Shown in pieces: positions 1 through 50,484 of a DNA stretch of 50,484 nucleotides. Location of the stretch: the NCBI GenBank assembly GCA_964576615.1, contig CAZNUU010000005.1, positions 1 to 50,484 on the forward strand, read 5' to 3'. Every line of letters starts with the position of its first letter. Within the stretch, counting starts at the first letter, position 1. A program made the position numbers and the translations under genes. The notes under the pieces are model-generated. The model did not search any database. It was given only the letters and a program-made list of their open reading frames with translations, and was not told the origin of the DNA. This stretch comes from an uncultured Candidatus Saccharibacteria bacterium. GTDB taxonomy: Bacteria > Patescibacteriota > Minisyncoccia > Phycocordibacterales > DATDWN01.

Positions 1-160
1 TTTCGGACAATTTCGGCGAAACAACCCAACAAATCCATTCATTGCGGGCAAGTGGGGTAATATCTTCCCAAGCAGAAAGTGCAGCCTTTGATGAAATTAG
101 CGCTTTTTTTAAATCAGCTGGGAGTTTGTGAACTGTCCCACCAGAGATTGGTTTTGACAT
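1..160 (-). CDS. YdeI/OmpD-associated family protein (partial, runs off window)
   Basis: Manual translation from ATG at 160: MSKPISGGTVHKLPADLKKALISSKAALSAWEDITPLARNEWICWVVSPKLSE. The LP.DL..AL and ARNEWICW motifs are typical of this family. Not in the ORF track. Confidence 0.7.
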   Translation of the reverse strand, partial: MSKPISGGTVHKLPADLKKALISSKAALSAWEDITPLARNEWICWVVSPKLSE

Positions 161-193
161 AACACCATCTTATCAAATTTATATAAAATGAAA

Positions 194-217
194 GGCCCGG
201 ACTCTTGTATCCGGGCC
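194..217 (-). terminator. Rho-independent terminator
   Basis: GGCCCGGA/TCCGGGCC stem followed by a T-rich tract on the minus strand, just after the stop at 224. Confidence 0.6.
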
Positions 218-223
218 CAACCT

Positions 224-529
224 CTACTGGAAGTAACGAGACTCGACCGCAATTTCAATACAACGATCGATCTCTGCTTTACCTGCGCGCCAGCCGAGAA
301 TGAACGTCTTGGAGAAATACTGGTAACGATACGGCGCGATGTAGTTATCATCGAAACCGTACTGATACCCGCGTTCCCATTCCGCCATCGCCAGGGCCGG
401 AGGCAAGGTCGTGTCTCCCACCGGACACCCCTCGTTGTGAAAACGGTTGTGTGTCATAGGTGGTCCGAGCGGGCAATCCGCCGGGCGCCCGCAGTACTCA
501 CATCTCTTGCTCCCTTCGCTCTGGGCCAT
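224..529 (-). CDS. GC-rich small protein with Cys/His cluster and RMF-like C-terminal motif
   Basis: GGAGG at 536-540 lies 6 nt before the ATG at 529. Contains CEYC..C..H..C and ERGYQYG..PY..GWRAG. Confidence 0.6.
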   Translation of the reverse strand: MAQSEGSKRCEYCGRPADCPLGPPMTHNRFHNEGCPVGDTTLPPALAMAEWERGYQYGFDDNYIAPYRYQYFSKTFILGWRAGKAEIDRCIEIAVESRYFQ

Positions 530-676
530 AGCCATCCTCCTGTGTTAACACAGAAGAATGAACTAGACCTGTTCCAGTTTTCTTCTGTGATTTAATAAAT
601 CTATTACAGATAGTATCACACTAAAATTAGCGTGTCAAATAATACTGACTGTGTAAAATCAAAATTATTTCAAACC

Positions 677-1105
677 TTATTTTTTCGGATCAAACTCAAT
701 AATCCACTCAATACCGTATTTGTCTCTAAACATGCCGGCTACTGTCCCCCATGGACTATCACCAATTGGTCCCTCTACTTGTCCTCCGGCAGAAAGCCCA
801 TTGAATATTTTCTCAGCTTCTTCCTTACTGCCCGCTCCCACGTAGATTTTGCTTCGATTCTCATTCTCGCTTACTTTCCCCATAAACTCTGGCACATCGT
901 TTCCTATCAGCATGTTGGAACCAACTATAGGTAAAATAATCTGCATAATTTTGTTCTCTTCTTTTTCTGAGACTGTAAACTCTGAACTTGCAAGATCTTT
1001 GAAACGAATTACTTTTGTAAACTCACCGCCAAAGACAGACTTGTAAAAATTAAAAGCTTCTTCGGCATTGCCATTAAAATTAATCCAAGGGTTTATTGTC
1101 GTCAT
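677..1105 (-). CDS. VOC/PhnB-like (glyoxalase superfamily) protein
   Basis: MTTINPWINFNGNAEEAFNFYKSVFGG...GMFRDKYGIEWII. Start moved to 1105 because TATAAT lies 6 nt upstream. Confidence 0.85.
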   Translation of the reverse strand: MTTINPWINFNGNAEEAFNFYKSVFGGEFTKVIRFKDLASSEFTVSEKEENKIMQIILPIVGSNMLIGNDVPEFMGKVSENENRSKIYVGAGSKEEAEKIFNGLSAGGQVEGPIGDSPWGTVAGMFRDKYGIEWIIEFDPKK

Positions 1106-1128
1106 AAGTTTATTATACGATATTTTTG

Positions 1129-1154
1129 CTGCCCGTTTGATTTGAGTTGGGGCT
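1129..1154 (+). repeat. Degenerate copy of the putative cassette recombination site
   Basis: CTGCCCGTTTGATTTGAGTTGGGGCT aligns with the 3641 copy (about 20/27, one gap) and lies 4 bp after the IMPase stop. Confidence 0.45.
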
Positions 1155-1158
1155 TTGA

Positions 1159-1944
1159 TCAAATCTTACAAGTTCGAACAATTTTCAATATTTCATCATG
1201 CATAATCCCGTTAGATATAATGCACCCGATACCGCCTTCATCATACCTCCTTTCTTCTCCATTTAAGTCCGTAACTTTTCCACCAGCTTCTTCAGTAATA
1301 ATCTTTAAAGCAGCAACATCATGTCCATGCTCCTTAAAATATACGGCTCCAACATATTTACCATTAGCAACTTGAATTCCACCGTAAATAAAAGAAGGGA
1401 ATTTCATTACTGCACACTTCATTTCACTTAATGTCTTAATAAGTAGCATGTTTGAAAAACCAATCGATCTCCCAGAAGCGGCAGTATTGAAATATGTATT
1501 TTTAAAAGTAGTAGTACTTGGTACAGATATTTTTTTACCATTTCTATATGCACCATTGCCTTTGTAAGCCCAATACATATTTTTCATAACGGGATCGTTC
1601 ACAATCCCTAATACTGGTAAGCCGTTCGATTGATCCACTAATGCCAAAGAAAAGACAAATGTTGGTAAACCACAAGCAAAAGCCATGGTCCCATCAATCG
1701 GATCGCAAACCCAAATATATTTTGAATTTTCCTTTATTTTGCTCCCTTCTTCACCGTAAATACTATGTTCGGGGTAAGTTTCATTTACTCTTTTAATAAT
1801 TAAATCATTTATTTCAGTATCTGCCTTTGTTAACGGTGTATCGTCTCCTTTCCAAGTAGTTTCAGTTTCAAAACTAAAATATTTCAAAGCTATTTCTTCA
1901 GCCTCTTTTGCTAATTTCTTTGCAAACTCTAGGTATTCTTCCAT
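1159..1944 (-). CDS. Inositol monophosphatase family protein
   Basis: D..TKAD..I, IYGEE and WVCDPIDGT motifs, plus C-terminal DVAA...I..EAGG.VTD. Confidence 0.9.
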   Translation of the reverse strand: MEEYLEFAKKLAKEAEEIALKYFSFETETTWKGDDTPLTKADTEINDLIIKRVNETYPEHSIYGEEGSKIKENSKYIWVCDPIDGTMAFACGLPTFVFSLALVDQSNGLPVLGIVNDPVMKNMYWAYKGNGAYRNGKKISVPSTTTFKNTYFNTAASGRSIGFSNMLLIKTLSEMKCAVMKFPSFIYGGIQVANGKYVGAVYFKEHGHDVAALKIITEEAGGKVTDLNGEERRYDEGGIGCIISNGIMHDEILKIVRTCKI

Positions 1945-2015
1945 AATTAGATTATATCAAAAGTGTTAGCTGACTGTTTGGTATTAAACAGGTTTGTTTT
2001 ACCTTACCCAACCTA

Positions 2016-2507
2016 TTACATCTGAGATTTAATTTCTAAAGCTTTCTCCATTATATGATCCCCCACAATGCCCCAATCAAAATATTTTTTATAATCCTGG
2101 GGATCAATTAGTTCAATCTTTGTCACTTCTCCCCCGTCTGGGTCACCCACAAATGGACCGTATGGTTCAACAATACAAACAGATCGAGTCTGACTAATTA
2201 CTCTGGTCGGTTCAAATACTTCTTGAAAACCCACAAAACGTTGTTTTAAGACTTTCATATTAGTCTCTTCTTTTACTTCCCTCGTCACCGCCCCCTCTAT
2301 GCTTTCGTCTAACTCTCTGCCTCCCCCAGGCGGAGCCCAATACCCTTTTTTATCAGAATAAACCACAACTAATTTATTTCCGCAGAAACAATACGCATGT
2401 ACTCCGCTCACCTCTCCTTCTTTTATTTCTGATTCACTATCAATATCACGATAAAGAACAGGTAAAACCTGCCCCGATCTATTTGTGAGTGTTGATTTTA
2501 TTTCCAT
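2016..2507 (-). CDS. NUDIX hydrolase
   Basis: Nudix box GGGRELDESIEGAVTREVKEETN. Confidence 0.85.
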   Translation of the reverse strand: MEIKSTLTNRSGQVLPVLYRDIDSESEIKEGEVSGVHAYCFCGNKLVVVYSDKKGYWAPPGGGRELDESIEGAVTREVKEETNMKVLKQRFVGFQEVFEPTRVISQTRSVCIVEPYGPFVGDPDGGEVTKIELIDPQDYKKYFDWGIVGDHIMEKALEIKSQM

Positions 2508-2514
2508 TTTTTAA

Positions 2515-3063
2515 CTATTCTAAAACATAATCCCAGCCGGGTTTCCAGGAGTGAGTCTTTCTCCAATCTTCTGCGAGAGCTTGCTCCCATGTCTGCCCCT
2601 TGAGCAATACATCCATTGCGAGCTGGGGTGCTTTGTGACTAACAATAGCAACTCGTTTACCATCATAATTTTCCTTTAGAAATTTGAGAAAATCAGCAAT
2701 TCGTTCCTTCACATCATCGTAACTCTCACCATTTGGAAATGGCTTATGAAGCATCTCACCTTCTTGAAGCGGTTCAACAACATCTGATGATGCTCCATTT
2801 AGATCGCCATAGTTGCACTCCCGCAGTCTTGCATCCACAACAATGGGGTACATATCACCCCATGCAAATTTTGCTGAATCAATTGCCCGCTTTAGATCTG
2901 AAACAAACACCACATCAAATGTTTTGTCTTTAGTTTGATCTTTCAACAGTATTGACTGCTGGACACCCTTCTCTGAAAGTTCCACGTCCTTCCAACCCGA
3001 CGAGAGATGCTCCTCGTTGTCTGTAGTTGTACCATGCGCAAAGTTTGTGATGTTGATTGACAT
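2515..3063 (-). CDS. Histidine phosphatase (phosphoglycerate mutase-like) family
   Basis: AHG (a variant of RHG), SDLKRA, LRECNYGDL.G, FPNGES and IVSH motifs. Confidence 0.85.
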   Translation of the reverse strand: MSINITNFAHGTTTDNEEHLSSGWKDVELSEKGVQQSILLKDQTKDKTFDVVFVSDLKRAIDSAKFAWGDMYPIVVDARLRECNYGDLNGASSDVVEPLQEGEMLHKPFPNGESYDDVKERIADFLKFLKENYDGKRVAIVSHKAPQLAMDVLLKGQTWEQALAEDWRKTHSWKPGWDYVLE

Positions 3064-3073
3064 AAATTTATAC

Positions 3074-3613
3074 CTAATTTAATAAATTATCGAGTGTTTT
3101 TTCAAGTTCAAGTGATAAATTGTGACCACCATCGTATTCTATAACATTAACGCCCTTTGAGTGCAGGAACTCAACTGCCTCATCATCACAGAAAAAATTG
3201 TCCAGTTTCCCACGAACCACAATCAATTTATCTCTTGGAATAGAGCCGAGAGTCTGAGCAAAATCTGTGCCAAGTAATTTTACACAGCGTGCAAGCTCAA
3301 TGAAAAACTTAAAGGGATTTACTGTAAATCCTTGTCTCTCTAAAAAGGGACCTTCGGTTGTTATATATCTAAACCAGCACAAAAACCAAGCAAAGAGACT
3401 TCTTTTAGGTAGAGGTGGATTAACTAGGATAATTCTTCCTTGAATATACTTGATATCCCTCAAGACAACCATCGCACCCAGACTAACACCAATCACATAA
3501 TCAGCATTACTTGGATATTCGTCCAATTTTCCATAACAAATATCTAAGTCATGATTATCTTCATAGAATCTGATAAAAGTCATCCATCCTGGTAATACAA
3601 GTACTTTTTTCAT
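3074..3613 (-). CDS. Alpha/beta hydrolase-like protein
   Basis: LPGW near the N-terminus, GVSLG nucleophile elbow and C-terminal GGHN. Confidence 0.55.
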   Translation of the reverse strand: MKKVLVLPGWMTFIRFYEDNHDLDICYGKLDEYPSNADYVIGVSLGAMVVLRDIKYIQGRIILVNPPLPKRSLFAWFLCWFRYITTEGPFLERQGFTVNPFKFFIELARCVKLLGTDFAQTLGSIPRDKLIVVRGKLDNFFCDDEAVEFLHSKGVNVIEYDGGHNLSLELEKTLDNLLN

Positions 3614-3640
3614 TTTAATTCTATAGGATTCCAGAAGCTG

Positions 3641-3666
3641 CTGTCCGTTTGGTACGACGTTGGAAC
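3641..3666 (+). repeat. Putative cassette recombination site
   Basis: CTGTCCGTTTGGTACGACGTTGGAAC overlaps the stop codon (3666) of the 603-aa gene. Confidence 0.6.
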
Positions 3667-5477
3667 TAAATTAAACTCCTTGAATTTTCCCAATCAACGC
3701 CATCTAGTGCAGAAATAGAACCTATTGGTGGTGGAGTTATTTCCACTTCAGGACCTCTACCAAAACCCATTGTATAATAATATTTTCCATTTCTATAATC
3801 CATGCAATCTGGTAAGAGGGCTTCTCTCATTGGTGTACCATCTACCATTTTTTCATCATTATCAATTTGCGGTTTTAGATCAACATACAACAATCTTCTC
3901 ATTCTTTCTGCTTGTTCTCCAGCCCAACCCCTTCTTTGCCCATTATCTCCAACCAGACAAAAACCGATAAAATCTAGGTACGTTTTTAAGACCATTGGAT
4001 AGTACTTACCCAAAACATTTTTTCCAATTTGTTCCCAAATTCTATCTTCAAAAGGTTTAACGTAACCTTCTTTTAATGCAGGTTCGTAAACTATACCGTG
4101 CAATAAGTCGAGAACATGATTGTACCTATCATTTGTTTTTTTAATAACTGATAGTTGCTCAAAGGCTTTATATAAAGCTCCAGCAATAGCTGAATTGATT
4201 GTTGTATCAGAAAAAAATCCCGCAGTTTGAGCAGTCTTTTCTCTGTTTGTTACATCAACATTCAATACTTCCTCACGTCCTATAAATAAATAATCATGTC
4301 CAAAAAAATGTGCTATGCGATGCAATGACCACCAACTACTCGTTAAAGTTGCGGTATTTTCTCCCATCTCATCTTTTTCAAGTTGTGTATTGGAACAAAG
4401 CTCCCCAAAAATATTACTCAAATGTTCGATTCCTCTGTTTATGTTTCGTGCGGGAATATTTCCTGTTTTGAGATATGTTTCTATAGACCTCGACATTGAC
4501 TCAATAAAAACATTTACCGTTGAATCGCTGGTACTGCCTTTCGCCGAGAAACTTACGGTTGGATAACCAAAAATATCAAAGTTGGCTAAAATTTCAGGAG
4601 AATTAAACAAGCTATCGTACAAATTAGCTGAAAGAGCCAAACCACTGTCATCTAATTGTCTATAGAGAAAAGAATCTGAATCAAAAAATAACCCTCTAAC
4701 TAATAACGGCACCCCTTTTGGCGTATCCCTTTGATCAACCTTATATTTTTTTAAAACTTCAATTATATACAACAATCCATCAAGTCTATAAGTGGATAAA
4801 AGCTTTACCATTGACCCCTCGCTTAAGAGAACATCCAAAATATTTCTTGCATCATTACCAGTTTTAGATCTATCTTCTGTCGCACACTTACATATCCTAT
4901 CAAAATTTTCTAGAAGAACATTTAAAACTAAATTAACATTATCGCCATTAGGCCGTGATATTTCCCAATGTAAAATTTCATAAAACTTACGAGAAGTTTT
5001 TTTATTGAATAAACCTTTATTAGTAGCTCTTGTAAAAAGAAAAATTATTGAGAATATGATTGATGAACATGCAAACATTTGCCAAAAAACTGATAGTTGA
5101 ATTATATTTTGAGGTTTAGTAAAAAATTTTAAAAAAAATAGAGATGAGAAAATTGAGAAAATTATTCCTAGTGAATTAAACGTAATTACAGTTGGTATAA
5201 TATAACTTCTAATTTTTAATGCTAAATTCCATTTTTCCTTTTTAAAAAGGTATACGGCAAATAAGATTGCTAGAGCGGATAAGGCTTCTCCTGTCGAGAA
5301 AAAAATGGGTGGATTCTCGGGATTATAACTTTGAGAATTGAAAAAAGTTAAGTTGTTAAATAAGGATTGAAAGCTCTGATAGTTTATTGAAGGAGAAATA
5401 ATAAAAACCAGTATAGCTACACTTGCGATAAAAAATAGAAAATCTCTTAACGTGTATTTTTCTGGGTCTTCAGTCAT
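3666..5477 (-). CDS. Hypothetical membrane protein (about 4 N-terminal TM helices plus large soluble domain)
   Basis: 603-aa ORF with hydrophobic N-terminal segments and a very AT-rich 5' part. No family recognised. Confidence 0.7.
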   Translation of the reverse strand: MTEDPEKYTLRDFLFFIASVAILVFIISPSINYQSFQSLFNNLTFFNSQSYNPENPPIFFSTGEALSALAILFAVYLFKKEKWNLALKIRSYIIPTVITFNSLGIIFSIFSSLFFLKFFTKPQNIIQLSVFWQMFACSSIIFSIIFLFTRATNKGLFNKKTSRKFYEILHWEISRPNGDNVNLVLNVLLENFDRICKCATEDRSKTGNDARNILDVLLSEGSMVKLLSTYRLDGLLYIIEVLKKYKVDQRDTPKGVPLLVRGLFFDSDSFLYRQLDDSGLALSANLYDSLFNSPEILANFDIFGYPTVSFSAKGSTSDSTVNVFIESMSRSIETYLKTGNIPARNINRGIEHLSNIFGELCSNTQLEKDEMGENTATLTSSWWSLHRIAHFFGHDYLFIGREEVLNVDVTNREKTAQTAGFFSDTTINSAIAGALYKAFEQLSVIKKTNDRYNHVLDLLHGIVYEPALKEGYVKPFEDRIWEQIGKNVLGKYYPMVLKTYLDFIGFCLVGDNGQRRGWAGEQAERMRRLLYVDLKPQIDNDEKMVDGTPMREALLPDCMDYRNGKYYYTMGFGRGPEVEITPPPIGSISALDGVDWENSRSLI

Positions 5478-5517
5478 AAGTAATTATTTTTGCAATTATA
5501 ACACAAAAATAACTACT

Positions 5518-5928
5518 TTACAATAAGTTTCCTATTACAAAATGAGACGTTATTTGCTTTATGGATTCTGAAAAATTAGTCCCAACATTTATAAACTCTG
5601 ATGGGATTTTTGCATCATCAAATATCTGCCTAACCCTCTCGTCTCTTTCTATTCGATCTTGTCGTTGATGAGATTTTCCATTTAACTCTATCGCAACTTT
5701 TGGTTCAAAATTCTTGTTGCATATAAGAAAATCTATATGTTTTGGTAAAACCTCATTCCTTCTTCCATAATAACCCTTTCCATGTAGAGGATAAACGATA
5801 TCTGCAATTCTCATTTTTGGGAAAATATAATATTCAGTAGGTATTTGATTTTTAAGTTCAAAGAAAAAAGCTGCTTCACTTTGATTCATTACCGAATTCT
5901 TTTTTGCATAACTCGCACGATTAGACAC
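5518..5928 (-). CDS. DUF2726 domain protein (N-terminus possibly truncated)
   Basis: MNQSEAAFFFEL..IFPKMRIADI..KHIDFLIC..AIELNGKSH..RDERV. The frame stays open up to 6027 and encodes a TM helix that has no ATG. Confidence 0.75.
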   Translation of the reverse strand: MSNRASYAKKNSVMNQSEAAFFFELKNQIPTEYYIFPKMRIADIVYPLHGKGYYGRRNEVLPKHIDFLICNKNFEPKVAIELNGKSHQRQDRIERDERVRQIFDDAKIPSEFINVGTNFSESIKQITSHFVIGNLL

Positions 5929-6027
5929 ACCCCTAGGATCGACCGGAAATTTTACTTCTAGATACAGAGCAACTGCAACCCCTATGATAATTATTATGAA
6001 TACAATTATGGACCTGGTCTTTGCTTT

Positions 6028-6053
6028 CTAGGATTGTAGGGTGAAATTGGAAC
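6028..6053 (+). repeat. Degenerate copy of the putative cassette recombination site
   Basis: CTAGGATTGTAGGGTGAAATTGGAAC has the same length as the other copies and ends 1 bp before the VOC stop at 6055. Confidence 0.4.
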
Positions 6054-6054
6054 T

Positions 6055-6483
6055 TTAACTCATTATATTTCTAGTCCCTAAATTTTGGAAGAACCTTAGG
6101 AGATAGCCATCTGGATCTTGGATTAGAAACTGTCTGTTGCCAACTTCTTGTATATCTTTGCGATACCATTTTTCCTCCATATCAAAAAATACTGGGTGTT
6201 TGCTATCTTTAATTCTTTTGTATAGGGCATCTACATCATCTACTTCTATCTGAAAGTTTATTCCTTGGCCCAGAGGGTATTTTCTTTCCCCCACTTTCCA
6301 CCTGTCTTCTGATTCTAAAAGTTCTATCATTAACCTGGCGCCATCTTTATCTAACATCGCGAATTTTTCCTCTGGTCTTTGATATAAAATATCAAATCCG
6401 AGAATGTGCGTATAAAAAAGCAAACTTTTTTCAAAATTACTTACTTTGAATTCAGGAATTAATTTGGGTGTGATATTTGGCAT
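6055..6483 (-). CDS. VOC/bleomycin-resistance family protein
   Basis: LIPEFKVSNFEKSLLFY..LGF...RQFLIQDPDGYLLRF. Confidence 0.85.
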   Translation of the reverse strand: MPNITPKLIPEFKVSNFEKSLLFYTHILGFDILYQRPEEKFAMLDKDGARLMIELLESEDRWKVGERKYPLGQGINFQIEVDDVDALYKRIKDSKHPVFFDMEEKWYRKDIQEVGNRQFLIQDPDGYLLRFFQNLGTRNIMS

Positions 6484-6507
6484 ATTATGCTATAAGGCTT
6501 GGCGTCT

Positions 6508-6759
6508 TTACGGCTTAGAGACATTAATTAAACCAAGTTTCTTTTCTCTCCGCCAACCCTTGATTTCTGTTTCCCTTCTTCTCGCTTCGATTAAAGTGCT
6601 AAATTTTTCCGAGTACAATAAAATTACTGGTCTTCTAATCTTTGTATAATGTGCACCCGACTTTGAACTATTATGCTGTTCGATTCTTCTCTCTAAATTA
6701 TTTGTACAACCAACATTCAAAGATTTATCTGAACATTTGAGTATATACGTAAAATACAT
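6508..6759 (-). CDS. Stand-alone GIY-YIG nuclease
   Basis: YFTYILKC..LNVGCTNNLERRIEQHN..YTKIRRPV.L.YSE..A.RRE.EIKGWRREKK. Confidence 0.9.
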   Translation of the reverse strand: MYFTYILKCSDKSLNVGCTNNLERRIEQHNSSKSGAHYTKIRRPVILLYSEKFSTLIEARRRETEIKGWRREKKLGLINVSKP

Positions 6760-6786
6760 AAAATAAATATTACCACTTATTCATTT

Positions 6787-6866
6787 CGCCACCTCTTCGC
6801 TACGCTCATTCGGTGTCTTCGTCGCTAAAGGGCCGAAGGCTCTGAGGAGCTTCGGGCGACGAAGAG
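6787..6866. repeat. REP-like multi-hairpin element upstream of GIY-YIG gene
   Basis: TCTTCGTCGC (6816-6825) pairs with GCGACGAAGA (6856-6865), with an inner CCGAAG/CTTCGG stem. Also contains CGCTACGCTCATT (6798-6810). Confidence 0.6.
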
Positions 6867-6892
6867 CTGTCCATCGTAAACGAAGTTAGAAC
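6867..6892 (+). repeat. Putative cassette recombination site
   Basis: CTGTCCATCGTAAACGAAGTTAGAAC has the same length and the same CTGTCC..ACGA.GTT.GAAC frame as the 3641 copy. Confidence 0.6.
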
Positions 6893-6995
6893 CATTATAC
6901 TACAAGGTAAAACTCTCTTTGCCCTCAAAGCACCTTTAAGTGAAGTAGCCTAATTTACCCCACCCCTGTTTTACCTATTTAATTTTTATATTTTT

Positions 6996-7421
6996 ATGGA
7001 GAAACACGACCTTGATACAAAGTTTGGAGACACACGAGCTGTTATAGCAGGATTGGCAGAACTTTTAGATACTGTGTACAAAGAGCCATATCCTGTTTTT
7101 ACAAAAAGAGAAGCTTTCTTTCTAGCTGATTTACTTTTTACTAAAGATAAAGATTTACTACTTTTTTATATTGCGGACTTTATGGCTGATAATTTTCACG
7201 AAGGAGTACGTGTATTTGCAAATGGAGCTTCCTATAGAAGACTTGAGTTTTATAAGCAATTTTGGATTACAAAAGGTAATGCAACCAAAGCGGCTATACA
7301 ATGTGGTTATAGCCCCAAATCAGCCAAACAACAAGGTCACAGAATGCTTAGATGGATACAAAGAATTACTATGCAAGATACTGGTGAAAATACACCACTC
7401 TCAGGCTTTAAAGGTCATTAA
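6996..7421 (+). CDS. Hypothetical protein with C-terminal terminase small subunit-like HTH
   Basis: FYKQFWITKGNATKAAIQCGYSPKSAKQQGHRML resembles the TerS N-terminal NAT.AA..AGYS..A motif. Confidence 0.55.
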   Translation: MEKHDLDTKFGDTRAVIAGLAELLDTVYKEPYPVFTKREAFFLADLLFTKDKDLLLFYIADFMADNFHEGVRVFANGASYRRLEFYKQFWITKGNATKAAIQCGYSPKSAKQQGHRMLRWIQRITMQDTGENTPLSGFKGH

Positions 7422-7441
7422 AAGTAAACATTTTTAGTGAG

Positions 7442-7852
7442 TTATCCTTGAAAGTTCACTTGAAACCGATACATTCCCATTCCACAAGTGCCTTGCAAAG
7501 TTCCAAGTTGTGAGTTGCCTATGTCAATATCAGTATTTCCTGATTGCGGAAGTATTTTTGATATATTCATACTTGGAATACGAACTGACACTGAACAATC
7601 AAAAGTCCCGTTGGTATTAAATCTAATAACTGTCGGCATACCTGCTTTTGCAGTACTTGTTTGTGGTCTATAGCCACCCTTAACATTTATTTCTACAATC
7701 TGCTTGCCATCAACAACACTTACATTGTTTACATCTACTGGAGTGAAGTTTGCAGAGGACGTATTGGTATTATTTTGTGAGCTTCCTCTTGAGAACAGAA
7801 AAATGCCTCCGATAATGAGAACTATAACTAAAGCTATAATGGTGTTTTTCAT
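7442..7852 (-). CDS. Cupredoxin domain protein with N-terminal TM helix
   Basis: GGY.P...AKAG.P and C-terminal GTCGMGMYR motif, next to a copper ATPase. Confidence 0.75.
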   Translation of the reverse strand: MKNTIIALVIVLIIGGIFLFSRGSSQNNTNTSSANFTPVDVNNVSVVDGKQIVEINVKGGYRPQTSTAKAGMPTVIRFNTNGTFDCSVSVRIPSMNISKILPQSGNTDIDIGNSQLGTLQGTCGMGMYRFQVNFQG

Positions 7853-7856
7853 GTAT

Positions 7857-8891
7857 TTAGAAGTTAAAGACTGGAGGTATTACTCCAATCACTACAAGAC
7901 TATTAATGATATTGAACAAAGCAAACATAATAACGACAAGACCTGCTGTCTTGAAGAAAATACCCGCTTTTGAACTGTTTTGAATGCTGAACGAACTAAA
8001 ACTGATAAGAGCAAGAACTGGTAATGTACCGAAAGCAAATGAAAGCATGGTCAATCCTCCCTTGAGGAAACTGCCTGTGGTAAGAGTATATAACTGCATT
8101 GATTGAGTAAAACCGCATGGTAGAAAAAACGTAGCAATTCCCACAAGAAGTGGTGTGAGTGTGTGATTAAATTTAGAAACTCCCAAAGCATGCTTAGAGA
8201 GAAACTTTGGCATTGATGGTTGCAATTTTTTCGCCCACGGGAACACATCCAATAGATTAATTCCAAGAATGAGCATCACAATACCGATGAACAAACTTAA
8301 TACGAATGTTGCATTGGTATTAAGTGTAAATGCAGAACCAATCGCTCCAACCACACCACCGAGAACAAAGAACGATATAATACGACCTCCATGAAAGAGA
8401 AGTTGCGGTTTTATTTTGTCTCCTTCTTTAGCAAATGTTGCTGACATTGAAAGTAATAGACCACCAACGACAGCCATGCACGTAGAGAGCGATGCGATGA
8501 TGCCTATCACAAAAGCAGTTCCATATGAGACGTTACCTCCATGCACTAGATTTACTAGTCCTAATTTTTGAAGAACAACAAACAAAATTCCAAAGCCAAT
8601 AGCTATGGGAAGGGCATATATGAAGTCGGTCCATTTTTTCTCCTTAGTAACTTTTTCTGTTGAGAGACTGTAACCATGTTTGAGTAATACCTGTGTGAGT
8701 TCTTCTGCAATACTTTCTTTTGATTTATCACCAAAATTTCCAGTTATTTCAACTGAATGAGTATGCAGACTTGATTTCGCCTTTGTGACATATGAGACTT
8801 CTTCTAACTCACTTTCAGTTAGAAGTATACACGCATTGCAGTGCATACCAGCAATGTGAAATGTATGTGTTTTTAGTATTTGGGTATTCAT
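7857..8891 (-). CDS. HMA domain plus sulfite exporter TauE/DsbD_2-type membrane protein
   Basis: GMHCNAC metal-binding motif, then SLSTCMAVVGG and FFLPCGFTQ. Confidence 0.85.
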   Translation of the reverse strand: MNTQILKTHTFHIAGMHCNACILLTESELEEVSYVTKAKSSLHTHSVEITGNFGDKSKESIAEELTQVLLKHGYSLSTEKVTKEKKWTDFIYALPIAIGFGILFVVLQKLGLVNLVHGGNVSYGTAFVIGIIASLSTCMAVVGGLLLSMSATFAKEGDKIKPQLLFHGGRIISFFVLGGVVGAIGSAFTLNTNATFVLSLFIGIVMLILGINLLDVFPWAKKLQPSMPKFLSKHALGVSKFNHTLTPLLVGIATFFLPCGFTQSMQLYTLTTGSFLKGGLTMLSFAFGTLPVLALISFSSFSIQNSSKAGIFFKTAGLVVIMFALFNIINSLVVIGVIPPVFNF

Positions 8892-8892
8892 G

Positions 8893-11190
8893 TTAGTTTA
8901 GTTTTTTAGTCTTCAATCTCAGTGAATTCGAGACAACAGAAACACTTGAGAGTGCCATTGCAAAACCTGCAAATACTGGAGAAAGTAACCAACCAAATAT
9001 TGGATAGAACAAACCTCCTGCAAGTGGAATGCCAACAATGTTGTAGATGAATGCCCAAAAGAGATTTTGCTTGATACCTCTCATAGTCATTTTTGAAAGA
9101 TATATTGCTTTAACTAACTTTGAAATATCTCCGTGCAAAAGCGTAATTCCAGCACTTTCAATTGCCACATCAGTTCCAGTTGCCATAGCGATACCGACAT
9201 CTGCTTGCGCAAGTGCTGGAGCATCATTTACTCCATCACCTGCCATAGCAACAATTTCTCCATGAGATTGTAATTCTTTGATTTTATCGAGTTTATCCTC
9301 TGGCAATACTTCCGCAACTACCTCATCAATACCAACTTGTTTTGCAATATGTCGTGCGGTATTTACATCATCCCCAGTAAGCATGACAATTTTTATTCCT
9401 AGTTTATGAAGACGAGAAATTGCTTCTATTGCCACTGGTTTTACTGCATCAGCGACCATGACAACCCCAAGCACTTTTTCTTTTGTTGCTAATACAACAG
9501 GAGTTTTACCCTCACTCGTTTCTTTCTCAATTGATTTTGTATCCAATGAGAGATTAAGATCACCGATAAGTTTTATATTCCCAGCAAAATACTCTGTCCC
9601 TGAAATTACTCCTTTCAATCCTTTGCCTTTAATTGCTTCAAAATGTTCTACCGATATTGTTGCAATACCTTTTTCTTTGCTGTAGGAGACGATAGCATCG
9701 GCAATAGGATGTTCTGATTTCTTTTCAAGTGATGAAAGAATTGAGACAAGTTCATCATCACTTTTTGTTGATAAGTTTTGTATTGAGACAAGTTCAGGTT
9801 TTCCTCGGGTCAACGTTCCCGTTTTGTCCACCACGATTGTTGTAACTTTGTGTAATTTCTCCAGTGTGCTTGCATCTTTTATAAGTATTCCTTCTTTTGC
9901 TCCTTTTCCAACCCCCACGATGATTGCTGTAGGTGTTGCAAGACCCAATGCACATGGGCAAGCAATGACAAGAATACCGACAAAGGAAACTAAACCAAAT
10001 GATAGAGCCTGAGAAAGACCGAGATACTGAGTTCCGAGAAGAAGCCATGTGCCAAGAGAAAGAAAAGCTAAGACCAAAACTATCGGCACAAAAACACTTG
10101 AGATTTTATCTGCTAACGCCTGTATCGGAGCACGACTTCCTTGGGCTTCTTCCACCATTTTGACGATATGAGCAAGCATTGTTTCAGAACCGACTTTAGT
10201 AGCTTTGAACGTAAATGAACCTGAGGTATTTAGTGTTCCCGAAACAACACTGTCACCTACATTCTTTTGCACTGGTATAGGCTCACCTGTAATCATTGCC
10301 TCATCAACATATGATGAACCTTCGGTTACAATTCCATCAACAGGGATTTTTCCTGCTGGTTTTACGATAATTAAATCACCATGCATCACTTGTTCAATCG
10401 GTATTTCAATTTCTTTTCCATCTTTTATAACTAGAGCGGTTTTAGCTTGTAGATTGAGAAGTTTCTCTATAGCATCTCCAGTTTTAAGTTTTGAGCGTGC
10501 TTCAAGATATTTTCCGAGAGCGATGAATGTTATGACAACAATGGTCACGTCATAGTATGTATGGTCAACATTGATGAGTGGTCTCAGTGTTTCTTCAAAA
10601 GCAGTAATGATAAAGCTATAGAGAAATGCCACCGATGTACCAATGCCTATGAGAGTATCCATGTTTGCTTTGCCGTATCGTATGAAGCGATAGAAACCTA
10701 GAAGGTACGGTTTACCAACAACAAAGAGCGTATAGGTGGCAAATATAGGTAATAAATGATGGAAGAACTCGCTCCAAATGTACGGCATAACTGGAGCTAT
10801 TTTGAATTGAATTAAAATATCCCACGCCATGACAAAGATACTGAAAACAGCAAGTGGCAGTGCAGAAAATACTTTGTTACGCATATCTTTAATTTCTGCC
10901 AACTTTTCAGATTTTGATTGGTTAAGTCCTAAATGCTGAGCATGTTCACTTTCTGACATTCCCATTTCTTCTGCTGTTGGAAGAACAATTGAATACCCGA
11001 GTGGTTCAATTTTCTCTGAGAGATGATGAGGGCTTGTCTTCATCTCATCAAATGAGAGTTTGGCTTTTTCAGTTCCATAATTTACTTCCACAGAATGAAC
11101 ACCGTCTGTCTTTTTGAGTGTTTTTTCTATGATGCTTGCACAGGAAGCACAATGCATTCCTTTTATTTGATATGTATTAGATTGGGTCAT
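8893..11190 (-). CDS. copA: Copper-translocating P1B-type ATPase
   Basis: [41 protein letters not shown] and MALSS motifs. Confidence 0.92.
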
Positions 11191-11260
11191 ATGTGTTACT
11201 AGCTGATAAGAAAAGTCTACGACAAAATTGTGTCGTATAAAACATCAAATAGGGAGGAAC

Positions 11261-11677
11261 TTAAAAAAGCTTTGGGTTAAGAATGCCGTTTGAGAAAAGT
11301 TCTTGGAAAGAATGGGTCAGAGGTATGTATTTTGAATACTCACCAAAATTAGGTTGTGTGAATAGATTTCTTGGAGGAGAAAATAACCGTTTAATCCAAA
11401 AGACAAACAATACTACAGAAACTAGGAGTAGAATAAGAAGAGTTATATTTTGAGATGGAATACTTGTAAAAAAACTTTGCCACATAGAAATATGTTCAAA
11501 GGGAGACATCTTACAAATGACACCTCCAATCATAAACGGGCAATCCTCCACAGACATTTTTCCGTCCATCCCCATATTCATATTGAAGTGAGATAGACCA
11601 AAGACACCAAGAAATAGGAAAGATATGAAGGCAAAAATAAGGAATGATTTAGCTATATTATTCAGTGTAATTAACAT
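11261..11677 (-). CDS. Small Met/Cys/His-rich membrane protein upstream of copA
   Basis: Two TM segments around HFNMNMGMDGKM..DCPFM..IC.M..FEH. Start set at 11677 because TATACT lies 7 nt upstream. Confidence 0.6.
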   Translation of the reverse strand: MLITLNNIAKSFLIFAFISFLFLGVFGLSHFNMNMGMDGKMSVEDCPFMIGGVICKMSPFEHISMWQSFFTSIPSQNITLLILLLVSVVLFVFWIKRLFSPPRNLFTQPNFGEYSKYIPLTHSFQELFSNGILNPKLF

Positions 11678-11826
11678 TAAATATAGTATACCAAAAAATG
11701 ATAATAAAGAAAAATCACCCAATGGGTGATTTTTCTTCTTGAATACTGCTCTCAGCAGGTATGCGGTGGCGGAATAGATACTCGCTCGTTATCGACGCGT
11801 CTCGAGCGCGATAACCTAGCACGAGT

Positions 11827-11900
11827 TGGCTGCGGGACTTGGGCTCGAACCAAGATAAACGGTTCCAGAAACCGTTGTCCTACCATTAGACGATCCCGCA
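11827..11900 (-). tRNA. tRNA-Gln(CTG), CCA encoded
   Basis: Cloverleaf with TGCGGGA/TCCCGCA acceptor, anticodon arm ACGGT-TTCTGGA-ACCGT and TTCGAGC T-loop. Confidence 0.95.
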
Positions 11901-11926
11901 ATTCATTTAGAATATCGAAAAAATTA

Positions 11927-12265
11927 CTATATTTCAAATGCGATTAGTCCGTACTTTTTTATTTTCTCCTCGTAGCCTGGATAACTATGCCAAGCTTTTA
12001 TAGCTTCAGCTTTTGTTTTGGTAGCAGGGTTGATCTGGTTTGGCTTCCATCTTTTTAAAATTGCATCAATGGATTTAAAATGAGAAACTTTTTTAACTTT
12101 CTTTTCTAACTTTTTACCTCCACAACACAGAACAATGATGTCCCCTTCTTTTATTTTCCTATATTTAATCGATCCAGCTCGAGTCTCAATTTTTTTCTTG
12201 CCACTTTTTATGTAATCAAAAGTATCTTTATTTATTTCTGCAACTCTAAGAATATGTTTTTTCAT
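11927..12265 (-). CDS. ASCH domain protein
   Basis: F..IKSGKKKIETR....Y..IKEGD.I motif. Confidence 0.8.
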   Translation of the reverse strand: MKKHILRVAEINKDTFDYIKSGKKKIETRAGSIKYRKIKEGDIIVLCCGGKKLEKKVKKVSHFKSIDAILKRWKPNQINPATKTKAEAIKAWHSYPGYEEKIKKYGLIAFEI

Positions 12266-12279
12266 TTATTTAGATAGGT

Positions 12280-12305
12280 TGAGGCGACGGTTTCCCATCG
12301 CCTCA
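12280..12305 (-). terminator. Terminator-like hairpin
   Basis: TGAGGCGA/TCGCCTCA stem after the stop at 12310. Confidence 0.5.
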
Positions 12306-12309
12306 TAAT

Positions 12310-12543
12310 TTACGTCTCCCGATCTACCCTGTGCCGCCTGAGCCACCCATCCACCTTCCTGGCCCCCTGGAAAGTGAAGAACCCGGTGTAGTAGGAAAGC
12401 CCCTTCTCACCTGCATTACCCTTCATCGGCCGGGTAACAGGTGTGATCATCTTTCGACGCAGGAACTCCTCAAAATCGTAGAGGAGACCAGGGCTTACAG
12501 ACTTAATGTCCATCATGACAACCCGTTTCCGCATATACGGCAC
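12310..12543 (-). CDS. GC-rich orphan hypothetical protein
   Basis: AGGAGG lies 5 nt before a GTG start, and a hairpin follows the stop. Confidence 0.55.
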   Translation of the reverse strand: MPYMRKRVVMMDIKSVSPGLLYDFEEFLRRKMITPVTRPMKGNAGEKGLSYYTGFFTFQGARKVDGWLRRHRVDRET

Positions 12544-12591
12544 AAAAACCTCCTACACAATTTCTACACGAAAGAGAGCTCCTGTGTCAAA

Positions 12592-13518
12592 TTAGACCCT
12601 TAGGTATTTCCTGGTTGCAAGATAAGAAGAGACCGCACCTATGAAAATGCCCGAACAAACTAAAATAAGAAAGATTTCGCCAAAATTTGCAGTGTAGTAG
12701 TCAAAAATACTGAAACCGACAAAGAAATTCTGAGTCGTACTACCGAGCCACAGGGTCATGGGGTAAAACAATATAAGAGTAAGGATGGCAGAAACAAAAC
12801 CATATATCGCACCCGCCACAAAAAACGGTCCGCGAATGTAGCTCGCTGATGCTCCGACGAGTCGCATTACCGAAATCTCATCGCGAGACATATAGATAAC
12901 CAAACGAAGTGTGTTAAATGTAATTAGTACAGAAATAACAATGAGAAATAGGGTGAGAATGAATCCAAGTTTGTCCGCGGAATTTATTATATTAGACAAT
13001 CTGTCTATGGCATCTTTATTTTGATAATAATTTATCTTGTCGATGATGCTTGAGCCTGGAAGGGCTGCCTCGCTTTTACTTTGTAGAAACTGGGCAATAC
13101 CTTCGTATTGAGATGGATCCTTGGCTTTAATATTTAAAGTCGCACCTAGCGGATTCTGGCCAAGTTCATCCAGAGCTTGTAGAGTAAACTGATCATTTTG
13201 ATGACGCTCCTTGAACTGTGCCAAGACATCATCTCGCGAGACATAGGTTACGGACTTTACTTCTGGCAACTGCTCCAAACTTTTTTTCATGGCCAGGATA
13301 TCGTCTTCATTTGCAGAAGTAACAAAATAGACATTTATATCAACTTTATCTTTGATTTGCTGGAGAGTAGTTTGAAGTATTGCTCCAGAGAAAATAGTAA
13401 AGCCAATCACCGAGAGCGTAACCATCATGATGAGAATCGAGGAAAGAGAGACAAAAGTATTGCGCCAGAAGCCAAAGAATCCAGACCGTATTACTCTTTT
13501 TATTTTTACCCAAGACAT
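12592..13518 (-). CDS. ftsX: Cell division permease FtsX
   Basis: Four TM segments, NPL motif, NTLRL.I..R.EI.VMRLVGA...IRGPF; downstream of ftsE. Confidence 0.92.
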   Translation of the reverse strand: MSWVKIKRVIRSGFFGFWRNTFVSLSSILIMMVTLSVIGFTIFSGAILQTTLQQIKDKVDINVYFVTSANEDDILAMKKSLEQLPEVKSVTYVSRDDVLAQFKERHQNDQFTLQALDELGQNPLGATLNIKAKDPSQYEGIAQFLQSKSEAALPGSSIIDKINYYQNKDAIDRLSNIINSADKLGFILTLFLIVISVLITFNTLRLVIYMSRDEISVMRLVGASASYIRGPFFVAGAIYGFVSAILTLILFYPMTLWLGSTTQNFFVGFSIFDYYTANFGEIFLILVCSGIFIGAVSSYLATRKYLRV

Positions 13519-13527
13519 GAATGATAT

Positions 13528-13661
13528 TTAATGAGCGGAGCGATTATAAAAATCTTTATCCAGCCCTTTGGATTAATTGTACCACCAAAAACATCTGGAT
13601 TCTTCTTGTTACTGAATATATTATTTTGCATAATTTTGTATGTGAATCCAAAGGGCTGGAT
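13528..13661. repeat. Intergenic element: conserved 27-bp head plus 17-bp inverted repeat (copy 1)
   Basis: TTAATGAGCGGAGCGATTATAAAAATC (13528-13554), then arms 13558-13574 and 13645-13661, which are perfect reverse complements. Confidence 0.75.
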
Positions 13662-13692
13662 CATGAAAATTATCTCGCTACTCTCGTAATTT

Positions 13693-14373
13693 TCAAATGA
13701 TATATTTACCCTCTTGATCATCCCTGATAATTTTACCGTTCTCCATGGTGATAACACGCTTGCGTAGCGAGTCAATCACCCCCTTGTTGTGGGTAGTTAG
13801 AATCACAGTAGTGCCAAGATCATTAATTTTTTTCAAAATTTGTACAACATCAAAAGTGTTAAGTGGGTCAAGATTTCCGGTTGGCTCATCTGCCACAATA
13901 ACATCAGGTTGATTGACAATAGCCCGAGCAATTGAAACTCGTTGTTTCTCACCGCCGGATAGTTCGCCTGGAAAATTCCAAATTTTCTTGCCTAGATCCA
14001 CCAAGTCGAGAACGTGTGGCACATCAGCCTCAATCTCCTCGTCAGTTCTACCAGCCGCTTCCATGGCAAAAGCAATGTTCTCATATACATTTTTGTCAGG
14101 TAAAAGCCTGAAATCCTGGAAAACTACCCCGATTCTACGCCTAAATTCATTAACATCGTTCCTTTTGAGCTTGCCAATCTCCATGGAATCGAAGAAAACC
14201 TGTCCCTCTGTCGGTTTCTCCTCGCCCAGAAGCATTTTGATAAGAGTCGTCTTGCCTGCCCCAGAGTGCCCCACAACAGAAACAAACTCCTTAGGCGAGA
14301 TTTGGAGGGTAACATTGTCTAGTGCAATAGAGTTGTCTAGATATATTTTTGAAACTTTATCAAAGCGAATCAT
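13693..14373 (-). CDS. ftsE: Cell division ATPase FtsE
   Basis: GHSGAGKTT, VVFQDFRLL, LSGGEKQRV, ADEPTGNLDP. Confidence 0.93.
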   Translation of the reverse strand: MIRFDKVSKIYLDNSIALDNVTLQISPKEFVSVVGHSGAGKTTLIKMLLGEEKPTEGQVFFDSMEIGKLKRNDVNEFRRRIGVVFQDFRLLPDKNVYENIAFAMEAAGRTDEEIEADVPHVLDLVDLGKKIWNFPGELSGGEKQRVSIARAIVNQPDVIVADEPTGNLDPLNTFDVVQILKKINDLGTTVILTTHNKGVIDSLRKRVITMENGKIIRDDQEGKYII

Positions 14374-14435
14374 GACTTAAACATTATAAACTATTGACCT
14401 ATTCCCGCAATTATTTTAGGGACTTTTCTGCCAGC

Positions 14436-15314
14436 CTAAAGCTCTCGCTCGGCCAAGATAAATTCATCAATCTCTCCGTCTAAAACTGCGTCCACTTTTG
14501 ATGTTTCTACGTTAGTCCGGTGATCCTTGACCATCTTATATGGATGTAAAACATAGGAGCGAATTTGGTTGCCCCATTCGATCTGGGTTGTTTTGGAAAT
14601 ATACATACCTTTTTCCTTCGAAATTCTTTCTTCTTCCAAAGCTTTATAAATTTTACCTTTCAAAATTTGGAGAGCTTTTTCTTTGTTTTGGGCCTGGGAG
14701 CGTTGGTTATCACTCTGAGCGGAAAGATTTGTGGGGAGATGAACAACTCGCACCGCAGTTTCGCGCTTGTTTACATTTTGTCCTCCCGGACCAGAGGAGC
14801 GAGAGAACTCGACCTTAAGTTCACTCTCTGGAACTTCAAAATCACCTGTCTTTTCAAATTTTGGAATAACTTCAACTAATGAAAAAGATGTGTGCCTCAA
14901 CGACTTCGAACTAAAGGGCGAAATCCTAACTAGACGATGAACTCCGGATTCGTTTTTGAGCGTGCCGTAAACATTTTTACCCGAGATTTCTACAGTAATA
15001 TTGCGATAGCCTCCATGATCATTTTCATTTTGGTGAACAATCGTGACCGCAAACCCCTTCTTAGCACAAAATTTTAAATACATGTTAAGGAGCATGGCTG
15101 AAAAATCCTCAGCATCATCACCGCCTGCCCCCGAGAAAATGGTCATATGCGCATCACCCTTATCATATTTCCCCTCCCCTGCAATCTCCGATTTTAATTC
15201 CTGAATTCTGCGTATAGTAGCCTGAGCCTTATCTTTGTTAGTCCAAAAATTAGCCGAATTCATTTCGGCTTCAAGATTTTCTAACTCTAGCTTAAGGTTG
15301 TCCATACCTGACAT
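14436..15314 (-). CDS. prfB: Peptide chain release factor 2 (short, no frameshift segment)
   Basis: GVHRLVRISPF (SPF), GPGGQNVNK and WGNQIRSYVLHPY motifs. True start is 15314 or 15305, since the track start lies inside a tRNA. Confidence 0.9.
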   Translation of the reverse strand: MSGMDNLKLELENLEAEMNSANFWTNKDKAQATIRRIQELKSEIAGEGKYDKGDAHMTIFSGAGGDDAEDFSAMLLNMYLKFCAKKGFAVTIVHQNENDHGGYRNITVEISGKNVYGTLKNESGVHRLVRISPFSSKSLRHTSFSLVEVIPKFEKTGDFEVPESELKVEFSRSSGPGGQNVNKRETAVRVVHLPTNLSAQSDNQRSQAQNKEKALQILKGKIYKALEEERISKEKGMYISKTTQIEWGNQIRSYVLHPYKMVKDHRTNVETSKVDAVLDGEIDEFILAEREL

Positions 15315-15322
15315 CTTACCAG

Positions 15323-15393
15323 AGCCGAAGATGAGAATCGAACTCATGTTAGTACTTTACGAAAGTACCGTTCTGCCACTGAACTACTTCGGC
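15323..15393 (-). tRNA. tRNA-Thr(CGT), CCA not encoded
   Basis: GCCGAAG/CTTCGGC acceptor, GTTC/GAAC D-stem, GTACT-TTCGTAA-AGTAC anticodon arm, ATGAG-TTCGATT-CTCAT T-arm. Confidence 0.9.
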
Positions 15394-15647
15394 TTCATTT
15401 TAATATAGCCGTCTTTGATAATTTTCTCAATATAGTCTTTCCTTTTTAGTTTCTTTAATCTGCATTCTATATTCCTTGCGACTTTAAGAGAATCGGACTT
15501 CTGTGAAAACACCATGACCAAATCCTTCATTCTCTTTGTAGAATACGTGTGTCCATAATAATGTTGACTGATTCTTCTCTTTAAATCTGTAGTACTACCA
15601 ATATAAAAATTACCTTTTGAATTTTTAAGAATGTATACGTATCCCAT
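15384..15647 (-). CDS. Stand-alone GIY-YIG nuclease; stop codon overlaps tRNA-Thr 5' end
   Basis: MGYVYIL...FYIGST.DL.RR..QH...ST...E.RLKKLK. The TAG stop is tRNA nt 8-10. Confidence 0.88.
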   Translation of the reverse strand: MGYVYILKNSKGNFYIGSTTDLKRRISQHYYGHTYSTKRMKDLVMVFSQKSDSLKVARNIECRLKKLKRKDYIEKIIKDGYIKMKPK

Positions 15648-15652
15648 ATGAA

Positions 15653-15730
15653 CTACCAAAGCCGACGTTTCAGTCGGCTCCCCGACCCCCGAAATACTTC
15701 GTAGGGGCGTCGGGGCTGAGCTACTCTGGC
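15653..15730 (-). pseudogene. tRNA 5' fragment with hairpin insertion in the D-loop
   Basis: GCCAGAGTAGCTCAG (15730-15716), two GC-rich hairpins (CCCCGAC/GTCGGGG and AGCCGAC/GTCGGCT), then TTGGTAG. Confidence 0.65.
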
Positions 15731-15761
15731 TTACTCAGAAGTTTAATTCAGCTCGGGTCAA

Positions 15762-16082
15762 TTAAGCAAGACGAGTTCTTACCAAATTTGTTGTATATAA
15801 GCCTAAATCTCTAAAAAAGAAAACACCGGAGATTAAAACCGAAATTGAAAGTAACTTTACAATCACTCCTGTCTGCCAAAAAGCTTGAGCCAGAAAAGAT
15901 GGAGAACCGTGTGTTAGTAAGACATTTGCAAAGACACTAGGCACCGAGACGAGAAAAGAGAGAGTTAGATACAAACCACAAAGAATTACAAGCTCCGGAA
16001 CAAAAGGATTCTTCAACTTGCGAATTGTATAAAGTACATAGACTCGCCACATTATTCTTTTTTCTAAATTTAATATTTTCAT
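15762..16082 (-). CDS. Small two-TM membrane protein coupled to ECF sigma (possible anti-sigma)
   Basis: Overlaps the sigma factor stop by 4 nt; hydrophobic. Confidence 0.6.
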   Translation of the reverse strand: MKILNLEKRIMWRVYVLYTIRKLKNPFVPELVILCGLYLTLSFLVSVPSVFANVLLTHGSPSFLAQAFWQTGVIVKLLSISVLISGVFFFRDLGLYTTNLVRTRLA

Positions 16083-16630
16083 ATGATTTGTAACATTAAG
16101 TCCTTAAAATATTTTTTGGCCCTATGAATCCGGGAACGCACTGCCACTTCACTCATTCCCTCCTCTTTTGCAATCTCTCTCTGACTCTTCTCTTCAAAAA
16201 AGTAAAGCTTCAAAAAGCGAGAGAGATTTTCTGGCATTTTCTCTAGTGTCGTCTTTACGTAGGAATAATCGCCTTTTAGTTCAAACTCGACTCTGGCCGA
16301 AATATCTAGATCATGAAACTCGAGCCCGACACTCTTGTGCCTTTTCTGCCGATCTAATTCATCTAGGCAAGTGTTGGTAAGTATCCTGTAGGCCCAAGAA
16401 CTAAAACCAGCTCCGGATTCTTCTTTAAACTTGTGCGCATTTTTATAAATCTTGAGAAATGTATCCTGAACGGCATCCTCCGCAGACTCGTGAGAGTAAA
16501 GGATGCTTCGGCCCTTCTTTAAAAACGCTACTTCGTATCTCCTCACAATAATTTCAAACATCCAAGGCTTTTCCAGCGATTCTCTTAAAACTTCCTCATC
16601 TGTTTTTTCTGGGACTATTGTTTCGCTCAT
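16079..16630 (-). CDS. ECF-type RNA polymerase sigma factor
   Basis: AEDAVQDTFLKIY, FSSWAYRI..N and region 4 SQREIA....SEVAVRSRIHRAK. Start probably 16630. Confidence 0.88.
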   Translation of the reverse strand: MSETIVPEKTDEEVLRESLEKPWMFEIIVRRYEVAFLKKGRSILYSHESAEDAVQDTFLKIYKNAHKFKEESGAGFSSWAYRILTNTCLDELDRQKRHKSVGLEFHDLDISARVEFELKGDYSYVKTTLEKMPENLSRFLKLYFFEEKSQREIAKEEGMSEVAVRSRIHRAKKYFKDLMLQII

Positions 16631-16735
16631 AGTGGGAGCTAAGGGTAAAGAGCACATTTTTGTGCTCCACCTTTAGCTATTAATCTCGACCCCTTCATTA
16701 TATTACAACGCAGTAGTGGCCAAAATGTTGCATTG

Positions 16736-16808
16736 AGCCGTTGACGAGACTTGCACTCATGACCTCTGTCTTACCAAGACAGTGCTCTACTACCCGAGCT
16801 CCAACGGC
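16736..16808 (-). tRNA. tRNA-Thr(GGT), CCA not encoded
   Basis: GCCGTTG/CAACGGC acceptor, CTGTC-TTGGTAA-GACAG anticodon arm; non-canonical G8, G14, A18 and G55. Confidence 0.88.
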
Positions 16809-16826
16809 AACTTGGCTATAATATCA

Positions 16827-17414
16827 CTATTTCATTAGCCCTTCCAAGATTTCCTTGTCGTTTACTTTTAGAAGTAAAACTTTTGGTGCAGAGGGCTTGG
16901 TAGTCATGGGTTCGCCTTTTTTTCTATCAAGAAAATATACCTGGAGTTCGCCAGAACTAGAATTTATTACAAGATTTTCAGGAGTAATCCTATCACCCAC
17001 AAAGAAAGCGTTGGTGGTCCTGAAAATATCTCCTCTATCCAGTGCTGCAACAACGTAGTAAAAGGTTCCAGTACCGCCATTGTCACTTGTAACCAGAAAG
17101 GCGAAGTCGTCTTTTTTGTCATGGTCTAAATCCCCTTTTGCCTCGAATCCTAGATAACGAACTGTCGCCATGGCAGAACCGGATCCAGGCACTAGCTGCA
17201 CTGCAACACCGTCTTGAAGGGTAACCTTGTCGCCTTCAATTCTGAAAGTAGAGTTTCTAAAGTCTGTCTCTGGCAAAGCCTCTACCACCAAAAATGGTTT
17301 GTCACTTTTCAAAACGAAATTAACCACTTTTGGTACCCAAAGATTTCGAGTAACCAAGAGAAAGCAGCCGACAATTATTAAGATTAAAAGAAATATACGA
17401 ATAAATTTAATCAT
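16827..17414 (-). CDS. Hypothetical membrane-anchored exported protein
   Basis: N-terminal TM helix and GDLDHD..DDFAFLV.SDNGGTGTFYY. Confidence 0.7.
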   Translation of the reverse strand: MIKFIRIFLLILIIVGCFLLVTRNLWVPKVVNFVLKSDKPFLVVEALPETDFRNSTFRIEGDKVTLQDGVAVQLVPGSGSAMATVRYLGFEAKGDLDHDKKDDFAFLVTSDNGGTGTFYYVVAALDRGDIFRTTNAFFVGDRITPENLVINSSSGELQVYFLDRKKGEPMTTKPSAPKVLLLKVNDKEILEGLMK

Positions 17415-17977
17415 TTATTTATTTTGTCACTTTTTCCTTTTTGCTTCATATAAATCAGCGTGTCATAACCATGCACTACTCTATCTTTGGTATCTACCCC
17501 CAGCTCGTTTAAAAAGCCAACGATTTCATACTGAACTGTTTGCGCATCACCTTTATCAATTATTTTCTCAACTTCTACAAAGGAGCCGAGATCATCTACC
17601 TTGTCTAGGCAAATTTCATAATTTTCATAACTGGCCCTCACTCTTTTTTTCACTATTTCCACTACTGGTTTATAGCCCATGAGAATAAGCATTTCTCTTA
17701 GCTCAGTCGGGTTTTTTATTTCTGTCTCGTGTTCTATTGCGTCAAACTCGTTTGTATCGGGCTGTTTTAAGGTAAATATAAACTTACCATCCTCATCCCT
17801 AATCCTTAAAATATTCTTACCTCTCTGGAACTCATCATATGGCCCATAATCCCCATCCACAAAAGTGATATCACGCTGAATTACTGGTTTAGAAAATGTG
17901 CACCCTAGATCAGTCAGTCTTTTTATGACTGGATCAAGGTTTGAGACCTTTACTTTTACCTCTACTTCCTTGCGCAT
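17411..17977 (-). CDS. CYTH family (class IV adenylate cyclase-like) protein
   Basis: MRKEVEVKVK (ExExK), LRIR, FTLK, K.R and LG.FVEVE motifs. True start is 17977. Confidence 0.88.
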   Translation of the reverse strand: MRKEVEVKVKVSNLDPVIKRLTDLGCTFSKPVIQRDITFVDGDYGPYDEFQRGKNILRIRDEDGKFIFTLKQPDTNEFDAIEHETEIKNPTELREMLILMGYKPVVEIVKKRVRASYENYEICLDKVDDLGSFVEVEKIIDKGDAQTVQYEIVGFLNELGVDTKDRVVHGYDTLIYMKQKGKSDKINK

Positions 17978-18016
17978 ATGGAAAGAATAGCACAAATGTG
18001 TCATTGTTATTACGTG

Positions 18017-18159
18017 GTCAGGACAGCCTGGCCCCCTAAGAGAACTTCTCCAAGATCGCCAGGAAAATCCAAAGGCTTCCACCTTGGGCGAGTAAACTAA
18101 GTCCAGAGTGTGGTGAGGAGAAACTCCACTGGCAACGCCAACTGGGCTATCGAGCTGAC
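18017..18159 (+). ncRNA. Structured intergenic RNA, possibly 6S-like (strand uncertain)
   Basis: Nested pairings GTCAG/CTGAC, GACAGCC/GGCTATC, TGGC/GCCA, TTCTCC/GGAGAA, CGCC/GGCG and CCAAAGG/CCTTGG give a rod with internal loops; a hairpin follows. Confidence 0.4.
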
Positions 18160-18182
18160 GCCTTATAGAGTGCAGCTCACAA

Positions 18183-18210
18183 AAACCGCGACAAAACACC
18201 GTCGCGGTTT
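18183..18210. terminator. Terminator hairpin
   Basis: AAACCGCGAC/GTCGCGGTTT 10-bp stem. Confidence 0.65.
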
Positions 18211-18258
18211 CTATATATGTCTGCATCTATTTTGTAAATATTCGCGTATAATTGATAG

Positions 18259-19755
18259 ATGCCAATCAACATCAAACAAAAGATCTCATCATTACTGGTC
18301 GCTTTAACAATCATCTTATGCCTCGCCACTGCTGCACCTGTTTTTGCCACAAGCCCATCTGTTTCCATTGGACCTCTCAACCCAGGCAACTCTGTAAATG
18401 TGGGCACAGAAGTTTTTTTTACCGCAACCGCAAATAACTTCAGCGGAGGTGAAACGTACACCGTAAGCGATTCGTTTGGAGGAACAACTGTATCCAATAG
18501 TGATTTCAACAGCTCAGGGGTTTTTGTCTGGATTCCAGTAACCGGCGATGCGGGAACACATAACTTGACCGTGACAGTGACTGATTCACTCGGAGTCAGC
18601 GCTTCAGCATCTGTCCAAATAGTAGTAATTGGACCACCTACTGTCACTATCCAATCGCTTTCCCCGAGTTCATCTGTCACATCTGGCACAAACCTCTCCT
18701 TTTCGGCTGTTACTTCAGGATTTACTAACCCTGTCTTTACCTTAAGCGATTCATTTTTCAATTCTACGGTCTCAAACACTATGATTAATTCTTCGGGATT
18801 TTTTAGTTGGACTCCGAACCAGAGAGATACAGGGAGTCACAACATTAGTGTTTATGTAAACGATTCTTTGGGCCACAATGCATCGGTAACTCAGACAATT
18901 ACGGTGACTTCCAGTGCAAGCCTATCAATACAATCAATATTTCCGAGTACAAGTATAGTTACTGGGCAGAATTTATCATTCACTGTAGTACCCACAGGAT
19001 TAAGCAACCCGACATATACGATAAGCGATTCGTTTGGCGGAAGTAGTATTTCCAGCTCTAACTTAGATTCAGCTGGTAATTTTAATTGGAAACCAGTTTA
19101 TGGGGATTCTGGAACACATACATTCACCATCTCAGCTAGCGATTCATCAAGTAATAGCGCAAGTGTCAGCCTAACAGTCTTGGTTTCGGGAGTTTCCGGA
19201 ACGGCAAGTATTACCGTTTCAACCCCCTCTCCTGGCACATCGGTTAAACAAGGAACTGCAGTTTCATTTTCTACTTATACATATGGCTTCACTAATCCAA
19301 CATTTTCATTGGTTGATTCATTTGGGAGCACAAGCATCGCGAACAGTAATATAAACTCTAATGGTTACTTCAGTTGGATTCCAAAAACCACCGACATCGG
19401 TACACACGTTATTATCGTCGCTGCTAATGACCTCTACGGACACTCAGCAAGCTCTAGTACCCAAATAATAGTCAACAACCAGACGACAAGTACTACCACA
19501 ACTACAACTACAAACACTTCATCCTCCACTATTCACATTTTTGCAATCTATCTCTACCCAGGAATGACCTCAAGTGAAGTGACCGCCCTACAAAAAGTCC
19601 TAACTAAACTAGGTTACTTCTCTGGACCTCAATCAGGTTATTTCGGGCCTATGACCAAAGCCTCGGTAATAAAACTTCAGAAATCTCACGGATTAAATCC
19701 GCTAGGTGTGGTTGGTCCAGCAACACGAGCTCTCTTAAATCAGCTACAGAAATAA
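18259..19755 (+). CDS. Secreted protein with four Ig-like repeats and a C-terminal peptidoglycan-binding domain
   Basis: Signal peptide, 4x about 97-aa S/T-rich repeat (SDSF..S....NS.G.F.W.P...D.GTH), Thr linker and V..LQ..L..LGY...GYFGP.T..V..LQ. Confidence 0.85.
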   Translation: MPINIKQKISSLLVALTIILCLATAAPVFATSPSVSIGPLNPGNSVNVGTEVFFTATANNFSGGETYTVSDSFGGTTVSNSDFNSSGVFVWIPVTGDAGTHNLTVTVTDSLGVSASASVQIVVIGPPTVTIQSLSPSSSVTSGTNLSFSAVTSGFTNPVFTLSDSFFNSTVSNTMINSSGFFSWTPNQRDTGSHNISVYVNDSLGHNASVTQTITVTSSASLSIQSIFPSTSIVTGQNLSFTVVPTGLSNPTYTISDSFGGSSISSSNLDSAGNFNWKPVYGDSGTHTFTISASDSSSNSASVSLTVLVSGVSGTASITVSTPSPGTSVKQGTAVSFSTYTYGFTNPTFSLVDSFGSTSIANSNINSNGYFSWIPKTTDIGTHVIIVAANDLYGHSASSSTQIIVNNQTTSTTTTTTTNTSSSTIHIFAIYLYPGMTSSEVTALQKVLTKLGYFSGPQSGYFGPMTKASVIKLQKSHGLNPLGVVGPATRALLNQLQK

Positions 19756-19761
19756 TGCGAT

Positions 19762-19962
19762 TTAAGCAGCCTCAAATCTAACTCTATTTTCGGTCATCCA
19801 CCTTTCCTGTTCTGATTTCTGCTCCTCTGGGGTTAGTCCTGCTTTACCTTTCATTACATCAGCATGTGTCTGCATATAATGAGGCATAAGTGCTTGCATC
19901 CATTCTTCAAAAGTCTCGCCTTGCGCTGTTACTTCACAGAGATCACATTTAAGTGTTTTCAT
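19762..19962 (-). CDS. Small DUF1059-like metal-binding protein
   Basis: MKTLKCDLC...GETFEEWM....HY...H. Confidence 0.6.
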   Translation of the reverse strand: MKTLKCDLCEVTAQGETFEEWMQALMPHYMQTHADVMKGKAGLTPEEQKSEQERWMTENRVRFEAA

Positions 19963-20005
19963 CTTTGTTTAATTGTTACTAATACTTTAGAGCATTATTA
20001 TAACA

Positions 20006-20308
20006 CTAACCGATTCTCAGTTTTTCTGCTTCTTGGAACATCCTTTCGGCTAATCCATTATCCCTTTCTAGCAGGGCTTGGTCTCGCGCATCTAAAAAAG
20101 CCTCATACGCCTCATATAGCATTCCTGCCTCCTTTAAAATATCAGCTTTTTCTATATTTAAATTCAAATAATCTCTACTGTTTCTGAAAGTTCTCTCCTT
20201 TTCATCCATATACCTAACAAGCGTGCTGACATCTTCCGGATTTCTGCGCAAGGATTCCACTACCAACTCCCTTGTTATTGCTTCTCCGTTAGGAATTCCT
20301 TCGGTCAT
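20006..20308 (-). CDS. Hypothetical helical protein
   Basis: Start MTEG at 20308 with TATACT 6 nt upstream. Confidence 0.6.
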   Translation of the reverse strand: MTEGIPNGEAITRELVVESLRRNPEDVSTLVRYMDEKERTFRNSRDYLNLNIEKADILKEAGMLYEAYEAFLDARDQALLERDNGLAERMFQEAEKLRIG

Positions 20309-20329
20309 ATTATGAGTATAACAAATTAT

Positions 20330-20356
20330 GCGCGAGTGACCGGACGATGTTAGAAC
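20330..20356 (+). repeat. Hybrid att-like site A (tRNA-Asp 3' end plus motif)
   Basis: GCGCGAGTGACCGGAC is identical to 22072-22087 and is fused to GATGTTAGAAC. Confidence 0.8.
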
Positions 20357-20385
20357 AAAGATGAAACAGAATCCGGAATTCGTTT

Positions 20386-20745
20386 TTATTCCAGGTCTCG
20401 AATAATCTCTGTATCGAACCACTGTTCCTGGAAGTGAATCGCCTTGGCAATCTCCTCATCGGTCATTGTCACATCCTTCGGAACAACGATTAGTTTGTCA
20501 TCGTCATTATCCTTGCGATGTGCAATAGCAATACAAACACCCTCTGCCTCATCAAGTGGCTTATCGACGCCCAAATAATAGGCGTCTAAATCTTCACCAT
20601 CGGGTGCTTTTATGCTTTCAATAAAGCCGTAATTAACTTCGTACAAGAAGCCATGTTTGGGATGTTTCGAGCCAAGTGGCCGATCCATTTTTACCTTTAC
20701 GGCTTTACCAAGGAATCCTCGTGCAATTTCAAGCGACTGTGACAT
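20386..20745 (-). CDS. Inorganic pyrophosphatase family (short form)
   Basis: DRPLGSKHP..Y..NYG.I...APDGEDLDAY..DDDKL motifs. Confidence 0.8.
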   Translation of the reverse strand: MSQSLEIARGFLGKAVKVKMDRPLGSKHPKHGFLYEVNYGFIESIKAPDGEDLDAYYLGVDKPLDEAEGVCIAIAHRKDNDDDKLIVVPKDVTMTDEEIAKAIHFQEQWFDTEIIRDLE

Positions 20746-20810
20746 CTCATTATTCTAATAAAATGACCGCCTTTCGGGTAGTCATTTTTGAACCGATCTA
20801 CGGTTATTTT

Positions 20811-20836
20811 GCGCGACTAGTGGATGATGTTAGAAC
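20811..20836 (+). repeat. att-like site B
   Basis: GCGCGACTAGTGGATGATGTTAGAAC, 14 bp from the next stop codon (20850). Confidence 0.7.
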
Positions 20837-20849
20837 AGAGATAATAAAT

Positions 20850-21623
20850 CTAACTACTAATCACATCCTTCTTTGTTTTGGTAAGGTAAATTACTGTGAT
20901 AGCTATCGACAGTAGGAAAATAAAACTTGTAGTGGTGGTACCTAGTCCCAAACCACCGTCGTCATGAGACTGAGAAAGATAATCCCCAATAGAAGCACCG
21001 AGTGGACGAGTTAGTATATAGGCAACCCAGAAAGACCAGACAGGACTTAGATTAATTTTTTTATATGCAAAGTAAACAACCCCAATAGCCACTGCGAAAA
21101 TAATTAATGAAAGTAAGTAACCTAAATTCATAGTTTCTGCAATTAAATCCCCTGCTGCTGTGCCTAAGGCAAAAGTGAAAAGTATTGCTATCCAATAAAA
21201 CACCTCCCTTTTTGTTGTAAAGATAGAATGGATAGAGAGAGTTTTCTCTTTTGCATACCAAATGAAAAAAGTGATTGCTAAAGCAATTGCAAAAATCACA
21301 GTGGTTGTTACAAGGGAGACTCCAAAATTATCTGTGAGATTATCTGTAATGAGTGTGCCCACAACACTAATAAGAACAACAGCAAGCCAGTAGATAGATG
21401 GTATATATTTTCTAGATTTGAATTGAAAGATTAACACGATTATTAGAAAAATTCCCATAACCACAGACGTCCCAGTCAATCCCAGATTAAGATTTGTATT
21501 TAGATAATCGGCAAATGTCTCCCCAACTGTCGTGCACAGTATTTTTATAATCCAGAAATACAGAGTAATTTCTGGAACCTTATTTAACATTTGTTTACTA
21601 AAATCTTTCGTCTCTTGGTTCAT
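20850..21623 (-). CDS. COG4705/DUF347-type repeat membrane protein
   Basis: KVPEITLYFWIIKILCTTVGETFAD..FYWIAILFTFALGTAAGD..YILTRPLGASIGD. Confidence 0.85.
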   Translation of the reverse strand: MNQETKDFSKQMLNKVPEITLYFWIIKILCTTVGETFADYLNTNLNLGLTGTSVVMGIFLIIVLIFQFKSRKYIPSIYWLAVVLISVVGTLITDNLTDNFGVSLVTTTVIFAIALAITFFIWYAKEKTLSIHSIFTTKREVFYWIAILFTFALGTAAGDLIAETMNLGYLLSLIIFAVAIGVVYFAYKKINLSPVWSFWVAYILTRPLGASIGDYLSQSHDDGGLGLGTTTTSFIFLLSIAITVIYLTKTKKDVISS

Positions 21624-21643
21624 GATTAAATTGTAACACGGCC

Positions 21644-21670
21644 GCGCAACCTGGTGGACGATGTTAGAAC
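21644..21670 (+). repeat. att-like site C
   Basis: GCGCAACCTGGTGGACGATGTTAGAAC, same 27-nt length as site A. Confidence 0.7.
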
Positions 21671-21699
21671 TAAGATAATTATTGGAATTAAAAACAACA

Positions 21700-21721
21700 C
21701 CGAGGCACTATTGTGCCTCGG
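21700..21721 (-). terminator. Terminator overlapping small-ORF stop
   Basis: CCGAGGCAC/GTGCCTCGG stem followed by TGTTGTTTTT on the minus strand. Confidence 0.6.
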
Positions 21722-21884
21722 TAGGTAATCGACGAATTCTTGTTGGGTTAACAATTGGATGTTGTTCGACAATCTCTCCCAACTTTTTGTAGTAACAATC
21801 ATCATGAACTTCTTGATTGTCCTGTATGAGCTGAACCGGTTCACCTTCTTTGATTTCTTTTTCGCACAAGGAACAAATTTTCAT
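21708..21884 (-). CDS. 58-aa zinc-finger-like protein (CxxC...HxxC)
   Basis: MKICSLCEKEIKEGEPVQLIQDNQEVHDDCYYKKLGEIVEQHPIVNPTRIRRLPTEAQ, with a GGAGG RBS and its own terminator. Not in the ORF track. Confidence 0.65.
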   Translation of the reverse strand: MKICSLCEKEIKEGEPVQLIQDNQEVHDDCYYKKLGEIVEQHPIVNPTRIRRLPTEAQ

Positions 21885-21916
21885 GTGACCTCCAGATTTA
21901 TATTAACACAAATTTT

Positions 21917-22090
21917 GCGCGAGTGACCGGACTTGTTCCCTACTGGAACAGTACCCCAATTGGATATTTTTGTTCGTGAACTCCAAAAATATCTCAATCG
22001 GGCTTCAAGTCCTGGGGGTGCTCTCGCATAAAGCAAAACTGAGCCAGCCAAAGCTGACTCGGTTTTACTTAGCGCGAGTGACCGGACTTG
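21917..22090 (-). mobile_element. Non-coding mini-element flanked by a 19-bp direct repeat of the tRNA-Asp 3' end
   Basis: GCGCGAGTGACCGGACTTG at 21917-21935 and 22072-22090, with hairpins between. Confidence 0.75.
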
Positions 22091-22146
22091 AACCGGCAAC
22101 CTCTTCCGTGACAGGGAAGCGCTCTAACCAGTTGAGCTACACCCGC
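22073..22146 (-). tRNA. tRNA-Asp(GTC), CCA not encoded
   Basis: GCGGGTG/CACTCGC acceptor, CTTCC-CTGTCAC-GGAAG anticodon arm, G73. Confidence 0.95.
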
Positions 22147-22195
22147 ATAGGGATTAAATTTATCAAAAAAGTTTGCTTTTATCAACGAAATCGTG

Positions 22196-22269
22196 TGTCG
22201 GCGGGAAGAGTCGCACTTCCGACCTTGGGCTTATGAGTCCCACGCTCTAACTGTCTGAGCTACGCCGAC
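22196..22269 (-). tRNA. tRNA-Met(CAT), elongator (or Ile2)
   Basis: GTCGGCG/CGCCGAC acceptor, TGGGA-CTCATAA-GCCCA anticodon arm, T-loop TGCGACT. Confidence 0.85.
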
Positions 22270-22286
22270 AATAGGCAAAATATAAC

Positions 22287-22316
22287 AGAAAAAACTTCCG
22301 TTTGGAAGTTTTTTCT
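22287..22316. terminator. Bidirectional terminator-like hairpin between tRNAs
   Basis: AGAAAAAACTTCC-GTTT-GGAAGTTTTTTCT. Confidence 0.55.
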
Positions 22317-22322
22317 TTCTTG

Positions 22323-22393
22323 TTGCGGAGCCCAGATTTGCACTGAGATCCCAAGGTTATGAGCCTTGTGAGTTACTGTTACTCCACCCCGCT
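22323..22393 (-). tRNA. Initiator-like tRNA-fMet(CAT)
   Basis: 1:72 mismatch (A:A), purine-11:pyrimidine-24 pair, anticodon arm CAAGG-CTCATAA-CCTTG. Confidence 0.85.
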
Positions 22394-22425
22394 ATTAAAC
22401 CTTTCGGTTTGAGATTAAAATACTA

Positions 22426-23364
22426 TCAAATTACTTGAAACTCTTCAAATACTGATTTATATAAGTCCACTACCCTCTTTGCTTCTTTTTGGTCGATTCT
22501 GAAACCGCCACCCTCATGAGCAATTTGGTTTCTTATCTTGTGAGCTTCCCAAGCATTATCAATGGTCTTAAAATCACTTTTTTCTACAGCTTTTAATTTT
22601 TCACCAATTGTCTCACCGGGTAGAAACATCTTATCTAAAAGATTGCTTAAAATTATATCGGCCTCAAGTATAGCCTGTCGCCAATCGTTTTCTTTTGGTG
22701 AATCAATGAATGTTAGAACTCTCTCCCATTGTGGATTTTTTGGTGTTGCCACCGGCTTTGCCTCAATATAAAGCAAAAGTCTCTCTGCAGTACGGAGTTT
22801 AATTAACTCCCGTAAAAGAAGAGTGATCCCGATGACCGCAAGAATGGAAAGAATAATTATTATGAGTCTAATATAACTAACTAGATTAATAATCCAGAGT
22901 AGTATTCTTTCAAATAGACTTGGATTATTTTGAAGATATAAAATTCCGCTCTCTCTTACCCAACCATCCACCCCGGTATCATAATCCACATACCAAAATC
23001 GTAGCTCATCAATATCAACTGGTCCTTGTAAAATTTTGCCCTGTTCGAGAGATTTATGCTCACCGATTTTATTGCCATCTGGAGCATCGTATACATTTAC
23101 ATCATTTTTATTAAAGACTCTTACTCCGATTGGATTATCCAAAGCTGCAATTGGTAAACTATGAGCAAGGTAGACTCCTTCTTTGGTAAACGCTTTCCAG
23201 CCCTGGGAAAATAGTCTATTGTTGTGAACCCCTACCGCAATTGCATTAAGAAGATAAAGCACTAAAAAAACTACCACCAAAACAGAGATAATTTCAGTAA
23301 ACGGATCTTCCCATGCCGAAGATGAAGCTGGTGCCGGCGCAGGTTTTCCTTTGTCATCTGCCAT
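22426..23364 (-). CDS. Membrane protein with SH3-like segment and C-terminal HEPN-like RxxxxH domain
   Basis: TM helix, then WYVDYDTGVDGWV (SH3b-like), TM helix, then AILEAD..L..GETIGEKLK...AWEAHKIRNQIAHE. Confidence 0.65.
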   Translation of the reverse strand: MADDKGKPAPAPASSSAWEDPFTEIISVLVVVFLVLYLLNAIAVGVHNNRLFSQGWKAFTKEGVYLAHSLPIAALDNPIGVRVFNKNDVNVYDAPDGNKIGEHKSLEQGKILQGPVDIDELRFWYVDYDTGVDGWVRESGILYLQNNPSLFERILLWIINLVSYIRLIIIILSILAVIGITLLLRELIKLRTAERLLLYIEAKPVATPKNPQWERVLTFIDSPKENDWRQAILEADIILSNLLDKMFLPGETIGEKLKAVEKSDFKTIDNAWEAHKIRNQIAHEGGGFRIDQKEAKRVVDLYKSVFEEFQVI

Positions 23365-23373
23365 GGTCGATTT

Positions 23374-23505
23374 TTAATGAGTAGAGCGATTATAAAAATC
23401 CCCACCCAGCACCACTTTATTAATAATATAATCTTTCATATTTATACTGGACTCTCACCAAAAATATTATACCTTTTTGTTCTAATCAATAAAGTGGTGC
23501 TGGGT
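23374..23505. repeat. Intergenic element: conserved head plus 18-bp inverted repeat (copy 2)
   Basis: TTAATGAGTAGAGCGATTATAAAAATC (25/27 identical to copy 1), with perfect arms at 23404-23421 and 23488-23505. Confidence 0.75.
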
Positions 23506-23530
23506 AAAGAAAGTTATAGTCACAAGCTCC

Positions 23531-24952
23531 TTAATTTTCATTTAAAAAAATTTTACCAACTCTCAGCAGTAAATTTTCGCCACCGTGAGGCGCCATGAAT
23601 TGAATCCCAAGGGGCAGATTTTTTCCTTCTATATTCATAAAACCAGAAGGAATCGAGATAGCTGGCACTCCCACAATATTTGGCGTAACTGTAAAAATAT
23701 CTGCCAGATATACAGAGAGTGGATCTGTTTTGCCTCCTATTTTCCAAGGTGGAATTGGGGAAGTTGGAGTCAAAATTAAATCCACCTGAGAAAATATCTC
23801 TTTAAAATCTTCTCTCATTGCCCCCCTAGCCATTTGAGCTTGGCCATAATAAGCATCATAGTACCCCGACGAAAGCACATACGTGCCGAGTAAAATTCTT
23901 CTTTTTGCTTCAGCACCAAACCCCTCACTACGAGTTAAAAGGTAATCTGACAAAAGATCCTTGCCAGAGACGCGCAACCCATATTTCATTCCATCATAAC
24001 GAGCTAAGTTAGATGAGACTTCCGCAAAATTTACAATGTAATAAAGTGGCAAACAATATTTTATATTTGGTAATTTAATTTCTTTTATTTCAAAGCCTAG
24101 CTTTTTGAGATTTTCGACTGATTTTTTAAAATTTTCTAAAACATCTTTGTCTGTCCCCTCTGTTTCAACCAGATCCCAAGGAATTCCAATTGTAACTTTA
24201 TCTTTTTTCTTGGTCTCGTATGTGTTCTCTTTTATGGTAGTGCTGTCCTCTGGATCGTTACCCTTTATTACATTGTAAATCGTCTCGACATCATTAACTG
24301 TTTTTCCCAAAACCCCAACCTGCTCTAAAGAAGAAGCGGCTGCAACAATTCCATACCTCGATACTCTCCCATAAGTCGGTTTCAACCCTACGACTCCGCA
24401 AAACGATGACGGCAAGCGGACAGATCCACCTGTATCAGTTCCCAAGGCAGAGAGGGCCAGATTGGCTGAAACAGCACAGGCTGAACCTCCTGAAGTCCCC
24501 CCTGGAACTCGGCTAGTATCATGAGGATTCTTGGTGGGCCCGAAAGCGGAGTTTTCAGTTGAACTTCCAAGGGCAAACTCATCCATGTTTGTTCTGCCTA
24601 ATATCACGGCTCCTTGAGTTATTAATTTTTCTGATACGGTTGAGTTATAAGGAGCAACGTAATTCTCCAAGATCTTTGAGCCAGCTGAGGCTTTTTTACC
24701 GTTGACTAATATATTATCTTTTATGGCCAGAGGAATTCCCAAAAGCGGAGTACTTTCTCCTTTTTTAATTCTTTCATCTGCTGCTTTAGCTTGTTCTAAA
24801 ACATCAGCATACACCTCGAGATATGCATTTAACTCTTTGTTTTTTTCTTTTATGGCATCGAGATAGGCTTGGGCTAGCTCGACTGCGCTAAATTCTTTCT
24901 TGTCTAAGGCGATTCTAGCTTTTTCAATTGTAAGATTCTTGAGATCTATCAT
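23531..24952 (-). CDS. gatA: Asp/Glu-tRNA amidotransferase subunit A
   Basis: IAIKDNI, GRTNMDEFALGSSTENS, GTDTGGSVR, RILLGTYVLSSGYYDAYY. Confidence 0.95.
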   Translation of the reverse strand: MIDLKNLTIEKARIALDKKEFSAVELAQAYLDAIKEKNKELNAYLEVYADVLEQAKAADERIKKGESTPLLGIPLAIKDNILVNGKKASAGSKILENYVAPYNSTVSEKLITQGAVILGRTNMDEFALGSSTENSAFGPTKNPHDTSRVPGGTSGGSACAVSANLALSALGTDTGGSVRLPSSFCGVVGLKPTYGRVSRYGIVAAASSLEQVGVLGKTVNDVETIYNVIKGNDPEDSTTIKENTYETKKKDKVTIGIPWDLVETEGTDKDVLENFKKSVENLKKLGFEIKEIKLPNIKYCLPLYYIVNFAEVSSNLARYDGMKYGLRVSGKDLLSDYLLTRSEGFGAEAKRRILLGTYVLSSGYYDAYYGQAQMARGAMREDFKEIFSQVDLILTPTSPIPPWKIGGKTDPLSVYLADIFTVTPNIVGVPAISIPSGFMNIEGKNLPLGIQFMAPHGGENLLLRVGKIFLNEN

Positions 24953-25233
24953 TCTAATATTTTTTTAACCTTAACAAAATCACCCTCTCTTTCGGGCGAA
25001 AGTTTCAGTAGATCCTCACTATATTCTCCAGGAGTGTGAGTTACCTCGTCCTCTCTTAAAATATTTCTAACGATGGGCAAACCACCGCCCTCTCCTTCTC
25101 CTGAAATTTCCTTTACCTGACCAACGTAACCTAATATAGACTCTATCTCGGATGTTAGACTCTCTGCTTCTTTCTCTGTTATTTGTATCCTGGCTAGTTT
25201 GGCCAGGTTCTGGACGTCATCTTTGGATATCAT
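24949..25233 (-). CDS. gatC: Asp/Glu-tRNA amidotransferase subunit C
   Basis: MIS.DDV..LAKLARI..NILRED...F.KVKKIL; overlaps gatA. Confidence 0.9.
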   Translation of the reverse strand: MISKDDVQNLAKLARIQITEKEAESLTSEIESILGYVGQVKEISGEGEGGGLPIVRNILREDEVTHTPGEYSEDLLKLSPEREGDFVKVKKILE

Positions 25234-25260
25234 TTTAGAATGGTAGCACTTTTCTCTATA

Positions 25261-27285
<2,025 letters not shown>

Positions 27286-27323
27286 TCAATTCTATAACAT
27301 CAATGCTTTTTTAAAAGATTCAG

Positions 27324-28841
27324 CTAGGGACTAGAAACATACTCCACAACCATAAAACCATTGCCTCCAACACCGCCGGTCCTACCATTACTTCCACTAC
27401 AATATGACCCACCCTGACCACCGCCACCGCCCCCACCAGAGATACCATTATAAGTAACAGCTCCACCACCACCTGCACCTCCGCCTGGAGCCGGATTACA
27501 ACCCGAGTTTCCACTTTGCCCACCCTTACCACCACCTGCATTTGATGGAACACCATTTCCACCAGTACTAGTTGGCCAAGCACCTGTACCCCCAGAGCCA
27601 CTGCCCCCATCACCACCATTACCCCCCTGATAATCTACTTCACACCACCACCCATTTCCATTGTCGTAACAAGATCCACCGGGAGGAGAAACTGGATTCC
27701 AATTTTCATCATAGGAATAACCAGCAGTATGAACATGCCCACCACCACCGCCCCCACCGCCACAACTGGAACCTGACCCGGTCCCTTCGCCACTTGCACC
27801 ATCACCTCCTGATGAACCCGTACCAACAGAAACTGTTCCGTGCGAACCACCACCACTATTGCCGCCACCGCCCCCACCGCCACCGCCACCGCCCCACTTA
27901 AGCCATGAAGAGCCGCCTGTAACCTTAGCTTCTGTTGCCCCACCGCTAGAACCACTACCAGCATTTCCCCCACTACCACCAGAACCAACTGTAAATTGAT
28001 ATGCATTGGCAGAAGTCAGAGTCAAGGATTGTGATACTGGGCTAGCTGCACTTACATTACAAGCACCACCGCCACCGCCACCTCCTGGGTTATCCCCCGG
28101 ATAAGCACCACCTGTACCGCCACCACCACCGCCACCGCCTGCTCCACGAAATTTTAGCGTTACTGCTGATGCCAAAGTAATATTATAAGTGCCGGTAGTC
28201 GTAAGGTTGATAAATTTATTTGTGGTTAAATTTTGGCAACCATTTGAACCATCTGTGTTTGCGCACCCCGATGCTGCACCACTCCACGCAATAAGCGGAG
28301 TAACAACATATGAGGCCTGGGAGTAGTAAGAACTTTGCGCATAGTAGCTTGGTTGTGAATATGTAGGCAAAGTGTCATATTTTAGAGTAATGCCTCGTTC
28401 GTATCTCTTTGCAAGAGCGGTATTACAAGTATCATAACCTTGGGATGAGACGCTAGTGGTTGCTGCGGATTTATCAACTGTCACAATAACACAACCATTT
28501 GGTAGATTTAAACTAAACTTACTTATAGATGCTCCGCCAATAACACTTGTCTGGGGTGTACCTGGAATAGGCAGTGTCTGGCTTCCGGTAGTAATAGTTT
28601 GACCATTGCATGTAATTTTTCCTGCTGTCGTAGCTGGATCGAAAGGACTTTGATTCCCGGTCAAATCCCAATAAACTGCACAATCCGTGCCACTGTCTGA
28701 GTTATAAAAAGAATACTGGGAAGATTTACCCACATTGTTTAAAGCAACTTGTTTCAGAGCAACATTGGCAACAACAAAACTAACAATAAGTAGAAGCGAA
28801 GTAAGAACGATTGCAATAAGTAAGGTAAAGCCCCTTTTCAT
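27324..28841 (-). CDS. PilX-like minor pilin with YSQxSY repeats and a long glycine-rich C-terminal domain
   Basis: MKRG|FTLLIAIV (no Glu5), AFYxADxG-like SFYNSDSGTDCAVYWD, 3x YxQxSY, then poly-Gly tracts. Confidence 0.8.
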   Translation of the reverse strand: MKRGFTLLIAIVLTSLLLIVSFVVANVALKQVALNNVGKSSQYSFYNSDSGTDCAVYWDLTGNQSPFDPATTAGKITCNGQTITTGSQTLPIPGTPQTSVIGGASISKFSLNLPNGCVIVTVDKSAATTSVSSQGYDTCNTALAKRYERGITLKYDTLPTYSQPSYYAQSSYYSQASYVVTPLIAWSGAASGCANTDGSNGCQNLTTNKFINLTTTGTYNITLASAVTLKFRGAGGGGGGGGTGGAYPGDNPGGGGGGGACNVSAASPVSQSLTLTSANAYQFTVGSGGSGGNAGSGSSGGATEAKVTGGSSWLKWGGGGGGGGGGGNSGGGSHGTVSVGTGSSGGDGASGEGTGSGSSCGGGGGGGGHVHTAGYSYDENWNPVSPPGGSCYDNGNGWWCEVDYQGGNGGDGGSGSGGTGAWPTSTGGNGVPSNAGGGKGGQSGNSGCNPAPGGGAGGGGAVTYNGISGGGGGGGQGGSYCSGSNGRTGGVGGNGFMVVEYVSSP

Positions 28842-29377
28842 GATGTACGATTAAAAATTAACTCAGAAACCTGGAAAGTTTTAGACACACCGTGATTTGT
28901 CCAGCTTACTGTAACTGTAACAATAATCTCATTTGTTGACAGAGTTGTATACTGCACACTTCTTGTAAAATTCGTCGCTGTCCAGCCCGCATTGTAACCA
29001 TACAGATAACTTGCTGGGTTTTGCCTCAAGACTGGACATGTCCCACTACATAGAGTCACGGCCTGAGCACCAGAATCAATGGTACATGTACTAGGTGAGG
29101 CGCAATTACTTAGGCCGTTAAGCCAGGTGGTAACTCCATCAACTGTATTATGAAGTGCATTTTCATCTCTCTTGTTTTTAATATATTCCACTGCTTCTTG
29201 GGCCAAGTAAAAAGCAGTGATTTGGTCTTTAGCAATGTTTGATGTCTTAAGACTCGATTGAATTGCAGTAAAGGTAGCAGTAATGGCTAGACTTAAAATA
29301 CCTATTGCCACCAGTGTCTCAACTAACGTAAAACCTTTTTTGTTATTATTTTCTTCTTTCATATTATTGTGAATCAA
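28838..29377 (-). CDS. Minor type IV pilin (PilV-like)
   Basis: KKG|FTLVE class III signal, A.YLAQEAVE motif. Confidence 0.85.
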   Translation of the reverse strand: MIHNNMKEENNNKKGFTLVETLVAIGILSLAITATFTAIQSSLKTSNIAKDQITAFYLAQEAVEYIKNKRDENALHNTVDGVTTWLNGLSNCASPSTCTIDSGAQAVTLCSGTCPVLRQNPASYLYGYNAGWTATNFTRSVQYTTLSTNEIIVTVTVSWTNHGVSKTFQVSELIFNRTS

Positions 29378-29939
29378 AAAGCCTTTGAGAAACGGTTGTC
29401 TCTAGACTAAAACTTGATGACCTGGCTATTTCCCTTTGATTGTTCTGGGAACCAACAAACCCCCTTACCACAACCACTGCTTTTGGTTGGGATAAATCGG
29501 AACCGTTGTTATATAAAGCCGAACCCGTAACATAAAAAGTAAGTATCGTAATGCTTGTATCAGTTGATGTCACAGCATAATCTGTGCCCCCATTAATGGA
29601 CCTGAAGATTTGAGTCCCGACCAATTTATATACGATTAACCGTCCCGTAGAATCCGTTACCGCAATTGAAGTTGCGCCCCCAGAACAATCCTGGGGAGAA
29701 GTTAGGGTTCCAGTTGTTATGTCACAATGATAAATTGTTCCAAAGCGAATTGCTCTAGTCATTGCCTCTACAGCTTGATTTAAATTATCCATGACAACTT
29801 GTTCCGTCTTCGACTTTTTATTTGCGTCAAAAATACTTAAAATGGACCCCATCGCAATCGTCATAACAATGGTGAAAATAGCAATAGCAACTATAAGCTC
29901 AACCAAGCTGTATCCTTTCTTGTAAGATTTAGCTTTCAT
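29364..29939 (-). CDS. Minor type IV pilin (PilW-like)
   Basis: KKG|YSLVE class III signal. Confidence 0.85.
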   Translation of the reverse strand: MKAKSYKKGYSLVELIVAIAIFTIVMTIAMGSILSIFDANKKSKTEQVVMDNLNQAVEAMTRAIRFGTIYHCDITTGTLTSPQDCSGGATSIAVTDSTGRLIVYKLVGTQIFRSINGGTDYAVTSTDTSITILTFYVTGSALYNNGSDLSQPKAVVVVRGFVGSQNNQREIARSSSFSLETTVSQRLFDSQ

Positions 29940-29940
29940 A

Positions 29941-30540
29941 CTATTGGGCTAGAATTTGACCAGTAATGTTTACTATTACCCATTGGGCTTTGCCCTTGGG
30001 AGACGTGAGTAGCACCTTCCCTGTGTCATATGGCCCATAGACTGTACTTGGGCTAGAGAAATAAATTAGGGCATCTGTACTTGGCCTAAGAAAAGTAATA
30101 TGAAGTGCGGTTGCCCCAGATGCAGCGGATGGTGGACAAGCCAAACTATCACAAATTGAAGTCATGGTAATACCGTTTCTTAGGGTAAAAGAGTCAATGC
30201 ACTCACTATTACTATTACCACAACCAGATCCAGCATCGTATTTGTGGTTTGCGTTTTTATCAGAGAAAACAATGTAAGTTGAAGGACTGCCTAGATCAAA
30301 ATAAATTCCGTATGCATAATTAAAATCCGCCGTGCCGGAGGTAGTTTGCTTTGCAGAAGTACCATAAATCTGAGCCTCTCTTATTGCAGCGAAAATTTCT
30401 TGACTCGATGCATTTAGGGCTAACTTGTCACTAAATTTCCCATAACTAAAAACTACCACACTTAGAATCATCGAAATTATTCCAACCACAACAATCATTT
30501 CTGCAAGAGTATAACCATTTTTTTTAAAATCCTCCTTCAT
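29941..30540 (-). CDS. Minor type IV pilin (FimT/GspH-like)
   Basis: KNG|YTLAE class III signal, IREAQ motif. Confidence 0.85.
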   Translation of the reverse strand: MKEDFKKNGYTLAEMIVVVGIISMILSVVVFSYGKFSDKLALNASSQEIFAAIREAQIYGTSAKQTTSGTADFNYAYGIYFDLGSPSTYIVFSDKNANHKYDAGSGCGNSNSECIDSFTLRNGITMTSICDSLACPPSAASGATALHITFLRPSTDALIYFSSPSTVYGPYDTGKVLLTSPKGKAQWVIVNITGQILAQ

Positions 30541-31388
30541 TAAAGTAGACTGATAAAATTATTTAGACCCAAAATATCGTAGTGACTAAAGAAAACTGCT
30601 GCGGTCGCCAGTATTAGAAACGGTGCAAATGGCACTTCCGAATGAAGATGAACTTTTTTTCCTTTGGCTTTTGTTATATGGCTGTAAAGGATAATTAAAA
30701 TACTCCATATCGCCCCAAGCCAAAACCCCAAGACTACTGCACCAATTCCGTAAACAAAACCTAAAAGTGCACCGATGCCCAGGACTAATTTTGCATCACC
30801 AAAACCCATCCACTTGCCTCCTGAAAAAAGCCAAAGTGCTCCAAAAGCCAAAAAAAGTAGAATGGGTGCAGATATGTCAAGAAAATCCTGACTATCCAAG
30901 GAAGATCCCTTCATATAAAAAAACAAAAAAAGTTTAGCTACACTTAAAAAGATAAATGTGTAAACAAAAGCATCAGGTATTATCTTATGTCTCATATCGT
31001 AGACAACTATAACCAGAAGTAAAATCGAAATAAGAACATAATAGAGAAAGAAAAGAGAGGAATATAGAATTCCGTAGTTAAAACCGCTAAAAATAGGCCA
31101 CAAGTAAAGTTCTCTCATAAAAATAGCTACAAAAATTAATCCGGTGATTAACTCTATTGTTGGATACTGAAGTGAAATAGCACTTTTACAGTTACTGCAT
31201 TTCCCGCGTAGAGCCAGGAAACTAAAAATTGGTACCATCTCATACCACTCTAGTTTTTTACTACACGAGAAACACTTAGACCGACCTGAAACTATCGAAA
31301 GACCTGTATTATAACGTAGGGAGATAACGTTTATGAGACTGCCTACCATTGTCCCCAAAATAAATATAAATATAACAGCAAACTCCAT
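30540..31388 (-). CDS. pilD: Prepilin peptidase
   Basis: [46 protein letters not shown]. Confidence 0.93.
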
Positions 31389-31448
31389 ATATTAATTATA
31401 CATGGAAAAAATCAGAGGAAATAGAGCCTTATTAACTACTTACAACTA

Positions 31449-31874
31449 CTATGGACAAGATGGTTGACCGGTTGGATCATTATCTTCGACCCTAGAAATA
31501 CCTGTTTGATCTACACAAAAATAATCTATGCCTGAGCCAGAATTCAGTACATTCTGGTTATTGAACTGTGCACTAGCCCTCCAGGTATTTGCAGCGTTTG
31601 AGCACGTCGCCGGCACAGGTGAATTGGAAGAGGCCCTGCTTAAAATATCTGTCACATTACCGTCACTACAGACACCTGAGTAGCTGGGTGATAGAGCAGT
31701 CTCGTAGATTAGCTGGGCTCTGGTTCTTATGTTATCCAGGTTAGCTCTTATTCCTGCATCAGCTCCTTTTTTCCTCGCCCCATTTAAAACCCCCAAGATA
31801 ACTGTAGATAGAACTCCAACAACGAAGATTACAACGAGTAATTCAATGAGAGTAAACCCACGTGTTTTCAACAT
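31449..31874 (-). CDS. Type IV pilin
   Basis: RG|FTLIELLVVI and a C-terminal Cys pair. Confidence 0.88.
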   Translation of the reverse strand: MLKTRGFTLIELLVVIFVVGVLSTVILGVLNGARKKGADAGIRANLDNIRTRAQLIYETALSPSYSGVCSDGNVTDILSRASSNSPVPATCSNAANTWRASAQFNNQNVLNSGSGIDYFCVDQTGISRVEDNDPTGQPSCP

Positions 31875-31915
31875 GATTAAATAATAATACTTCCATAAAA
31901 AAACAAAAGGGAAAA

Positions 31916-31944
31916 CTAAAAACCGGCGTGAGGCCGGTTTTTAG
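31916..31944. terminator. Terminator after major pilin
   Basis: CTAAAAACCGG/CCGGTTTTTAG stem. Confidence 0.7.
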
Positions 31945-31966
31945 AATTCTTTCAAGTAGAGTCAGA

Positions 31967-32419
31967 CTACGGACAAGATGTAGCGTTTGCTCCAGTTAGA
32001 GTGTTGGTTGGTTTTGCTGTACCAGAGTTGTCCACGCACCAGTATGCGTTTCCACTCTCAGCAACCTTTAGCGATGCTTCTACTGCCCACGATCCCGCAG
32101 CATTGTAACAAGTTGCGTTTCCAGCTGTGTTAGCGGCGTTGGTTGCATTAGCTGCTCCTCCAGCGGCTAGAGCTGCAGCGTAGACTGCCTTACCTACGTT
32201 TGTGTCAGAACATACTACAGAGTAGTTGTTTCCGTTTGTATCGTAAGAAAGTTCAGCTTGAGCACGAATGTTGTTAAGGTTTGCCTTAACAGCTGCGTTA
32301 GCTCCTTTGGCTCTAGCTGTGTTAAGTGAGGCCAAAACCACAGATGATAGGATCCCGATGATTGCAATAACCACCAAAAGCTCAATAAGAGTGAAACCTC
32401 GTGATAATCTTTTTGACAT
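31967..32419 (-). CDS. pilA: Probable major type IV pilin
   Basis: RG|FTLIELLVVIAIIGILSSVVLASL, optimal-looking codon use, own terminator. Confidence 0.85.
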   Translation of the reverse strand: MSKRLSRGFTLIELLVVIAIIGILSSVVLASLNTARAKGANAAVKANLNNIRAQAELSYDTNGNNYSVVCSDTNVGKAVYAAALAAGGAANATNAANTAGNATCYNAAGSWAVEASLKVAESGNAYWCVDNSGTAKPTNTLTGANATSCP

Positions 32420-32552
32420 ATTTATTAAACTTCTTATTTATAATGTCCCGACCATCTTTTGGGCGAGAGTCCGTTCTTTTAAACGAGTAATAGTATTATA
32501 CGGCTCTAAAGGCACCTTTAAAAGAGCGCCTGTGGATAGTAGAAAAGAAGTG

Positions 32553-33758
32553 CTAAGAAGCAGATGCAATGTTATATATCGGCAACAGAACTGCAGCAAG
32601 AAGTACGCCGACTCCTACCCCAAGAGCAACTATCATAACTGGCTCAATTAAGCCAACCAATGTATCAACTGCTGTATTAACCTCCCTATCGTAGAATTTA
32701 GATAAGGACTTAAGAATACTACCCAACTCTCCTGTTTCCTCTCCCACTTTGACCATTTGGGTAAGTAAATTCGGAATTTCTGGATGTTGACCTAACGCCT
32801 CAGAAAGAGAGACCCCCTCTTTTACTTTTATGAAAGTAGTTTGTAATACACTCTTATATATATCATTGTCGACAACCGCAGCAGTGATTTCCAAGGCTCG
32901 CAAAATAGGTATTCCACTAATAATCATCGTGTTTAAATTGTCGGAAATTCTAGAGAGATAGAGTTTTGTATATAAATCCCCTAGGTAAGGAATCTCTAAT
33001 TTTAATCTATCAAAGTAAGCGTGCCCGGCTTCAGTTTTAAAGTAACGATAAAGAAAGAAGCAGCCGATGATTGCCAAAATAGCAATGAAAATTCCATAGC
33101 TTACAAAAAAATTACTGACCGCAATAACAATTGCAGTATAGAAAGGTACAGGCTGACCAGAATCAGTAATCATCACAGCGATTTTTGGGATAATAACTGT
33201 AAGCATGAGGATCATAACAACAAAAAAGGTGGCAACGACAAAGGCCGGATAAATGAGCGCGTTCTTGGCTTTAGTTGTAACTTCGTAAGTACGATCTAGA
33301 TAATCAGCTAGATAATTAAAGACTTCATCAAGCTTGCCGGATTCCTCTCCAGATTTGACCATGTTTACATAAAACCCAGTGAAAACATCAGGATACTTCG
33401 CCATAGCCGCAGAAATCGAACTACCGCCCTGGATATCATCCGCAATTATTGAAATATATTTCTTGAAGATTTGATTTTCAGTCTGAATAGCAAGGAGTCT
33501 AAAGGCGCGCAGGGCAGAGACTTGAGCCTGAAATAATGTTGCAACCTGTCTGGAAAAAATAACGACATCCTTACTTTTTACTCTGTTTAGAAAACTGAGT
33601 AGTGGTATTTTTATTTTTGCCTCGTCCGGTGTCTTAATGTCAGAAATAATCAGGCCATTTTTTTGGAGTTGATTTATAGCCAAATCAACATTAAAGGCCT
33701 CGATAGTTCCTTCTGTGGGTTCCCCTTTTTGAGTTAATGCTTTGTATTTAAATAACAT
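32553..33758 (-). CDS. pilC: Type IV pilus platform protein PilC (GspF family)
   Basis: Two GspF repeats (SGEESGKLDEV, VGEETGELG..L) and LIEP.M. Confidence 0.92.
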   Translation of the reverse strand: MLFKYKALTQKGEPTEGTIEAFNVDLAINQLQKNGLIISDIKTPDEAKIKIPLLSFLNRVKSKDVVIFSRQVATLFQAQVSALRAFRLLAIQTENQIFKKYISIIADDIQGGSSISAAMAKYPDVFTGFYVNMVKSGEESGKLDEVFNYLADYLDRTYEVTTKAKNALIYPAFVVATFFVVMILMLTVIIPKIAVMITDSGQPVPFYTAIVIAVSNFFVSYGIFIAILAIIGCFFLYRYFKTEAGHAYFDRLKLEIPYLGDLYTKLYLSRISDNLNTMIISGIPILRALEITAAVVDNDIYKSVLQTTFIKVKEGVSLSEALGQHPEIPNLLTQMVKVGEETGELGSILKSLSKFYDREVNTAVDTLVGLIEPVMIVALGVGVGVLLAAVLLPIYNIASAS

Positions 33759-33762
33759 ATTT

Positions 33763-34830
33763 TTATAACATTCTATCTAAGCCTTTAATATTTTGAGAAT
33801 GACTATAAGCATGTTCGATCGTTATCTCCCCCGCCTTAACCAACTCACTTAAGTATCTGTTAAGGTCAATCATACCTTCACCAGAACTTGTTTCTATAAT
33901 TGAGTTGATTTCATGAACTCTATTTTCACGAACAAGGTTTGCCACTGCGTTGTTGTTTATGAGAAGTTCACAGGCAGGGATTAAACCACCTGATATTCTC
34001 GGCAAAAGACGCTGTGAAAAAATCCCGAGTAGCGAGGAAGCTAATTGGAGCCTGATTTGAGTTTGCTGGGAACTTTCAAAGGAGTCAATGATTCTTTCAA
34101 CTGTTTGGGCAGCATTATTGGTGTGCATGGTGGAGAATACTAGGTGACCTGTTTCTGCAGCTGTGACTGCCGTTGAAATATCCTCTGATGTTCTCATCTC
34201 ACCAATCATTAAAACATTCACATCTTGTCTAAATGTCCCCTGAAGGGCAGTGTGGAAATCTGGAGTATCTTGCAGGACTTCTCTTTGATCAATAATTGAT
34301 TTTTTGGAATCAAAAATATATTCGATTGGATCCTCGATAGTGATAATGTGCTCGGCTCTTGCCGCATTTATCATCTCAACCATGGTTGCTAGAGTAGTAC
34401 TTTTACCTTGACCAGTTGGGCCAACCACCAAGAAAAATCCTTGTTCTTTTCTGGTAAATGTCTCAAGTACCGATGGTAGATTTAATTCCTTGAACGTTTT
34501 TATTTCCTTAGGAATGAGACGCAGAGCTATACCTATTTTACCAATTTGGAAGAAAGCATTACATCGAAACCTAGTCCCCTTATCGTCATAATATGCGAAA
34601 TCAACTTCTTGTTTACTTAGAAATATTTCTTTCTTTTGGGGATCCAGAAGTTCGTCGATGATTCCTTTTAGATCCTGTCTTGATAATTCTGAATACTTAG
34701 CAAGTGGAATAAGGATCCCCGCGACCCTGATAACTGGTTGACGGCCTTCCCCAATATGAAGGTCGGAGGCATTTTCCTTGACTACGATAGAGACCAACTC
34801 CTCAAACATTTTTTTATAATCTCCGGCCAT
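33763..34830 (-). CDS. pilT: Retraction ATPase PilT
   Basis: ASDLHI, GPTGQGKSTT, TIEDPIE, RQD..V..IGEMR, AAETGHLV.STMHT. Confidence 0.92.
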   Translation of the reverse strand: MAGDYKKMFEELVSIVVKENASDLHIGEGRQPVIRVAGILIPLAKYSELSRQDLKGIIDELLDPQKKEIFLSKQEVDFAYYDDKGTRFRCNAFFQIGKIGIALRLIPKEIKTFKELNLPSVLETFTRKEQGFFLVVGPTGQGKSTTLATMVEMINAARAEHIITIEDPIEYIFDSKKSIIDQREVLQDTPDFHTALQGTFRQDVNVLMIGEMRTSEDISTAVTAAETGHLVFSTMHTNNAAQTVERIIDSFESSQQTQIRLQLASSLLGIFSQRLLPRISGGLIPACELLINNNAVANLVRENRVHEINSIIETSSGEGMIDLNRYLSELVKAGEITIEHAYSHSQNIKGLDRML

Positions 34831-34831
34831 T

Positions 34832-35212
34832 TTATTTTTGTTCTTTGTAAATTGCTAATACTTGGCTAACTACTTCCGAAGGAATAGTCGTAGCTTTTAT
34901 TATATATCCCTGAATGTTAAAAGCTTTGGCTTTTTCATAATCATCTGCTTGATTAGTGAGCATGATAATAGTAGCGTTTGGAACTAACTTTTCATCACGA
35001 ATAGTTTTTAACAGCTCCAGCCCGTCCATCCCCGGCATAATTATATCAAGAAGAACTATATCGAAGGCATTGTCAGCTCTTAGTTTCTCCAGAGCAGCAT
35101 TGGAATTGGACGCAATATCAACATTGAGGCCAGATTTTTTGAATTTCAAAGAATACATATCCAGGAGAAATCGGTCATCATCGATAAGTAGAATTTTCAG
35201 TTCTTTCGGCAT
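34832..35212 (-). CDS. Single-domain response regulator receiver
   Basis: ILLIDDD, VLLDIIMPGMDG, IIMLTN, YIIK. Confidence 0.9.
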   Translation of the reverse strand: MPKELKILLIDDDRFLLDMYSLKFKKSGLNVDIASNSNAALEKLRADNAFDIVLLDIIMPGMDGLELLKTIRDEKLVPNATIIMLTNQADDYEKAKAFNIQGYIIKATTIPSEVVSQVLAIYKEQK

Positions 35213-35219
35213 AGCAAAA

Positions 35220-36932
35220 TTATAACATGTTCACTTCTTCAAACGGAATAATCTGATGCATGGCTTTAACAATTGCATCCTCTTTCATGGTGAGCATTCC
35301 CTTTGACCTTGCCAGTTTTGAGATTTCGATCTCATTACCACCCTTCAAGATGAGGTTCTCCAAATCCTTATCCATTTCCATAACCTCCATAACTGCAATC
35401 CTGCCTCTGGTACCATTTGGACACTCTGCACTTTCCCCTGTCTTATAAACATCTTTGGTAAAATCAATCTCTTCTAAGTACTTGGACGGCAGATCTTGAA
35501 ATTGTTTATCAATCATCATCTTTATACTACCTTCAACCGGAGTCTTTACCCCCGCCTCTGGACACAATTTAAGCGCGAGTCTCTGAGCCATAGCCAAAAT
35601 AAGTGTTGGTCCAATAAGATAAGGATCGATGCCCATATCAATAAGTCGCGGGATGACTCCTAAGGCGTTATTGGTGTGAATGGTGGAAAGAACCAAATGT
35701 CCGGTTAGAGCTGCCTGAATAGCTAGCTGAGCAGTTTCCTTGTCTCGTATCTCACCAACCATGATTACATCCGGGTCCTGTCTCAAGGTCGTTCTTAGAC
35801 CCGAGGCGAAAGTGTAACCAATTTCGGCTTGAACTTGGGATTGAGAAATTCCCTCGATGTTGTACTCGATCGGGTCTTCCAAAGACAGCACGTTTTGATG
35901 CTCTTTATCTACTTCGTTTAACATCGCATACAAAGTTGTAGTCTTTCCCGAACCAGTTGGACCGGAGATTAGAATTAAACCATAAGGTCTTTTTATCGCC
36001 TTTCTTATAAGACTAAGATTTTTAGTACTTAGGCCAAGATCATCTAAAGTTTTTATACCCTTCTCCTGATCCAAAAGTCTCATCACAACTTTTTCACCAA
36101 AATATGTTGGAAAAGTGGAAACACGGAAATCTATTTTTCTGCCTTCTACTCTGGTAGTGAAACGTCCGTCCTGTGGTTTTCTTTTTTCATCCAATCTCAT
36201 ATTGGAGAGAATTTTTATTCTAGCTACTACAGCTGGATGCGTTTTGAGAGGCAAGGTAAGGGATGTATTCATCACCCCATCTACACGAAAGCGGACTTTG
36301 ACTTGTTCCCGCCATGGTTCAATGTGAACGTCTGAAGCGTTACCGTCTGTGGCATAACGCAAAATGGTTGCCACTATTTTTGTAATTGGAGCATCCTCCG
36401 CAATTTGCTTGGATTTTTCAATCCCTATATCTTCTTCTTTTTCTTCAGCTTGTTGTGTCTCTGTGGTAAGTTCTGTTTCTAGTTCAGAGAGTGACTTAGA
36501 GACTTCAGCAGAAAGACCTTTGTATTGGGCAAAAACTTTATTGAAGTCAGCTTCACTTATGAGAAAAACCTTAAATGGCATGCCAACTTTTGAAGAGATA
36601 AAATTAAGCGCATCTTTTGCTTCAATGTCATCTGGGTCAACCATTCCAATTTCCAAAACCCCCGCGGAGACACCCAACGGCACGAAACGATAGTGCGCTG
36701 CAGAATCCTCTGGAATATAATAAAGAGTTTTTTCTGCAACTAACTCAGTAATATTACGAGTTGGAATATCAAAATACTCCCCCTTTGCTTCCAAGATATC
36801 ATGCGGGGAGACACCTCTTTTAATGAGGGCCTCTTCAATGGTTACTCCCTGCGCAACTGCCTCATCTGTAATTTTGGTTATTTCTTTTTTAGGGAATATA
36901 CCTTTATCTACAAGTATTTTAAGTATATCCAT
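35220..36932 (-). CDS. pilB: Assembly ATPase PilB (GspE family)
   Basis: N-terminal domain, ASDVHIEP, GPTGSGKTTT, RQDPDVIMVGEIRD, TGHLVLSTIHTN. Confidence 0.92.
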   Translation of the reverse strand: MDILKILVDKGIFPKKEITKITDEAVAQGVTIEEALIKRGVSPHDILEAKGEYFDIPTRNITELVAEKTLYYIPEDSAAHYRFVPLGVSAGVLEIGMVDPDDIEAKDALNFISSKVGMPFKVFLISEADFNKVFAQYKGLSAEVSKSLSELETELTTETQQAEEKEEDIGIEKSKQIAEDAPITKIVATILRYATDGNASDVHIEPWREQVKVRFRVDGVMNTSLTLPLKTHPAVVARIKILSNMRLDEKRKPQDGRFTTRVEGRKIDFRVSTFPTYFGEKVVMRLLDQEKGIKTLDDLGLSTKNLSLIRKAIKRPYGLILISGPTGSGKTTTLYAMLNEVDKEHQNVLSLEDPIEYNIEGISQSQVQAEIGYTFASGLRTTLRQDPDVIMVGEIRDKETAQLAIQAALTGHLVLSTIHTNNALGVIPRLIDMGIDPYLIGPTLILAMAQRLALKLCPEAGVKTPVEGSIKMMIDKQFQDLPSKYLEEIDFTKDVYKTGESAECPNGTRGRIAVMEVMEMDKDLENLILKGGNEIEISKLARSKGMLTMKEDAIVKAMHQIIPFEEVNML

Positions 36933-36950
36933 CTCGATTCTATTTTAGAT

Positions 36951-37256
36951 CTACTGACTTGCGATTGAATCTTGGCCGATTGGTAAGAACGGATTAGGTC
37001 TGCCTTGAGCTTCCGGCAAAATAAGCGGTGACCTGTCGGTAAGATGAGTTATCAAATCCGATGAGAAAATCGAAGTATCAAAATTAAAAACTTTTAGTTT
37101 ATCGACCAGGACCAATATATCCTGACCAACTACTGGTTCATTCAAGGTCGCGCTCGGTGCTGCTGGTGTTCCAGCAAATAAATTGTAGGCAAAATAACCT
37201 ACCACCGCCGTTACAAGTATGGTCAATATTATTTTTTGAAGTTGTGGAGTAACCAT
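36951..37256 (-). CDS. PilP-position hypothetical protein
   Basis: TM helix and GRPNPF motif, located between pilO and pilB. Confidence 0.6.
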   Translation of the reverse strand: MVTPQLQKIILTILVTAVVGYFAYNLFAGTPAAPSATLNEPVVGQDILVLVDKLKVFNFDTSIFSSDLITHLTDRSPLILPEAQGRPNPFLPIGQDSIASQ

Positions 37257-37258
37257 GG

Positions 37259-37819
37259 TTATTTGAGTGAATAAGTATTTAATGAAAGATTGTAATCCAT
37301 GCTATCCAGTGCGACCTTTTGGTTAGGGCCGGATGACTGGGGACTCAGGCTAAGACTAACCACATCGACTAGACGTAAGCTTGTCTCCAAGTCCTCCAGA
37401 AATTTTACAAATTTATTGTATGGTCCAGACACTGCAAACGAAACTATTTGAGTTTTGTAAGCGCTTGGAGAGCTATTTACAACATCAACCGGATTAACTG
37501 AGGAGTCACTCGCGGAAATACTCTTAAGTATTAAGCCATACCTTGAAGCTAGAGCATTTATGTCATTGGCAAAATTAACAGCACTGAAACTGGCTGGAAT
37601 TATTTTATCCAATCGATCCATATCCTCTGGAGAAATATTGTTGTACTGCTCGATTATTTTATCTCTCTTAGCTTTTATCTCTTTGGCTTGGTTTAAGACG
37701 TTCGTGTACTCGTCTTTTTTGAGAGTCAAAGCCTTTACTTCCATTAGTTCAGGACTAATGAAATAGACATAGGTTAGAAAACAAACTCCTATTACTACAA
37801 TGGGCATTATTATTTTCAT
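37259..37819 (-). CDS. PilO-like protein
   Basis: TM plus coiled coil, G.Y..F..FL..LE.S.RL.DV motif. Confidence 0.8.
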   Translation of the reverse strand: MKIIMPIVVIGVCFLTYVYFISPELMEVKALTLKKDEYTNVLNQAKEIKAKRDKIIEQYNNISPEDMDRLDKIIPASFSAVNFANDINALASRYGLILKSISASDSSVNPVDVVNSSPSAYKTQIVSFAVSGPYNKFVKFLEDLETSLRLVDVVSLSLSPQSSGPNQKVALDSMDYNLSLNTYSLK

Positions 37820-37820
37820 A

Positions 37821-38426
37821 TTATTGACTTGGAGCTATCGCCTCGACTGCTTTTTTATACGAAACCACTTCGGGCAAAAGATTAGCCATAAAACTTACTG
37901 TGACATTGCCATCGTCTATTGGGCTGAAGTTTGAAAACTGTGCATTTTTTACAAAATCACTTTGGGTAAAGATATTCTGCTGTTGCACTAGTGCATTATA
38001 ACTTCTAGCTTGAGCCTTCATTGATATAGTAGATAACCCTGCAGCACTTTTGTAACTCAGGTTATCTATTTTCATATTTTTCAAAGTGTCACTCTCCATT
38101 AAATGGAGAAATTTGGAAACAACTACGTGGTTGTCCAGAAGAGTTTTAGCCGCCACCATCCTCGCATTGAAATCGAAAAGCTCCTTTATTTTATCTGGTT
38201 GAAAAGCAGCCCTGGCCTGATCTACTTTTTTGTCTCCGTCCGCAATTTGGCTCTGCAGGAGGCTTTTGTAGAAATAGAGGGCTCCGGCAGATAGGATAGT
38301 GACCAAGAAGATTATGGTGGCAATGATAGTAAATATATTTGTCTGCCTGACTACAGCAAACCCCGTAGATTGACCAGGCACAATCGGTTTTTTAGGAATG
38401 AACGATGTCTGAAACTTAGGTTCCAT
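37821..38426 (-). CDS. PilN-like protein
   Basis: MEPKFQTSFIPKK, TM helix, position between pilM and pilO. Start 38426. Confidence 0.7.
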   Translation of the reverse strand: MEPKFQTSFIPKKPIVPGQSTGFAVVRQTNIFTIIATIIFLVTILSAGALYFYKSLLQSQIADGDKKVDQARAAFQPDKIKELFDFNARMVAAKTLLDNHVVVSKFLHLMESDTLKNMKIDNLSYKSAAGLSTISMKAQARSYNALVQQQNIFTQSDFVKNAQFSNFSPIDDGNVTVSFMANLLPEVVSYKKAVEAIAPSQ

Positions 38427-38455
38427 CTTAGTTAAAATTATAATACAAATGCCCA

Positions 38456-38551
38456 AGTAGAGCTATAAAAACTGTGTATATCCGCACACTACACTTTGTT
38501 ACAGATTTCATCATGCACATAGTGCAATAACAAAGTTAGTGTGCGGATATA
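38456..38551. repeat. Intergenic element, degenerate head plus 15-bp inverted repeat (copy 3)
   Basis: AGTAGAGC-TATAAAAA head (3-nt deletion versus copy 2), perfect arms at 38477-38491 and 38537-38551, extended by an inner 9-bp pair. Confidence 0.6.
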
Positions 38552-38601
38552 AAAAGAGAAACTCCGCAAGGTGGGGTTGCGGAGTCCCCTTCCTTGCGGA
38601 G

Positions 38602-38733
38602 TCAGATGAGATGCAGTAGGCGAAGCACCATAGCGCCGATCACACCAACCACAGCCAGCACGCCTGCCCCGATGATGACCGGGTGGAGTCTGGTGTCGTT
38701 TTGTTCGGTTCTGGTGTCGTCAGTGATAGACAT
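38602..38733 (-). CDS. 43-aa GC-rich single-TM orphan peptide
   Basis: GGAGGGAGG RBS, MSITDDTRTEQNDTRLHPVIIGAGVLAVVGVIGAMVLRLLHLI, downstream hairpins. Confidence 0.55.
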   Translation of the reverse strand: MSITDDTRTEQNDTRLHPVIIGAGVLAVVGVIGAMVLRLLHLI

Positions 38734-38785
38734 AGCCTCCCTCCAATCTGAAATATAAGCCCAAGAGAATGAGTAGTCAACCAGG

Positions 38786-39895
38786 CTAGTTAACCTCTTG
38801 GAGTTTCCTAAGAGCAACACCGACTGCTACCGCAAACTCTGGTCCAGTATCCTTAAGAATCTTTTCTAGAAATGCTGGAGCCACCACCTTTGAAAAAGGA
38901 TCCCCGGCTACAACTTCAGTCTGAAACATTTCTTTAGCCGCATCGACAATACCCTTAAGAGCACTGCCGCCACCGATGAGCACCACCCTACTTACATCTT
39001 TGTTGTATTTTTTCTGGTAAGCCAAAACAACATGACTAGCTTCGGAAAAAATATAATTTAAAGTAAAGGACGCCACGTCTTTGATCTTGATTCCATTTAT
39101 TTCGCCCAAAAGTCCGCGATCTCTCTTGGCATACTCCGCATCTTCGATAGTTATTCCTAATGATTTTGACATTTCATCAGTTATGGAGTGCGAGCCTCGA
39201 TCAATCATATGGGATGAGCGCAAAATTCCACGTTCCACAATATAAAGCTTGGTGCTGGATGCTCCCATATCAACCAGCATCACCGGTTTCATATCCTGAT
39301 CCAGAATCGATCGCATGGTACTGAAAATTTCTATCTCAAAAAAACCTGCCTCGAGTTGAGTTTTCTCCACAATAGTTTTGTATTTGTTTAAAGTATCGTT
39401 GTGAATTGCCACAGCTAGAACTTCTAGTTTTGGGGGCTCGGGATTGCCTTCCATCTGCATTTCCCTAGGATTTTTTTCTTGAGGAATAATGTACCAATCC
39501 AAAGTAACTTCAGAGATTGGCACTGGAATATATTTTCGTGCCTCGAGTGGAACCATCTGGTCGAGTTGTTTTTTTGGCACAACTGGCATTGAGATAACTG
39601 CCATTAAACTTGAGGCAAAAGGGATAGCTACCCCACAAATTTTACTGGTAATGTTTACTTCTTTTTCCTTAAGCATATCTCTCACGGCTTCCACCATTTT
39701 TTCGGTCGAAAGGTTGGTTGATTCCCCCACCCCCTTACCAGTGTAAGGCCCCAGTGCAAGTTCACCGTATGTTTCCAGCACGGCCCTACCACCTTTGCGG
39801 CTAATTTGGACCATTTTTATGGAAGATGAACCTATATCTATACCAACTACACTTGCAGTTTTTTTGGAGAATAGATCACTAAAAAAATTAGCCAT
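38786..39895 (-). CDS. pilM: Type IV pilus assembly protein PilM
   Basis: VGIDIGSSSIK, EARKYIPVP, VDMGASST, LIGGGS.L, FAVAVGVALR. Confidence 0.93.
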   Translation of the reverse strand: MANFFSDLFSKKTASVVGIDIGSSSIKMVQISRKGGRAVLETYGELALGPYTGKGVGESTNLSTEKMVEAVRDMLKEKEVNITSKICGVAIPFASSLMAVISMPVVPKKQLDQMVPLEARKYIPVPISEVTLDWYIIPQEKNPREMQMEGNPEPPKLEVLAVAIHNDTLNKYKTIVEKTQLEAGFFEIEIFSTMRSILDQDMKPVMLVDMGASSTKLYIVERGILRSSHMIDRGSHSITDEMSKSLGITIEDAEYAKRDRGLLGEINGIKIKDVASFTLNYIFSEASHVVLAYQKKYNKDVSRVVLIGGGSALKGIVDAAKEMFQTEVVAGDPFSKVVAPAFLEKILKDTGPEFAVAVGVALRKLQEVN

Positions 39896-39950
39896 AATGG
39901 ATGAAAAATACTTTTTTATTGTAACACATATAGCAGGTTATAATAAACGT

Positions 39951-40607
39951 ATGGTGAAAAGACTTACCTCTCTCTGGACATATTTTCTAGACTACATCCT
40001 ACCTCAAAGGTCTGACTTCAATATCGTAAAGAGACTAGACGAAAAAGACATCGAAAACTTACCCAAAGCAAGAGATGTCCAAGATTTAGATTGGATTCAT
40101 CCCCTATTCAATTACAAAGACAACAAAGTTAGGGCAATTATCTGGGAATTGAAATACAAAAACAATACTCGTGTTTTATATTTTATTGGCAGAGGTTTAT
40201 TCGAGGAAATAATTTATTTGATTTCGGATTTAGCCCTCTTCAATAACGACGCTGGATTTCTTTTAATTCCGATTCCAATTACATCTAATAGACGAAGGGA
40301 GCGTGGTTATAATCAAAGCGAGTATATTGCCAAAGCGATTATTGAAAACGATCTAGATCATAATCTGATTTACGCTCCCCAATTTCTCTCAAAGGTGAAA
40401 GAAACTCAACGTCAGAGTCACAGTGTTTCGAAAGAAGAGAGACAGAGAAATTTATCGGGGTGCTTTGCGGCAGACTCCAGAGTCGAGGGTAAATTTGTGA
40501 TCTTGATTGATGATGTGGTTACAACTGGAGCAACTTTGTCGGAAGCGAAAAAAACTTTACTCGAAAAAGGTGCCAGAGACGTTTACGCTTTTACGATTGC
40601 TCACTGA
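39951..40607 (+). CDS. comF: ComF family phosphoribosyltransferase-like competence protein
   Basis: PIP...RRRERGYNQS, LIDDVVTTGATL. Start 39951 with TATAAT 6 nt upstream. Confidence 0.9.
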   Translation: MVKRLTSLWTYFLDYILPQRSDFNIVKRLDEKDIENLPKARDVQDLDWIHPLFNYKDNKVRAIIWELKYKNNTRVLYFIGRGLFEEIIYLISDLALFNNDAGFLLIPIPITSNRRRERGYNQSEYIAKAIIENDLDHNLIYAPQFLSKVKETQRQSHSVSKEERQRNLSGCFAADSRVEGKFVILIDDVVTTGATLSEAKKTLLEKGARDVYAFTIAH

Positions 40608-40733
40608 AAATCTCATCGAGTCATGCCTTGAGAAAAGCCTAGGGAGCGCGACGGCGTGAGCTCGAGGAAAATTTCAGTAGAAATTTATCCGTGCTTTTCG
40701 AGAGATATGACGATGGTGAGATTTTCAGTGAGC
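40599..40733. mobile_element. MITE-like 135-bp element with 17-bp terminal inverted repeats
   Basis: GCTCACTGAAAATCTCA (40599-40615) and TGAGATTTTCAGTGAGC (40717-40733). The left arm contains the comF stop. Confidence 0.65.
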
Positions 40734-40739
40734 AAAATT

Positions 40740-41285
40740 TTAGATGTTGAAAGCTGTGAAGTTGTGACCTGTGATGATCTTGTCCACCTCTTCGTAACCC
40801 GTTAAGTAGGAGTAGTTATACCTTGCTGGAATAGCGAACACATAGGTGTTATTGCGACCAATTTCACTAGGATTTATTGGTGCTGCCCCAATATGAAATT
40901 CATCTTTTTGCATACTGTTCCATTGTTTTATTGTGAACACCATAACCGGAATATCTTGACGAGGTGCTTTGTAATCCCAGTCCGGATGACGGATTGAAAC
41001 AAGTGGTCCATGCTCTGTTACAACCTGCTTACCGTTTTGAATTTCAAAACCATCCCATTCATCTTCAATAACTGTGTAATCCTTCCATGTTTTCGGCAGT
41101 GCGAAAGAAAATCCATATTCTGTGTTCTTGTATAAAATCGTGTCATTTTTAACAACTGGAGTTGTGGTCGTAGAATTATTTCCAGTAGTGGAAGTGTTTC
41201 CTGATTGTTTTGATGTTGAGTAATAAATACCGAGAGCAATTAAAATAATTACAACAAAAAGCAAAATCATTTTATACCTGTTCAT
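40740..41285 (-). CDS. Hypothetical membrane-anchored exported protein
   Basis: TM helix, Thr/Asn linker, Y.N..YGFSF.LP..W motif. Confidence 0.7.
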   Translation of the reverse strand: MNRYKMILLFVVIILIALGIYYSTSKQSGNTSTTGNNSTTTTPVVKNDTILYKNTEYGFSFALPKTWKDYTVIEDEWDGFEIQNGKQVVTEHGPLVSIRHPDWDYKAPRQDIPVMVFTIKQWNSMQKDEFHIGAAPINPSEIGRNNTYVFAIPARYNYSYLTGYEEVDKIITGHNFTAFNI

Positions 41286-41304
41286 GTGCATATTATAGCA
41301 TTTT

Positions 41305-41589
41305 CTATAAACCTAAATGGTGTACGCTCAAAATAAGAAGCCCGGTTGCTACGATTTGAGCAACTACAATTCTTTCCGTGATCATTTCATTTTCTCTCCA
41401 ATTTCTGAAGGCAAAATGAAGTACTAGTATCGGGGCTAAAACAAGCCATATTTGAAAAAGGTGGGCACCAACCCCCTCGTCTGGCTGGTAAACAACACCA
41501 TATTTTGAAACATCTAGAATAATCCAAGAAATAAAAACTACCGGCACAAGTATCGGCACCCAAGCCCCTGGTTTTTTTAAAAGATTCAT
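41305..41589 (-). CDS. Small three-TM membrane protein; ATG overlaps tRNA CCA
   Basis: MNLLKKPGAW..PDEGVGAHLFQIWL. The track start at 41682 lies across the tRNA. Confidence 0.65.
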   Translation of the reverse strand: MNLLKKPGAWVPILVPVVFISWIILDVSKYGVVYQPDEGVGAHLFQIWLVLAPILVLHFAFRNWRENEMITERIVVAQIVATGLLILSVHHLGL

Positions 41590-41680
41590 GGCGGAGACGG
41601 ATGGATTCGAACCATCGGTGCCTTTTAAGGGGCACGCCTCTTTAGCAAAGAGGTACATTAGACCACTCTGACACGTCTCC
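41589..41680 (-). tRNA. tRNA-Ser(GCT), CCA encoded
   Basis: GGAGACG/CGTCTCC acceptor, CCTCT-TTGCTAA-AGAGG anticodon arm, long variable arm, G73. Confidence 0.95.
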
Positions 41681-41773
41681 AAGTGATGTTAGATTAACAC
41701 ATATTGACGCAGTAGATAAGAGTTTATTTTATAGATACAATGATTAGTGTAATTATTCATTAAATAAATCAAA

Positions 41774-41995
41774 ATGGAAGATTTATCTCAACCAAATCAA
41801 TACACCAACGAGGATTTAGAGAGTGCCAAAAATTCAATGGACGAAGCGGAAAGAATAATACAGGCATTTAATTTCGAAGATCCTAATCATGATAAAGCAC
41901 AGGCCCAAATAAATCATGAGGACTGGAAAGAAAAGCGAACAAAGTATTTAACAATAAAACACGAACTAGAAAAAGGAGAAGGGATGGCAGCATAG
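41774..41995 (+). CDS. Small acidic hypothetical protein
   Basis: 73-aa ORF filling the gap between the divergent tRNA-Ser genes. Confidence 0.5.
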   Translation: MEDLSQPNQYTNEDLESAKNSMDEAERIIQAFNFEDPNHDKAQAQINHEDWKEKRTKYLTIKHELEKGEGMAA

Positions 41996-42000
41996 TTATT

Positions 42001-42090
42001 GGACAGATGGGTGAGTGGTTTAAACCAACGGTTTACTAAACCGTCGTACCTTAACCGGTACCGCGAGTTCGAATCTCGCTCTGTCCGCCA
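42001..42090 (+). tRNA. tRNA-Ser with ACT anticodon (A34), CCA encoded
   Basis: GGACAGA/TCTGTCC acceptor, ACGGT-TTACTAA-ACCGT anticodon arm, GTACC/GGTAC variable arm, G73. Confidence 0.9.
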
Positions 42091-42232
42091 GAGAACAAGA
42101 CGAAGTCTTGTGTCGGGATTCGAAAGACAGAGCGGGCACTAGCTCAGTAGAGCTGGTCGCGAGTCCGGGTAGGGAAAATTTTTGAGCGGCGGCGAAAAAA
42201 TTATTCCTGACCGAATCTCGCTCTGTCCGCCA
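42070..42232 (+). mobile_element. Non-coding mini-element flanked by a 21-bp direct repeat of the tRNA-Ser 3' end
   Basis: CGAATCTCGCTCTGTCCGCCA at 42070-42090 and 42212-42232, with hairpins between. Confidence 0.78.
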
Positions 42233-42319
42233 AGTAGAATTTTCTCCATTGAGCGAGTAGTGGAATTCTTATTGACTCTTGCTTAGACCTGATGTAATAC
42301 AATAGCAGGAGGACGAGAG

Positions 42320-42679
42320 ATGAAGACAGTGAATGCTTTCTTGCTCGGAACAGTGATCACACTCGGAGGTATCGCCTGCATCGAGTACCAGACGATCATC
42401 TCGCAGGCCAGCGAGCTCACGAGTCTGCGGACAGCAAAAGCAACCCTGCTCAAAGACGTGAACGAGACCAACCGGAAGTTTGGTGAAGCCGATCTCGCTC
42501 GGCAGATCAGCGAGGCCGCCTTCGAGAAGTGGCAGAAAGAATCAACCTATCTCTACACGCCGGCGATCTTGCGACAGCTGAAACCGGTGCCGCTCCCCGA
42601 CGGGACAAGCAAGGTGGTCTGGCCGAATCCGTACGACCTCCCCAAGCTTGTCGAGGCGTACTGCACCGCTCGACGCTGA
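42320..42679 (+). CDS. GC-rich orphan: TM plus coiled-coil protein
   Basis: AGGAGG RBS and a downstream GC hairpin (42714-42749). Confidence 0.6.
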   Translation: MKTVNAFLLGTVITLGGIACIEYQTIISQASELTSLRTAKATLLKDVNETNRKFGEADLARQISEAAFEKWQKESTYLYTPAILRQLKPVPLPDGTSKVVWPNPYDLPKLVEAYCTARR

Positions 42680-42713
42680 CAAGTCTCCAGTCTCGACCCA
42701 ACACAGAAACACC

Positions 42714-42749
42714 GCCGCCCGAAAGTCACCTGACTTCAAATCGGGCGGC
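42714..42749 (+). terminator. Terminator
   Basis: GCCGCCCGA/TCGGGCGGC stem followed by TTTCTTTTC. Confidence 0.65.
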
Positions 42750-42823
42750 TTTCTTTTCTTATACATAAGGAATTCTAACTTGACATTACTCGGTAATATT
42801 ATACTCTCGAGCAAGAGGAGGTT

Positions 42824-43150
42824 GTGATGGGAGCAATTGTTCTGTTGTGTGCTCTTGGGACCATTGTGTCTCTCCTGTCCCCGATGTGCACACTGATTGA
42901 AGTGGAGATGAAGGACTCAAGGTTCGTGGGGATCCCGCTTTTCATTGTCGGACTCGTCGGCTACGGGATGATCTTGCTTTCAACCAGTTCCCAGCCCGCA
43001 ATGTGGGTCGTGATGCCGCTGCTCGCGGCCTTCACGATCTACCTCATCGTGAAGGCGATGAAACTCAGACTGTTGTGCACACTGTGCATCGCAGCCTGGA
43101 TCATCAACTTTTCCATTGTCTACATCTGGGCCCGTTCTCTCCTGGTCTAA
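42824..43150 (+). CDS. Vitamin K epoxide reductase (VKOR)-like membrane protein
   Basis: C...S.FVGIPL..VGLVGY and an LCTLC CxxC motif in the last TM region. GAGGAGG RBS; start at 42824 or 42827. Confidence 0.65.
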   Translation: MMGAIVLLCALGTIVSLLSPMCTLIEVEMKDSRFVGIPLFIVGLVGYGMILLSTSSQPAMWVVMPLLAAFTIYLIVKAMKLRLLCTLCIAAWIINFSIVYIWARSLLV

Positions 43151-43153
43151 ACA

Positions 43154-43189
43154 AATGCCTCGTGTGATCGAAAGATCACACGAGGCATT
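43154..43189. terminator. Perfect 16-bp hairpin with GAAA loop
   Basis: AATGCCTCGTGTGATC-GAAA-GATCACACGAGGCATT. Confidence 0.7.
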
Positions 43190-43219
43190 CGATTTTTAAA
43201 AAATGCTATGATATTTCCT

Positions 43220-43960
43220 ATGTCTAGTTTGAAAAACAAAAATGTCTGGATCACAGGTGGCAGGAGAATTGGCCAGCATATCGCAGAGGTCTTTGCGCAG
43301 GAGGGAGCTAACTTAATTTTAAGTTACCGAAGCTCGTCTAAGGAGGCAGAAGAAATTGTAAAAAATGTTGCTAAATTTTCTGTAGAAACACTCCCCCTTC
43401 AGTGCGATGTCTCCTCTCGCGAGAGTGTGGAAAAAGCAGTCCACGATATTTCCAAAAAATTCAAGCAAATAGATACTCTAATTAATCTCGCCTCAGTTTT
43501 TACTCCTGTAAAATTTGAAAATATTACTGAAAAAGAGTGGCTAGCAAACATTGATGCGCATATTCTCGGGACATTTTGGCCATCGCAAGCCATTTCAAAA
43601 ATAATGCCCAGTGGCGGACACATTATTAATGTAGCGGACAGAACTTCGATCGGAAAAGTTTACAGCGGCTATCTCCCCTACGTTGTAACAAAAGGTGCAA
43701 TCGCAACAATGACCGAAGCACTTGCAGTAGAACTTGCTACCCAAGGAATTTTTGTAAACGCAATTGCACCTGGACCAATCCTTCGGCCTGAAGATATTTC
43801 CGAAAAAGATTGGCAAGAGATTCGTGATAATTCCCCACTTAAATATCATATAGATGACAAGGAAGCAGTTGATCAGTTTGCCAAGCTCGCTCTCTATCTT
43901 GCCCAAGTAACCATGGCAAGCGGTTACACCTACCCTCTCGATCAAGGCCAGAATCTATAG
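43220..43960 (+). CDS. SDR oxidoreductase, pteridine reductase/FolM-like
   Basis: ITGGRRIG, YVVTK (YxxxK), VNAIAPG. Start probably 43220. Confidence 0.8.
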   Translation: MSSLKNKNVWITGGRRIGQHIAEVFAQEGANLILSYRSSSKEAEEIVKNVAKFSVETLPLQCDVSSRESVEKAVHDISKKFKQIDTLINLASVFTPVKFENITEKEWLANIDAHILGTFWPSQAISKIMPSGGHIINVADRTSIGKVYSGYLPYVVTKGAIATMTEALAVELATQGIFVNAIAPGPILRPEDISEKDWQEIRDNSPLKYHIDDKEAVDQFAKLALYLAQVTMASGYTYPLDQGQNL

Positions 43961-44033
43961 TAAGAAACCTTGCCACAGACGTCTCTTTGTAGTAGAGTGA
44001 ACCAAATCAAAACTGGCTATATTAAGCCATAAA

Positions 44034-45266
44034 ATGACTACAACAAAGGAAAAACTGGATAAATTGGAGGAGGAATTATCGCGAGGTAGCGATATTTCTA
44101 TTATTAATCTCGTCGATTACCTCATTGAGAAGGCTCATATTAGCCGAGTTTCTGACATACATATCGACCCAACACCAAAAGATATAAAAGTTCGTTTTCG
44201 AATTGATGGCGTTTTGCAAGAAGCTTACGTTTTTCCCAAAACAATTCACGGTGAAATTATTTCTAGAATAAAAGTTCTCTCGCGGCTAAGGACTGACGAA
44301 CACCAAGCAACCCAGGATGGTCGTTTCCGATATATTTTTCCTGACACTAATGAGTTTCTGGATTTGCGTGTCTCTATCATTCCAACTTATCATGGCGAAA
44401 ACGTGGTGCTAAGGCTTCTTTCCGACAAACAAGAAAGTTTTACACTAGAAGCTCTAGGATTTTCCGACAGCGATCAGAAAAAAATTCAAAAAGCTATAAA
44501 AAAGACAAGTGGCATGATCCTCGCCACTGGCCCAACTGGCTCTGGCAAGACAACTACGCTTTATACCCTCATCAAAAAGCTAAACTCACCTGAAGTTTCT
44601 ATCATAACCATCGAAGATCCGATCGAATACGCGGTAAATGAGATAGAACAGATCCAGGTAAATCCAAAAGCTGGACTTACTTTTGCAAATGGCCTGCGCA
44701 GTATCCTTCGCCAGGACCCAAACATCATCATGGTCGGTGAGATTCGAGACTCCGAGACAGCATCGATTGCCGTAAACACAGCTCTCACCGGTCACTTGCT
44801 ACTTTCAACTCTTCACACTAACGACTCAGCTACATCAATTCCTAGGCTTCTAGATATGGGTATTGAAGAATACTTAGTTGCTTCAACACTTTCAGTTGCA
44901 ATTGCTCAAAGATTGGTTAGAAAAATCTGCAAAAAGTGTAAAGAGAAATCCAAAATGACCCCGGCTCTCAAAGAGAGTCTAATGACTACACCTTTTGGCA
45001 AGTACATAAAGGACGACATGGTAATTTATAGAGGAAAAGGTTGTGAGGAATGCAATAAAAGTGGTTACCAAGGCCGAATTTGTATAAACGAGGTTTTGGT
45101 CGCAGATGATAAAATTAAAGAAGCGATCCTTCGAAAAGCTTCTGCAAACGAAGTAAGAAATTTGGCGATAAAAGCCGGCATGACCACGATGTTCGAAGAC
45201 GGTTTTCACAAAGTCGAGAAAGGTGAAACAACTGTAGAAGAAATCCTACGCGTCATCCATGAATAA
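44034..45266 (+). CDS. GspE/PilB family ATPase (short N-terminus)
   Basis: SDIHIDP, GPTGSGKTTT, RQDPNIIMVGEIRD, CKKC..CEEC zinc motif. Confidence 0.92.
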   Translation: MTTTKEKLDKLEEELSRGSDISIINLVDYLIEKAHISRVSDIHIDPTPKDIKVRFRIDGVLQEAYVFPKTIHGEIISRIKVLSRLRTDEHQATQDGRFRYIFPDTNEFLDLRVSIIPTYHGENVVLRLLSDKQESFTLEALGFSDSDQKKIQKAIKKTSGMILATGPTGSGKTTTLYTLIKKLNSPEVSIITIEDPIEYAVNEIEQIQVNPKAGLTFANGLRSILRQDPNIIMVGEIRDSETASIAVNTALTGHLLLSTLHTNDSATSIPRLLDMGIEEYLVASTLSVAIAQRLVRKICKKCKEKSKMTPALKESLMTTPFGKYIKDDMVIYRGKGCEECNKSGYQGRICINEVLVADDKIKEAILRKASANEVRNLAIKAGMTTMFEDGFHKVEKGETTVEEILRVIHE

Positions 45267-46413
45267 AATCAATTTTAAATTTAACCGGTTAAAAGTTGGA
45301 AAAAACCAGACTCCAAAAACAGAGGTAACAAAGAAAAAAGAACCGAAGAAGAACATATATGCTAGAAAATTGTCGATTAAGGATCAGACTTTTTTTGTAA
45401 AAAGACTTTCTTTTTTGATTAAGGCTGGCATTCCTCTCTTGGAAAGCTTACACATTATTACCGAACAAACTAAATCAAGAAATTATTCTAGAATTTTAGA
45501 GACGATAACTGACGATGTGGCGAGTGGTCAAACTCTTTCCCGAAGCCTAGGGAAATTTAAAAAATCTTTTGGTGAATTCTCGATAAATATTATTGCTTTT
45601 GGCGAAACTAGTGGAATTTTAAGTGAAAATTTGGAATATCTCGCAGACGAACTAAAAAAAAGACAGGCTTTGCGAAGAAAAGTTGTTGGTTCAATGATTT
45701 ACCCTGCCGTAGTTACTTTAGCTACAATCGCAATCACCTCATTTCTGATCCTATTCCTTTTCCCTAAAATAATTCCTGTTTTCAGTAGCCTACATGGCAC
45801 ACTACCTCTCTCAACCAGAATGCTTATCGCTCTAAGCAACTTCCTCAAAAGCTACGGTCTTTATCTCTTGGCAGCACTTTTTATTATTGCAGTAGGGACG
45901 ATTGTTGCAATGGAAAAAAGCTTAAAATTTCGTTATCAATTCGATAAATTTCTTCTGAAAATTCCGGGTATTGGTAATGCTGTGAAAAATTATAATCTTG
46001 CAAACAGTACTCGAACTTTGGGTCTTTTATTAAAAAGTGGCATAACTGCTAGCGAAGCTTTCCCAATCACGGCTAAAACAAGCCAGAATTTAGTTTATAA
46101 AGAAGGTTTTGAAAAAATGTCTTTATCCATTGACCGTGGTGAGAGATTATCTGCTTATATAAATAAAAGAAGTGATATTTTCCCAGATGTAATTTCGCAA
46201 ATTATTTCTGTGGGCGAGCGAAGTGGTAATCTTTCTAACTCATTGGTTTACCTATCAGAAATGTATGAAGCAGAAGTAGATGAATTCACAAAAAACCTGT
46301 CTAACTTAATTGAACCGGTGCTTATGATTTTCATGGGTATAATAGTTGGTTTTATTGCAATATCTATAATCACACCTATATATAGCATTACTCAATATCT
46401 CCAGGTAAAATGA
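45259..46413 (+). CDS. GspF/PilC family platform protein
   Basis: GETSGILSENL, VGERSGNL, LIEPVLM. Confidence 0.9.
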   Translation: MNKINFKFNRLKVGKNQTPKTEVTKKKEPKKNIYARKLSIKDQTFFVKRLSFLIKAGIPLLESLHIITEQTKSRNYSRILETITDDVASGQTLSRSLGKFKKSFGEFSINIIAFGETSGILSENLEYLADELKKRQALRRKVVGSMIYPAVVTLATIAITSFLILFLFPKIIPVFSSLHGTLPLSTRMLIALSNFLKSYGLYLLAALFIIAVGTIVAMEKSLKFRYQFDKFLLKIPGIGNAVKNYNLANSTRTLGLLLKSGITASEAFPITAKTSQNLVYKEGFEKMSLSIDRGERLSAYINKRSDIFPDVISQIISVGERSGNLSNSLVYLSEMYEAEVDEFTKNLSNLIEPVLMIFMGIIVGFIAISIITPIYSITQYLQVK

Positions 46414-46865
46414 CAACTCCAAATAAACAGGGTGGTCTTACTTTAGTTGAATTAATTGTGGTAATTGCAATCATCGGAGTAATCATAAGTTTTGGATTAG
46501 TAATTAGTATGGATTCTTATCGAGCTTACTATTTTAGATCTGAAAGATCTAAAATAGTAAGCGTCCTGGAAAGAGCTCGCAGCAGGAGTTTGAGTAACTA
46601 TTTTCAAGTCGAGCATGGGGTATGCTTTATTACTTCAAATTATGTTATATTTCGCGGTAGATCAACTTGTACCCCTGGTGCCACAACTGATGAGTTGATA
46701 CCAGCTAATACTGATATTGCAAGTAAATCTAATTTTTCAGGAACCTTTCCAACAATCATCTTTAGCCAACTTACCGCAACTACAACTGGTGGGACAATCA
46801 ACATTACTGACGGAAATAGATCAGCAATAATAAATGTAAACTATGAAGGTAAAATCAATTGGTAA
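46410..46865 (+). CDS. Pilin-like protein (GspH/FimT-like)
   Basis: GG|LTLVE class III signal. Confidence 0.82.
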   Translation: MTTPNKQGGLTLVELIVVIAIIGVIISFGLVISMDSYRAYYFRSERSKIVSVLERARSRSLSNYFQVEHGVCFITSNYVIFRGRSTCTPGATTDELIPANTDIASKSNFSGTFPTIIFSQLTATTTGGTINITDGNRSAIINVNYEGKINW

Positions 46866-48339
46866 ATATAGATATTCCAAAGGAAGTATGACCCTAGAAA
46901 TACTCCTAGCTTTTGCAATAGTTATCTTATGTATGAGTGCTGTTATTTCCTTAAGTTTTGGTAGTCAGTCACTTACAGTTGATGCAGAGACGAACACGGA
47001 GGCAATTTCCAAAGCAAAAAAGATGCTTGAGGATGCTCGTGATGTTTCCAGACAAGACTATCTTTCGATAACATCAAATAGTATAAATGAAACCGTTGGC
47101 CCATTAACTTATCTAAAAAAACTAGATGTTCAAGACATAACTGCTTGCAAAAAAATCGCCACAAGCACAGTCAGTTGGACAAATGGGGGAAAAAGTGAAT
47201 CTATCACATTTGCTACATACCTGGGTAATGTAGCTGAGGCATTATCTTTGGGAGGAGATTGTATAAGTGATTCTCCCACTTCTGGTTGGACCAATCCGCA
47301 ACGATTTGCCTCAGATACATTTAGCCCAGGTAAACCAACAGCAATCGATCTTCTAAACAAAGTTGTATACATGGGTGAAGATAAAAATCCTTTTTTTGCA
47401 ATTGCTAATACAAACGGTGCCATCCTTGGTCAGTCTGGAGGATTATTCGTTTCTTTTTCAAATGGTTTTGTAGCAAACAAACAGATAAACGACTTGGATG
47501 CAATAAATTGGACAAGCCCAGGAGGGACACAAGAAAAGTATATTTTTGCCGCTGAAGATAGCTCAACAAATCAATTGCAAGTCATAAAAGCAACAACTAT
47601 GACTGCTCCCACTTCAGCTGCCCTAGTTTCACTGTCCCCTTGTGTAGCTGGTTCAGCTCCACAAGGATGGAAAGTTTATTATTACGGAAATAGATTATAC
47701 CTAACTACTCGATTCACAGCAGGACCAGAATTTCACATCTTTGATGTTACAACCCCTTCTTCCCCATCAGAAATAGGGATTGGTGCATGTAAAGGCACTG
47801 ATTTGGGCGACACAGTAAACGATTTTATTGTTAAAGATCAAATGATTGGAGGTGTGACCCGTAGGTTCGTTTACATGGCAACAGATGAGTTAGATAAAGA
47901 ACTCAGAGTCTTTGAAGTCACAGGGGATGTTGTGACTGAAATTTTTGCTGCCAACCAAAATCTGCCTGGTGCACAAAACGGTGAAAGTGTTTATTCAGTT
48001 GGAAACAAACTTTATCTTGGCAGACAATCAACACCAGGCGGGCCTGACCTTTATGTCTACGATATCAAAGACCCAACATCTGGTCTAACATTACTCGGAT
48101 CAAAAGATATTGGAACTGGTGTGATTGGGATTAGGGTGGCTGGAAATTTTGCCTTTATTTCCACACCTAAAGTAAACCAGGAGTTTCAAGTTTGGAATAT
48201 CTATGACCCGAATAGTATATCTAACATTGCTGTATATAATTTCGGTAACGTAGTAGATCAAGGTATAGAGTACGAACCAGATTTTATATATGCGACCGGC
48301 CAATCAACTCCAAACTTTCAGATTCTATACAGCCCATAA
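46843..48339 (+). CDS. Large pilin-like protein with C-terminal LVIVD-like beta-propeller repeats
   Basis: KG|SMTLE signal, then repeated V.GN.LYL...F.I.D...P units. Confidence 0.75.
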   Translation: MKVKSIGKYRYSKGSMTLEILLAFAIVILCMSAVISLSFGSQSLTVDAETNTEAISKAKKMLEDARDVSRQDYLSITSNSINETVGPLTYLKKLDVQDITACKKIATSTVSWTNGGKSESITFATYLGNVAEALSLGGDCISDSPTSGWTNPQRFASDTFSPGKPTAIDLLNKVVYMGEDKNPFFAIANTNGAILGQSGGLFVSFSNGFVANKQINDLDAINWTSPGGTQEKYIFAAEDSSTNQLQVIKATTMTAPTSAALVSLSPCVAGSAPQGWKVYYYGNRLYLTTRFTAGPEFHIFDVTTPSSPSEIGIGACKGTDLGDTVNDFIVKDQMIGGVTRRFVYMATDELDKELRVFEVTGDVVTEIFAANQNLPGAQNGESVYSVGNKLYLGRQSTPGGPDLYVYDIKDPTSGLTLLGSKDIGTGVIGIRVAGNFAFISTPKVNQEFQVWNIYDPNSISNIAVYNFGNVVDQGIEYEPDFIYATGQSTPNFQILYSP

Positions 48340-48830
48340 TGAAAAAAGGATTTACTTTAGTCGAGACAATTGTTTATATTGCGCTGTTCAGCATCATTAT
48401 GACTGGTGCTTTTGTTACAGCTTATCAATTAATTGTGGGTTCGGATAGATTAAATACGAAAAAAACCATTCAGAGTGAAGGCAACTTTGTGTTAGCAAAA
48501 ATTGGTTGGGCCCTCGATTCGGTTTCGACTAGTTCAGCAGAAATAATAAGTCCTCCCCAGACTCCCCCTTATACAAGCAACACACTTTCTCTCAAAAAAT
48601 ACTATCTGGGAGAAAAAATCAGTGTATCTATTCAATACGATGCAGTAAATAAAGCTGTTTTATTCCAAGAGGGTTCTGGCCCATTAGTTCCGATTACAAC
48701 TAACAACGTGAGTATTTCCAAGATTGAGTTTAGATTTATGCCTCCGACCGGTTCCTCCCCTGCGGGCCTAGCGGCAACCACCACCATAAATGGAATTGAT
48801 TTTGCCATAACAAAATATATTCGAAAATGA
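48339..48830 (+). CDS. Minor pilin (PilW-like)
   Basis: KG|FTLVE class III signal. Confidence 0.82.
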   Translation: MKKGFTLVETIVYIALFSIIMTGAFVTAYQLIVGSDRLNTKKTIQSEGNFVLAKIGWALDSVSTSSAEIISPPQTPPYTSNTLSLKKYYLGEKISVSIQYDAVNKAVLFQEGSGPLVPITTNNVSISKIEFRFMPPTGSSPAGLAATTTINGIDFAITKYIRK

Positions 48831-49207
48831 ACAAGGGATTTGTGGCTTTAATATCCAGTATTATTATTTCAGCGATTCTTTTAATTATTTTGACTACACT
48901 TTCGTTAGGAGAATTTTATACTCGCTATAACATACTGGATTCGGAGTTAAAAGAGCGGAGCAGAGATATTGCAGACGCGTGCGTCGACGAAACATTACTA
49001 GCAATCGCAAATAACTCTGCTTATACAGGTAACGAAACAAAAACGGTGAATGAGAATACTTGTTTTATAGATACAGTTGTCACAAATGGTAGTGAAAAAA
49101 GTTTCAGGATCCGAGCAATTTACCAGAACTACTTTACTAGTTTAAAAATTATTATAGATTCAAGTACCTTAAATGTTCTTTCTTGGGAAGAGATCAGAAG
49201 CTTCTAG
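48827..49207 (+). CDS. PilX-like minor pilin
   Basis: KG|FVALIS (no Glu5), ADAC..E.L motif. Confidence 0.75.
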   Translation: MNKGFVALISSIIISAILLIILTTLSLGEFYTRYNILDSELKERSRDIADACVDETLLAIANNSAYTGNETKTVNENTCFIDTVVTNGSEKSFRIRAIYQNYFTSLKIIIDSSTLNVLSWEEIRSF

Positions 49208-49287
49208 GTCTTCACAAATTCATTATCTTGTGGTAGCTTATGGAAATCTTATAAAACAGTTTATAAGTTTTACAAGTAACAATAAAT

Positions 49288-49758
49288 ATGAAAAAAAACG
49301 CTAAAAATAAGGGTTTTACTCTTATTGAGATCTTGGTGGTTATTGGGATTATAGCTATTCTAGCTACTATAGTTATTATTGCTATTAACCCAGCCAGACA
49401 GTTTGCTCAAGCAAGAAATACCCAAAGATTAAGTAACTTGAACACAATACTTAATGCTATAGGCCAAAACATGGCAGACAATAAAGGTATCTGGACTTGT
49501 TCGAATGGAGGTGTACCAGTTTTCTTTAAAACATCAACCGCAAGTACATCGATAGGAACATCAGGCTCAGACTTGAGTTGTTTAGTACCAACGTATATCT
49601 CCTCTGGTATTCCTATGGACCCATCAGATGGAATACAAAGTAATACAGATTATTGGATCTCAACAACTTCTACAAATCAGGTTATGTTATGTGCACCAAG
49701 ATCAGCTGAGACGGCAATCAGTAGCCCTCCCCCAACACCACTCTGCGTAACTCGTTAA
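49288..49758 (+). CDS. Type IV pilin
   Basis: KG|FTLIEILVVIGIIAILA..INP.RQF.QARN.QR, P.DP motif. Confidence 0.88.
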   Translation: MKKNAKNKGFTLIEILVVIGIIAILATIVIIAINPARQFAQARNTQRLSNLNTILNAIGQNMADNKGIWTCSNGGVPVFFKTSTASTSIGTSGSDLSCLVPTYISSGIPMDPSDGIQSNTDYWISTTSTNQVMLCAPRSAETAISSPPPTPLCVTR

Positions 49759-49767
49759 TCACAACAC

Positions 49768-49803
49768 AAAAAACACCAGGGGATAAGACCTCTGGTGTTT
49801 TTT
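49768..49803. terminator. Terminator
   Basis: AAAAAACACCAG/CTGGTGTTTTTT stem. Confidence 0.7.
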
Positions 49804-49895
49804 GTTATGCGGAATAAAATGTAATAAAGGCGTATTTCAAGCGTCTATATAGTTTGTGAGTTGAATAGATTATTTATTAGTAATTAAAATAAGAT

Positions 49896-50484
49896 ATGAA
49901 GAAAATTGTAAGTTTAATTATTGGATTATCGATGGTGGCTGCGCCAGCATTTGCTTTTGCAACCACAACCCCAAGTGCTAGTGTCCAAGCACTGATTGAT
50001 CAAATCAAGCTTTTACAGACCCAGATTCAATCCCTTCAGACAGCCCAGAATAATGTTGCAAGCACAACAATAGCTATTCGAAACTTGAGAAAAGGTATGT
50101 CTGGTGATGACGTTAAAGCTCTGCAGGCGATCCTCGCAGCTGATCCAACCATATTCCAAGGAGGCATAACTGGTTTCTTTGGCCCATTAACTGAACAAGG
50201 TCTGAAAAAATGGCAGAAGAAAAATGGCTTGGAAGGAGTTGGTTTTGTCGGACCAAGAACCTTGAATAAATTGTTTGAGGAATTAAACCACCTGGGTTTG
50301 AAGCAGGAAAAAGATGATGAGAATGAAAACCATGCCACAAGCACAGGCAACAAAATCTGTATTCCTCCTGGTCATGAGATTGCTCCTGGCTGGCAAAAAC
50401 ATCACGACGATCAAGGTAATGGTGATCTACCAAGTTGTAAGCATCACGGTGAAGACGAGCATGGAGACAATAACAAGGATCAAC
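49896..50484 (+). CDS. Secreted peptidoglycan-binding domain protein (partial)
   Basis: Manual translation: MKKIVSLIIGLSMVAAPAFAFA signal, coiled coil, RNLRKGMSGDDVKALQAIL..ITGFFGPLT..WQKKNGL..G.VGPRT, His/Asp-rich tail. Confidence 0.8.
   Translation, partial: MKKIVSLIIGLSMVAAPAFAFATTTPSASVQALIDQIKLLQTQIQSLQTAQNNVASTTIAIRNLRKGMSGDDVKALQAILAADPTIFQGGITGFFGPLTEQGLKKWQKKNGLEGVGFVGPRTLNKLFEELNHLGLKQEKDDENENHATSTGNKICIPPGHEIAPGWQKHHDDQGNGDLPSCKHHGEDEHGDNNKDQ

Follow-up and report, generated by a model that had tools for sequence, protein, structure and literature searches.

A probable accretion island behind tRNA-Gln in a CPR bacterium, with seams resembling half-sites of large serine recombinases

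Introduction

In a 50,484-nt stretch of DNA from an uncultured CPR bacterium of the Zambryskibacteria (the window, meaning the whole stretch that was analysed), accessory genes lie in a row behind a tRNA-Gln gene and are punctuated by a short motif that looks like a tRNA 3′ end. How did these genes come to be lined up there, and what is the motif that separates them? An earlier note had reported copies of the motif at 1129, 1970, 3641, 6028 and 6867, and had read the region as a second, older array with cassette-type content, possibly anchored at tRNA-Gln. We find that part of these copies belong to a conserved site family, and that the stretch from about 644 to 11826 is probably an island that grew by accretion at tRNA-Gln, its seams being half-sites of the attP type. 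The most likely recombinase is a large serine recombinase (LSR).

Results

A search with nhmmer recovered 212 copies of a conserved 33-nt site across 120 loci of related Paceibacterota. The consensus is A[AT]AA[AT][AG]GTTCCAACnTCGT[AC]CCAnACGGCCAGC, and the conserved block has sharp edges. The 26-nt pattern reported earlier is real and forms part of this longer motif, from which it omits the A-rich 5′ part; that part often carries the stop codon of the upstream gene, which falls within site positions 1-6 in about half of cases. Gln- and Asp-type sites have in common the 5′ module GTTCYAACnTCGT and a loop region 5 nt longer than that of the tRNAs, with derived characters shared across genomes. 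Their last 16 nt differ, the Gln-type ending as tRNA-Gln and the Asp-type as tRNA-Asp. Judged by sequence, the Gln-type sites are therefore a sister flavour of the tRNA-Asp sites and a different site, and not the same motif as had been proposed. One orientation is kept throughout in all 43 multi-site loci.

The window was scored with models built on the relatives only, the window itself being left out. The exact 26-nt pattern occurs at 3641-3666 and 6867-6892 only, with a chance expectation of 0.03. Both copies read on the plus strand as written, so that the sense strand is the minus strand, and all reported copies are indeed oriented as the tRNA-Asp sites. The copy at 3641 (B3) is a canonical Gln-type site, and that at 6867 (B1) carries internal changes (Table 1). 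For 3′ halves, the 95th percentile of maxima in 200 null simulations was 16.9 bits and the null maximum 21.9. The half copy at 1970 (B4) reached 20.1-22.3 bits with its sense-strand 3′ half, the best such match of the whole window, whereas as a full site it did not rise above background, with 5.3 bits where the null top was about 5.9 and a gapped score that ranked among the top 2.4% of windows. The copy at 6028 (B2) had a negative full-site score, a 5′ half close to the null maximum and the same gapped rank as B4 (top 2.4%), and is indistinguishable from chance. At 1129 (B5), about 19 of 28 positions agree with the consensus when one gap is allowed. Its 3′ half (7.8-9.6 bits by PWM) is at background, and the gapped score, which ranks among the top 0.3% of windows, is suggestive only.

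The gene boundaries described at these positions were confirmed. B3 contains the TAG that ends the 603-aa ORF; a -10-like TAGAAT, also found by promoter scan, and the next ATG at 3613 come after it. The VOC stop (6055-6057) and the IMPase stop (1159-1161) lie 1 bp from B2 and 4 bp from B5, respectively. B4 is followed by an extended -10, TGATATAAT, and then by the IMPase ATG, and a -10 box is likewise present at 1129. Farther out, a candidate at 610-655 is probably the terminal junction of the array. Its remnant at 655-644 has no score support of its own, and the evidence comes from the flank: the promoter behind it, likewise picked up by promoter scan, is TTTGACACnCTAATTTTAGTGTGATA, which also follows the last site in L007 and stands directly after tRNA-Gln in three relatives (L009, L011 and L034), where it is directed into the array. 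The array thus runs from the tRNA (11826) to what appears to be its end near 644, beyond the 1129-6892 first assigned to it. Its designation as older is plausible because the distal copies have decayed.

Table 1. Coordinates of the sites, genes and blocks in the window
Feature	Position	Strand	Description
tRNA-Gln(CTG), anchor	11827..11900	-	ARAGORN; Rfam 58.8 bits; acceptor stem well paired
Candidate attB-type half-site	~11829-11851	-	last ~23 nt of tRNA-Gln, GGTTCGAGCCCAAGTCCCGCAGC
Copper block	6899..11826	-	most tRNA-proximal inserted block, about 4.9 kb; Pfam
153-aa membrane ORF	11261-11722	-	copper block
Cu-type P1B ATPase	8893-11190	-	copper block; Pfam
DsbD_2/HMA protein	7857-8891	-	copper block; Pfam
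Cupredoxin	7442-7852	-	copper block; Pfam
Terminase_2-like ORF	6996-7421	+	copper block; Pfam
Site B1	6866..6898	-	sense ATAATGGTTCTAACTTCGTTTACGATGGACAGC; 22.2 bits, nhmmer E 0.004; exact 26-nt pattern
Block between B1 and B3	3673..6865	-	Pfam
GC-rich hairpin	about 6780-6866	-	block B1-B3
GIY-YIG	6508-6759	-	block B1-B3; Pfam
VOC/glyoxalase	6055-6483	-	block B1-B3; Pfam
Reported copy B2	6028..6053	-	indistinguishable from chance
DUF2726	5518-5928	-	block B1-B3; Pfam
603-aa protein	3666-5477	-	block B1-B3; no function assigned
Site B3	3640..3672	-	sense AATTTAGTTCCAACGTCGTACCAAACGGACAGC; 41.7 bits, nhmmer E 3.6e-7
Block between B3 and B4	1984..3639	-	Pfam, ORFs
Alpha/beta-hydrolase-like	3074-3613	-	block B3-B4; Pfam
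Histidine phosphatase	2515-3063	-	block B3-B4; Pfam
NUDIX	2016-2507	-	block B3-B4; Pfam
Site B4	1969..1983	-	3′ half-site alone, TACCAAACAGTCAGC
Reported copy B5	1128..1154	-	between IMPase (1159-1944) and VOC (677-1105)
Candidate terminal junction	610..655	-	remnant TACACAGTCAGT (655-644), then promoter TTGACA-17-TACTAT (638-610)
Sister array behind tRNA-Asp (22072-22146)	20330..21676	-	Asp-type sites
Site A1	21917-21950		tRNA-Asp region; exact 19-nt copy of tRNA-Asp 3′ end
Asp-type site	21644-21676	-	sister array
Asp-type site	20810-20842	-	sister array
Asp-type site, hybrid	20330-20362	-	sister array; carries true tRNA-Asp 3′ end

The proposal that a second array-like accessory region is anchored at tRNA-Gln was borne out by the relatives. 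In 39 related loci with a tRNA-Gln gene and a Gln-type site, every one of 60 sites lies downstream of the tRNA and is co-oriented with it (p about 3e-24), and the rule is kept where tRNA-Gln is inverted relative to FtsX (L009, L013, L016). As noted before, the antisense of tRNA-Gln holds GCTG and GAACCAAGAT. The closest relative, L002, shares 98.5% identity with the window over 266 nt (window 6869-6604). There the tRNA-Gln 3′ end is joined straight to this DNA, which in the window adjoins B1 and is separated from tRNA-Gln by the copper-resistance genes, none of which is on the L002 locus. The L002 tRNA-Gln reads ...GGCAGC followed by TCTTCGTCG, and B1 reads ...GGACAGC followed by TCTTCGTCG, so that CAGC joined to TCTTCG is common to both. 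The synteny break thus falls exactly at the site at 6867. Two further comparisons gave breakpoints of the same kind: L087 is 98% identical to L136 and L171 from a site onward, with different DNA upstream of the site, and L007 differs from L033 by presence or absence of DNA at the tRNA end. Beside the island, tRNA-Gln keeps an allele-specific 3′ end of its own. The source metagenome, in which contigs are of low depth only, yielded no junctions of excised or circular DNA.

The cargo annotation given earlier was correct by Pfam. Its description as cassette-type content is not supported for single-gene cassettes in the window, where the supported sites delimit blocks of four, three and at least two genes, and the units between them hold 3-5 genes; the hydrolase-like, histidine phosphatase and NUDIX genes are 7-10 nt apart and so form one three-gene unit. 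Read depth over the GC-rich hairpin region is 46 in the source metagenome, compared with about 7. Homologues of the window cargo (VOC, NUDIX, GIY-YIG, IMPase family and copper genes) adjoin sites in other arrays, with copper modules recurring beside sites in L034, L040 and L102. The sites are the sole DNA still alignable between arrays whose genes match at the protein level only, and they are therefore maintained rather than simply decaying.

Comparison of the sites with the tRNA ends revealed the geometry of an LSR half-site pair. Over the proximal 16 nt, mean identity between site and tRNA is 0.59 (Gln) and 0.63 (Asp). Identity in the distal GGTTC motif is 0.11 without a shift and peaks at a shift of +5 bp (0.58 for Gln, 0.62 for Asp), the GGTTC of a Gln-type site lying exactly 5 bp further out than in tRNA-Gln and the tRNA-Asp sites having the same offset relative to tRNA-Asp. 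In LSR substrates the RD region is common to both partners, and the ZD motif is 5 bp nearer the centre in attB than in attP (Rutherford et al. 2013, PMC3783163). The resemblance to the sites of A118/LI, Bxb1 and phiC31 extends to a proximal RD region of 12-16 bp that is similar between partners, a ZD motif displaced by exactly 5 bp, and half-site lengths, which are about 21-23 bp at the tRNA end and about 26-28 bp in the site. Unlike those systems, each array site has only one conserved half-site, the target is a tRNA 3′ end, and attP-type half-sites build up in tandem in large numbers, an outcome not predicted by the canonical unidirectional recombination of attP with attB. No inverted motif and no information were found on the right flank of 165 sites, and hence no dyad of half-sites around a central dinucleotide. 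This counts against the LSR reading, as an LSR dimer normally requires two half-sites. Hybrids of the attR type would be expected to lack the inverted partner, but only with a B′ arm of weak specificity.

LSR genes, identified by the domains Resolvase, Recombinase and Zn_ribbon_recom, occur beside the same tRNA and sites in relatives, a link based on about nine loci. In L007, L155 and L026 they sit directly against the tRNA-Gln 3′ end, where L124 keeps a 51-aa relic; in L179 one adjoins a site, and others lie 4-7 kb upstream of a site (L183, L134, L167). The tRNA-Gln end and a site-like arm in L026 both continue into one and the same LSR-proximal arm of 133 nt, the identity beginning at CAGC. 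The inverted repeat at L026 could be an assembly artefact. One of the nine or so loci, L173, proved to be a separate element beside tRNA-Ser with 66-bp terminal inverted repeats. The 50-kb window holds no recombinase gene of any kind.

The accretion island would have formed as follows. Mobile DNA would have inserted repeatedly and site-specifically at the very 3′ end of tRNA-Gln, and the tRNA would have stayed intact each time. The element's own tRNA-like arm, the 33-bp attP-type half-site, would come to lie at the far end of the insert, beside the DNA that formerly followed the tRNA, and later insertions would displace earlier ones outward. Loss of recombinase genes and most element DNA would leave cargo genes separated by half-sites, namely the putative seams at 6866-6898 and 3640-3672, a half-decayed seam at 1969-1983 and the oldest near 644. 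The recombinase is most likely an LSR carried in by some of the elements, with the tRNA 3′ end acting as attB-type and the 33-bp site as attP-type half-site, and the crossover would take place at or just past CAGC. We infer the order of insertions and the position of the crossover, as well as the part of LSRs in making these particular seams. Since attL is not an LSR substrate, repeated insertion at one tRNA would need prior loss of the proximal arm or a tolerant enzyme.

Discussion

The alternative that survives best, possible though on balance doubtful, is an integron-like capture platform in which the 33-bp sites would correspond to attC and the tRNA 3′ end to attI, and in which a trans-acting recombinase would excise single-gene cassettes and re-insert them one by one. 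This partly overlaps the accretion island and adds to it mobility at the level of the cassette and a dedicated cassette format. The arrays of relatives argue for it. They contain up to 10 co-oriented sites (L122, L108, L103), in L108 and L122 as rows of 8-10 near-identical sites spaced about 350-600 nt apart, which are hard to make by insertion of whole elements followed by decay. Their 77 distinct cassettes have a median length of 595 nt, the longest ORF being co-oriented in 58 and covering about 80% of the cassette. A stop codon inside the site in about half of cases looks like a dedicated format, and the higher conservation of sites than of cassette genes, the promoter that leads from tRNA-Gln into the array and the recurrence of the window cargo beside sites elsewhere would also be expected of such a platform. 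Integrons and CALINs (clusters of attC sites lacking an integrase) share with these arrays the co-orientation, the mostly single ORFs in units with a median near 600 nt, the short conserved site after each unit and the frequent absence of a recombinase gene nearby. Against this stand the lack of IntI and sites that are neither imperfect palindromes nor folded as an attC hairpin; sequence and not structure is conserved, a tRNA gene is the anchor, and many units have their own -10 promoter. No cassette was found that recurs in a second array and is bounded by sites on either side in each, no recombinase gene holds a fixed place beside the arrays, LSRs do not recombine one attP-type half-site with another, and the window units are multi-gene. 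The integron-like reading of the array is unproven.

Improbable is an accretion island built by tyrosine integrases or another classic tRNA-targeting recombinase, in which the sites would be displaced and diverged fragments of the tRNA 3′ end. Tyrosine integrases are reportedly used by most tRNA-integrating islands (Islander, tycheposons), site A1 carries an exact copy of the tRNA-Asp end like a classic attR, and mismatched acceptor stems of tRNA-Gln alleles (L037, L048) imply crossovers inside the tRNA. Tyrosine recombinases are represented by one 76-aa fragment (L037) in 80 FtsX-anchored genome loci and the window, and by none in the 120 site-bearing loci. Moreover, the sites, with their longer loop region and shared derived characters, are not displaced functional tRNA ends, and the tRNA retains its allele-specific 3′ end beside the island.

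The accretion island favoured here has much in common with tRNA-anchored tandem islands (Islander-type; tycheposons). In both, an intact tRNA gene bounds one side, tRNA-like repeats of a single orientation lie internally as well as on the far side, newer insertions displace older ones outward, most integrase genes are lost, and the cargo is adaptive (metal resistance, small-molecule enzymes). A minority of Prochlorococcus tycheposons use an LSR (bioRxiv 10.1101/2020.12.28.424599). Distal co-oriented tRNA-3′ repeats are present in the window as B1, B3 and the 3′ half of B4, which are diverged mimics rather than exact displaced fragments; breakpoints fall at the tRNA end or a repeat; and the integrase beside the tRNA, absent from the window, is found in L007, L155, L026 and as the L124 relic. 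The differences are that the repeats here form a conserved 33-bp family with 5-bp-longer spacing instead of partial tRNA copies and are better maintained than the genes they separate, that relatives have dense rows of single-gene units, and that the host is a CPR bacterium. In addition, the crossover here seems to lie at the very tRNA end, so no part of the tRNA needs replacing.

It is very improbable that the site acts at the RNA level, as a tRNA-like 3′-UTR signal for processing, stability or termination after many genes. Where genes are co-oriented, the start of the site coincides with their stop codon or falls inside it, and the site resembles the T-arm and acceptor 3′ strand of a tRNA; yet RNAalifold gave 0 conserved pairs for 25 sites with flanks, the sole candidate hairpin has no compensatory changes, the sites have no dyad or inverted partner, and Rfam had no match at them. 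Furthermore, site flavour follows the neighbouring tRNA gene, 14 of 77 cassettes have their longest ORF on the opposite strand, and sites coincide with synteny breaks and also occur a few kb downstream of LSR genes. A chance resemblance, or fragments of tRNA pseudogenes in inert decay, is barely credible. Two of the five reported copies are at background and so speak for it, but chance is ruled out for the two strong sites (two exact matches against 0.03 expected). Against it stand also the 105 metagenome contigs that match a 27-nt degenerate pattern, for which about 0.2 chance matches are estimated, the strict tRNA-Gln linkage and the sharp edges of the block.

Why the half-sites are conserved may be understood from streptococcal CIMEs and ICEs. 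In accretion-mobilisation, att-flanked DNA without a recombinase stays mobilisable, and an incoming element can integrate alongside a CIME and then excise together with it. The likeness lies in att-flanked DNA that lacks a recombinase; CIMEs differ in having tyrosine integrases, full att sites, few units and no tRNA-mimic half-site. In the accretion island behind tRNA-Gln, intact half-sites might similarly let resident DNA excise and move with a newly arrived element, which would give a reason for their conservation.

Results

The sites follow tRNA genes

The window is a chromosomal piece of low GC content (about 39%) with type IV pilus genes, LigA, GatCAB, RF2 and FtsEX. Comparison with FtsX-anchored loci from GTDB genomes assigns the window to Candidatus Zambryskibacteria/Paceibacterota, a CPR lineage. 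The relatives share the core synteny LigA-GatC-GatA-tRNAs...RF2-FtsE-FtsX...tRNA-Gln, and the locus nearest to the window was L002 (FtsX identity 81%). Regular-expression and HMM searches of 80 FtsX loci showed that many relatives have the motif, which comes in two flavours. In the sense of the genes (minus strand) the site spans 33 nt, A[AT]AA[AT][AG]GTTCCAAC[TAG]TCGT[AC]CCA[GC]ACGG[CT]CAGC. Gln-type sites end ...ACCAGACGGTCAGC and Asp-type sites ...TCCACTAGGTCGCGC, the window's sites at 21644, 20810 and 20330 being of the latter flavour. In one scan, a 27-nt degenerate Gln-type pattern was matched by 105 metagenome contigs, where we estimate ~0.2 matches by chance; with the genome loci, this brought the collection to 212 sites in 120 loci. 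Scans of IMG/VR with both flavours returned chance coding matches in GC-rich contigs, or none. The logo of 166 non-redundant sites is a sharp block, with information dropping to zero right after ...CAGC and right before position 1. For one site per contig the search pattern had partly fixed positions 7–33, but it imposed neither the invariant A at position 1 nor the sharp 3′ edge.

When the 39 loci with both a tRNA-Gln and a Gln-type site were compared, all 60 sites were found downstream of the tRNA and co-oriented with it (p about 3e-24); the median distance between the tRNA end and the first site is 815 nt. The rule held even where tRNA-Gln is inverted relative to FtsX (loci L009, L013 and L016), and orientation was uniform in 43 of 43 loci with two or more sites. 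Because this arrangement was seen in 39/39 loci, tRNA-Gln is the anchor, as the earlier note had proposed, and the tRNA-Gln-anchored array at the core of its interpretation is strongly supported, the interpretation as a whole in part. In L012 and L060 the Asp-type sites are found behind tRNA-Asp; L026 and L033 have theirs in the corresponding cluster of tRNA genes, between GatA and RF2. The tRNA gene itself also showed irregularities: the first 10 nt (TGCGGGATCG) of a window-type tRNA-Gln survive in L002, 11 nt ahead of that locus's own, different allele (11620-11640), and the 5′ and 3′ acceptor strands of tRNA-Gln are mismatched in L037 and L048, suggesting that recombination occurs within the tRNA gene as well.

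Site copies and genes in the window

Window copies were scored with position models built from relatives only. The exact 26-nt pattern occurred at 3641 and 6867 only, compared with 0.03 occurrences expected, bearing out the two copies first reported there. The half copy reported at 1970 is a real 3′ half-site, but the full site was not significant, and the degenerate copies claimed at 1129 and 6028 had full-site scores at background, so that the original observation was confirmed in part. Its cargo annotation was correct, as were the stop-codon and −10-box positions.

Genes of the reported block and motif copies in the window
Feature	Position	Strand	Score	Assessment
VOC	677-1105	minus		
Motif copy	1129		full site at background; gapped alignment in top 0.3% of windows	unproven
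IMPase	1159-1944	minus		
Motif copy	1969-1983		full site not significant; top 3′-half match of the window, 20-22 bits, above null maxima	real half-site
NUDIX	2016-2507	minus		
Histidine phosphatase	2515-3063	minus		
Alpha/beta-hydrolase-like	3074-3613	minus		
Motif copy	3640-3672		full site 41.7 bits, E 3.6e-7	real
603-aa protein, function not assigned	3666-5477	minus		
DUF2726	5518-5928	minus		
Motif copy	6028		full site at background; gapped alignment in top 2.4% of windows	chance level
VOC	6055-6483	minus		
GIY-YIG	6508-6759	minus		
Motif copy	6866-6898		full site 22.2 bits, E 0.004	real

The weak 3′ halves at 1128-1142 and 1969-1983 are each preceded, at a distance of about 26 nt, by a stretch like the 5′ half of the site: AAAATTGTTCGAACTTGTA in the IMPase C-terminus (1170-1188, minus) and TAATAGGTTGG past the NUDIX stop (1995-2015, minus). 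Neither stretch had a significant score. Sites in L036 carry a 21-nt internal insertion, and the two window cases may be split sites.

Every gene of the reported block is on the minus strand, and no recombinase gene was found across the 50-kb window. Exact-protein look-ups of window genes returned at most a 2.4-kb Logan contig of the same organism, and defence-system models run on the cargo gave a weak NUDIX match only. The island's sole plus-strand ORF (6996-7421) has a short match to Terminase_2, the small terminase subunit (30.9 bits, residues 89-119), and may be a remnant of a phage-like element. Outside the island, a plus-strand tRNA-Ser with the unusual anticodon ACT (ARAGORN; 42001-42090) faces a tRNA-Ser(GCT) on the other strand and adjoins the GC-richest kilobase of the window (42000-43000, 0.52).

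Synteny breaks coincide with sites and tRNA ends

The earlier note had suggested looking for synteny breaks at the motif, and the break with L002 falls at the 6867 site. L002 and the window are collinear at 94% identity as far as the start of tRNA-Gln, whose alleles differ; from 4 nt before its tRNA-Gln end, L002 matches window 6869-6604 at 98.5% identity. At the joint L002 has ...CTGTCTGGCAGC|TCTTCGTCG and the window ...TTTACGATGGACAGC|TCTTCGTCG, so the 6867 site occupies exactly the position of L002's tRNA 3′ end. Between the window's tRNA-Gln and this site (6899-11826) are genes for a Cu-ATPase, a DsbD/HMA protein, a cupredoxin, a 153-aa membrane ORF and the Terminase_2-like ORF, none of which was found on the L002 locus. 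The 266 nt in common, made up of a GC-rich hairpin and the 5′ part of GIY-YIG, are a multi-copy repeat in the source metagenome (depth 46 compared with about 7) and may therefore have reached L002 and the window independently; whether or not they did, the site is a junction equivalent to the tRNA end. Similar breaks were found among other relatives: L087 is 98% identical to L136/L171 from a site onward and different upstream, and L007 and L033 diverge from 4 nt past the tRNA-Gln end.

The hairpin region (6760-6866, minus; CTCTTCGTCGCCCGAAGC...GCGACGAAGA) precedes the small GIY-YIG gene. It is 98.5% identical to L002, compared with 73-94% for flanking core genes, and is in ~6-fold excess depth in the source metagenome; it has the look of a mobile repeat in its own right, present in multiple copies and placed immediately behind tRNA-Gln-like ends. 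Many loci have a GIY-YIG homologue close to tRNA-Gln or to a site.

The other end of the island could be placed by a strongly conserved promoter-like sequence, TTTGACACnCTAATTTTAGTGTGATA, which comprises TTGACA, 17 nt and a TG-extended −10 and points away from the tRNA. In L009, L011 and L034 it comes right after tRNA-Gln, and in L007 after the last site; the window has it (610-640, minus) after a putative remnant, TACACAGTCAGT, at 655-644. The oldest junction would therefore probably lie near 644, outside the reported region. Just beyond this presumed end is a 103-aa minus-strand ORF (224-535) without a family match but with a cysteine-rich N terminus; it sits in a stretch of higher G+C (window 1-1000, 0.45 compared with 0.34-0.39 nearby), and a hairpin stands between it and the promoter.

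Arrays of single-gene units in relatives

Some contigs carry 6-10 sites (L122, 10; L108, 8; L103, 7). The 77 distinct units between sites have a median length of 595 nt, ~80% of it covered by the longest ORF, which is co-oriented in 58 units and opposite in 14; 5 units have none. Among 148 ORFs next to a site, about half end in a stop codon that falls within site positions 1-6. Between arrays whose genes are related at the protein level only, the sites were the sole DNA still aligning, arguing that they are maintained. Homologues of the window cargo recur in site-bearing regions. IMPase homologues (75-87% identical) stand in different contexts in different genomes, and L190 has IMPase, histidine phosphatase and DUF2726 genes just downstream of tRNA-Gln, in a region that ends at a degenerate site.

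The window's tRNA-Asp array (19762-22146) is arranged differently from that of L002 (798-2640). L002 lacks the pyrophosphatase-like unit between sites 20810-20842 and 20330-20362 as well as the BigPG gene (18259-19755), and has the small genes 20006-20311 and 19762-19962 in reversed order, separated by a different gene. Site 20330-20362 combines the 5′ module of a site with an exact tRNA-Asp 3′ end, which makes it a hybrid. No more than ~10 nt after an Asp-type site comes an extended −10 (TGTTAYAAT / TGTTATACT), and only 5-15 nt further an ATG (window 20300-20330, 21625-21645 and 21890-21915; also L012, L026 and L002); each Asp-type unit therefore seems to carry its own predicted promoter and a very short leader.

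Sites resemble attP-type half-sites of serine recombinases

The last 16 nt of the sites resemble those of the matching tRNA, with a mean identity of 0.59 (Gln) and 0.63 (Asp). The outer GGTTC motif aligns only when the site is allowed 5 extra bases (0.58/0.62 at shift +5 compared with 0.11 at shift 0). In large serine recombinases (LSRs), attP and attB half-sites share the RD-binding region, while the zinc-ribbon-domain motif is 5 bp nearer the centre in attB (Rutherford et al. 2013, PMC3783163). The site–tRNA relation matches this attP–attB relation, and the half-site lengths agree with it too (tRNA end ~21-23 bp, site ~26-28 bp).

LSR genes (Resolvase + Recombinase + Zn_ribbon_recom) were found in the geometry expected for this relation. 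L007 (6836-8320, minus strand), L155 and L026 each have one abutting the tRNA-Gln 3′ end on the opposite strand. L124 has a 51-aa LSR relic at this place, in L179 an LSR gene adjoins a site, and in L183, L134 and L167 LSR genes at contig starts precede a site by 4-7 kb. L026 contains one 133-nt LSR-proximal arm in two joints, with the tRNA-Gln end in the first and a site-like arm in the second, and with identity from CAGC. This is the pattern that attL and attP would be expected to give, and it would place the crossover at the tRNA's last bases. On the likeness in 16 nt, the 5-bp offset, the LSR geometry and L026, we therefore read the sites as putative attP-type half-sites, which insertions at the tRNA 3′ end would leave at their distal junctions.

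The arms of L026 are 99% identical inverted repeats (13283-13415 and 14855-14987) flanking the LSR gene, and in L173 (1990-4504) an LSR gene beside tRNA-Ser is flanked by 66-nt inverted repeats. Candidate explanations are IS-like serine-recombinase elements, invertible segments and faulty assembly, the last of which might account for the L026 repeat. No terminal inverted repeats were found on the L007 and L155 elements. L173 was rejected as an LSR element ending at a Gln-type site: its true end is the 66-bp terminal inverted repeat, 273 nt before the site. An LSR query of IMG/VR gave only 23%-identical relatives.

Some observations sit less easily with the LSR reading. The link rests on few loci, L173 being a separate element beside tRNA-Ser, and no conserved partner half-site was found at the sites, which does not fit. 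An attL is inert in LSR systems, so repeated insertion at one tRNA is awkward. The 50 kb of the window's own genome hold no recombinase gene, and no excision products or joints at sites were visible in low-depth Logan contigs (rock metagenome).

Discussion

An alternative to accretion by LSR insertion is an integron-like capture system of CPR bacteria (Paceibacterota) that works without integron integrases. The tRNA 3′ end would be the fixed insertion site, each gene would carry a 33-bp attP-type mimic of the tRNA, and LSRs supplied in trans by visiting elements would insert, excise and reshuffle single-gene units, with Gln and Asp as parallel flavours. Rows in which near-identical sites and single ORFs follow each other densely are closer in appearance to a dedicated cassette system than to whole elements in decay. 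No cassette was found in two arrays by a DNA-level search, the genes being too diverged and only the sites aligning. We regard this more novel reading as a live alternative, though a rather improbable one.

A role of the site at the RNA level is unlikely because RNAalifold gave 0 consensus pairs, with no covariation and no Rfam match; a tRNA-like fold, T-arm or minihelix lacks a complementary 5′ strand, and the small hairpin CGTC-CCA-GACG lacks compensatory changes. A promoter element was rejected as well: the CTGTCC half reads GGACAG (−35-like) in sense, but its spacing to the −10 varies between copies from 13 to 20 nt and the best-conserved part of the motif lies at about −45 to −60. An integron proper was rejected because its defining features were looked for and not found. 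As for core sites, GTTCTAAC is like RYYYAAC/GTTRRRY, yet it is one base longer and lacks an inverse partner.

The general kind of arrangement, an island behind a tRNA gene built by successive site-specific insertions and strewn with tRNA-like repeats, is known. Islander tandem islands and the tycheposon islands of Prochlorococcus are of this kind, and a minority of tycheposons use large serine recombinases (bioRxiv 10.1101/2020.12.28.424599). Our literature searches gave no description of a conserved attP-type half-site family that mimics a tRNA end with a 5-bp offset, of such half-sites kept in tandem single-gene rows, or of such a family in CPR bacteria. The proposed mechanism is directly testable.

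The textbook LSR reaction is a one-way attP × attB event, from which a tandem pile-up of half-sites is not predicted. If the LSR reading is true, the arrays would be a natural tandem pile-up of attP-type half-sites at one attB-type half-site; if cassette-level mobility is true, they would be a second system of the integron-like kind, with an evolutionary origin of its own. The genomes of CPR bacteria are tiny, few mobile elements have been recognised in them, and the acquisition of accessory genes by these bacteria is poorly understood. A searchable, conserved 33-bp seam behind tRNA-Gln, with a sister flavour at tRNA-Asp, marks the entry of foreign genes in >100 contigs and provides a direct handle on gene flow in a CPR lineage.

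Follow-up and report, generated by a model that had tools for sequence, protein, structure and literature searches.

Leaders that hide a ribosome-binding site are among the closest described systems to the module reported here. In the thrS operator, the MS2/R17 coat-protein operator and the fourU thermometers, as would be the case in our module, ribosomes bind the 3′ strand of a hairpin that finishes at the start codon, a U run pairs with the purine- or A-rich landing site, and a sequence-specific loop offers a potential protein target. Phage T7 early-mRNA RNase III signals are likewise intercistronic, and their lower stem, asymmetric internal loop and upper stem correspond to the module's P0 helix, internal loop and P1 hairpin; cleavage at such a site would leave a 3′ hairpin on the message upstream. 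The rRNA boxB–boxA leader and the suhB BoxA share a third arrangement with the module: a hairpin, a U-rich spacer and a BoxA, here the BoxA-like GCUCAUUAAAA (10/11 positions). BoxA is bound single-stranded. At the DNA level, the module resembles the Correia elements (CREE) of Neisseria, and ERIC, BOX/RUP and REPINs, in being ~100–170 bp long, intergenic and often within operons, in having imperfect end inverted repeats with −10-like boxes that give a long hairpin once transcribed, and in its variable presence at orthologous sites. In mRNAs, BoxA sites lie within 50 nt of start codons, and ~25% of the associated functions are translation-linked (PMC5725501); the module likewise sits near the starts of translation and transcription genes. 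Passages in two sources describe CREE-type elements as able to change the expression of adjacent genes (PMC2649163, PMC10969869), and one of them describes Correia elements as bound by RNase III and cleaved or protected by it (PMC2649163).

We describe here a previously undescribed module of ~170 bases that occurs twice in the window (the entire 50,484-nt stretch of DNA analysed) and in many related ultra-small Parcubacteria/CPR bacteria, carries two conserved hairpins and finishes at a start codon. Its anatomy is an optional left arm, a P1 hairpin and a P2 hairpin adjoining the AUG. Our literature search found no earlier description of this element.

Anatomy of the two copies in the window

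Both copies lie on the minus strand, and their parts are given in 5′ to 3′ order on that strand. The first, W1 (13519–13692), makes up the full ftsE–ftsX spacer, between the ftsE stop codon (13693–13695) and the ftsX ATG (13518–13516), both genes being recognized by Pfam; it scores 87.4 bits with the covariance model (E 6e-17). Its left arm AAATTACGAGAGTAGCGAGATAATTTTCATG (13662–13692) is an imperfect inverted copy of the head and forms the 5′ strand of P0. This arm contains a −10-like GATAAT 7 nt ahead of P1, and a promoter scan flagged TTGAAA-16-GATAAT. There follow the P1 5′ arm ATCCAGCCCTTTGGATT (13645–13661), a 70-nt, 73% AT loop unlike the loops of other copies (13575–13644) and the P1 3′ arm (13558–13574). 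P2 then comprises the U-run 5′ strand AAAGATTTTTA (13547–13557), the near-invariant loop TAATCGCTCCGCTCAT (13531–13546), which is also the 3′ strand of P0 and holds most of a TATAAT, and the 3′ strand TAAATATCATTC (13519–13530), an A-rich leader with the ATG immediately 3′ of it.

The second copy, W2 (23365–23533), scores 106.3 bits (E 3e-21) and runs from the gatA stop codon (TAA, 23531–23533, included in the module) to an ATG at 23364–23362. It consists of the left arm TAAGGAGCTTGTGACTATAACTTTCTTT (23506–23533), the P1 5′ arm ACCCAGCACCACTTTATT (23488–23505), a 66-nt, 77% AT loop (23422–23487), the P1 3′ arm (23404–23421) and a P2 of −6.5 kcal/mol made up of the 5′ strand GGGGATTTTTA (23393–23403), the loop TAATCGCTCTACTCAT (23377–23392) and the A-rich 3′ strand TAAAAATCGACC (23365–23376), after which the ATG follows. 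The downstream gene encodes a 312-aa membrane protein to which no family could be assigned; the initial annotation had called it HEPN-like, and a Pfam search found neither HEPN nor any other domain.

What had been reported of the two copies themselves was reproduced: heads at 13528–13554 and 23374–23400 that agree at 25 of 27 positions, perfect P1 arms of 17 bp (13558–13574 with 13645–13661) and 18 bp (23404–23421 with 23488–23505), AT-rich loops of 66–70 nt, and identical spacing of 3 nt from head to arm and 9 nt from head to start codon. Two parts had been overlooked, namely the left arm, which reaches back to the upstream stop codon, and P2, a second hairpin within the sequence treated as the head.

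The complete W1 and W2 spacers are homologous (local alignment score of 52 versus 18 ± 2.6 for shuffles). Their left arms agree at 28 of 38 positions, and their loops are not significantly alike. The head pattern matched twice in the window and never in 100 shuffles; the window has 4 perfect inverted repeats of ≥15 bp with a 20–150-nt spacer, and none of 20 shuffles has any. A scan for intrinsic terminators, defined as a GC-rich stem with a 3–8-nt loop and a T-run within 0–2 nt, gave no terminator-like site in either spacer.

Two covarying hairpins define a family in relatives

Pattern scans for the exact head hit 9 GTDB contigs and 18 metagenome contigs, yielding 24 distinct copies on contigs of Nomurabacteria, Zambryskibacteria and further Parcubacteria; since the head was itself the search query, its near-invariance is partly a selection effect. 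Across Parcubacteria/Paceibacteria the module measures about 75–200 nt. In 20 of the 24 copies, a same-strand ATG lies 13–22 nt past the ...CTC of the head, and most copies stop at the ATG of a housekeeping gene. These genes encode ribosomal proteins L4, L6, L11, S9, S18 and S19, EF-P, NusA, RpoC, RecA, a PilC-like protein and FtsX (three times), together with an L16 called from its N-terminus only, a 30-aa fragment that has no Pfam hit. Three copies lie away from start codons: L025 is followed by ~480 nt of structured non-coding sequence, L009b has a terminator-like hairpin 3′ of the module, and L020_5918 is a degenerate copy lying antisense to the end of a gene. The 50-kb window holds only 2 copies, and four 20-kb loci examined in relatives contain none. 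At the gathering thresholds of its families, Rfam 15 recognized nothing but tRNAs in the window; W1 searched at E ≤ 10 gave only sub-threshold generic hairpins (miRNA-precursor matches), and no family was matched at the copies in 26 loci. Two viral matches to the head were set aside as chance, since they lie inside coding sequence and have no hairpin.

P1 is a stem of 12–21 bp, nearly all Watson–Crick, that occurs in many different sequences. Copies agree in its base, A[C/U]CC...GG[G/A]U, with a C–G to U–A swap at position 2 and a U.G intermediate, whereas the distal stem and the AT-rich loop (30–113 nt) vary freely; the gap from P1 to the T-run is 5 nt. The loops of L003 and L008 cannot be aligned with each other despite identical arms, and L005 (rpsI) and L006 (rplD) share loop homology across different loci (z 5.5).

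P2 is an A–U hairpin, GAUGAUUUUUA/UAAAAAUCAAUC, that adjoins the AUG and closes a near-invariant 16-nt C/U-rich loop, UAAUCGCUCCGCUCAU. Pairing is kept in 95% of cells, and the pair 131–168 occurs as AU in 12 copies, GC in 4 and CG in 1. An inserted U in L011 pairs with an A that is otherwise bulged, and L026 and L002 delete that A; in the diverged L009b, the stem has been rewritten as CAAAAUUCA/UGAAUUUUG with pairing preserved. Predicted stabilities range from −6.5 to −10.6 kcal/mol (z −2.3 to −4.5). The P2 sequence also differs within one genome (AAA/TTC in W1, GGG/ACC in W2), which disfavours an explanation by protein half-sites.

RNAalifold predicted P1 and P2 independently from 11 operon-internal copies, with 11 of 25 pairs compensated. 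These compensatory changes in both stems, and the copies outside the window, favour the proposal in the initial annotation of a structured RNA family selected for structure; neither of the outcomes that it had named as refuting, a lack of further copies and a lack of covarying stems, was seen. The folding strand is not proven, because single mismatches show no G.U bias on the coding strand, deviant P2 pairs are mostly A.C and P0 has three fixed A.C/C.A columns; the strand call from G.U versus A.C is mixed.

The left arm is confined to operon-internal copies and absent at operon starts. It forms with the head an imperfect inverted repeat of ~20 nt in which 77% of cells are paired, compared with 31–44% when the two are slid against each other, and the head varies at just two positions, both of them compensated, in L006 and L005. 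Covariation across P0 falls short of significance, its score being reached by 86 of 500 shuffles. For most operon-internal copies, the predicted fold of minimum free energy is the extended P0/P1 hairpin. In place of the left arm, copies that follow a terminator have ordinary promoters 5′ of P1: TGCTATAAT in L022, TGGTATAAT in L002 and TTGACC-17-TATAGT in L013.

A candidate translational operator and its rivals

We favour reading the module as a cis-acting RNA leader, a putative translational operator that sequesters an A-rich landing site, and put this at slightly less than even odds (roughly 45%). The setting is a lineage in which the window genes mostly have no Shine–Dalgarno sequence and the 16S genes in L037 and L038 end in ...GCTGCTCGTGGA(A/T)ATTTTCAAATTG, with no CCUCC. 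Four steps of this scheme are inferred: transcription of the module, control of initiation by P2, recognition of the loop by a factor, and what the left arm does. Transcription would take in the downstream gene, beginning at a promoter just 5′ of P1 or running on from the gene upstream, and the transcript would fold into P1 and P2 as neighbouring hairpins. P1 is probably a structural, stabilizing or protein-binding element. The A-rich stretch UAAAAAUCAAUC 5′ of the AUG is a likely ribosome landing site; P2 would pair it with the U-run GAUGAUUUUUA and, when closed, hide it. A conserved trans-acting factor may recognize the invariant loop and set the balance between open and closed forms across the housekeeping gene set. 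In operon-internal copies, the left arm could pair with the loop region as P0, which excludes P2, so read-through transcripts would either free the landing site or form a long duplex for processing. The module would spread by duplication.

Several observations sit awkwardly with this operator. P2 of W1 is a weak outlier at −1.5 kcal/mol, and the long, perfect Watson–Crick arms of P1 could reflect maintenance of a palindrome at the DNA level. A search for RNA sequencing runs returned none. No partner for the invariant loop emerged from rRNA complementarity, as duplex energies of the P2 loop and head with 16S, 23S and 5S rRNA of two relatives were no better than those of shuffled queries. The candidate also departs from known sequestering leaders: it would hide an A-run rather than a Shine–Dalgarno sequence, one and the same operator stands ahead of 15 or more unrelated genes across many genera, and a large, variable hairpin and an optional anti-loop arm accompany it. 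We dropped a hammerhead, a K-turn (GUGAUGA box) and mimicry of the initiator-tRNA anticodon loop by eye, as the partner motifs that each requires are absent.

Almost nothing is known about how transcription and translation start in CPR/Parcubacteria, whose members are uncultured. A nearly invariant 45-nt sequence shared across genera at key housekeeping start codons, with covarying helices, provides a testable handle. If the module is an operator, it would define a global regulon and point to its missing regulator; that a single factor could switch the whole expression machinery, as a mobile, structure-based translational regulon in a lineage without the SD/anti-SD interaction, strikes us as an unlikely extension. 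Whichever reading holds, the module is a candidate new RNA family and a candidate signal for driving expression once genetic tools are built for these bacteria.

The best-placed rival, which we consider rather unlikely, is a promoter-bearing MITE-like DNA element whose left arm and head would be terminal inverted repeats for a transposase. Its insertion between genes would bring in a promoter and a short A-rich leader, the head TATAAT and its mirrored counterpart in the left arm would serve as outward or inward −10 boxes, the hairpins would be a by-product of palindromic DNA, and any parent IS would carry GAGCGRAGCGAYTATA ends. Inverted repeats of the expected kind (~20 nt, imperfect) do lie at both ends, the stems are perfectly Watson–Crick, and the covariance model also matches the reverse strand at 30–39 bits. 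The module is present or absent at orthologous ftsE–ftsX and gatA–next spacers. Between ftsE and ftsX, where the initial annotation had suggested comparing relatives, the window, L003 and L011 have the module, L029, L030 and L035 have a spacer of 8 nt, and L028, L031, L034 and L036 have unrelated inserts; the module has thus been gained and lost. Also in keeping with a mobile element are the loop homology between the rpsI and rplD loci and the ‘wrong’ orientation of the degenerate L020_5918. As to a promoter, the head contains a perfect TATAAT, other insert families in the spacers of these genomes also end in TATAAT plus ~25 nt, and many window genes have a −10 box of their own near the ATG. 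A mobile promoter or leader cassette would show how operons are rewired in streamlined genomes.

Against mobility by transposition, target-site duplication is inconsistent, a TTAA-like direct repeat enclosing no more than 4 of the 12 operon-internal copies (flanks AAAWTMAS on the left and ATTAAAAA on the right), and no locus examined contained a transposase or an IS with such ends. The copies compared within a genome are not near-identical: W1 is an old paralogue of W2, and L003 and L008 have loops that defy alignment. Conservation also continues past the inverted repeat up to the ATG. Unlike CREE-type MITEs, the module has neither a consistent target duplication nor near-identical copies in high number, the interior of its P1 loop cannot be aligned even within a genome between copies with identical arms, its orientation and distance to the start codon are fixed, it has an independently covarying P2 adjoining the AUG, and it exists in a form lacking the left arm. 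The phylum-level group in which it occurs differs as well and goes unmentioned in a 183,000-genome MITE survey. CREE are marked by a TA duplication, 26-bp Correia repeats, an IHF site and RNase III cleavage; the module shows no sequence similarity to them and no TA duplication.

The promoter part of this rival fares worse. The TATAAT in the heads of W1 and W2 has no −35 box at 16–18 nt and was not called by the promoter scan; TTTTTATAAT lacks TGn, and one subfamily has a TTGACG in P1 that is only 13–14 nt from the head TATAAT. Clade promoters have both elements, and the clade's rRNA promoters read TTGACT-17-TATAAT, by which standard the head is a poor promoter; a −10-only promoter would still be conceivable. 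P2 covariation joins positions on either side of TATAAT, a pattern that a promoter leaves unexplained, and operon-start copies have separate promoters of their own 5′ of P1. The initial annotation had offered a mobile promoter-bearing element or a structured RNA family. The latter is the better supported, the promoter lacks support, and mobility is backed only as gain and loss at orthologous spacers, without the consistent target duplications, partner transposase or near-identical copies within a genome that transposition would leave.

A second rival, which we regard as improbable, is an intercistronic processing and insulator site for RNase III or another endonuclease. On read-through RNA, P0 and P1 would form an interrupted duplex of ~35–40 bp with an 8 × 9-nt internal loop, whose cleavage would give the upstream cistron a protective 3′ hairpin and free the downstream cistron with an A-rich leader; the 5′-monophosphate ends left by processing would fall in GAUGAUUUU. 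The predicted P0/P1 fold of most operon-internal copies, the restriction of the left arm to those copies, and the resemblance of lower stem, asymmetric internal loop and upper stem to phage T7 sites all favour such a site. The passage on Correia elements cited above provides a precedent for RNase III binding with cleavage or protection (PMC2649163). Compared with the T7 signals, however, the module's upper hairpin has a 30–113-nt loop, and many copies have no lower stem. Copies without the left arm keep P1 and P2, so P0 processing cannot be the core function; P0 shows no significant covariation, and the invariant loop sequence and P2 covariation are left unexplained.

Somewhat less probable again is a Nus cassette like that of rRNA leaders, in which P1 would correspond to the boxB hairpin and GCUCAUUAAAAA to a BoxA for NusB–S10, acting by antitermination or, as at E. 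coli suhB, by Nus-dependent translational repression of expression-machinery genes. The module's gene set is indeed expression machinery, and GCTCATTAAAA matches 10 of 11 positions of GYTCTTTAANA, itself a gamma-proteobacterial consensus (PMC5725501). The relatives' 16S leaders have a hairpin ending in GGUGAUUUUUA, followed 10 nt later in L037 by the BoxA-like GUUCAUUGAAA, an order and spacing that match P1-GAUGAUUUUUA-N10-GCUCAUUAAAA in the module; a P1-type hairpin, ACCCAGUCAAAU...AUUUGACGGGGU, occurs in the L038 23S leader, and the L025 copy precedes a non-coding structured RNA. The match is nonetheless short, AT-rich and found post hoc. The BoxA-like motifs in the relatives' rRNA leaders, four in number, share UUGA(A/C)A whereas every module copy reads UUAAAA, which thus fails the clade's own BoxA consensus at an invariant G. 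Homology of the head to rRNA leaders was rejected, as local alignments were no better than shuffles (74–94 of 500). Whereas BoxA in rRNA leaders is single-stranded when bound, the module's version sits in a hairpin loop and stem, and P2 pairing finds no explanation here either.

We give very little credence to a gene on the opposite (plus) strand, either an antisense RNA or a small hydrophobic protein starting MSGAIIKI, which the head encodes in reverse complement. W1 and W2 are indeed crossed on that strand by open frames of 52 and >72 codons, the AGC/AGT difference between heads is synonymous in this frame, and the A.C mismatches fixed in P0 would there become G.U pairs. In the 20 remaining copies the frame is 11–51 codons long and conservation stops at residue 10, which largely refutes the protein, and the promoter would have to sit within unrelated downstream genes. 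Scarcely credible, finally, is an invertible promoter switch or integron attC-like site with P1 arms as recombinase sites around a flipping or recombining segment: perfect inverted repeats do surround a short AT-rich segment and the arms vary between copies as attC stems do, but contigs of two metagenomes (X1–X3) held no joints, strand changes, alternative orientation or deletion variants (assembled contigs drop rare variants), 30–113 nt is a very small loop to invert, the RYYYAAC/GTTRRRY core sites of attC are absent, neither an integrase nor an invertase was found nearby, and the flanks are core housekeeping genes (ftsE/ftsX, gatA, ribosomal protein genes) rather than cassettes.

Other sites in the window

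Two further resemblances had been proposed within the window. The head was said to be close to CGCTACGCTCATT at 6798, in a GIY-YIG hairpin element; the likeness is at chance level, with 1.25 matches expected for the degenerate pattern allowing up to 1 mismatch, and the site has neither TATAAT nor the family hairpin. A third copy had also been counted ahead of pilN (38424–38562). The HMM and the covariance model with filters off recover W1 and W2 alone, which leaves two copies, and the pilN site gave no tail-HMM match at E ≤ 50 and no covariance-model match at E ≤ 10 with filters off. Aligned over the whole element with W2, its score was marginal (equalled by 27 of 500 shuffles). We do not count this doubtful site (38427–38560, minus strand) as a member, and regard it as at best a decayed relative of the module. 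It retains a long hairpin (38472–38494 with 38534–38556) with an ATCC...GGAT base, then TTTTTATA and, across a gap, GCTCTACT, and it has its own TATTATAAT 13 nt 5′ of the pilN-like ATG.

Two window copies of a wider family

Two intergenic spacers of the window carry copies of one module, read on the minus strand, the strand of all genes around them. W1 (13519-13692) accounts for the whole of the 174 nt that separate the ftsE stop codon (13693-13695) from the ftsX ATG (13518-13516). W2 (23365-23533) takes in the gatA stop codon (23531-23533) at its upstream end and finishes next to the ATG (23364-23362) of the following gene, which encodes a 312-aa protein with no Pfam match. Their geometry was as described in the initial annotation: heads (the conserved 3' part containing TATAAT) identical at 25/27 positions, perfect arms of 17 and 18 bp, loops of 70 and 66 nt (73% and 77% AT) and, in both copies, gaps of 3 nt from head to arm and 9 nt from head to start codon. 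The head pattern occurred twice in the window versus 0 times in 100 shuffles, and perfect inverted repeats (≥15 bp, spacer 20-150 nt) numbered 4 versus none in 20 shuffles. The two spacers are homologous end to end (local alignment score 52 versus 18 ± 2.6 for shuffles), and the observation is real for these two copies. A supposed third copy before a pilN-like gene has a similar layout, but its similarity is marginal (27/500 shuffles), and both a tail HMM and a covariance model with filters off missed it, leaving a window count of two. A 13-mer near a GIY-YIG gene, also likened to the head, matched at chance level. GC-rich nested hairpins upstream of two small GIY-YIG genes (hairpins 6780-6880 and 15660-15700; genes 6508-6759 and 15384-15659) are unrelated to the family. 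A fourth long-range hairpin of the window (40597-40735), located between two convergent genes, has no head; its inverted repeat is perfect over 19 bp and encloses a GC-rich loop of 101 nt.

Further copies were found by exact-pattern scans for the head, which detected it in 9 species-representative contigs (Candidatus Nomurabacteria, Zambryskibacteria and other Patescibacteria MAGs; one chance match lay inside a Flavobacteriaceae gene) and in 18 contigs from metagenomes, of which two matched by chance. With diverged copies collected by HMM and covariance model, the family reached 24 distinct copies. In the two rock metagenomes holding the window, depth over the head was two to four times the depth over the flanks; the extra contigs there share the head only, and one precedes an L14-like start. 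The module matched no Rfam family, and the literature, a 183,000-genome MITE survey among it, yielded no description of it. The family is widespread and, on all checks made, undescribed.

Three helices of the module

On the coding strand, the consensus opens with a stop codon and AAAWTAASGAGCGAAGCGACTATAWTTTTnTT, followed by the 5' arm of a long hairpin, P1, an AT-rich loop of 30-113 nt, the P1 3' arm and GATGATTTTTA TAATCGCTCCGCTCAT TAAAAATCAAYC ATG. Three helices, P0, P1 and P2, are laid out along it. P1 has 12-21 bp, nearly all Watson-Crick, with a conserved base (ACCCAGC..., ATCCAGC... or ACCCC(A)GUC...) and highly varied sequence above; at position 2, C-G becomes U-A in three lineages and U.G in a fourth. 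P1 loops are unconstrained: two copies from one MAG, L003 and L008 (L numbers denote contigs or loci of related Parcubacteria), agree at 34/38 left-arm, 15/15 P1 and 42/42 tail positions, and their loops are unalignable.

P2, overlooked by the initial annotation, pairs GAUGAUUUUUA with UAAAAAUCAAUC around a 16-nt loop, UAAUCGCUCCGCUCAU, and its last pair adjoins the AUG. In the alignment, 95% of P2 cells are paired, one pair reading AU 12 times, GC 4 times and CG once. L011 has an inserted U, which pairs with an A that is bulged in other copies and deleted in L026 and L002, and the diverged copy L009b has its stem rewritten as CAAAAUUCA/UGAAUUUUG with pairing kept. The stems covary, in keeping with the structured RNA family originally proposed: RNAalifold on 11 copies independently gave P1 and P2, with 11/25 pairs compensated. 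In most copies, P2 energies lie between -6.5 and -10.6 kcal/mol; in W1 the value is only -1.5.

The left arm repeats the head imperfectly and in inverted orientation, and P0 is the pairing of the two: 77% of cells pair, versus 31-44% when slid. Only two head positions vary, and these are compensated in L006 and L005; covariation in P0 was not significant. Because their strands overlap or interleave, P0 and P2 would be mutually exclusive on topological grounds.

Placement before genes and turnover

In 20/24 copies, ...CTC is followed 13-22 nt later by a same-strand ATG. The genes downstream encode FtsX (three genomes), L4, L6, S19, S9, L11, S18, EF-P, NusA, RpoC, RecA, a PilC-like protein, a methyltransferase, an NYN protein and membrane proteins, and L16 by its N-terminus only (a 30-aa fragment without a Pfam match). 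Operon-internal copies begin directly after the upstream stop codon and possess the left arm. Copies after a terminator have no left arm; ahead of P1 they carry sequences resembling ordinary promoters: TGCTATAAT in L022, TGGTATAAT in L002 and TTGACC-17-TATAGT in L013. Three copies are exceptions to start-codon placement. In L025 (9400-9880, minus), the head copy is directly followed by ~480 nt that are ORF-free, strongly structured (z -5.8) and without an Rfam match, and that may constitute an undescribed non-coding RNA or long leader. L009b (L009 7560-7740, minus) has P1 and a compensated P2, then a terminator-like hairpin in place of the start codon, and could be a stand-alone small RNA. The third, L020_5918, is a degenerate copy facing a convergent gene, into whose 3' end it points. 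Modules of a second family, likewise intergenic and close to start codons, occur in the MAG of L008 (minus): a different 65-95 nt repeat, made up of five TACGAAT units and then AATTAAATTCAAAAATACA-ATG, recurs in seven spacers within the S10/spc ribosomal protein cluster, preceding rplV, rplP, rpmC, rpsQ, rplN, rplE and others.

Orthologous spacers were fetched via FtsX homologues at 75-81% identity. Between ftsE and ftsX, relatives have 8 nt (L029, L030 and L035) or unrelated inserts of 79-198 nt (L028, L031, L034 and L036), while the window, L003 and L011 have the module with quite different P1 sequences; the spacer after gatA measures 51-58 nt in relatives versus 166 nt in the window. These differences indicate insertion or loss of the module over times comparable to the divergence of genera. 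Such gain and loss, along with terminal inverted repeats, perfect stems and TATAAT, would suit a promoter-bearing MITE, close to the mobile element first suggested. However, no consistent target duplication, transposase or young copies were found, the first and last distinguishing the module from MITEs, and this reading leaves P2, the fixed ATG distance and the missing duplication unaccounted for; we consider it doubtful. The ftsE-ftsX spacer is itself a hot spot, relatives bearing at least three other unrelated inserts (L028 9858-10000; L031 9922-10000; L034 722-919; L036 3185-3317). Those of L031 and L034 have a 'ctaattcctaatt...ttagtataattagatcaatta' element in common, and all four end in TATAAT ~10-30 nt before ATG.

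Expression context and candidate functions

Window genes mostly have no Shine-Dalgarno (SD) sequence, and many have TGnTAnAAT 5-9 nt before ATG (for example, 5478-5510, 35213-35240 and 41292-41310), which looks like a leaderless arrangement. Strong SDs are exceptions, in GC-richer stretches at 42320 and at a small ORF at 38733. This GC-rich ORF (38600-38733, minus; ~44 aa, hydrophobic; SD GGAGGGAGG) lies between pilM and the pilN-like gene with its own terminator (38561-38602) and, in a genome otherwise without SDs, looks foreign. Two related loci with 23S, 5S and 16S genes, L037 and L038, were obtained via a protein encoded beside a 5S gene. Compared with the canonical end, GGAUCACCUCCUUA, their 16S 3' ends (L037 20440-20520; L038 20470-20550) read ...GGAAGCTGCTCGTGGA(A/T)ATTTTCAAATTG (also given as ...GGAAGCTGCTCGTGGA(A/T)ATTTTCAAATTGAAC) and contain no CCUCC anti-SD, in agreement with the near-absence of SDs before window genes. 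In these loci, 16S is unlinked from 23S-5S and lies ~9 kb farther downstream. The rRNA genes there have canonical promoters (TTGACT-17-TATAAT); at the head, TATAAT is accompanied by no -35 and no TGn, and the module differs in defining features from sigma-70 promoters and from intrinsic terminators.

We favour a cis-acting RNA leader, with a probability of roughly 0.45, because P2 covariation spans TATAAT and extends to the nucleotide just before the AUG (-1). Covariation across TATAAT is not explicable by a promoter, nor are the differences between copies within a genome by a protein half-site. In such a leader, P1 would be a hairpin close to the 5' end with a structural or stabilising role and P2 an operator hiding an A-rich stretch, the likely ribosome landing site in an SD-less lineage, with the invariant P2 loop a putative binding site for a conserved factor. 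Where the module is internal to an operon, its left arm could pair with the loop region (P0) and thereby exclude P2. Overall, in its mode of action the module would most resemble a leader or operator hairpin, and its spread is somewhat MITE-like.

An RNase III processing site would agree with the P0-loop-P1 architecture but does not fit copies without a left arm, and we regard it as quite unlikely. Very unlikely, in our estimation, is an rRNA-leader-like boxB/boxA cassette: GCUCAUUAAAA agrees with GYTCTTTAANA at 10/11 positions (PMC5725501) and 16S leaders of relatives carry hairpin-GGUGAUUUUUA-N10-GUUCAUUGAAA, yet the module reads UUAA at a point where all four BoxA motifs from the clade's own rRNA leaders read UUGA, and its similarity to rRNA leaders as a whole was not above shuffles. 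Loop pairing with rRNA was not supported, an opposite-strand ORF was rejected, and an inverton or attC reading drew no support from contigs of the two rock metagenomes.

Among other RNA features, the 23S rRNA leader of L038 contains a headless P1-type hairpin (ACCCAGTCAAAT...ATTTGACGGGGT; 5887-5943), and that of L037 a different hairpin at the matching place, followed by the same AAAGTATTTTCA as in L038. LOOT RNA genes occur in two relatives (L030 19999-20111; L031 17491-17606), and a group I intron lies next to a LAGLIDADG gene in a third (L029 3895-4114). In the window, ARAGORN predicted a tRNA-Ser (42001-42090) with anticodon ACT, whose A at the wobble position is unusual for bacteria.

Follow-up and report, generated by a model that had tools for sequence, protein, structure and literature searches.

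The locus described here raises the question of how a nuclease gene comes to lie between a loose tRNA 5' end and an intact tRNA gene, and whether the arrangement is a mobile element, an intron-like interruption, or a module kept for the host. It is located in a window of 50,484 nt, the whole stretch of DNA analyzed, from an uncultured Candidatus Saccharibacteria bacterium. All features that the initial annotation had listed were found on the minus strand. The first is an orphan tRNA 5' piece (nt 1-15, GCCAGAGTAGCTCAG, 15730-15716), which forms the left part of a split tRNA 5' fragment. It is followed by hairpin 1 (CCCCGACG...GTCGGGG, 15715-15680), whose 7-bp stem has a CCGAC/GTCGG core and whose loop contains an inner stem, and by hairpin 2 (AGCCGAC-TGAAAC-GTCGGCT, 15679-15660). 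After the hairpins, the D-loop continues with TTGGTAG (15659-15653, tRNA nt 16-22). The ORF of 87 aa (15384-15647, ATG at 15647, TAG at 15386-15384), predicted to encode a GIY-YIG protein of the UPF0213 / Slx1-like type, leads into a complete tRNA-Thr(CGT) gene (15393-15322, identified by ARAGORN and by Rfam with 67.8 bits). As had been noticed before, the ORF ends inside the tRNA 5' end: its stop codon is tRNA nt 8-10, which gives an overlap of 10 nt. The downstream gene prfB (release factor 2, 14436-15314, minus strand, Pfam PCRF + RF-1; start codon uncertain, ATG 15314 or 15305) is a conserved neighbor and defines the orthologous locus.

The orphan 15-mer matched, with up to three mismatches, only real tRNA 5' ends in the window, where 0.5 matches are expected by chance. 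The two-hairpin region folds as predicted (DNA minimum free energy z = -3.6 versus shuffles). The last codons of the ORF, I-E-K...G-Y-I, spell a putative promoter pointing at the tRNA (TTGAGA-17 nt-TATATT, 15402-15430, minus strand) with 10/12 consensus matches, and the end of its -10 hexamer, TATATT, lies 8 nt upstream of tRNA nt 1. The codon bias in the family fits such a function: Ile73 is encoded by ATT in 42/54 cases compared to 160/367 elsewhere (p = 3e-7), and whether residue 81 is Tyr or Phe is linked to which codon encodes the following Ile (p = 2.5e-5).

One explanation considered initially was an intron-like interruption or split gene, in which RNA processing would link the orphan 5' fragment to the body of the downstream tRNA and remove everything between them, namely the hairpins, the ORF, and the second 5' end. 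The fragment is identical to tRNA nt 1-15 in many loci of the survey described below, and the product would be indistinguishable from a normal tRNA. However, the downstream tRNA is complete (67.8 bits), the acceptor strand GCCAGAG of the fragment mismatches the tRNA 3' strand CTTCGGC at this locus, and all hairpin-bearing copies examined are truncated pseudogenes in which part of the tRNA is missing. An Rfam scan of 15200-15900 (E <= 10) yielded no group I or group II intron and nothing except the tRNA, and ARAGORN in intron mode reported the complete tRNA only. With no ribozyme, a complete downstream tRNA, and truncated hairpin-bearing copies, an intron-like interruption is considered extremely improbable.

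Two further features of the sequence are probably coincidental. The heptamer CTCTGGT at 15324-15318 had been proposed to form an alternative acceptor stem with GCCAGAG of the orphan. Its first three bases are part of the GGCTC 3' end of nearly all relatives' tRNA-Thr(CGT), so that 3/7 bases are common to this end, only TGGT is extra, and the pairing is probably due to chance. The second feature, a direct repeat of GTAGTTCA on both sides of the ORF, is present in both copies (15656-15649 and 15387-15380) and consists of two conserved GTAG motifs plus a 4-nt coincidence. It does not recur, being absent from the five closest elements, and is likewise probably a chance repeat; its interpretation as a target-site duplication was rejected because of this absence. 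A model in which staggered nicks produce a target-site duplication and a model with a circular intermediate were also considered.

The ORF matched the Pfam family GIY-YIG (PF01541) with E = 2e-13 and 50.7 bits (cut-off 22.6). Protein clusters at 50% identity with E <= 1e-10 numbered 879, and 156 homologues of 85-92 aa were found, many of them on short contigs. Across 39 homologues, Y15, G17, R25, and H29 are invariant and Y5 and E61 are conserved to at least 90%; by analogy, the conserved residues would correspond to the GIY/YIG tyrosines, the catalytic arginine, and the metal-binding glutamate. A profile of the family alignment retrieved the UPF0213 structures 1zg2 (1e-11) and 1ywl (1e-9) from the PDB. 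The AF2 model (pLDDT 89) displays the GIY-YIG fold, a three-stranded sheet with flanking helices, in the order beta-beta-alpha-alpha-beta-alpha-alpha, and its top Foldseek matches were 1zg2, 1ywl, the UvrC N-terminal domain, and Slx1. The profile and the model place the protein in the UPF0213 / Slx1-like branch of the GIY-YIG superfamily, as a predicted nuclease. It consists of a single domain followed by a conserved basic C-terminal helix and has no separate DNA-binding domain. The dN/dS values of 0.12-0.33 indicate purifying selection on the ORF. Synonymous sites are saturated between the ORFs, yet the tRNA fragment and the hairpin stems have been kept. An ordinary UPF0213-type member is encoded in the same window (6508-6759, approximately 33% identical over 70 aa) and has no adjacent tRNA.

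Recurrence is the decisive evidence for judging the locus real. Among 81 homologous ORFs from 80 species-level Patescibacteria genomes, 65 have a tRNA starting on the same strand within -25 to +20 nt of the ORF stop, and in 23 of these 65 the stop codon falls at tRNA nt 8-10, the exact 10-nt overlap. The tRNAs concerned carry 17 different anticodons. The architecture of a tRNA 5' fragment, two GC hairpins, the rest of the D-loop, the 87-aa GIY-YIG ORF, and a complete tRNA is therefore strongly recurrent, and so is the unit that the initial annotation had suspected, which lacks an integrase, encodes nothing but the nuclease, and is tied to tRNA genes. Nearly all loci have the split 5' fragment with its hairpins upstream of the ORF (the orphan in most of L002-L081 and also in L162-L166), and the tRNA sequence continues seamlessly across the hairpin pair in nearly all of them. 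The duplicated segment usually extends from tRNA nt 1 to nt 21-26 and at times reaches up to 36 nt upstream. The standard cassette measures approximately 0.4 kb, with a few A-rich bases between the split fragment and the ORF. According to an automatic parse, in which about 14 loci with nested hairpins were read by eye, 28 loci have their hairpins after nt 15 and 14 have them after nt 10-11; the His lineage carries them in the anticodon loop. The proposed entry at the D-loop fits the seamless hairpin site at nt 15|16 in the window, and the sites in other lineages are nt 10|11 and the anticodon loop. In the ORF tree, clustering follows the hairpin position and the type of D-arm rather than the identity of the tRNA. 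A mirror form, in which a complete tRNA is followed by the ORF and a 5'-truncated hairpin-bearing copy, was found at L040 and L029, and L080 starts like it, with a complete tRNA directly 5' of the ORF. Hairpin pairs also occur in tRNA copies without an ORF (L045, L049, L068, and L153), and what is left of earlier ORF 3' ends lies upstream of some fragments; both observations are consistent with recurring cycles of invasion and decay. A literature search yielded no account of such an arrangement, and the cassette family appears to be widespread in Patescibacteria and undescribed so far.

The hairpins are not incidental but the most conserved noncoding part of the element. The invariant CCGAC/GTCGG stem core is common to all ORF lineages, whereas the loops range from 4 to more than 50 nt; conservation of the core at varying loop length speaks for a folded stem, and not a duplex palindrome, as the structure that is recognized. 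The outer two stem pairs are Watson-Crick pairs in 129 and 128 of 143 hairpins (permutation approximately 53-62, maximum 74) and occur in three to four pair types each, which represents covariation. Within one lineage, the alignment showed invariant stems and free loops. Hairpins may be nested in the loops of other hairpins, and whole pairs may be duplicated (L002, L003, L049, and L069). In the related loci surveyed, the hairpins lie mainly within or beside tRNA-derived sequence. Near-identical copies of hairpin 2 were detected on other contigs of the same samples.

These properties could mean that the hairpin pair is the true recognition or mobility structure. The nuclease would then be structure-specific, like its relative Slx1, and act on the folded hairpins in the form of an extruded cruciform or of single-stranded DNA; its action would cause the hairpins or the ORF, or the two together, to be copied into tRNA-like sequence, and the tRNA duplications would be by-products that let the cell survive, loosely comparable to REP elements with RAYT or to IS200/IS605 ends with TnpA. 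The conserved core despite variable loops, the nested and duplicated pairs, the hairpin pairs in tRNA copies without a nearby ORF, and the presence of Slx1 among the nearest folds favor this possibility. The non-Watson-Crick stem pairs also favor it, since they are mostly A.C on the sense strand (equal to G.T on the antisense strand), 15 versus 4; at 19 pairs in total, these are too few cases to separate RNA from DNA or one strand from the other. However, GIY-YIG enzymes are hydrolytic nucleases with no known strand transfer, the standard form carries its hairpins on a single side of the ORF, and hairpin pairs are not dispersed, occurring in the 50-kb window at this locus only. Mobility driven by the hairpins themselves is accordingly regarded as rather unlikely.

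Whether the cassette was inserted at this locus can be judged from relatives. At least 14 of them carry tRNA-Thr(CGT) directly before prfB with neither the ORF nor the fragment nor the hairpins, and these empty orthologous sites identify the cassette in the window as an insertion. The initial annotation had staked its proposal beforehand on the orphan being absent where the nuclease is absent and on the overlap being recurrent, and both were found. With an RF2 identity of only 52-77%, the empty sites represent a presence/absence polymorphism between species, not within a population. At L082, the synteny of the sigma factor and ORF106 is kept and the cassette is absent; at L165, it is located at tRNA-Thr(GGT) instead; L162 and L166 share a homologous upstream gene, and both carry the cassette at tRNA-Thr(TGT). 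The source samples are represented by only three runs of assembled contigs, which are listed as probable DNA and two of which contain this sequence; neither an empty allele nor a joint was detected in them.

The orphan itself probably came in with the element and is not the displaced 5' end of the resident tRNA: this ORF lineage usually targets the D-arm seen in the orphan (TAGCTCAG|TTGGTAG), whereas the complete tRNA (TAGTTCAGTGGCAGAAC) has the D-arm type that is native to the clade. The idea of a restored 5' end therefore stands insofar as the 5' part is duplicated and a complete tRNA lies downstream, but probably not in the sense that a resident end was displaced here. At most loci, the two tRNA 5' copies are too alike to tell native from foreign. 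In the syntenic pair L005/L013, the element is approximately 72% identical and the flanks 65-68%, and this co-divergence argues for long vertical residence rather than rapid turnover. The most similar ORFs of different species are at most 89% identical in DNA. No recent jump between tRNA species was found, cross-tRNA ORF pairs being at most 77% identical in DNA. Mismatched acceptor stems showed no excess beside cassettes (1/72 versus 12/152), the sole chimeric-looking tRNA found being that of L013.

The long vertical persistence under purifying selection would also suit a module that is retained because it is useful to the host or addictive, with a nuclease acting on the tRNA or its precursor and with the tRNA-like leader and the two hairpins serving as a regulatory or processing element of a shared transcript. 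The conservation of fragment and stems at saturated synonymous sites in the ORFs fits such an RNA-level function, as do the close placement of the ORF and the tRNA in one orientation and the promoter embedded in the ORF, which are in keeping with co-expression. COG4123, a tRNA m6A37 methyltransferase, also counts in its favor. Stand-alone Slx1-like proteins have been reported to be fused or in an operon with methyltransferases (PMC1564403), which points in the same direction. On the other hand, the cassette is patchy, being absent at the 14 or more orthologous loci and associated with different tRNAs in relatives and with 17 anticodons overall; partly duplicated tRNAs and pseudo-copies that carry hairpins and decay are typical traces of insertion; and hairpins located 5' of the ORF in the standard form but 3' in the mirror form are ill-suited to a fixed leader. 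We therefore consider a retained RNA-level module unlikely.

The best explanation, to which we assign about even chances, is a free-standing selfish cassette of the homing endonuclease type, for which the tRNA gene is both target and homology. Its target, cleavage, repair route, and mobility, the transcripts, and the role of the hairpins are what we infer from these comparisons. The nuclease would make a break within or close to the D-arm of a tRNA gene that is not yet occupied, the exact position depending on the nuclease lineage, and an occupied copy would serve as the template for repair of the break, with the split fragment as homology arm on one side and the complete tRNA on the other. 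With homology supplied by the tRNA on both sides, an integrase would not be required, and any genome with the same tRNA gene, or with a similar one, could be entered. In an unoccupied tRNA-Thr gene with TAGCTCAGTTGGTAGAGC, the cut would be expected at or near nt 15|16, and in the TAG|CTCAG lineage at nt 10|11. The hairpin pair would mark the interruption point of the redundant copy and probably either destroys the nuclease site or blocks deletion between the two repeats. The captured promoter of the tRNA would serve the ORF, and the tRNA would instead be transcribed from a substitute promoter contained in the final ORF codons. Where the stop codon falls within the tRNA, it would be cut off by RNase P, which could keep nuclease levels low.

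Some observations sit less easily with homing. In the occupied allele, hairpins interrupt the redundant copy, but the tRNA gene next to the ORF is intact, so a site lying wholly inside the tRNA would survive the insertion, whereas classical homing requires that it be destroyed. The short tRNA piece between hairpin 2 and the ORF is unexplained by a simple insertion model. Moves between tRNA species should also yield mismatched acceptor stems, and the lack of an excess of these counts against homing. So do the single-domain build of the protein, which differs in this from I-TevI and SegB, the ceiling of 89% DNA identity between ORFs of different species, and the co-divergence of element and flanks in L005/L013. 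A more far-reaching version, which we put forward only tentatively, is a new class of prokaryotic mobile elements: a minimal single-domain Slx1-like nuclease that would recognize the folded double hairpin or cloverleaf-forming tRNA-gene DNA instead of a long duplex sequence and copy itself into tRNA genes throughout the phylum, rebuilding the gene by partial duplication and supplying a promoter from its own codons.

Patescibacteria make up a large share of bacterial diversity and have tiny genomes. If the homing-type reading is correct, a selfish cassette of very small size, which requires no integrase and no ribozyme, has colonized their tRNA genes, and an essential RNA gene can be invaded from its 5' side and yet be kept working. 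It would provide a biological role for a branch of the uncharacterized UPF0213 / Slx1-like proteins, with an 87-residue nuclease of apparently programmable, lineage-specific positions in a conserved target, and the promoter-doubling codons would represent a neat case of dual coding. It would further account for recurrent tRNA pseudo-fragments, and possibly for many short ORF-carrying contigs, in metagenome assemblies of Patescibacteria, and the cassette ORFs and fragments could be systematically recognized and named in annotation.

The cassette shares features with several known systems, two of which, the fungal mitochondrial mORFs and SegB of phage T4, serve as precedents for the homing-type reading. 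REP/BIME elements with RAYT and the fungal mitochondrial double-hairpin or GC-cluster elements are short, GC-rich paired hairpins with a conserved stem that are able to nest and duplicate locally and are tied to a dedicated nuclease-type gene. The enzyme family is a different one here, and the hairpins are not dispersed but lie beside the ORF or its remnants; there is no HUH (Y1) transposase, and in the standard form the hairpins are on one side of the ORF and not at both ends, as REP/RAYT or IS200/IS605 elements would have it. Integrative elements that target tRNA genes likewise use these genes as sites and keep the tRNA working by a duplicate of the displaced part. Such islands are kilobases long, encode tyrosine or serine recombinases, and duplicate the 3' end, whereas the cassette of 0.4 kb encodes only a nuclease, lacks a recombinase, and duplicates the 5' end.

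To our knowledge, UPF0213 / Slx1-like proteins have no link to tRNA genes or hairpins. They are closest in sequence and fold and are single-domain proteins of the same size (BH0048, 1zg2; EF2693, 1ywl; PMC1564403). The partners of prokaryotic Slx1-like GIY-YIG proteins include a TrmH orthologue, which modifies tRNA position 18 in the D-loop (PMC1564403). The GIY-YIG homing enzyme SegB of phage T4 is encoded among tRNA genes and targets tRNA genes, including those of its own genome, which shows that self-sites can be tolerated (PMC2330249). It recognizes a conserved tRNA-gene motif, so that many tRNA genes are possible targets, and it spreads along with neighboring tRNA genes (PMC2330249). However, the SegB ORF of 666 bp (approximately 221 aa) is far longer than that of the 87-aa protein, the motif is T-psi-C and not the D-arm, and SegB has neither a partial tRNA duplication nor a hairpin module and belongs to a phage, not a chromosome (PMC2330249). 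The separate domain that binds a long DNA site in I-TevI, I-BmoI, and the Seg proteins is absent from the 87-aa protein.

Fungal mitochondrial mORFs are endonuclease genes that duplicate a gene end, as in atp6 of Allomyces macrogynus and in atp6, atp9, cox2, and nad3 of Glomus (PMC3630166). In both systems, a free-standing endonuclease gene, for mORFs sometimes of the GIY-YIG type, has been inserted where an essential gene ends, two copies of the terminal segment keep that gene intact and leave one of them as an unused orphan, the distribution among relatives is patchy, and an integrase is absent (PMC3630166). The arrangement that defines mORFs was also found in the window, where the ORF lies between two copies of the tRNA terminal segment, one of which completes the gene. 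In contrast to mORFs, the host gene is a tRNA gene, the duplicated part is its 5' end or, in the mirror form, nearly the whole gene, and the redundant copy is always split by the conserved double hairpin; the nuclease has only 87 aa, and the hosts are free-living ultra-small bacteria instead of organelles. In mORFs, the in-gene copy is foreign and the orphan is native, whereas the reverse seems to be true in this window.

All elements listed in the initial annotation, which had described a GIY-YIG module in the D-loop of a tRNA-Thr gene with a replacement 5' end, were found in place on the minus strand of the window. The orphan, a spare copy of tRNA nucleotides 1-15 (GCCAGAGTAGCTCAG, 15730-15716), is followed by hairpin 1 (CCCCGACG...GTCGGGG, 15715-15680), hairpin 2 (AGCCGAC-TGAAAC-GTCGGCT, 15679-15660), the sequence TTGGTAG (15659-15653), and the spacer TTCAT (15652-15648). 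The GIY-YIG ORF (87 aa, Pfam GIY-YIG E = 2e-13) extends from the ATG at 15647 to the TAG at 15386-15384, and this stop codon is formed by nucleotides 8-10 of the complete tRNA-Thr(CGT) (15393-15322; ARAGORN, Rfam 67.8 bits), directly 3' of which prfB is located on the same strand. The G+C content of the window is 39.5%, and both hairpins fold as drawn (z = -3.6 vs. shuffles). The window sequence was found in two runs labeled rock metagenome. The longest prfB ORF begins within the tRNA at ATG 15347; the true start is probably ATG 15314 or 15305 (start region 15305-15347, minus strand), because the ATG of relatives directly follows the tRNA 3' end. RF2 is encoded in a single reading frame with no programmed frameshift apparent. 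Two divergent tRNA-Ser genes, at 42001-42090 (plus strand) and 41589-41680 (minus strand), lie about 320 nt apart. One was assigned the unusual anticodon ACT by ARAGORN (Rfam 57.7 bits), the other GCT; bacterial tRNAs rarely have an A at position 34.

A metagenome scan with the RF2 of the window yielded 80 relatives. At least 14 of them, with RF2 identities of 52-77%, have a tRNA-Thr(CGT) that stops 0-10 nt short of the prfB start, and none of these contained the GIY-YIG ORF, the hairpins, or the orphan fragment. According to the initial annotation, an orphan persisting in relatives devoid of the nuclease would have refuted its reading; these lack both. The closest syntenic relative, L082, which has the sigma-factor and ORF106 genes in common with the window, is also free of the cassette, and its tRNA-Thr(CGT) adjoins tRNA-Thr(GGT). 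In locus L165, a cassette of the same lineage occupies tRNA-Thr(GGT); a plain tRNA-Thr(CGT) and then prfB come next. Judged from this comparison of loci, the cassette in the window is an insertion. The tRNA-Thr(CGT) directly after tRNA-Thr(GGT) in L082 (864-960) is cleanly absent at this site in the window (16658-16734, minus strand), whose sole tRNA-Thr(CGT) stands before prfB, so that the tRNA gene changed its position between close relatives. Another relative, L085, carries about three tandem copies of a unit of about 121 nt (TCGAAAGTCGGAGCGATTCCTGTTTTAGCAAAAACAGGACGCGAGACG...) approximately 900 to 560 nt upstream of prfB, which is unrelated to the hairpins.

The arrangement is recurrent. 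Scanning a single genome for each species gave 80 loci with 81 ORF copies, 65 of which have a same-strand tRNA start within -25 to +20 nt of the stop codon; the exact 10-nt overlap of the window was found in 23 of the 65. The other refuting outcome named in the initial annotation, a GIY-YIG/tRNA overlap that does not recur, was thus not observed. In seven further copies the tRNA lies 20-130 nt from the ORF, and the three of these read in detail (L017, L044, and L045) contain an extra hairpin-bearing fragment in between. Seventeen anticodons are involved, mainly of Arg, Thr, Phe, Lys, Asn, Val, and His tRNAs. Before nearly every ORF, the opening bases of the same tRNA are present as a copy, which two hairpins interrupt seamlessly and without target duplication; after them, a few D-loop bases lead to the ATG. 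According to an automatic parse, the hairpins follow nucleotide 15 in 28 loci and nucleotide 10-11 in 14, with single loci at 7, 18, 22, or 26 and one after nucleotide 33 (L058, His lineage); in L046 and L069, also of the His lineage, they were read by eye at the anticodon loop. L040 and L029 show a mirror form, in which the complete tRNA is followed by the ORF and a hairpin-bearing tRNA copy without its first bases; L080 starts likewise, its ORF being immediately preceded by a complete tRNA. An intron-like interruption, the other option of the initial annotation, was not supported by Rfam and ARAGORN intron-mode scans, and the hairpin-bearing copies examined are incomplete tRNAs.

The stem of each hairpin is 7 bp long and built around an invariant CCGAC/GTCGG core. 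When 143 hairpins were picked by this core alone, 129 had a Watson-Crick match at one and 128 at the other of the two outer stem pairs, each of which occurred in three to four pair types (permutation expectation approximately 53-62, maximum 74). Loops range from 2 to 55 nt and often enclose another such hairpin; in an alignment of one ORF lineage, the stems were invariant and the loops free. The G after the core in hairpin 1 and the C before it in hairpin 2 make the two mirror images, so their outer arms could also pair with each other. According to one alternative, the folded hairpins would be the substrate of a structure-specific nuclease. Near-identical copies of the hairpin 2 region (15654-15687; 1-4 differences) on other contigs of the metagenome runs X1 and X2, one at higher depth (21.8 vs. 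6.7), point to sister cassettes in the same community.

The window protein belongs to the UPF0213/Slx1-like branch and consists of a GIY-YIG domain standing alone. Its 156 close homologues comprise 85-92 aa, and a profile search retrieved 879 clusters at 50% identity (E <= 1e-10); where given, source names were mostly Parcubacteria, Paceibacterota, or Patescibacteria. The family profile matches 1zg2 (1e-11) and 1ywl, and the top Foldseek matches of the AF2 model (pLDDT 89) are UPF0213, the UvrC N-terminal domain, and Slx1. The motif residues vary hardly or not at all, and dN/dS between related copies is 0.12-0.33. A reading in which the cassette would work at the RNA level finds a hint in reported fusions of Slx1-like GIY-YIG proteins with tRNA methyltransferases (PMC1564403). 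In a neighbor-joining tree, the ORFs cluster by hairpin position and D-arm type (Arg TTCAA|YGGATAG; TAG|CTCAG; CTCAG|TTGGTAG; His anticodon loop) rather than by tRNA identity, a pattern suggesting a link between each nuclease lineage and a position in a D-arm sequence. A second GIY-YIG ORF in the window (6508-6759, minus strand; 83 aa, about 33% identical) resembles an ordinary UPF0213-type protein and has no adjoining tRNA, hairpins, or tRNA fragment.

The closest ORFs (70-77% protein identity) are located at tRNA-Thr(TGT) or tRNA-Thr(GGT) with the canonical D-arm TAGCTCAGTTGGTAGAGC, all with the same hairpins and 10-nt overlap. The D-arm of the complete window tRNA is TAGTTCAGTGGCAGAAC, native to tRNA-Thr(CGT) in the relatives L082, L087, L113, L115, and L127, and the orphan carries the canonical one. 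Most likely, therefore, a canonical tRNA-Thr gene was the source from which the cassette brought in the orphan, and the resident tRNA-Thr(CGT) was kept. Locus L013 has the same orphan as its syntenic relative L005, and the tRNA-Thr(TGT) beside its cassette (2767-2840; 5' acceptor GCCGCCT, 3' strand AAGTGGC; mismatch C6.A67, wobble pair G4.U69) resembles a recombination product of two tRNA-Thr types; cassette-adjacent tRNAs show no general excess of acceptor-stem mismatches. DNA identity of ORFs reaches at most 89% between species and at most 77% between different tRNA species. In the L005/L013 pair, the cassette diverged about as much as its flanks, so long residence is possible. Fragments are still 90-100% identical to their own tRNA in most loci, with unchanged stems, which indicates that the parts are maintained and not merely decaying. 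Two findings are compatible with repeated invasion and loss: hairpin-bearing fragments that lack an ORF (L045, L049, L068, L044, L047, and L153) and, before some fragments, remnants of older ORF 3' ends (up to 36 nt in L005). In L068 (870-1075), two tandem units, each of a leader of about 20 nt, tRNA-Arg nucleotides 1-10, the hairpin pair, and nucleotides 11-23, stand before an intact tRNA-Arg(CCT), and no nuclease ORF separates them; the leader is duplicated too. In L049 (2834-3070), a complete tRNA-Arg(GCG) is followed by two near-full-length copies, both without the first bases and with a hairpin pair in the D-loop, one with a nested third hairpin.

The ORF also contains a promoter-like sequence, TTGAGA-17 nt-TATATT (15430-15402), ending 8 nt before tRNA nucleotide 1; the -10 hexamer keeps this distance in 15 loci. 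The conserved peptide I-E-K-I-I-K-D-G-Y-I corresponds in its codons to TTGARA-N17-TAYATH. For the first Ile of this peptide, 42 of 54 codons are ATT, compared with 160 of 367 at the other Ile positions of these ORFs (p = 3e-7). The codon after Tyr81 is ATT, which produces TATATT, and the one after Phe81 is ATA, which produces TATAAA 1-2 bases later (coupling, Fisher p = 2.5e-5). Such codon usage speaks for selection acting at the DNA level. We infer that the putative promoter would drive the tRNA, which the ORF cuts off from its own promoter, and that the ORF would be transcribed from a captured tRNA promoter just upstream of the orphan.

The best-supported reading of these sequence comparisons is a free-standing homing-type nuclease element with putative cleavage and mobility, for which the tRNA gene would serve as target and as homology on both sides. 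Weak points are the intact tRNA target in the occupied allele, the lack of a DNA-binding domain in the protein, and the few tRNA bases retained after hairpin 2 and ahead of the ORF, for which a simple insertion model does not account. Full-text literature searches found no description of the arrangement of tRNA fragment, hairpins, nuclease ORF, and tRNA, and there is a real chance that a hairpin-dependent mechanism is something new. The closest precedents by analogy are the mobile ORFs of fungal mitochondria, which duplicate a gene end (PMC3630166), and SegB of phage T4, which targets tRNA genes and whose sites in its own genome are tolerated (PMC2330249). The cassette would be a variant of the fungal mitochondrial kind, in which a mobile endonuclease ORF comes with a second copy of a gene end.

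Follow-up and report, generated by a model that had tools for sequence, protein, structure and literature searches.

A serine tRNA gene with the anticodon ACT, tRNA-Ser(ACU), is encoded at 42001-42090 (+) of the window, the whole stretch of 50,484 nucleotides analysed here, which comes from an uncultured Candidatus Saccharibacteria bacterium. The tRNA is a new isoacceptor within the known tRNA-Ser family and breaks a rule of the current literature. It is probably a functional auxiliary serine isoacceptor, which reads AGU by Watson-Crick pairing of an unmodified A34. A wider reading, towards which we lean with less assurance, is that this is the first natural split-box A34 tRNA and acts as a codon-optimality switch. 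Under this wider reading, an unmodified ACU anticodon could be tolerated where TadA is missing, and the gain or loss of the tRNA would flip the AGU/AGC preference, even within a genus. Phages carry the same tRNA, presumably for their own AGU-rich genes. Three of the results are new, namely a presence/absence polymorphism of the ACT tRNA within one genus, a flip of the AGY preference that goes with it, and a systematic negative search for TadA.

The gene, its partner and its conservation

The source genome (G000) is a 677-kb assembly of 11 contigs with 40% GC and 93.6% completeness, and the window is its contig C5. ARAGORN calls eight tRNA genes in the window, including tRNA-Ser(act) at the position given above, and the gene matches the Rfam tRNA model (RF00005) with 57.7 bits (gathering score 29, E = 2.4e-11). 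The acceptor stem reads GGACAGA/TCTGTCC, the anticodon stem ACGGT/ACCGT and the T-arm CGCGAG TTCGAAT CTCGC. The discriminator is a G (G73) and the CCA is encoded at 42088-42090. The anticodon ACT (A34 C35 U36) occupies 42035-42037 (+) within the loop TTACTAA (42033-42039). The predicted fold is a class II cloverleaf by both ARAGORN and Rfam, with a long variable arm composed of a stem and a loop. The first-pass annotation had described an intact cloverleaf with serine identity elements, an encoded CCA and the anticodon ACT, together with a distinct GCT isoacceptor 320 bp away in the opposite orientation, and all of these points were borne out. Antisense matches to the Rfam model ‘Plastid-psbl-rps4’ are an artefact, as this model overlaps a tRNA-Ser gene.

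ACT is the sole A-initial anticodon among the 41 tRNA genes of G000. The serine anticodons of the genome are TGA, CGA, GGA, GCT and ACT, and a single canonical copy of serS is present (C1:183145-184386; 437.9 bits against a cut-off of 301.65). Seryl-tRNA synthetase (SerRS) reads the variable arm, G73 and the acceptor stem, and not the anticodon. It is proposed that the single canonical SerRS charges tRNA-Ser(ACU) via these same three elements.

The divergent partner of the gene is tRNA-Ser(GCU), the canonical AGY reader, at 41589-41680 (-) (ARAGORN; 51.8 bits in Rfam). The 320-bp spacer between the two genes (41681-42000) contains an orphan 73-aa ORF (41774-41995, +) which stops 5 nt ahead of the ACT tRNA and for which no Pfam or PHROG match was found. 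It also contains weak promoter-like hexamers (4 sites versus 1.9 expected). In about half of the relatives the spacer is 50-90 bp long, and in the rest it ranges from ~150 to 1070 bp. By ARAGORN, the two genes stand side by side in 18 of the 20 genus loci (17 of the 19 from relatives). Among the matches listed for other species, 80 of the 120 loci also contain the GCT gene, often less than 100 bp away. The conserved unit of the locus is the tRNA pair.

The two partners are 69% identical in G000, and the bodies of ACT and neighbouring GCU tRNAs are 60-80% identical (median 66%) in the 80 other-species loci among the matches listed. The closest relative of the ACT tRNA within G000 is tRNA-Ser(CGA), with 84% identity. 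The ACT tRNA is therefore an old, separate isoacceptor, and its origin as a fresh G34A mutant of the adjoining GCT gene was ruled out on the same identities. It may have arisen through an anticodon change on a UCN-type body, a route that SerRS, which ignores the anticodon, would permit.

Pattern searches located the ACT gene in 30 of the 41 genomes of the genus, and when 60 relatives were searched by BLAST with the 90-nt gene, the matches within the genus were full-length and 78-92% identical. All 19 genus loci fetched from other species genomes contain a tRNA-Ser(act) by ARAGORN. Since the same gene and anticodon recur in 19 other species genomes, the base at the anticodon is not an assembly slip. 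The segment CGGTTTACTAAACCG, which covers the anticodon, is invariant across 20 genus sequences, and the stems vary through paired changes. The anticodon loop is constant in 19 distinct genus sequences whose bodies are 78-92% identical. Analysis of these 19 sequences with RNAalifold found double compensatory changes in 13 of the 27 pairs and no broken pair, and the variable-arm stem of five pairs is itself maintained by compensatory changes. G1-C72, G2-C71, A3-U70 and G73 are invariant throughout; G73 and the acceptor pairs are serine identity elements, as known from E. coli SerRS. The substitution pattern clearly points to purifying selection on the ACT tRNA. The ACT tRNA is a real, conserved gene, and very probably a working one.

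Credible absences of the gene in the genus comprise only three genomes. Two of them, G007 (98% complete) and G017 (100% complete), have the GCT gene in the interior of a contig, and its 1.5-kb flanks contain neither an ACT gene nor a remnant of one; BLAST and pattern searches found no ACT gene elsewhere in these two genomes. The third, G011, has the GCT gene and lacks ACT. Neither gene was found in G028 and G032; the locus is therefore probably unassembled there. Some sister species can do without the ACT tRNA. In G017 (C1; L298, ~1592-1790) and G007 (C1; L300, ~1593-1800), a mini-element of the tRNA-trailing family described below flanks tRNA-Ser(GCT) on its 5′ side. This element bears an 18-nt echo of the 5′ end of the tRNA (CACTCTGACACGTCTCCA) and occupies the place that the ACT gene has in other species. 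Its insertion may have accompanied the loss of the ACT gene.

Codon choice and the reading of AGU

The highly expressed set of G000 consisted of 17 ribosomal-protein genes with EF-Tu, EF-G, DnaK, GroEL, RpoB and RpoC (7350 codons). In this set the AGT/AGC count is 50/9 (85% AGT), compared with 67% AGT in the other long ORFs (odds ratio (OR) 2.8, p = 0.003). Among the remaining two-codon boxes with G34 tRNAs, the shift either goes towards C, opposite to AGY, or is absent (OR in the highly expressed set: His 0.49, Tyr 0.58, Asn 0.76, Phe 0.81).

The same preference was followed across the genus in up to 21 orthologous highly expressed genes. The 11 genomes with ACT have an AGT/AGC count of 380/86 (82% AGT), whereas G007 and G017, where ACT is absent and the GCT locus intact, have 20/48 (29% AGT). 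The AGY odds ratio between the ACT-bearing genomes and this pair is 10.6. The other two-codon boxes of G007 and G017 lean somewhat towards C as well, although at odds ratios of 1.2-3.3 this is far below the AGY value. Within the 21 highly expressed genes of G002 (L313, L323), AGT is used 57 times versus 1 for AGC, and AAT 41 times versus 178 for AAC. The T-ending share of this genome is 19% for Asn and only 19-27% for Asn, His and Tyr. This split is the clearest single-genome sign of AGU having its own efficient reader.

For each genome an index was calculated, which compares AGT:AGC with the pooled T:C of the six other two-codon boxes as a log odds ratio. In the genus, eight of the 11 ACT genomes score +0.76 to +4.18, and the three absences score -1.18, -0.31 and +0.19. 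At class level, with RpoB and RpoC, the index of the 37 genomes that lack the tRNA has a median of -1.03 and is negative in 31 cases. The four ACT carriers have a median of +0.94, made up of G047 at +2.77 (22/1), G000 at +1.46 (16/2), G519 at +0.43 and G300 at -0.52. The two highest indices among the 41 class genomes belong to ACT carriers of two different families. The one-sided Mann-Whitney p for this comparison is 0.002, from 4 versus 37 related genomes; the samples behind the coupling are small, and p-values overstate it because kin are not independent. No AGU excess is seen in the ACT-bearing G300, nor in G460, G461 and G462, which lie at about 0 on small samples. The AGU preference is coupled to the ACT tRNA, although not universally.

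A functional AGU decoder is expected to shift codon choice in highly expressed genes by its presence, and this is what the genus and class comparisons above found. The tRNA may drive the usage, or the usage may favour keeping the tRNA, and in either causal direction the coupling requires the ACU tRNA to decode AGU. The opposite AGY preferences of sister species with and without the tRNA amount to a natural experiment.

The mechanism proposed is as follows. A34 would remain an unmodified adenosine, because the lineage is without a TadA-type tRNA deaminase, and would pair in Watson-Crick fashion with the U of AGU. Reading of AGU would be efficient, with AGA and AGG apparently unread. Compared with the G-U wobble of tRNA-Ser(GCU), the ACU tRNA would read AGU more rapidly or with higher accuracy; tRNA-Ser(GCU) still covers AGC and, by wobble, AGU. 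Highly expressed genes would then favour AGU among the AGY codons in genomes with the ACU tRNA, and AGC in those without it. We infer the charging with serine, the unmodified state of A34 and the exact codon range. An unmodified-A34 decoder for AGU was among the roles suggested in the first-pass annotation, and it gains support from the negative TadA search, from the use of tRNA-Arg(GCG) in place of ACG and from an AGU preference that tracks the tRNA.

Modification, mobile DNA and recoding as alternatives

Wobble bases are almost always modified in bacteria. A novel modification of A34 other than inosine might set or widen its decoding, for example to AGU and AGC, so that the tRNA would not be a plain Watson-Crick reader. 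The invariant TTACTAA loop and the strongly conserved anticodon stem RCRGT/ACYGY could serve as the recognition element of the enzyme. We know of no modification of A34 other than inosine, however, and few modification genes would be expected in genomes of ~0.7 Mb. The codon shift is also specific to AGU, as an unmodified A34 predicts, and a novel modification is considered unlikely.

The DNA behind the gene raises the question of whether the ACT tRNA has a translation role at all. Directly 3′ of it lies a gene-less, folded mini-element of 142 bp (42091-42232, +). The last 21 nt of the element (42212-42232) are an exact copy of the T-loop-to-CCA end of the ACT tRNA, where 0 would be expected by chance. 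The predicted fold is a three-way junction (-57 kcal/mol), with a closing stem that pairs GACAGAGCG with the 21-nt copy. No Rfam match to the element was found in a search of 41000-43000. Beyond it lies a GC-rich patch (42233-43150, +; 52-61% GC versus ~39%) with two small orphan ORFs (42320-42679 and 42824-43150; 119 and 108 aa). Neither ORF has a PHROG match, and the VKOR-like match of the second is weak (E = 0.006, below cut-off). No DNA similar to the patch was present in the loci fetched from relatives, and it is probably acquired DNA. The DNA 3′ of the ACT tRNA differs in nearly every relative.

These features, with the loss of the tRNA in some sister species, fit a tRNA with little or no part in translation, which would act as a landing site for mobile elements or a processing signal, or would be a drifting duplicate. 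The mini-elements do not single out this tRNA, however. The relatives L006, L009 and L015 have the same layout behind the ACT tRNA, each echoing its own tRNA variant. In G000, related elements trail the tRNAs for Trp, Ser-GGA, Asp, Ala, Cys, Arg, Lys, Ile, Gly, Val and Leu. These belong to two related gene-less, strongly folded families of ~100-170 nt, and several end in an exact copy of the 3′ end of their own tRNA and carry an antisense copy. Examples follow tRNA-Trp (C1:194526-194645), Ser-GGA (C2:86040-86211) and the Asp tRNA (window 21900-22071), with further copies at C3:76540-76640, C3:76780-76940, C4:10204-10335, C7:844-955 and C1:203500-203640. As like elements stand behind many G000 tRNAs, the mini-element does not explain the existence of the ACT tRNA; it lies outside the function of the tRNA.

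No integrase or recombinase was found among the ORFs read in 38000-50484, nor did the seven ORFs closest to the tRNAs yield one when scanned with Pfam. The 21-nt exact repeat has the form expected at an attachment site, but it bounds only the 142-bp gene-less element. Its interpretation as attL/attR of an island that would explain the tRNA was rejected in view of the genome-wide element family and the lack of a nearby integrase. Retention as an integration target, another role suggested in the first-pass annotation, fails on the same grounds as the reason for the existence of the tRNA. In addition, all stems covary, the anticodon is constant over at least 119 species, and the codon choice of highly expressed genes follows the presence of the tRNA, an effect that an RNA without a decoding role would not have. 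It is quite unlikely that the gene has little or no place in translation.

Conversion of A34 to inosine by an unrecognised deaminase would let the tRNA read AGU, AGC and AGA, with a regulated or tolerated Arg-to-Ser ambiguity at AGA. It has been reported that engineered split-box A34 tRNAs are deaminated in E. coli (preprint 10.64898/2026.05.15.725136), and G000 does encode one protein with a cytidine-deaminase fold. This protein is a 286-aa ORF with the signature HAE...PCEDCAREI, in keeping with the dCMP-deaminase motif HAE...PCxxCAREI. It matches dCTP/dCMP deaminase models only, not those of TadA, and adjoins a ThyA-like gene. Its PF14437 deaminase match was accordingly ruled out as a TadA. 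The surrounding GC-rich stretch, C4:33283-36525 (L021), contains a cytidylyltransferase-like gene, the 286-aa protein with its C-terminal dCMP/dCTP-deaminase domain and, on the other strand, the ThyA-like 254-aa protein. This stretch looks like an acquired nucleotide-modification or anti-phage module.

The first-pass annotation had proposed a survey of tadA. A search with the TadA model NF008113 found nothing in G000, even at E ≤ 1, and nothing above cut-off among the 41 genus genomes, where the top score was 53.9 bits (G028). A TadA gene, by which the inosine-34 class is recognised, was thus not found in G000 (93.6% complete). TadA-like matches (E ≤ 1e-5) occur in 101 of 401 phylum genomes and in one of 18 ACT carriers, a contrast that is suggestive only, because kin are not independent; the ACT-bearing phylum genome G166 has a TadA-like match of 74 bits. 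TadA recognises UACG. The ACT loop, UUACUAA, has a U at position 36 and therefore lacks the U33-A34-C35-G36 of TadA substrates. The arginine anticodons of G000 are GCG, TCG, TCT and CCT, and ACG is absent. Shulgina and Eddy describe the same replacement of ACG by tRNA-Arg(GCG) for the CPR (PMC8629427).

The use of AGA provides a further line of evidence. AGA is the commonest arginine codon of G000 (17.7 per thousand, 42% of arginine codons), and inosine at position 34 would read it, which counts against inosine. When DnaK and EF-Tu of G000 were aligned with solved bacterial homologues from the PDB, AGA stood opposite arginine at 14 of 17 sites and opposite serine at none. CGA stood opposite arginine at 10 of 12 sites, AGT faced small polar residues, and AGG had only 3 aligned sites, a weak test. 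Both arginine residues of the PilB motif QRLVRK are encoded by AGA, as had been noted at first pass. The suggestion made there that the tRNA is a source of mistranslation was not upheld, given the AGA alignments and the purifying selection on the tRNA. The evidence points against an inosine at position 34, and this reading is held to be very unlikely.

Reassignment of AGA and/or AGG to serine, as in invertebrate mitochondria, with the ACU tRNA as part of the change, might be suggested by the presence of the sole A34 tRNA of the genome in the split AGN box, but it is scarcely credible beside the genes for tRNA-Arg(TCT) and tRNA-Arg(CCT), the PilB codons and the alignments, which rule out recoding of AGA (AGG having 3 sites) and uphold the conclusion of the first-pass annotation that there is no recoding.

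G000 has a tRNA-Ile(TAT) and only two CAT tRNAs (C3:10015-10089 and window 22195-22393). The probable reader of AUA is therefore a UAU anticodon and not a lysidine-modified CAU tRNA. If true, this would be a further sign of a modification-poor decoding system.

Distribution and comparison with known systems

One genome per GTDB species was scanned with the pattern GAGTGG..TTACTAA..GTTCGAATC, and the same pattern was applied to IMG/VR. At least 120 GTDB-species records matched, and ARAGORN confirmed tRNA-Ser(act) in 119 of 120 among the matches listed. The listed matches are mostly titled Paceibacteria/Parcubacteria, Nomurabacteria, Magasanikbacteria, Zambryskibacteria, Taylorbacteria, Levyibacteriota or ‘Saccharibacteria’. 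The survey of the CPR for ACT tRNAs, which had also been proposed at first pass, thus places the tRNA in at least 119 other species genomes, mostly Patescibacteria. The anticodon stem is RCRGT/ACYGY in 117 of the 119 species tRNAs among the matches listed. No other ANN tRNA was found in G000, nor in the 120 species loci among the matches listed.

Nine of the records (L057, L058, L063, L066, L075, L083, L115, L125 and L126) are titled Gammaproteobacteria, Planctomycetaceae, Phycisphaerales, Pirellulales or Flavobacteriales. Their ACT tRNAs have the CPR-type stem RCRGT/ACYGY, and the records are either wrongly labelled or binned, or phage contigs. One Candidatus Levyibacteriota record (L088) encodes two tRNA-Ser(act) in opposite orientations, at 1623-1708 and 2709-2794, with ~1 kb between them.

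At least 88 uncultivated viral contigs of IMG/VR also matched, with tRNA-Ser(act) called by ARAGORN in 88 of 88 loci. The viral ACT tRNAs usually lie within tRNA clusters, and a GCT partner is present in 1 of 88 among the matches listed. A BLAST search of a phage collection with two of the viral ACT tRNAs matched only tRNA-Ser(TGA) genes.

Sampled evenly, the distribution of the ACT tRNA is patchy. The tRNA is present in 18 of 401 genomes of the phylum sample, chance matches removed, and in 4 of 71 genomes of the class sample at ≥95% completeness. The loose pattern used at phylum level gave chance matches about equal in number to those of a reversed control, and the 18 matches were retained by their layout of anticodon-stem strand, variable-arm hairpin and T-arm. 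No earlier account of tRNA-Ser(ACU) from the CPR or from phages was found in the literature searched. The locus makes it possible to test the decoding by an unmodified A34 in vivo, the loss of TadA as an opening for such tRNAs, and the reshaping of codon usage by an auxiliary tRNA. It is also relevant to the annotation of CPR and phage tRNA sets and to the codon optimisation of CPR genes for expression.

The nearest known system is the bacterial tRNA-Ser(GCU) of the E. coli serV type. Both tRNAs are class II with a long variable arm, G73 and the pairs G1-C72, G2-C71 and A3-U70. They share the loop U32 U33 N C U A37 A38 and the same codon box, and are encoded next door to each other. The bacterial tRNA-Ser(GCU) has G34, whereas the tRNA described here has A34, would read AGU by Watson-Crick pairing instead of G-U wobble and probably leaves AGC unread.

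The tRNA-Arg(ACG)/TadA system is similar in that its A34 is encoded by the gene and its anticodon is one base apart (ACU versus ACG). In contrast to that system, neither a TadA gene nor a tRNA-Arg(ACG) was found in G000, and the ACU tRNA is not assigned to this class.

A natural bacterial tRNA with an unmodified A34 is known in the tRNA-Thr(AGU) of Mycoplasma and other Mollicutes (Andachi 1987; Inagaki 1995, as cited in PMC11066159). These are likewise small, AT-rich genomes with few modification enzymes. An unmodified A34 can read beyond U in some contexts, the examples cited in PMC11066159 being Mycoplasma Thr and E. coli Gly-ACC. The threonine tRNA belongs to a family box in which all four codons have the same meaning, so that broad reading does no harm. 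The box of the ACU tRNA is split between AGY for serine and AGR for arginine, so that misreading would put serine at arginine codons.

Reviews consider ANN anticodons other than ACG to be absent in bacteria, above all in split boxes. A 2026 preprint likewise states that all fifteen non-ACG ANN anticodons are missing across bacteria and took this as a sign of selection against an unmodified A34 (10.64898/2026.05.15.725136). The engineered A34 tRNAs of M. jannaschii and E. coli origin have the same anticodon as the present tRNA. An orthogonal M. jannaschii tRNA(ACU) read AGU at 9.4% and AGG at 0.36%, with AGC and AGA below detection (PMC11066159). In E. coli, an engineered Ser-tRNA(ACU) improved growth, with a low predicted risk of mistranslation (preprint 10.64898/2026.05.15.725136). 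The lack of TadA leaves unexplained why only the AGY box gained an A34 tRNA, and the clean U-specificity of ACU in the published assays would be the likeliest reason. These engineered tRNAs are AGU-selective and neutral to beneficial for growth, which matches the role proposed here. They are laboratory constructs, whereas tRNA-Ser(ACU) is natural and conserved, a counter-example to the stated absence of non-ACG ANN anticodons.
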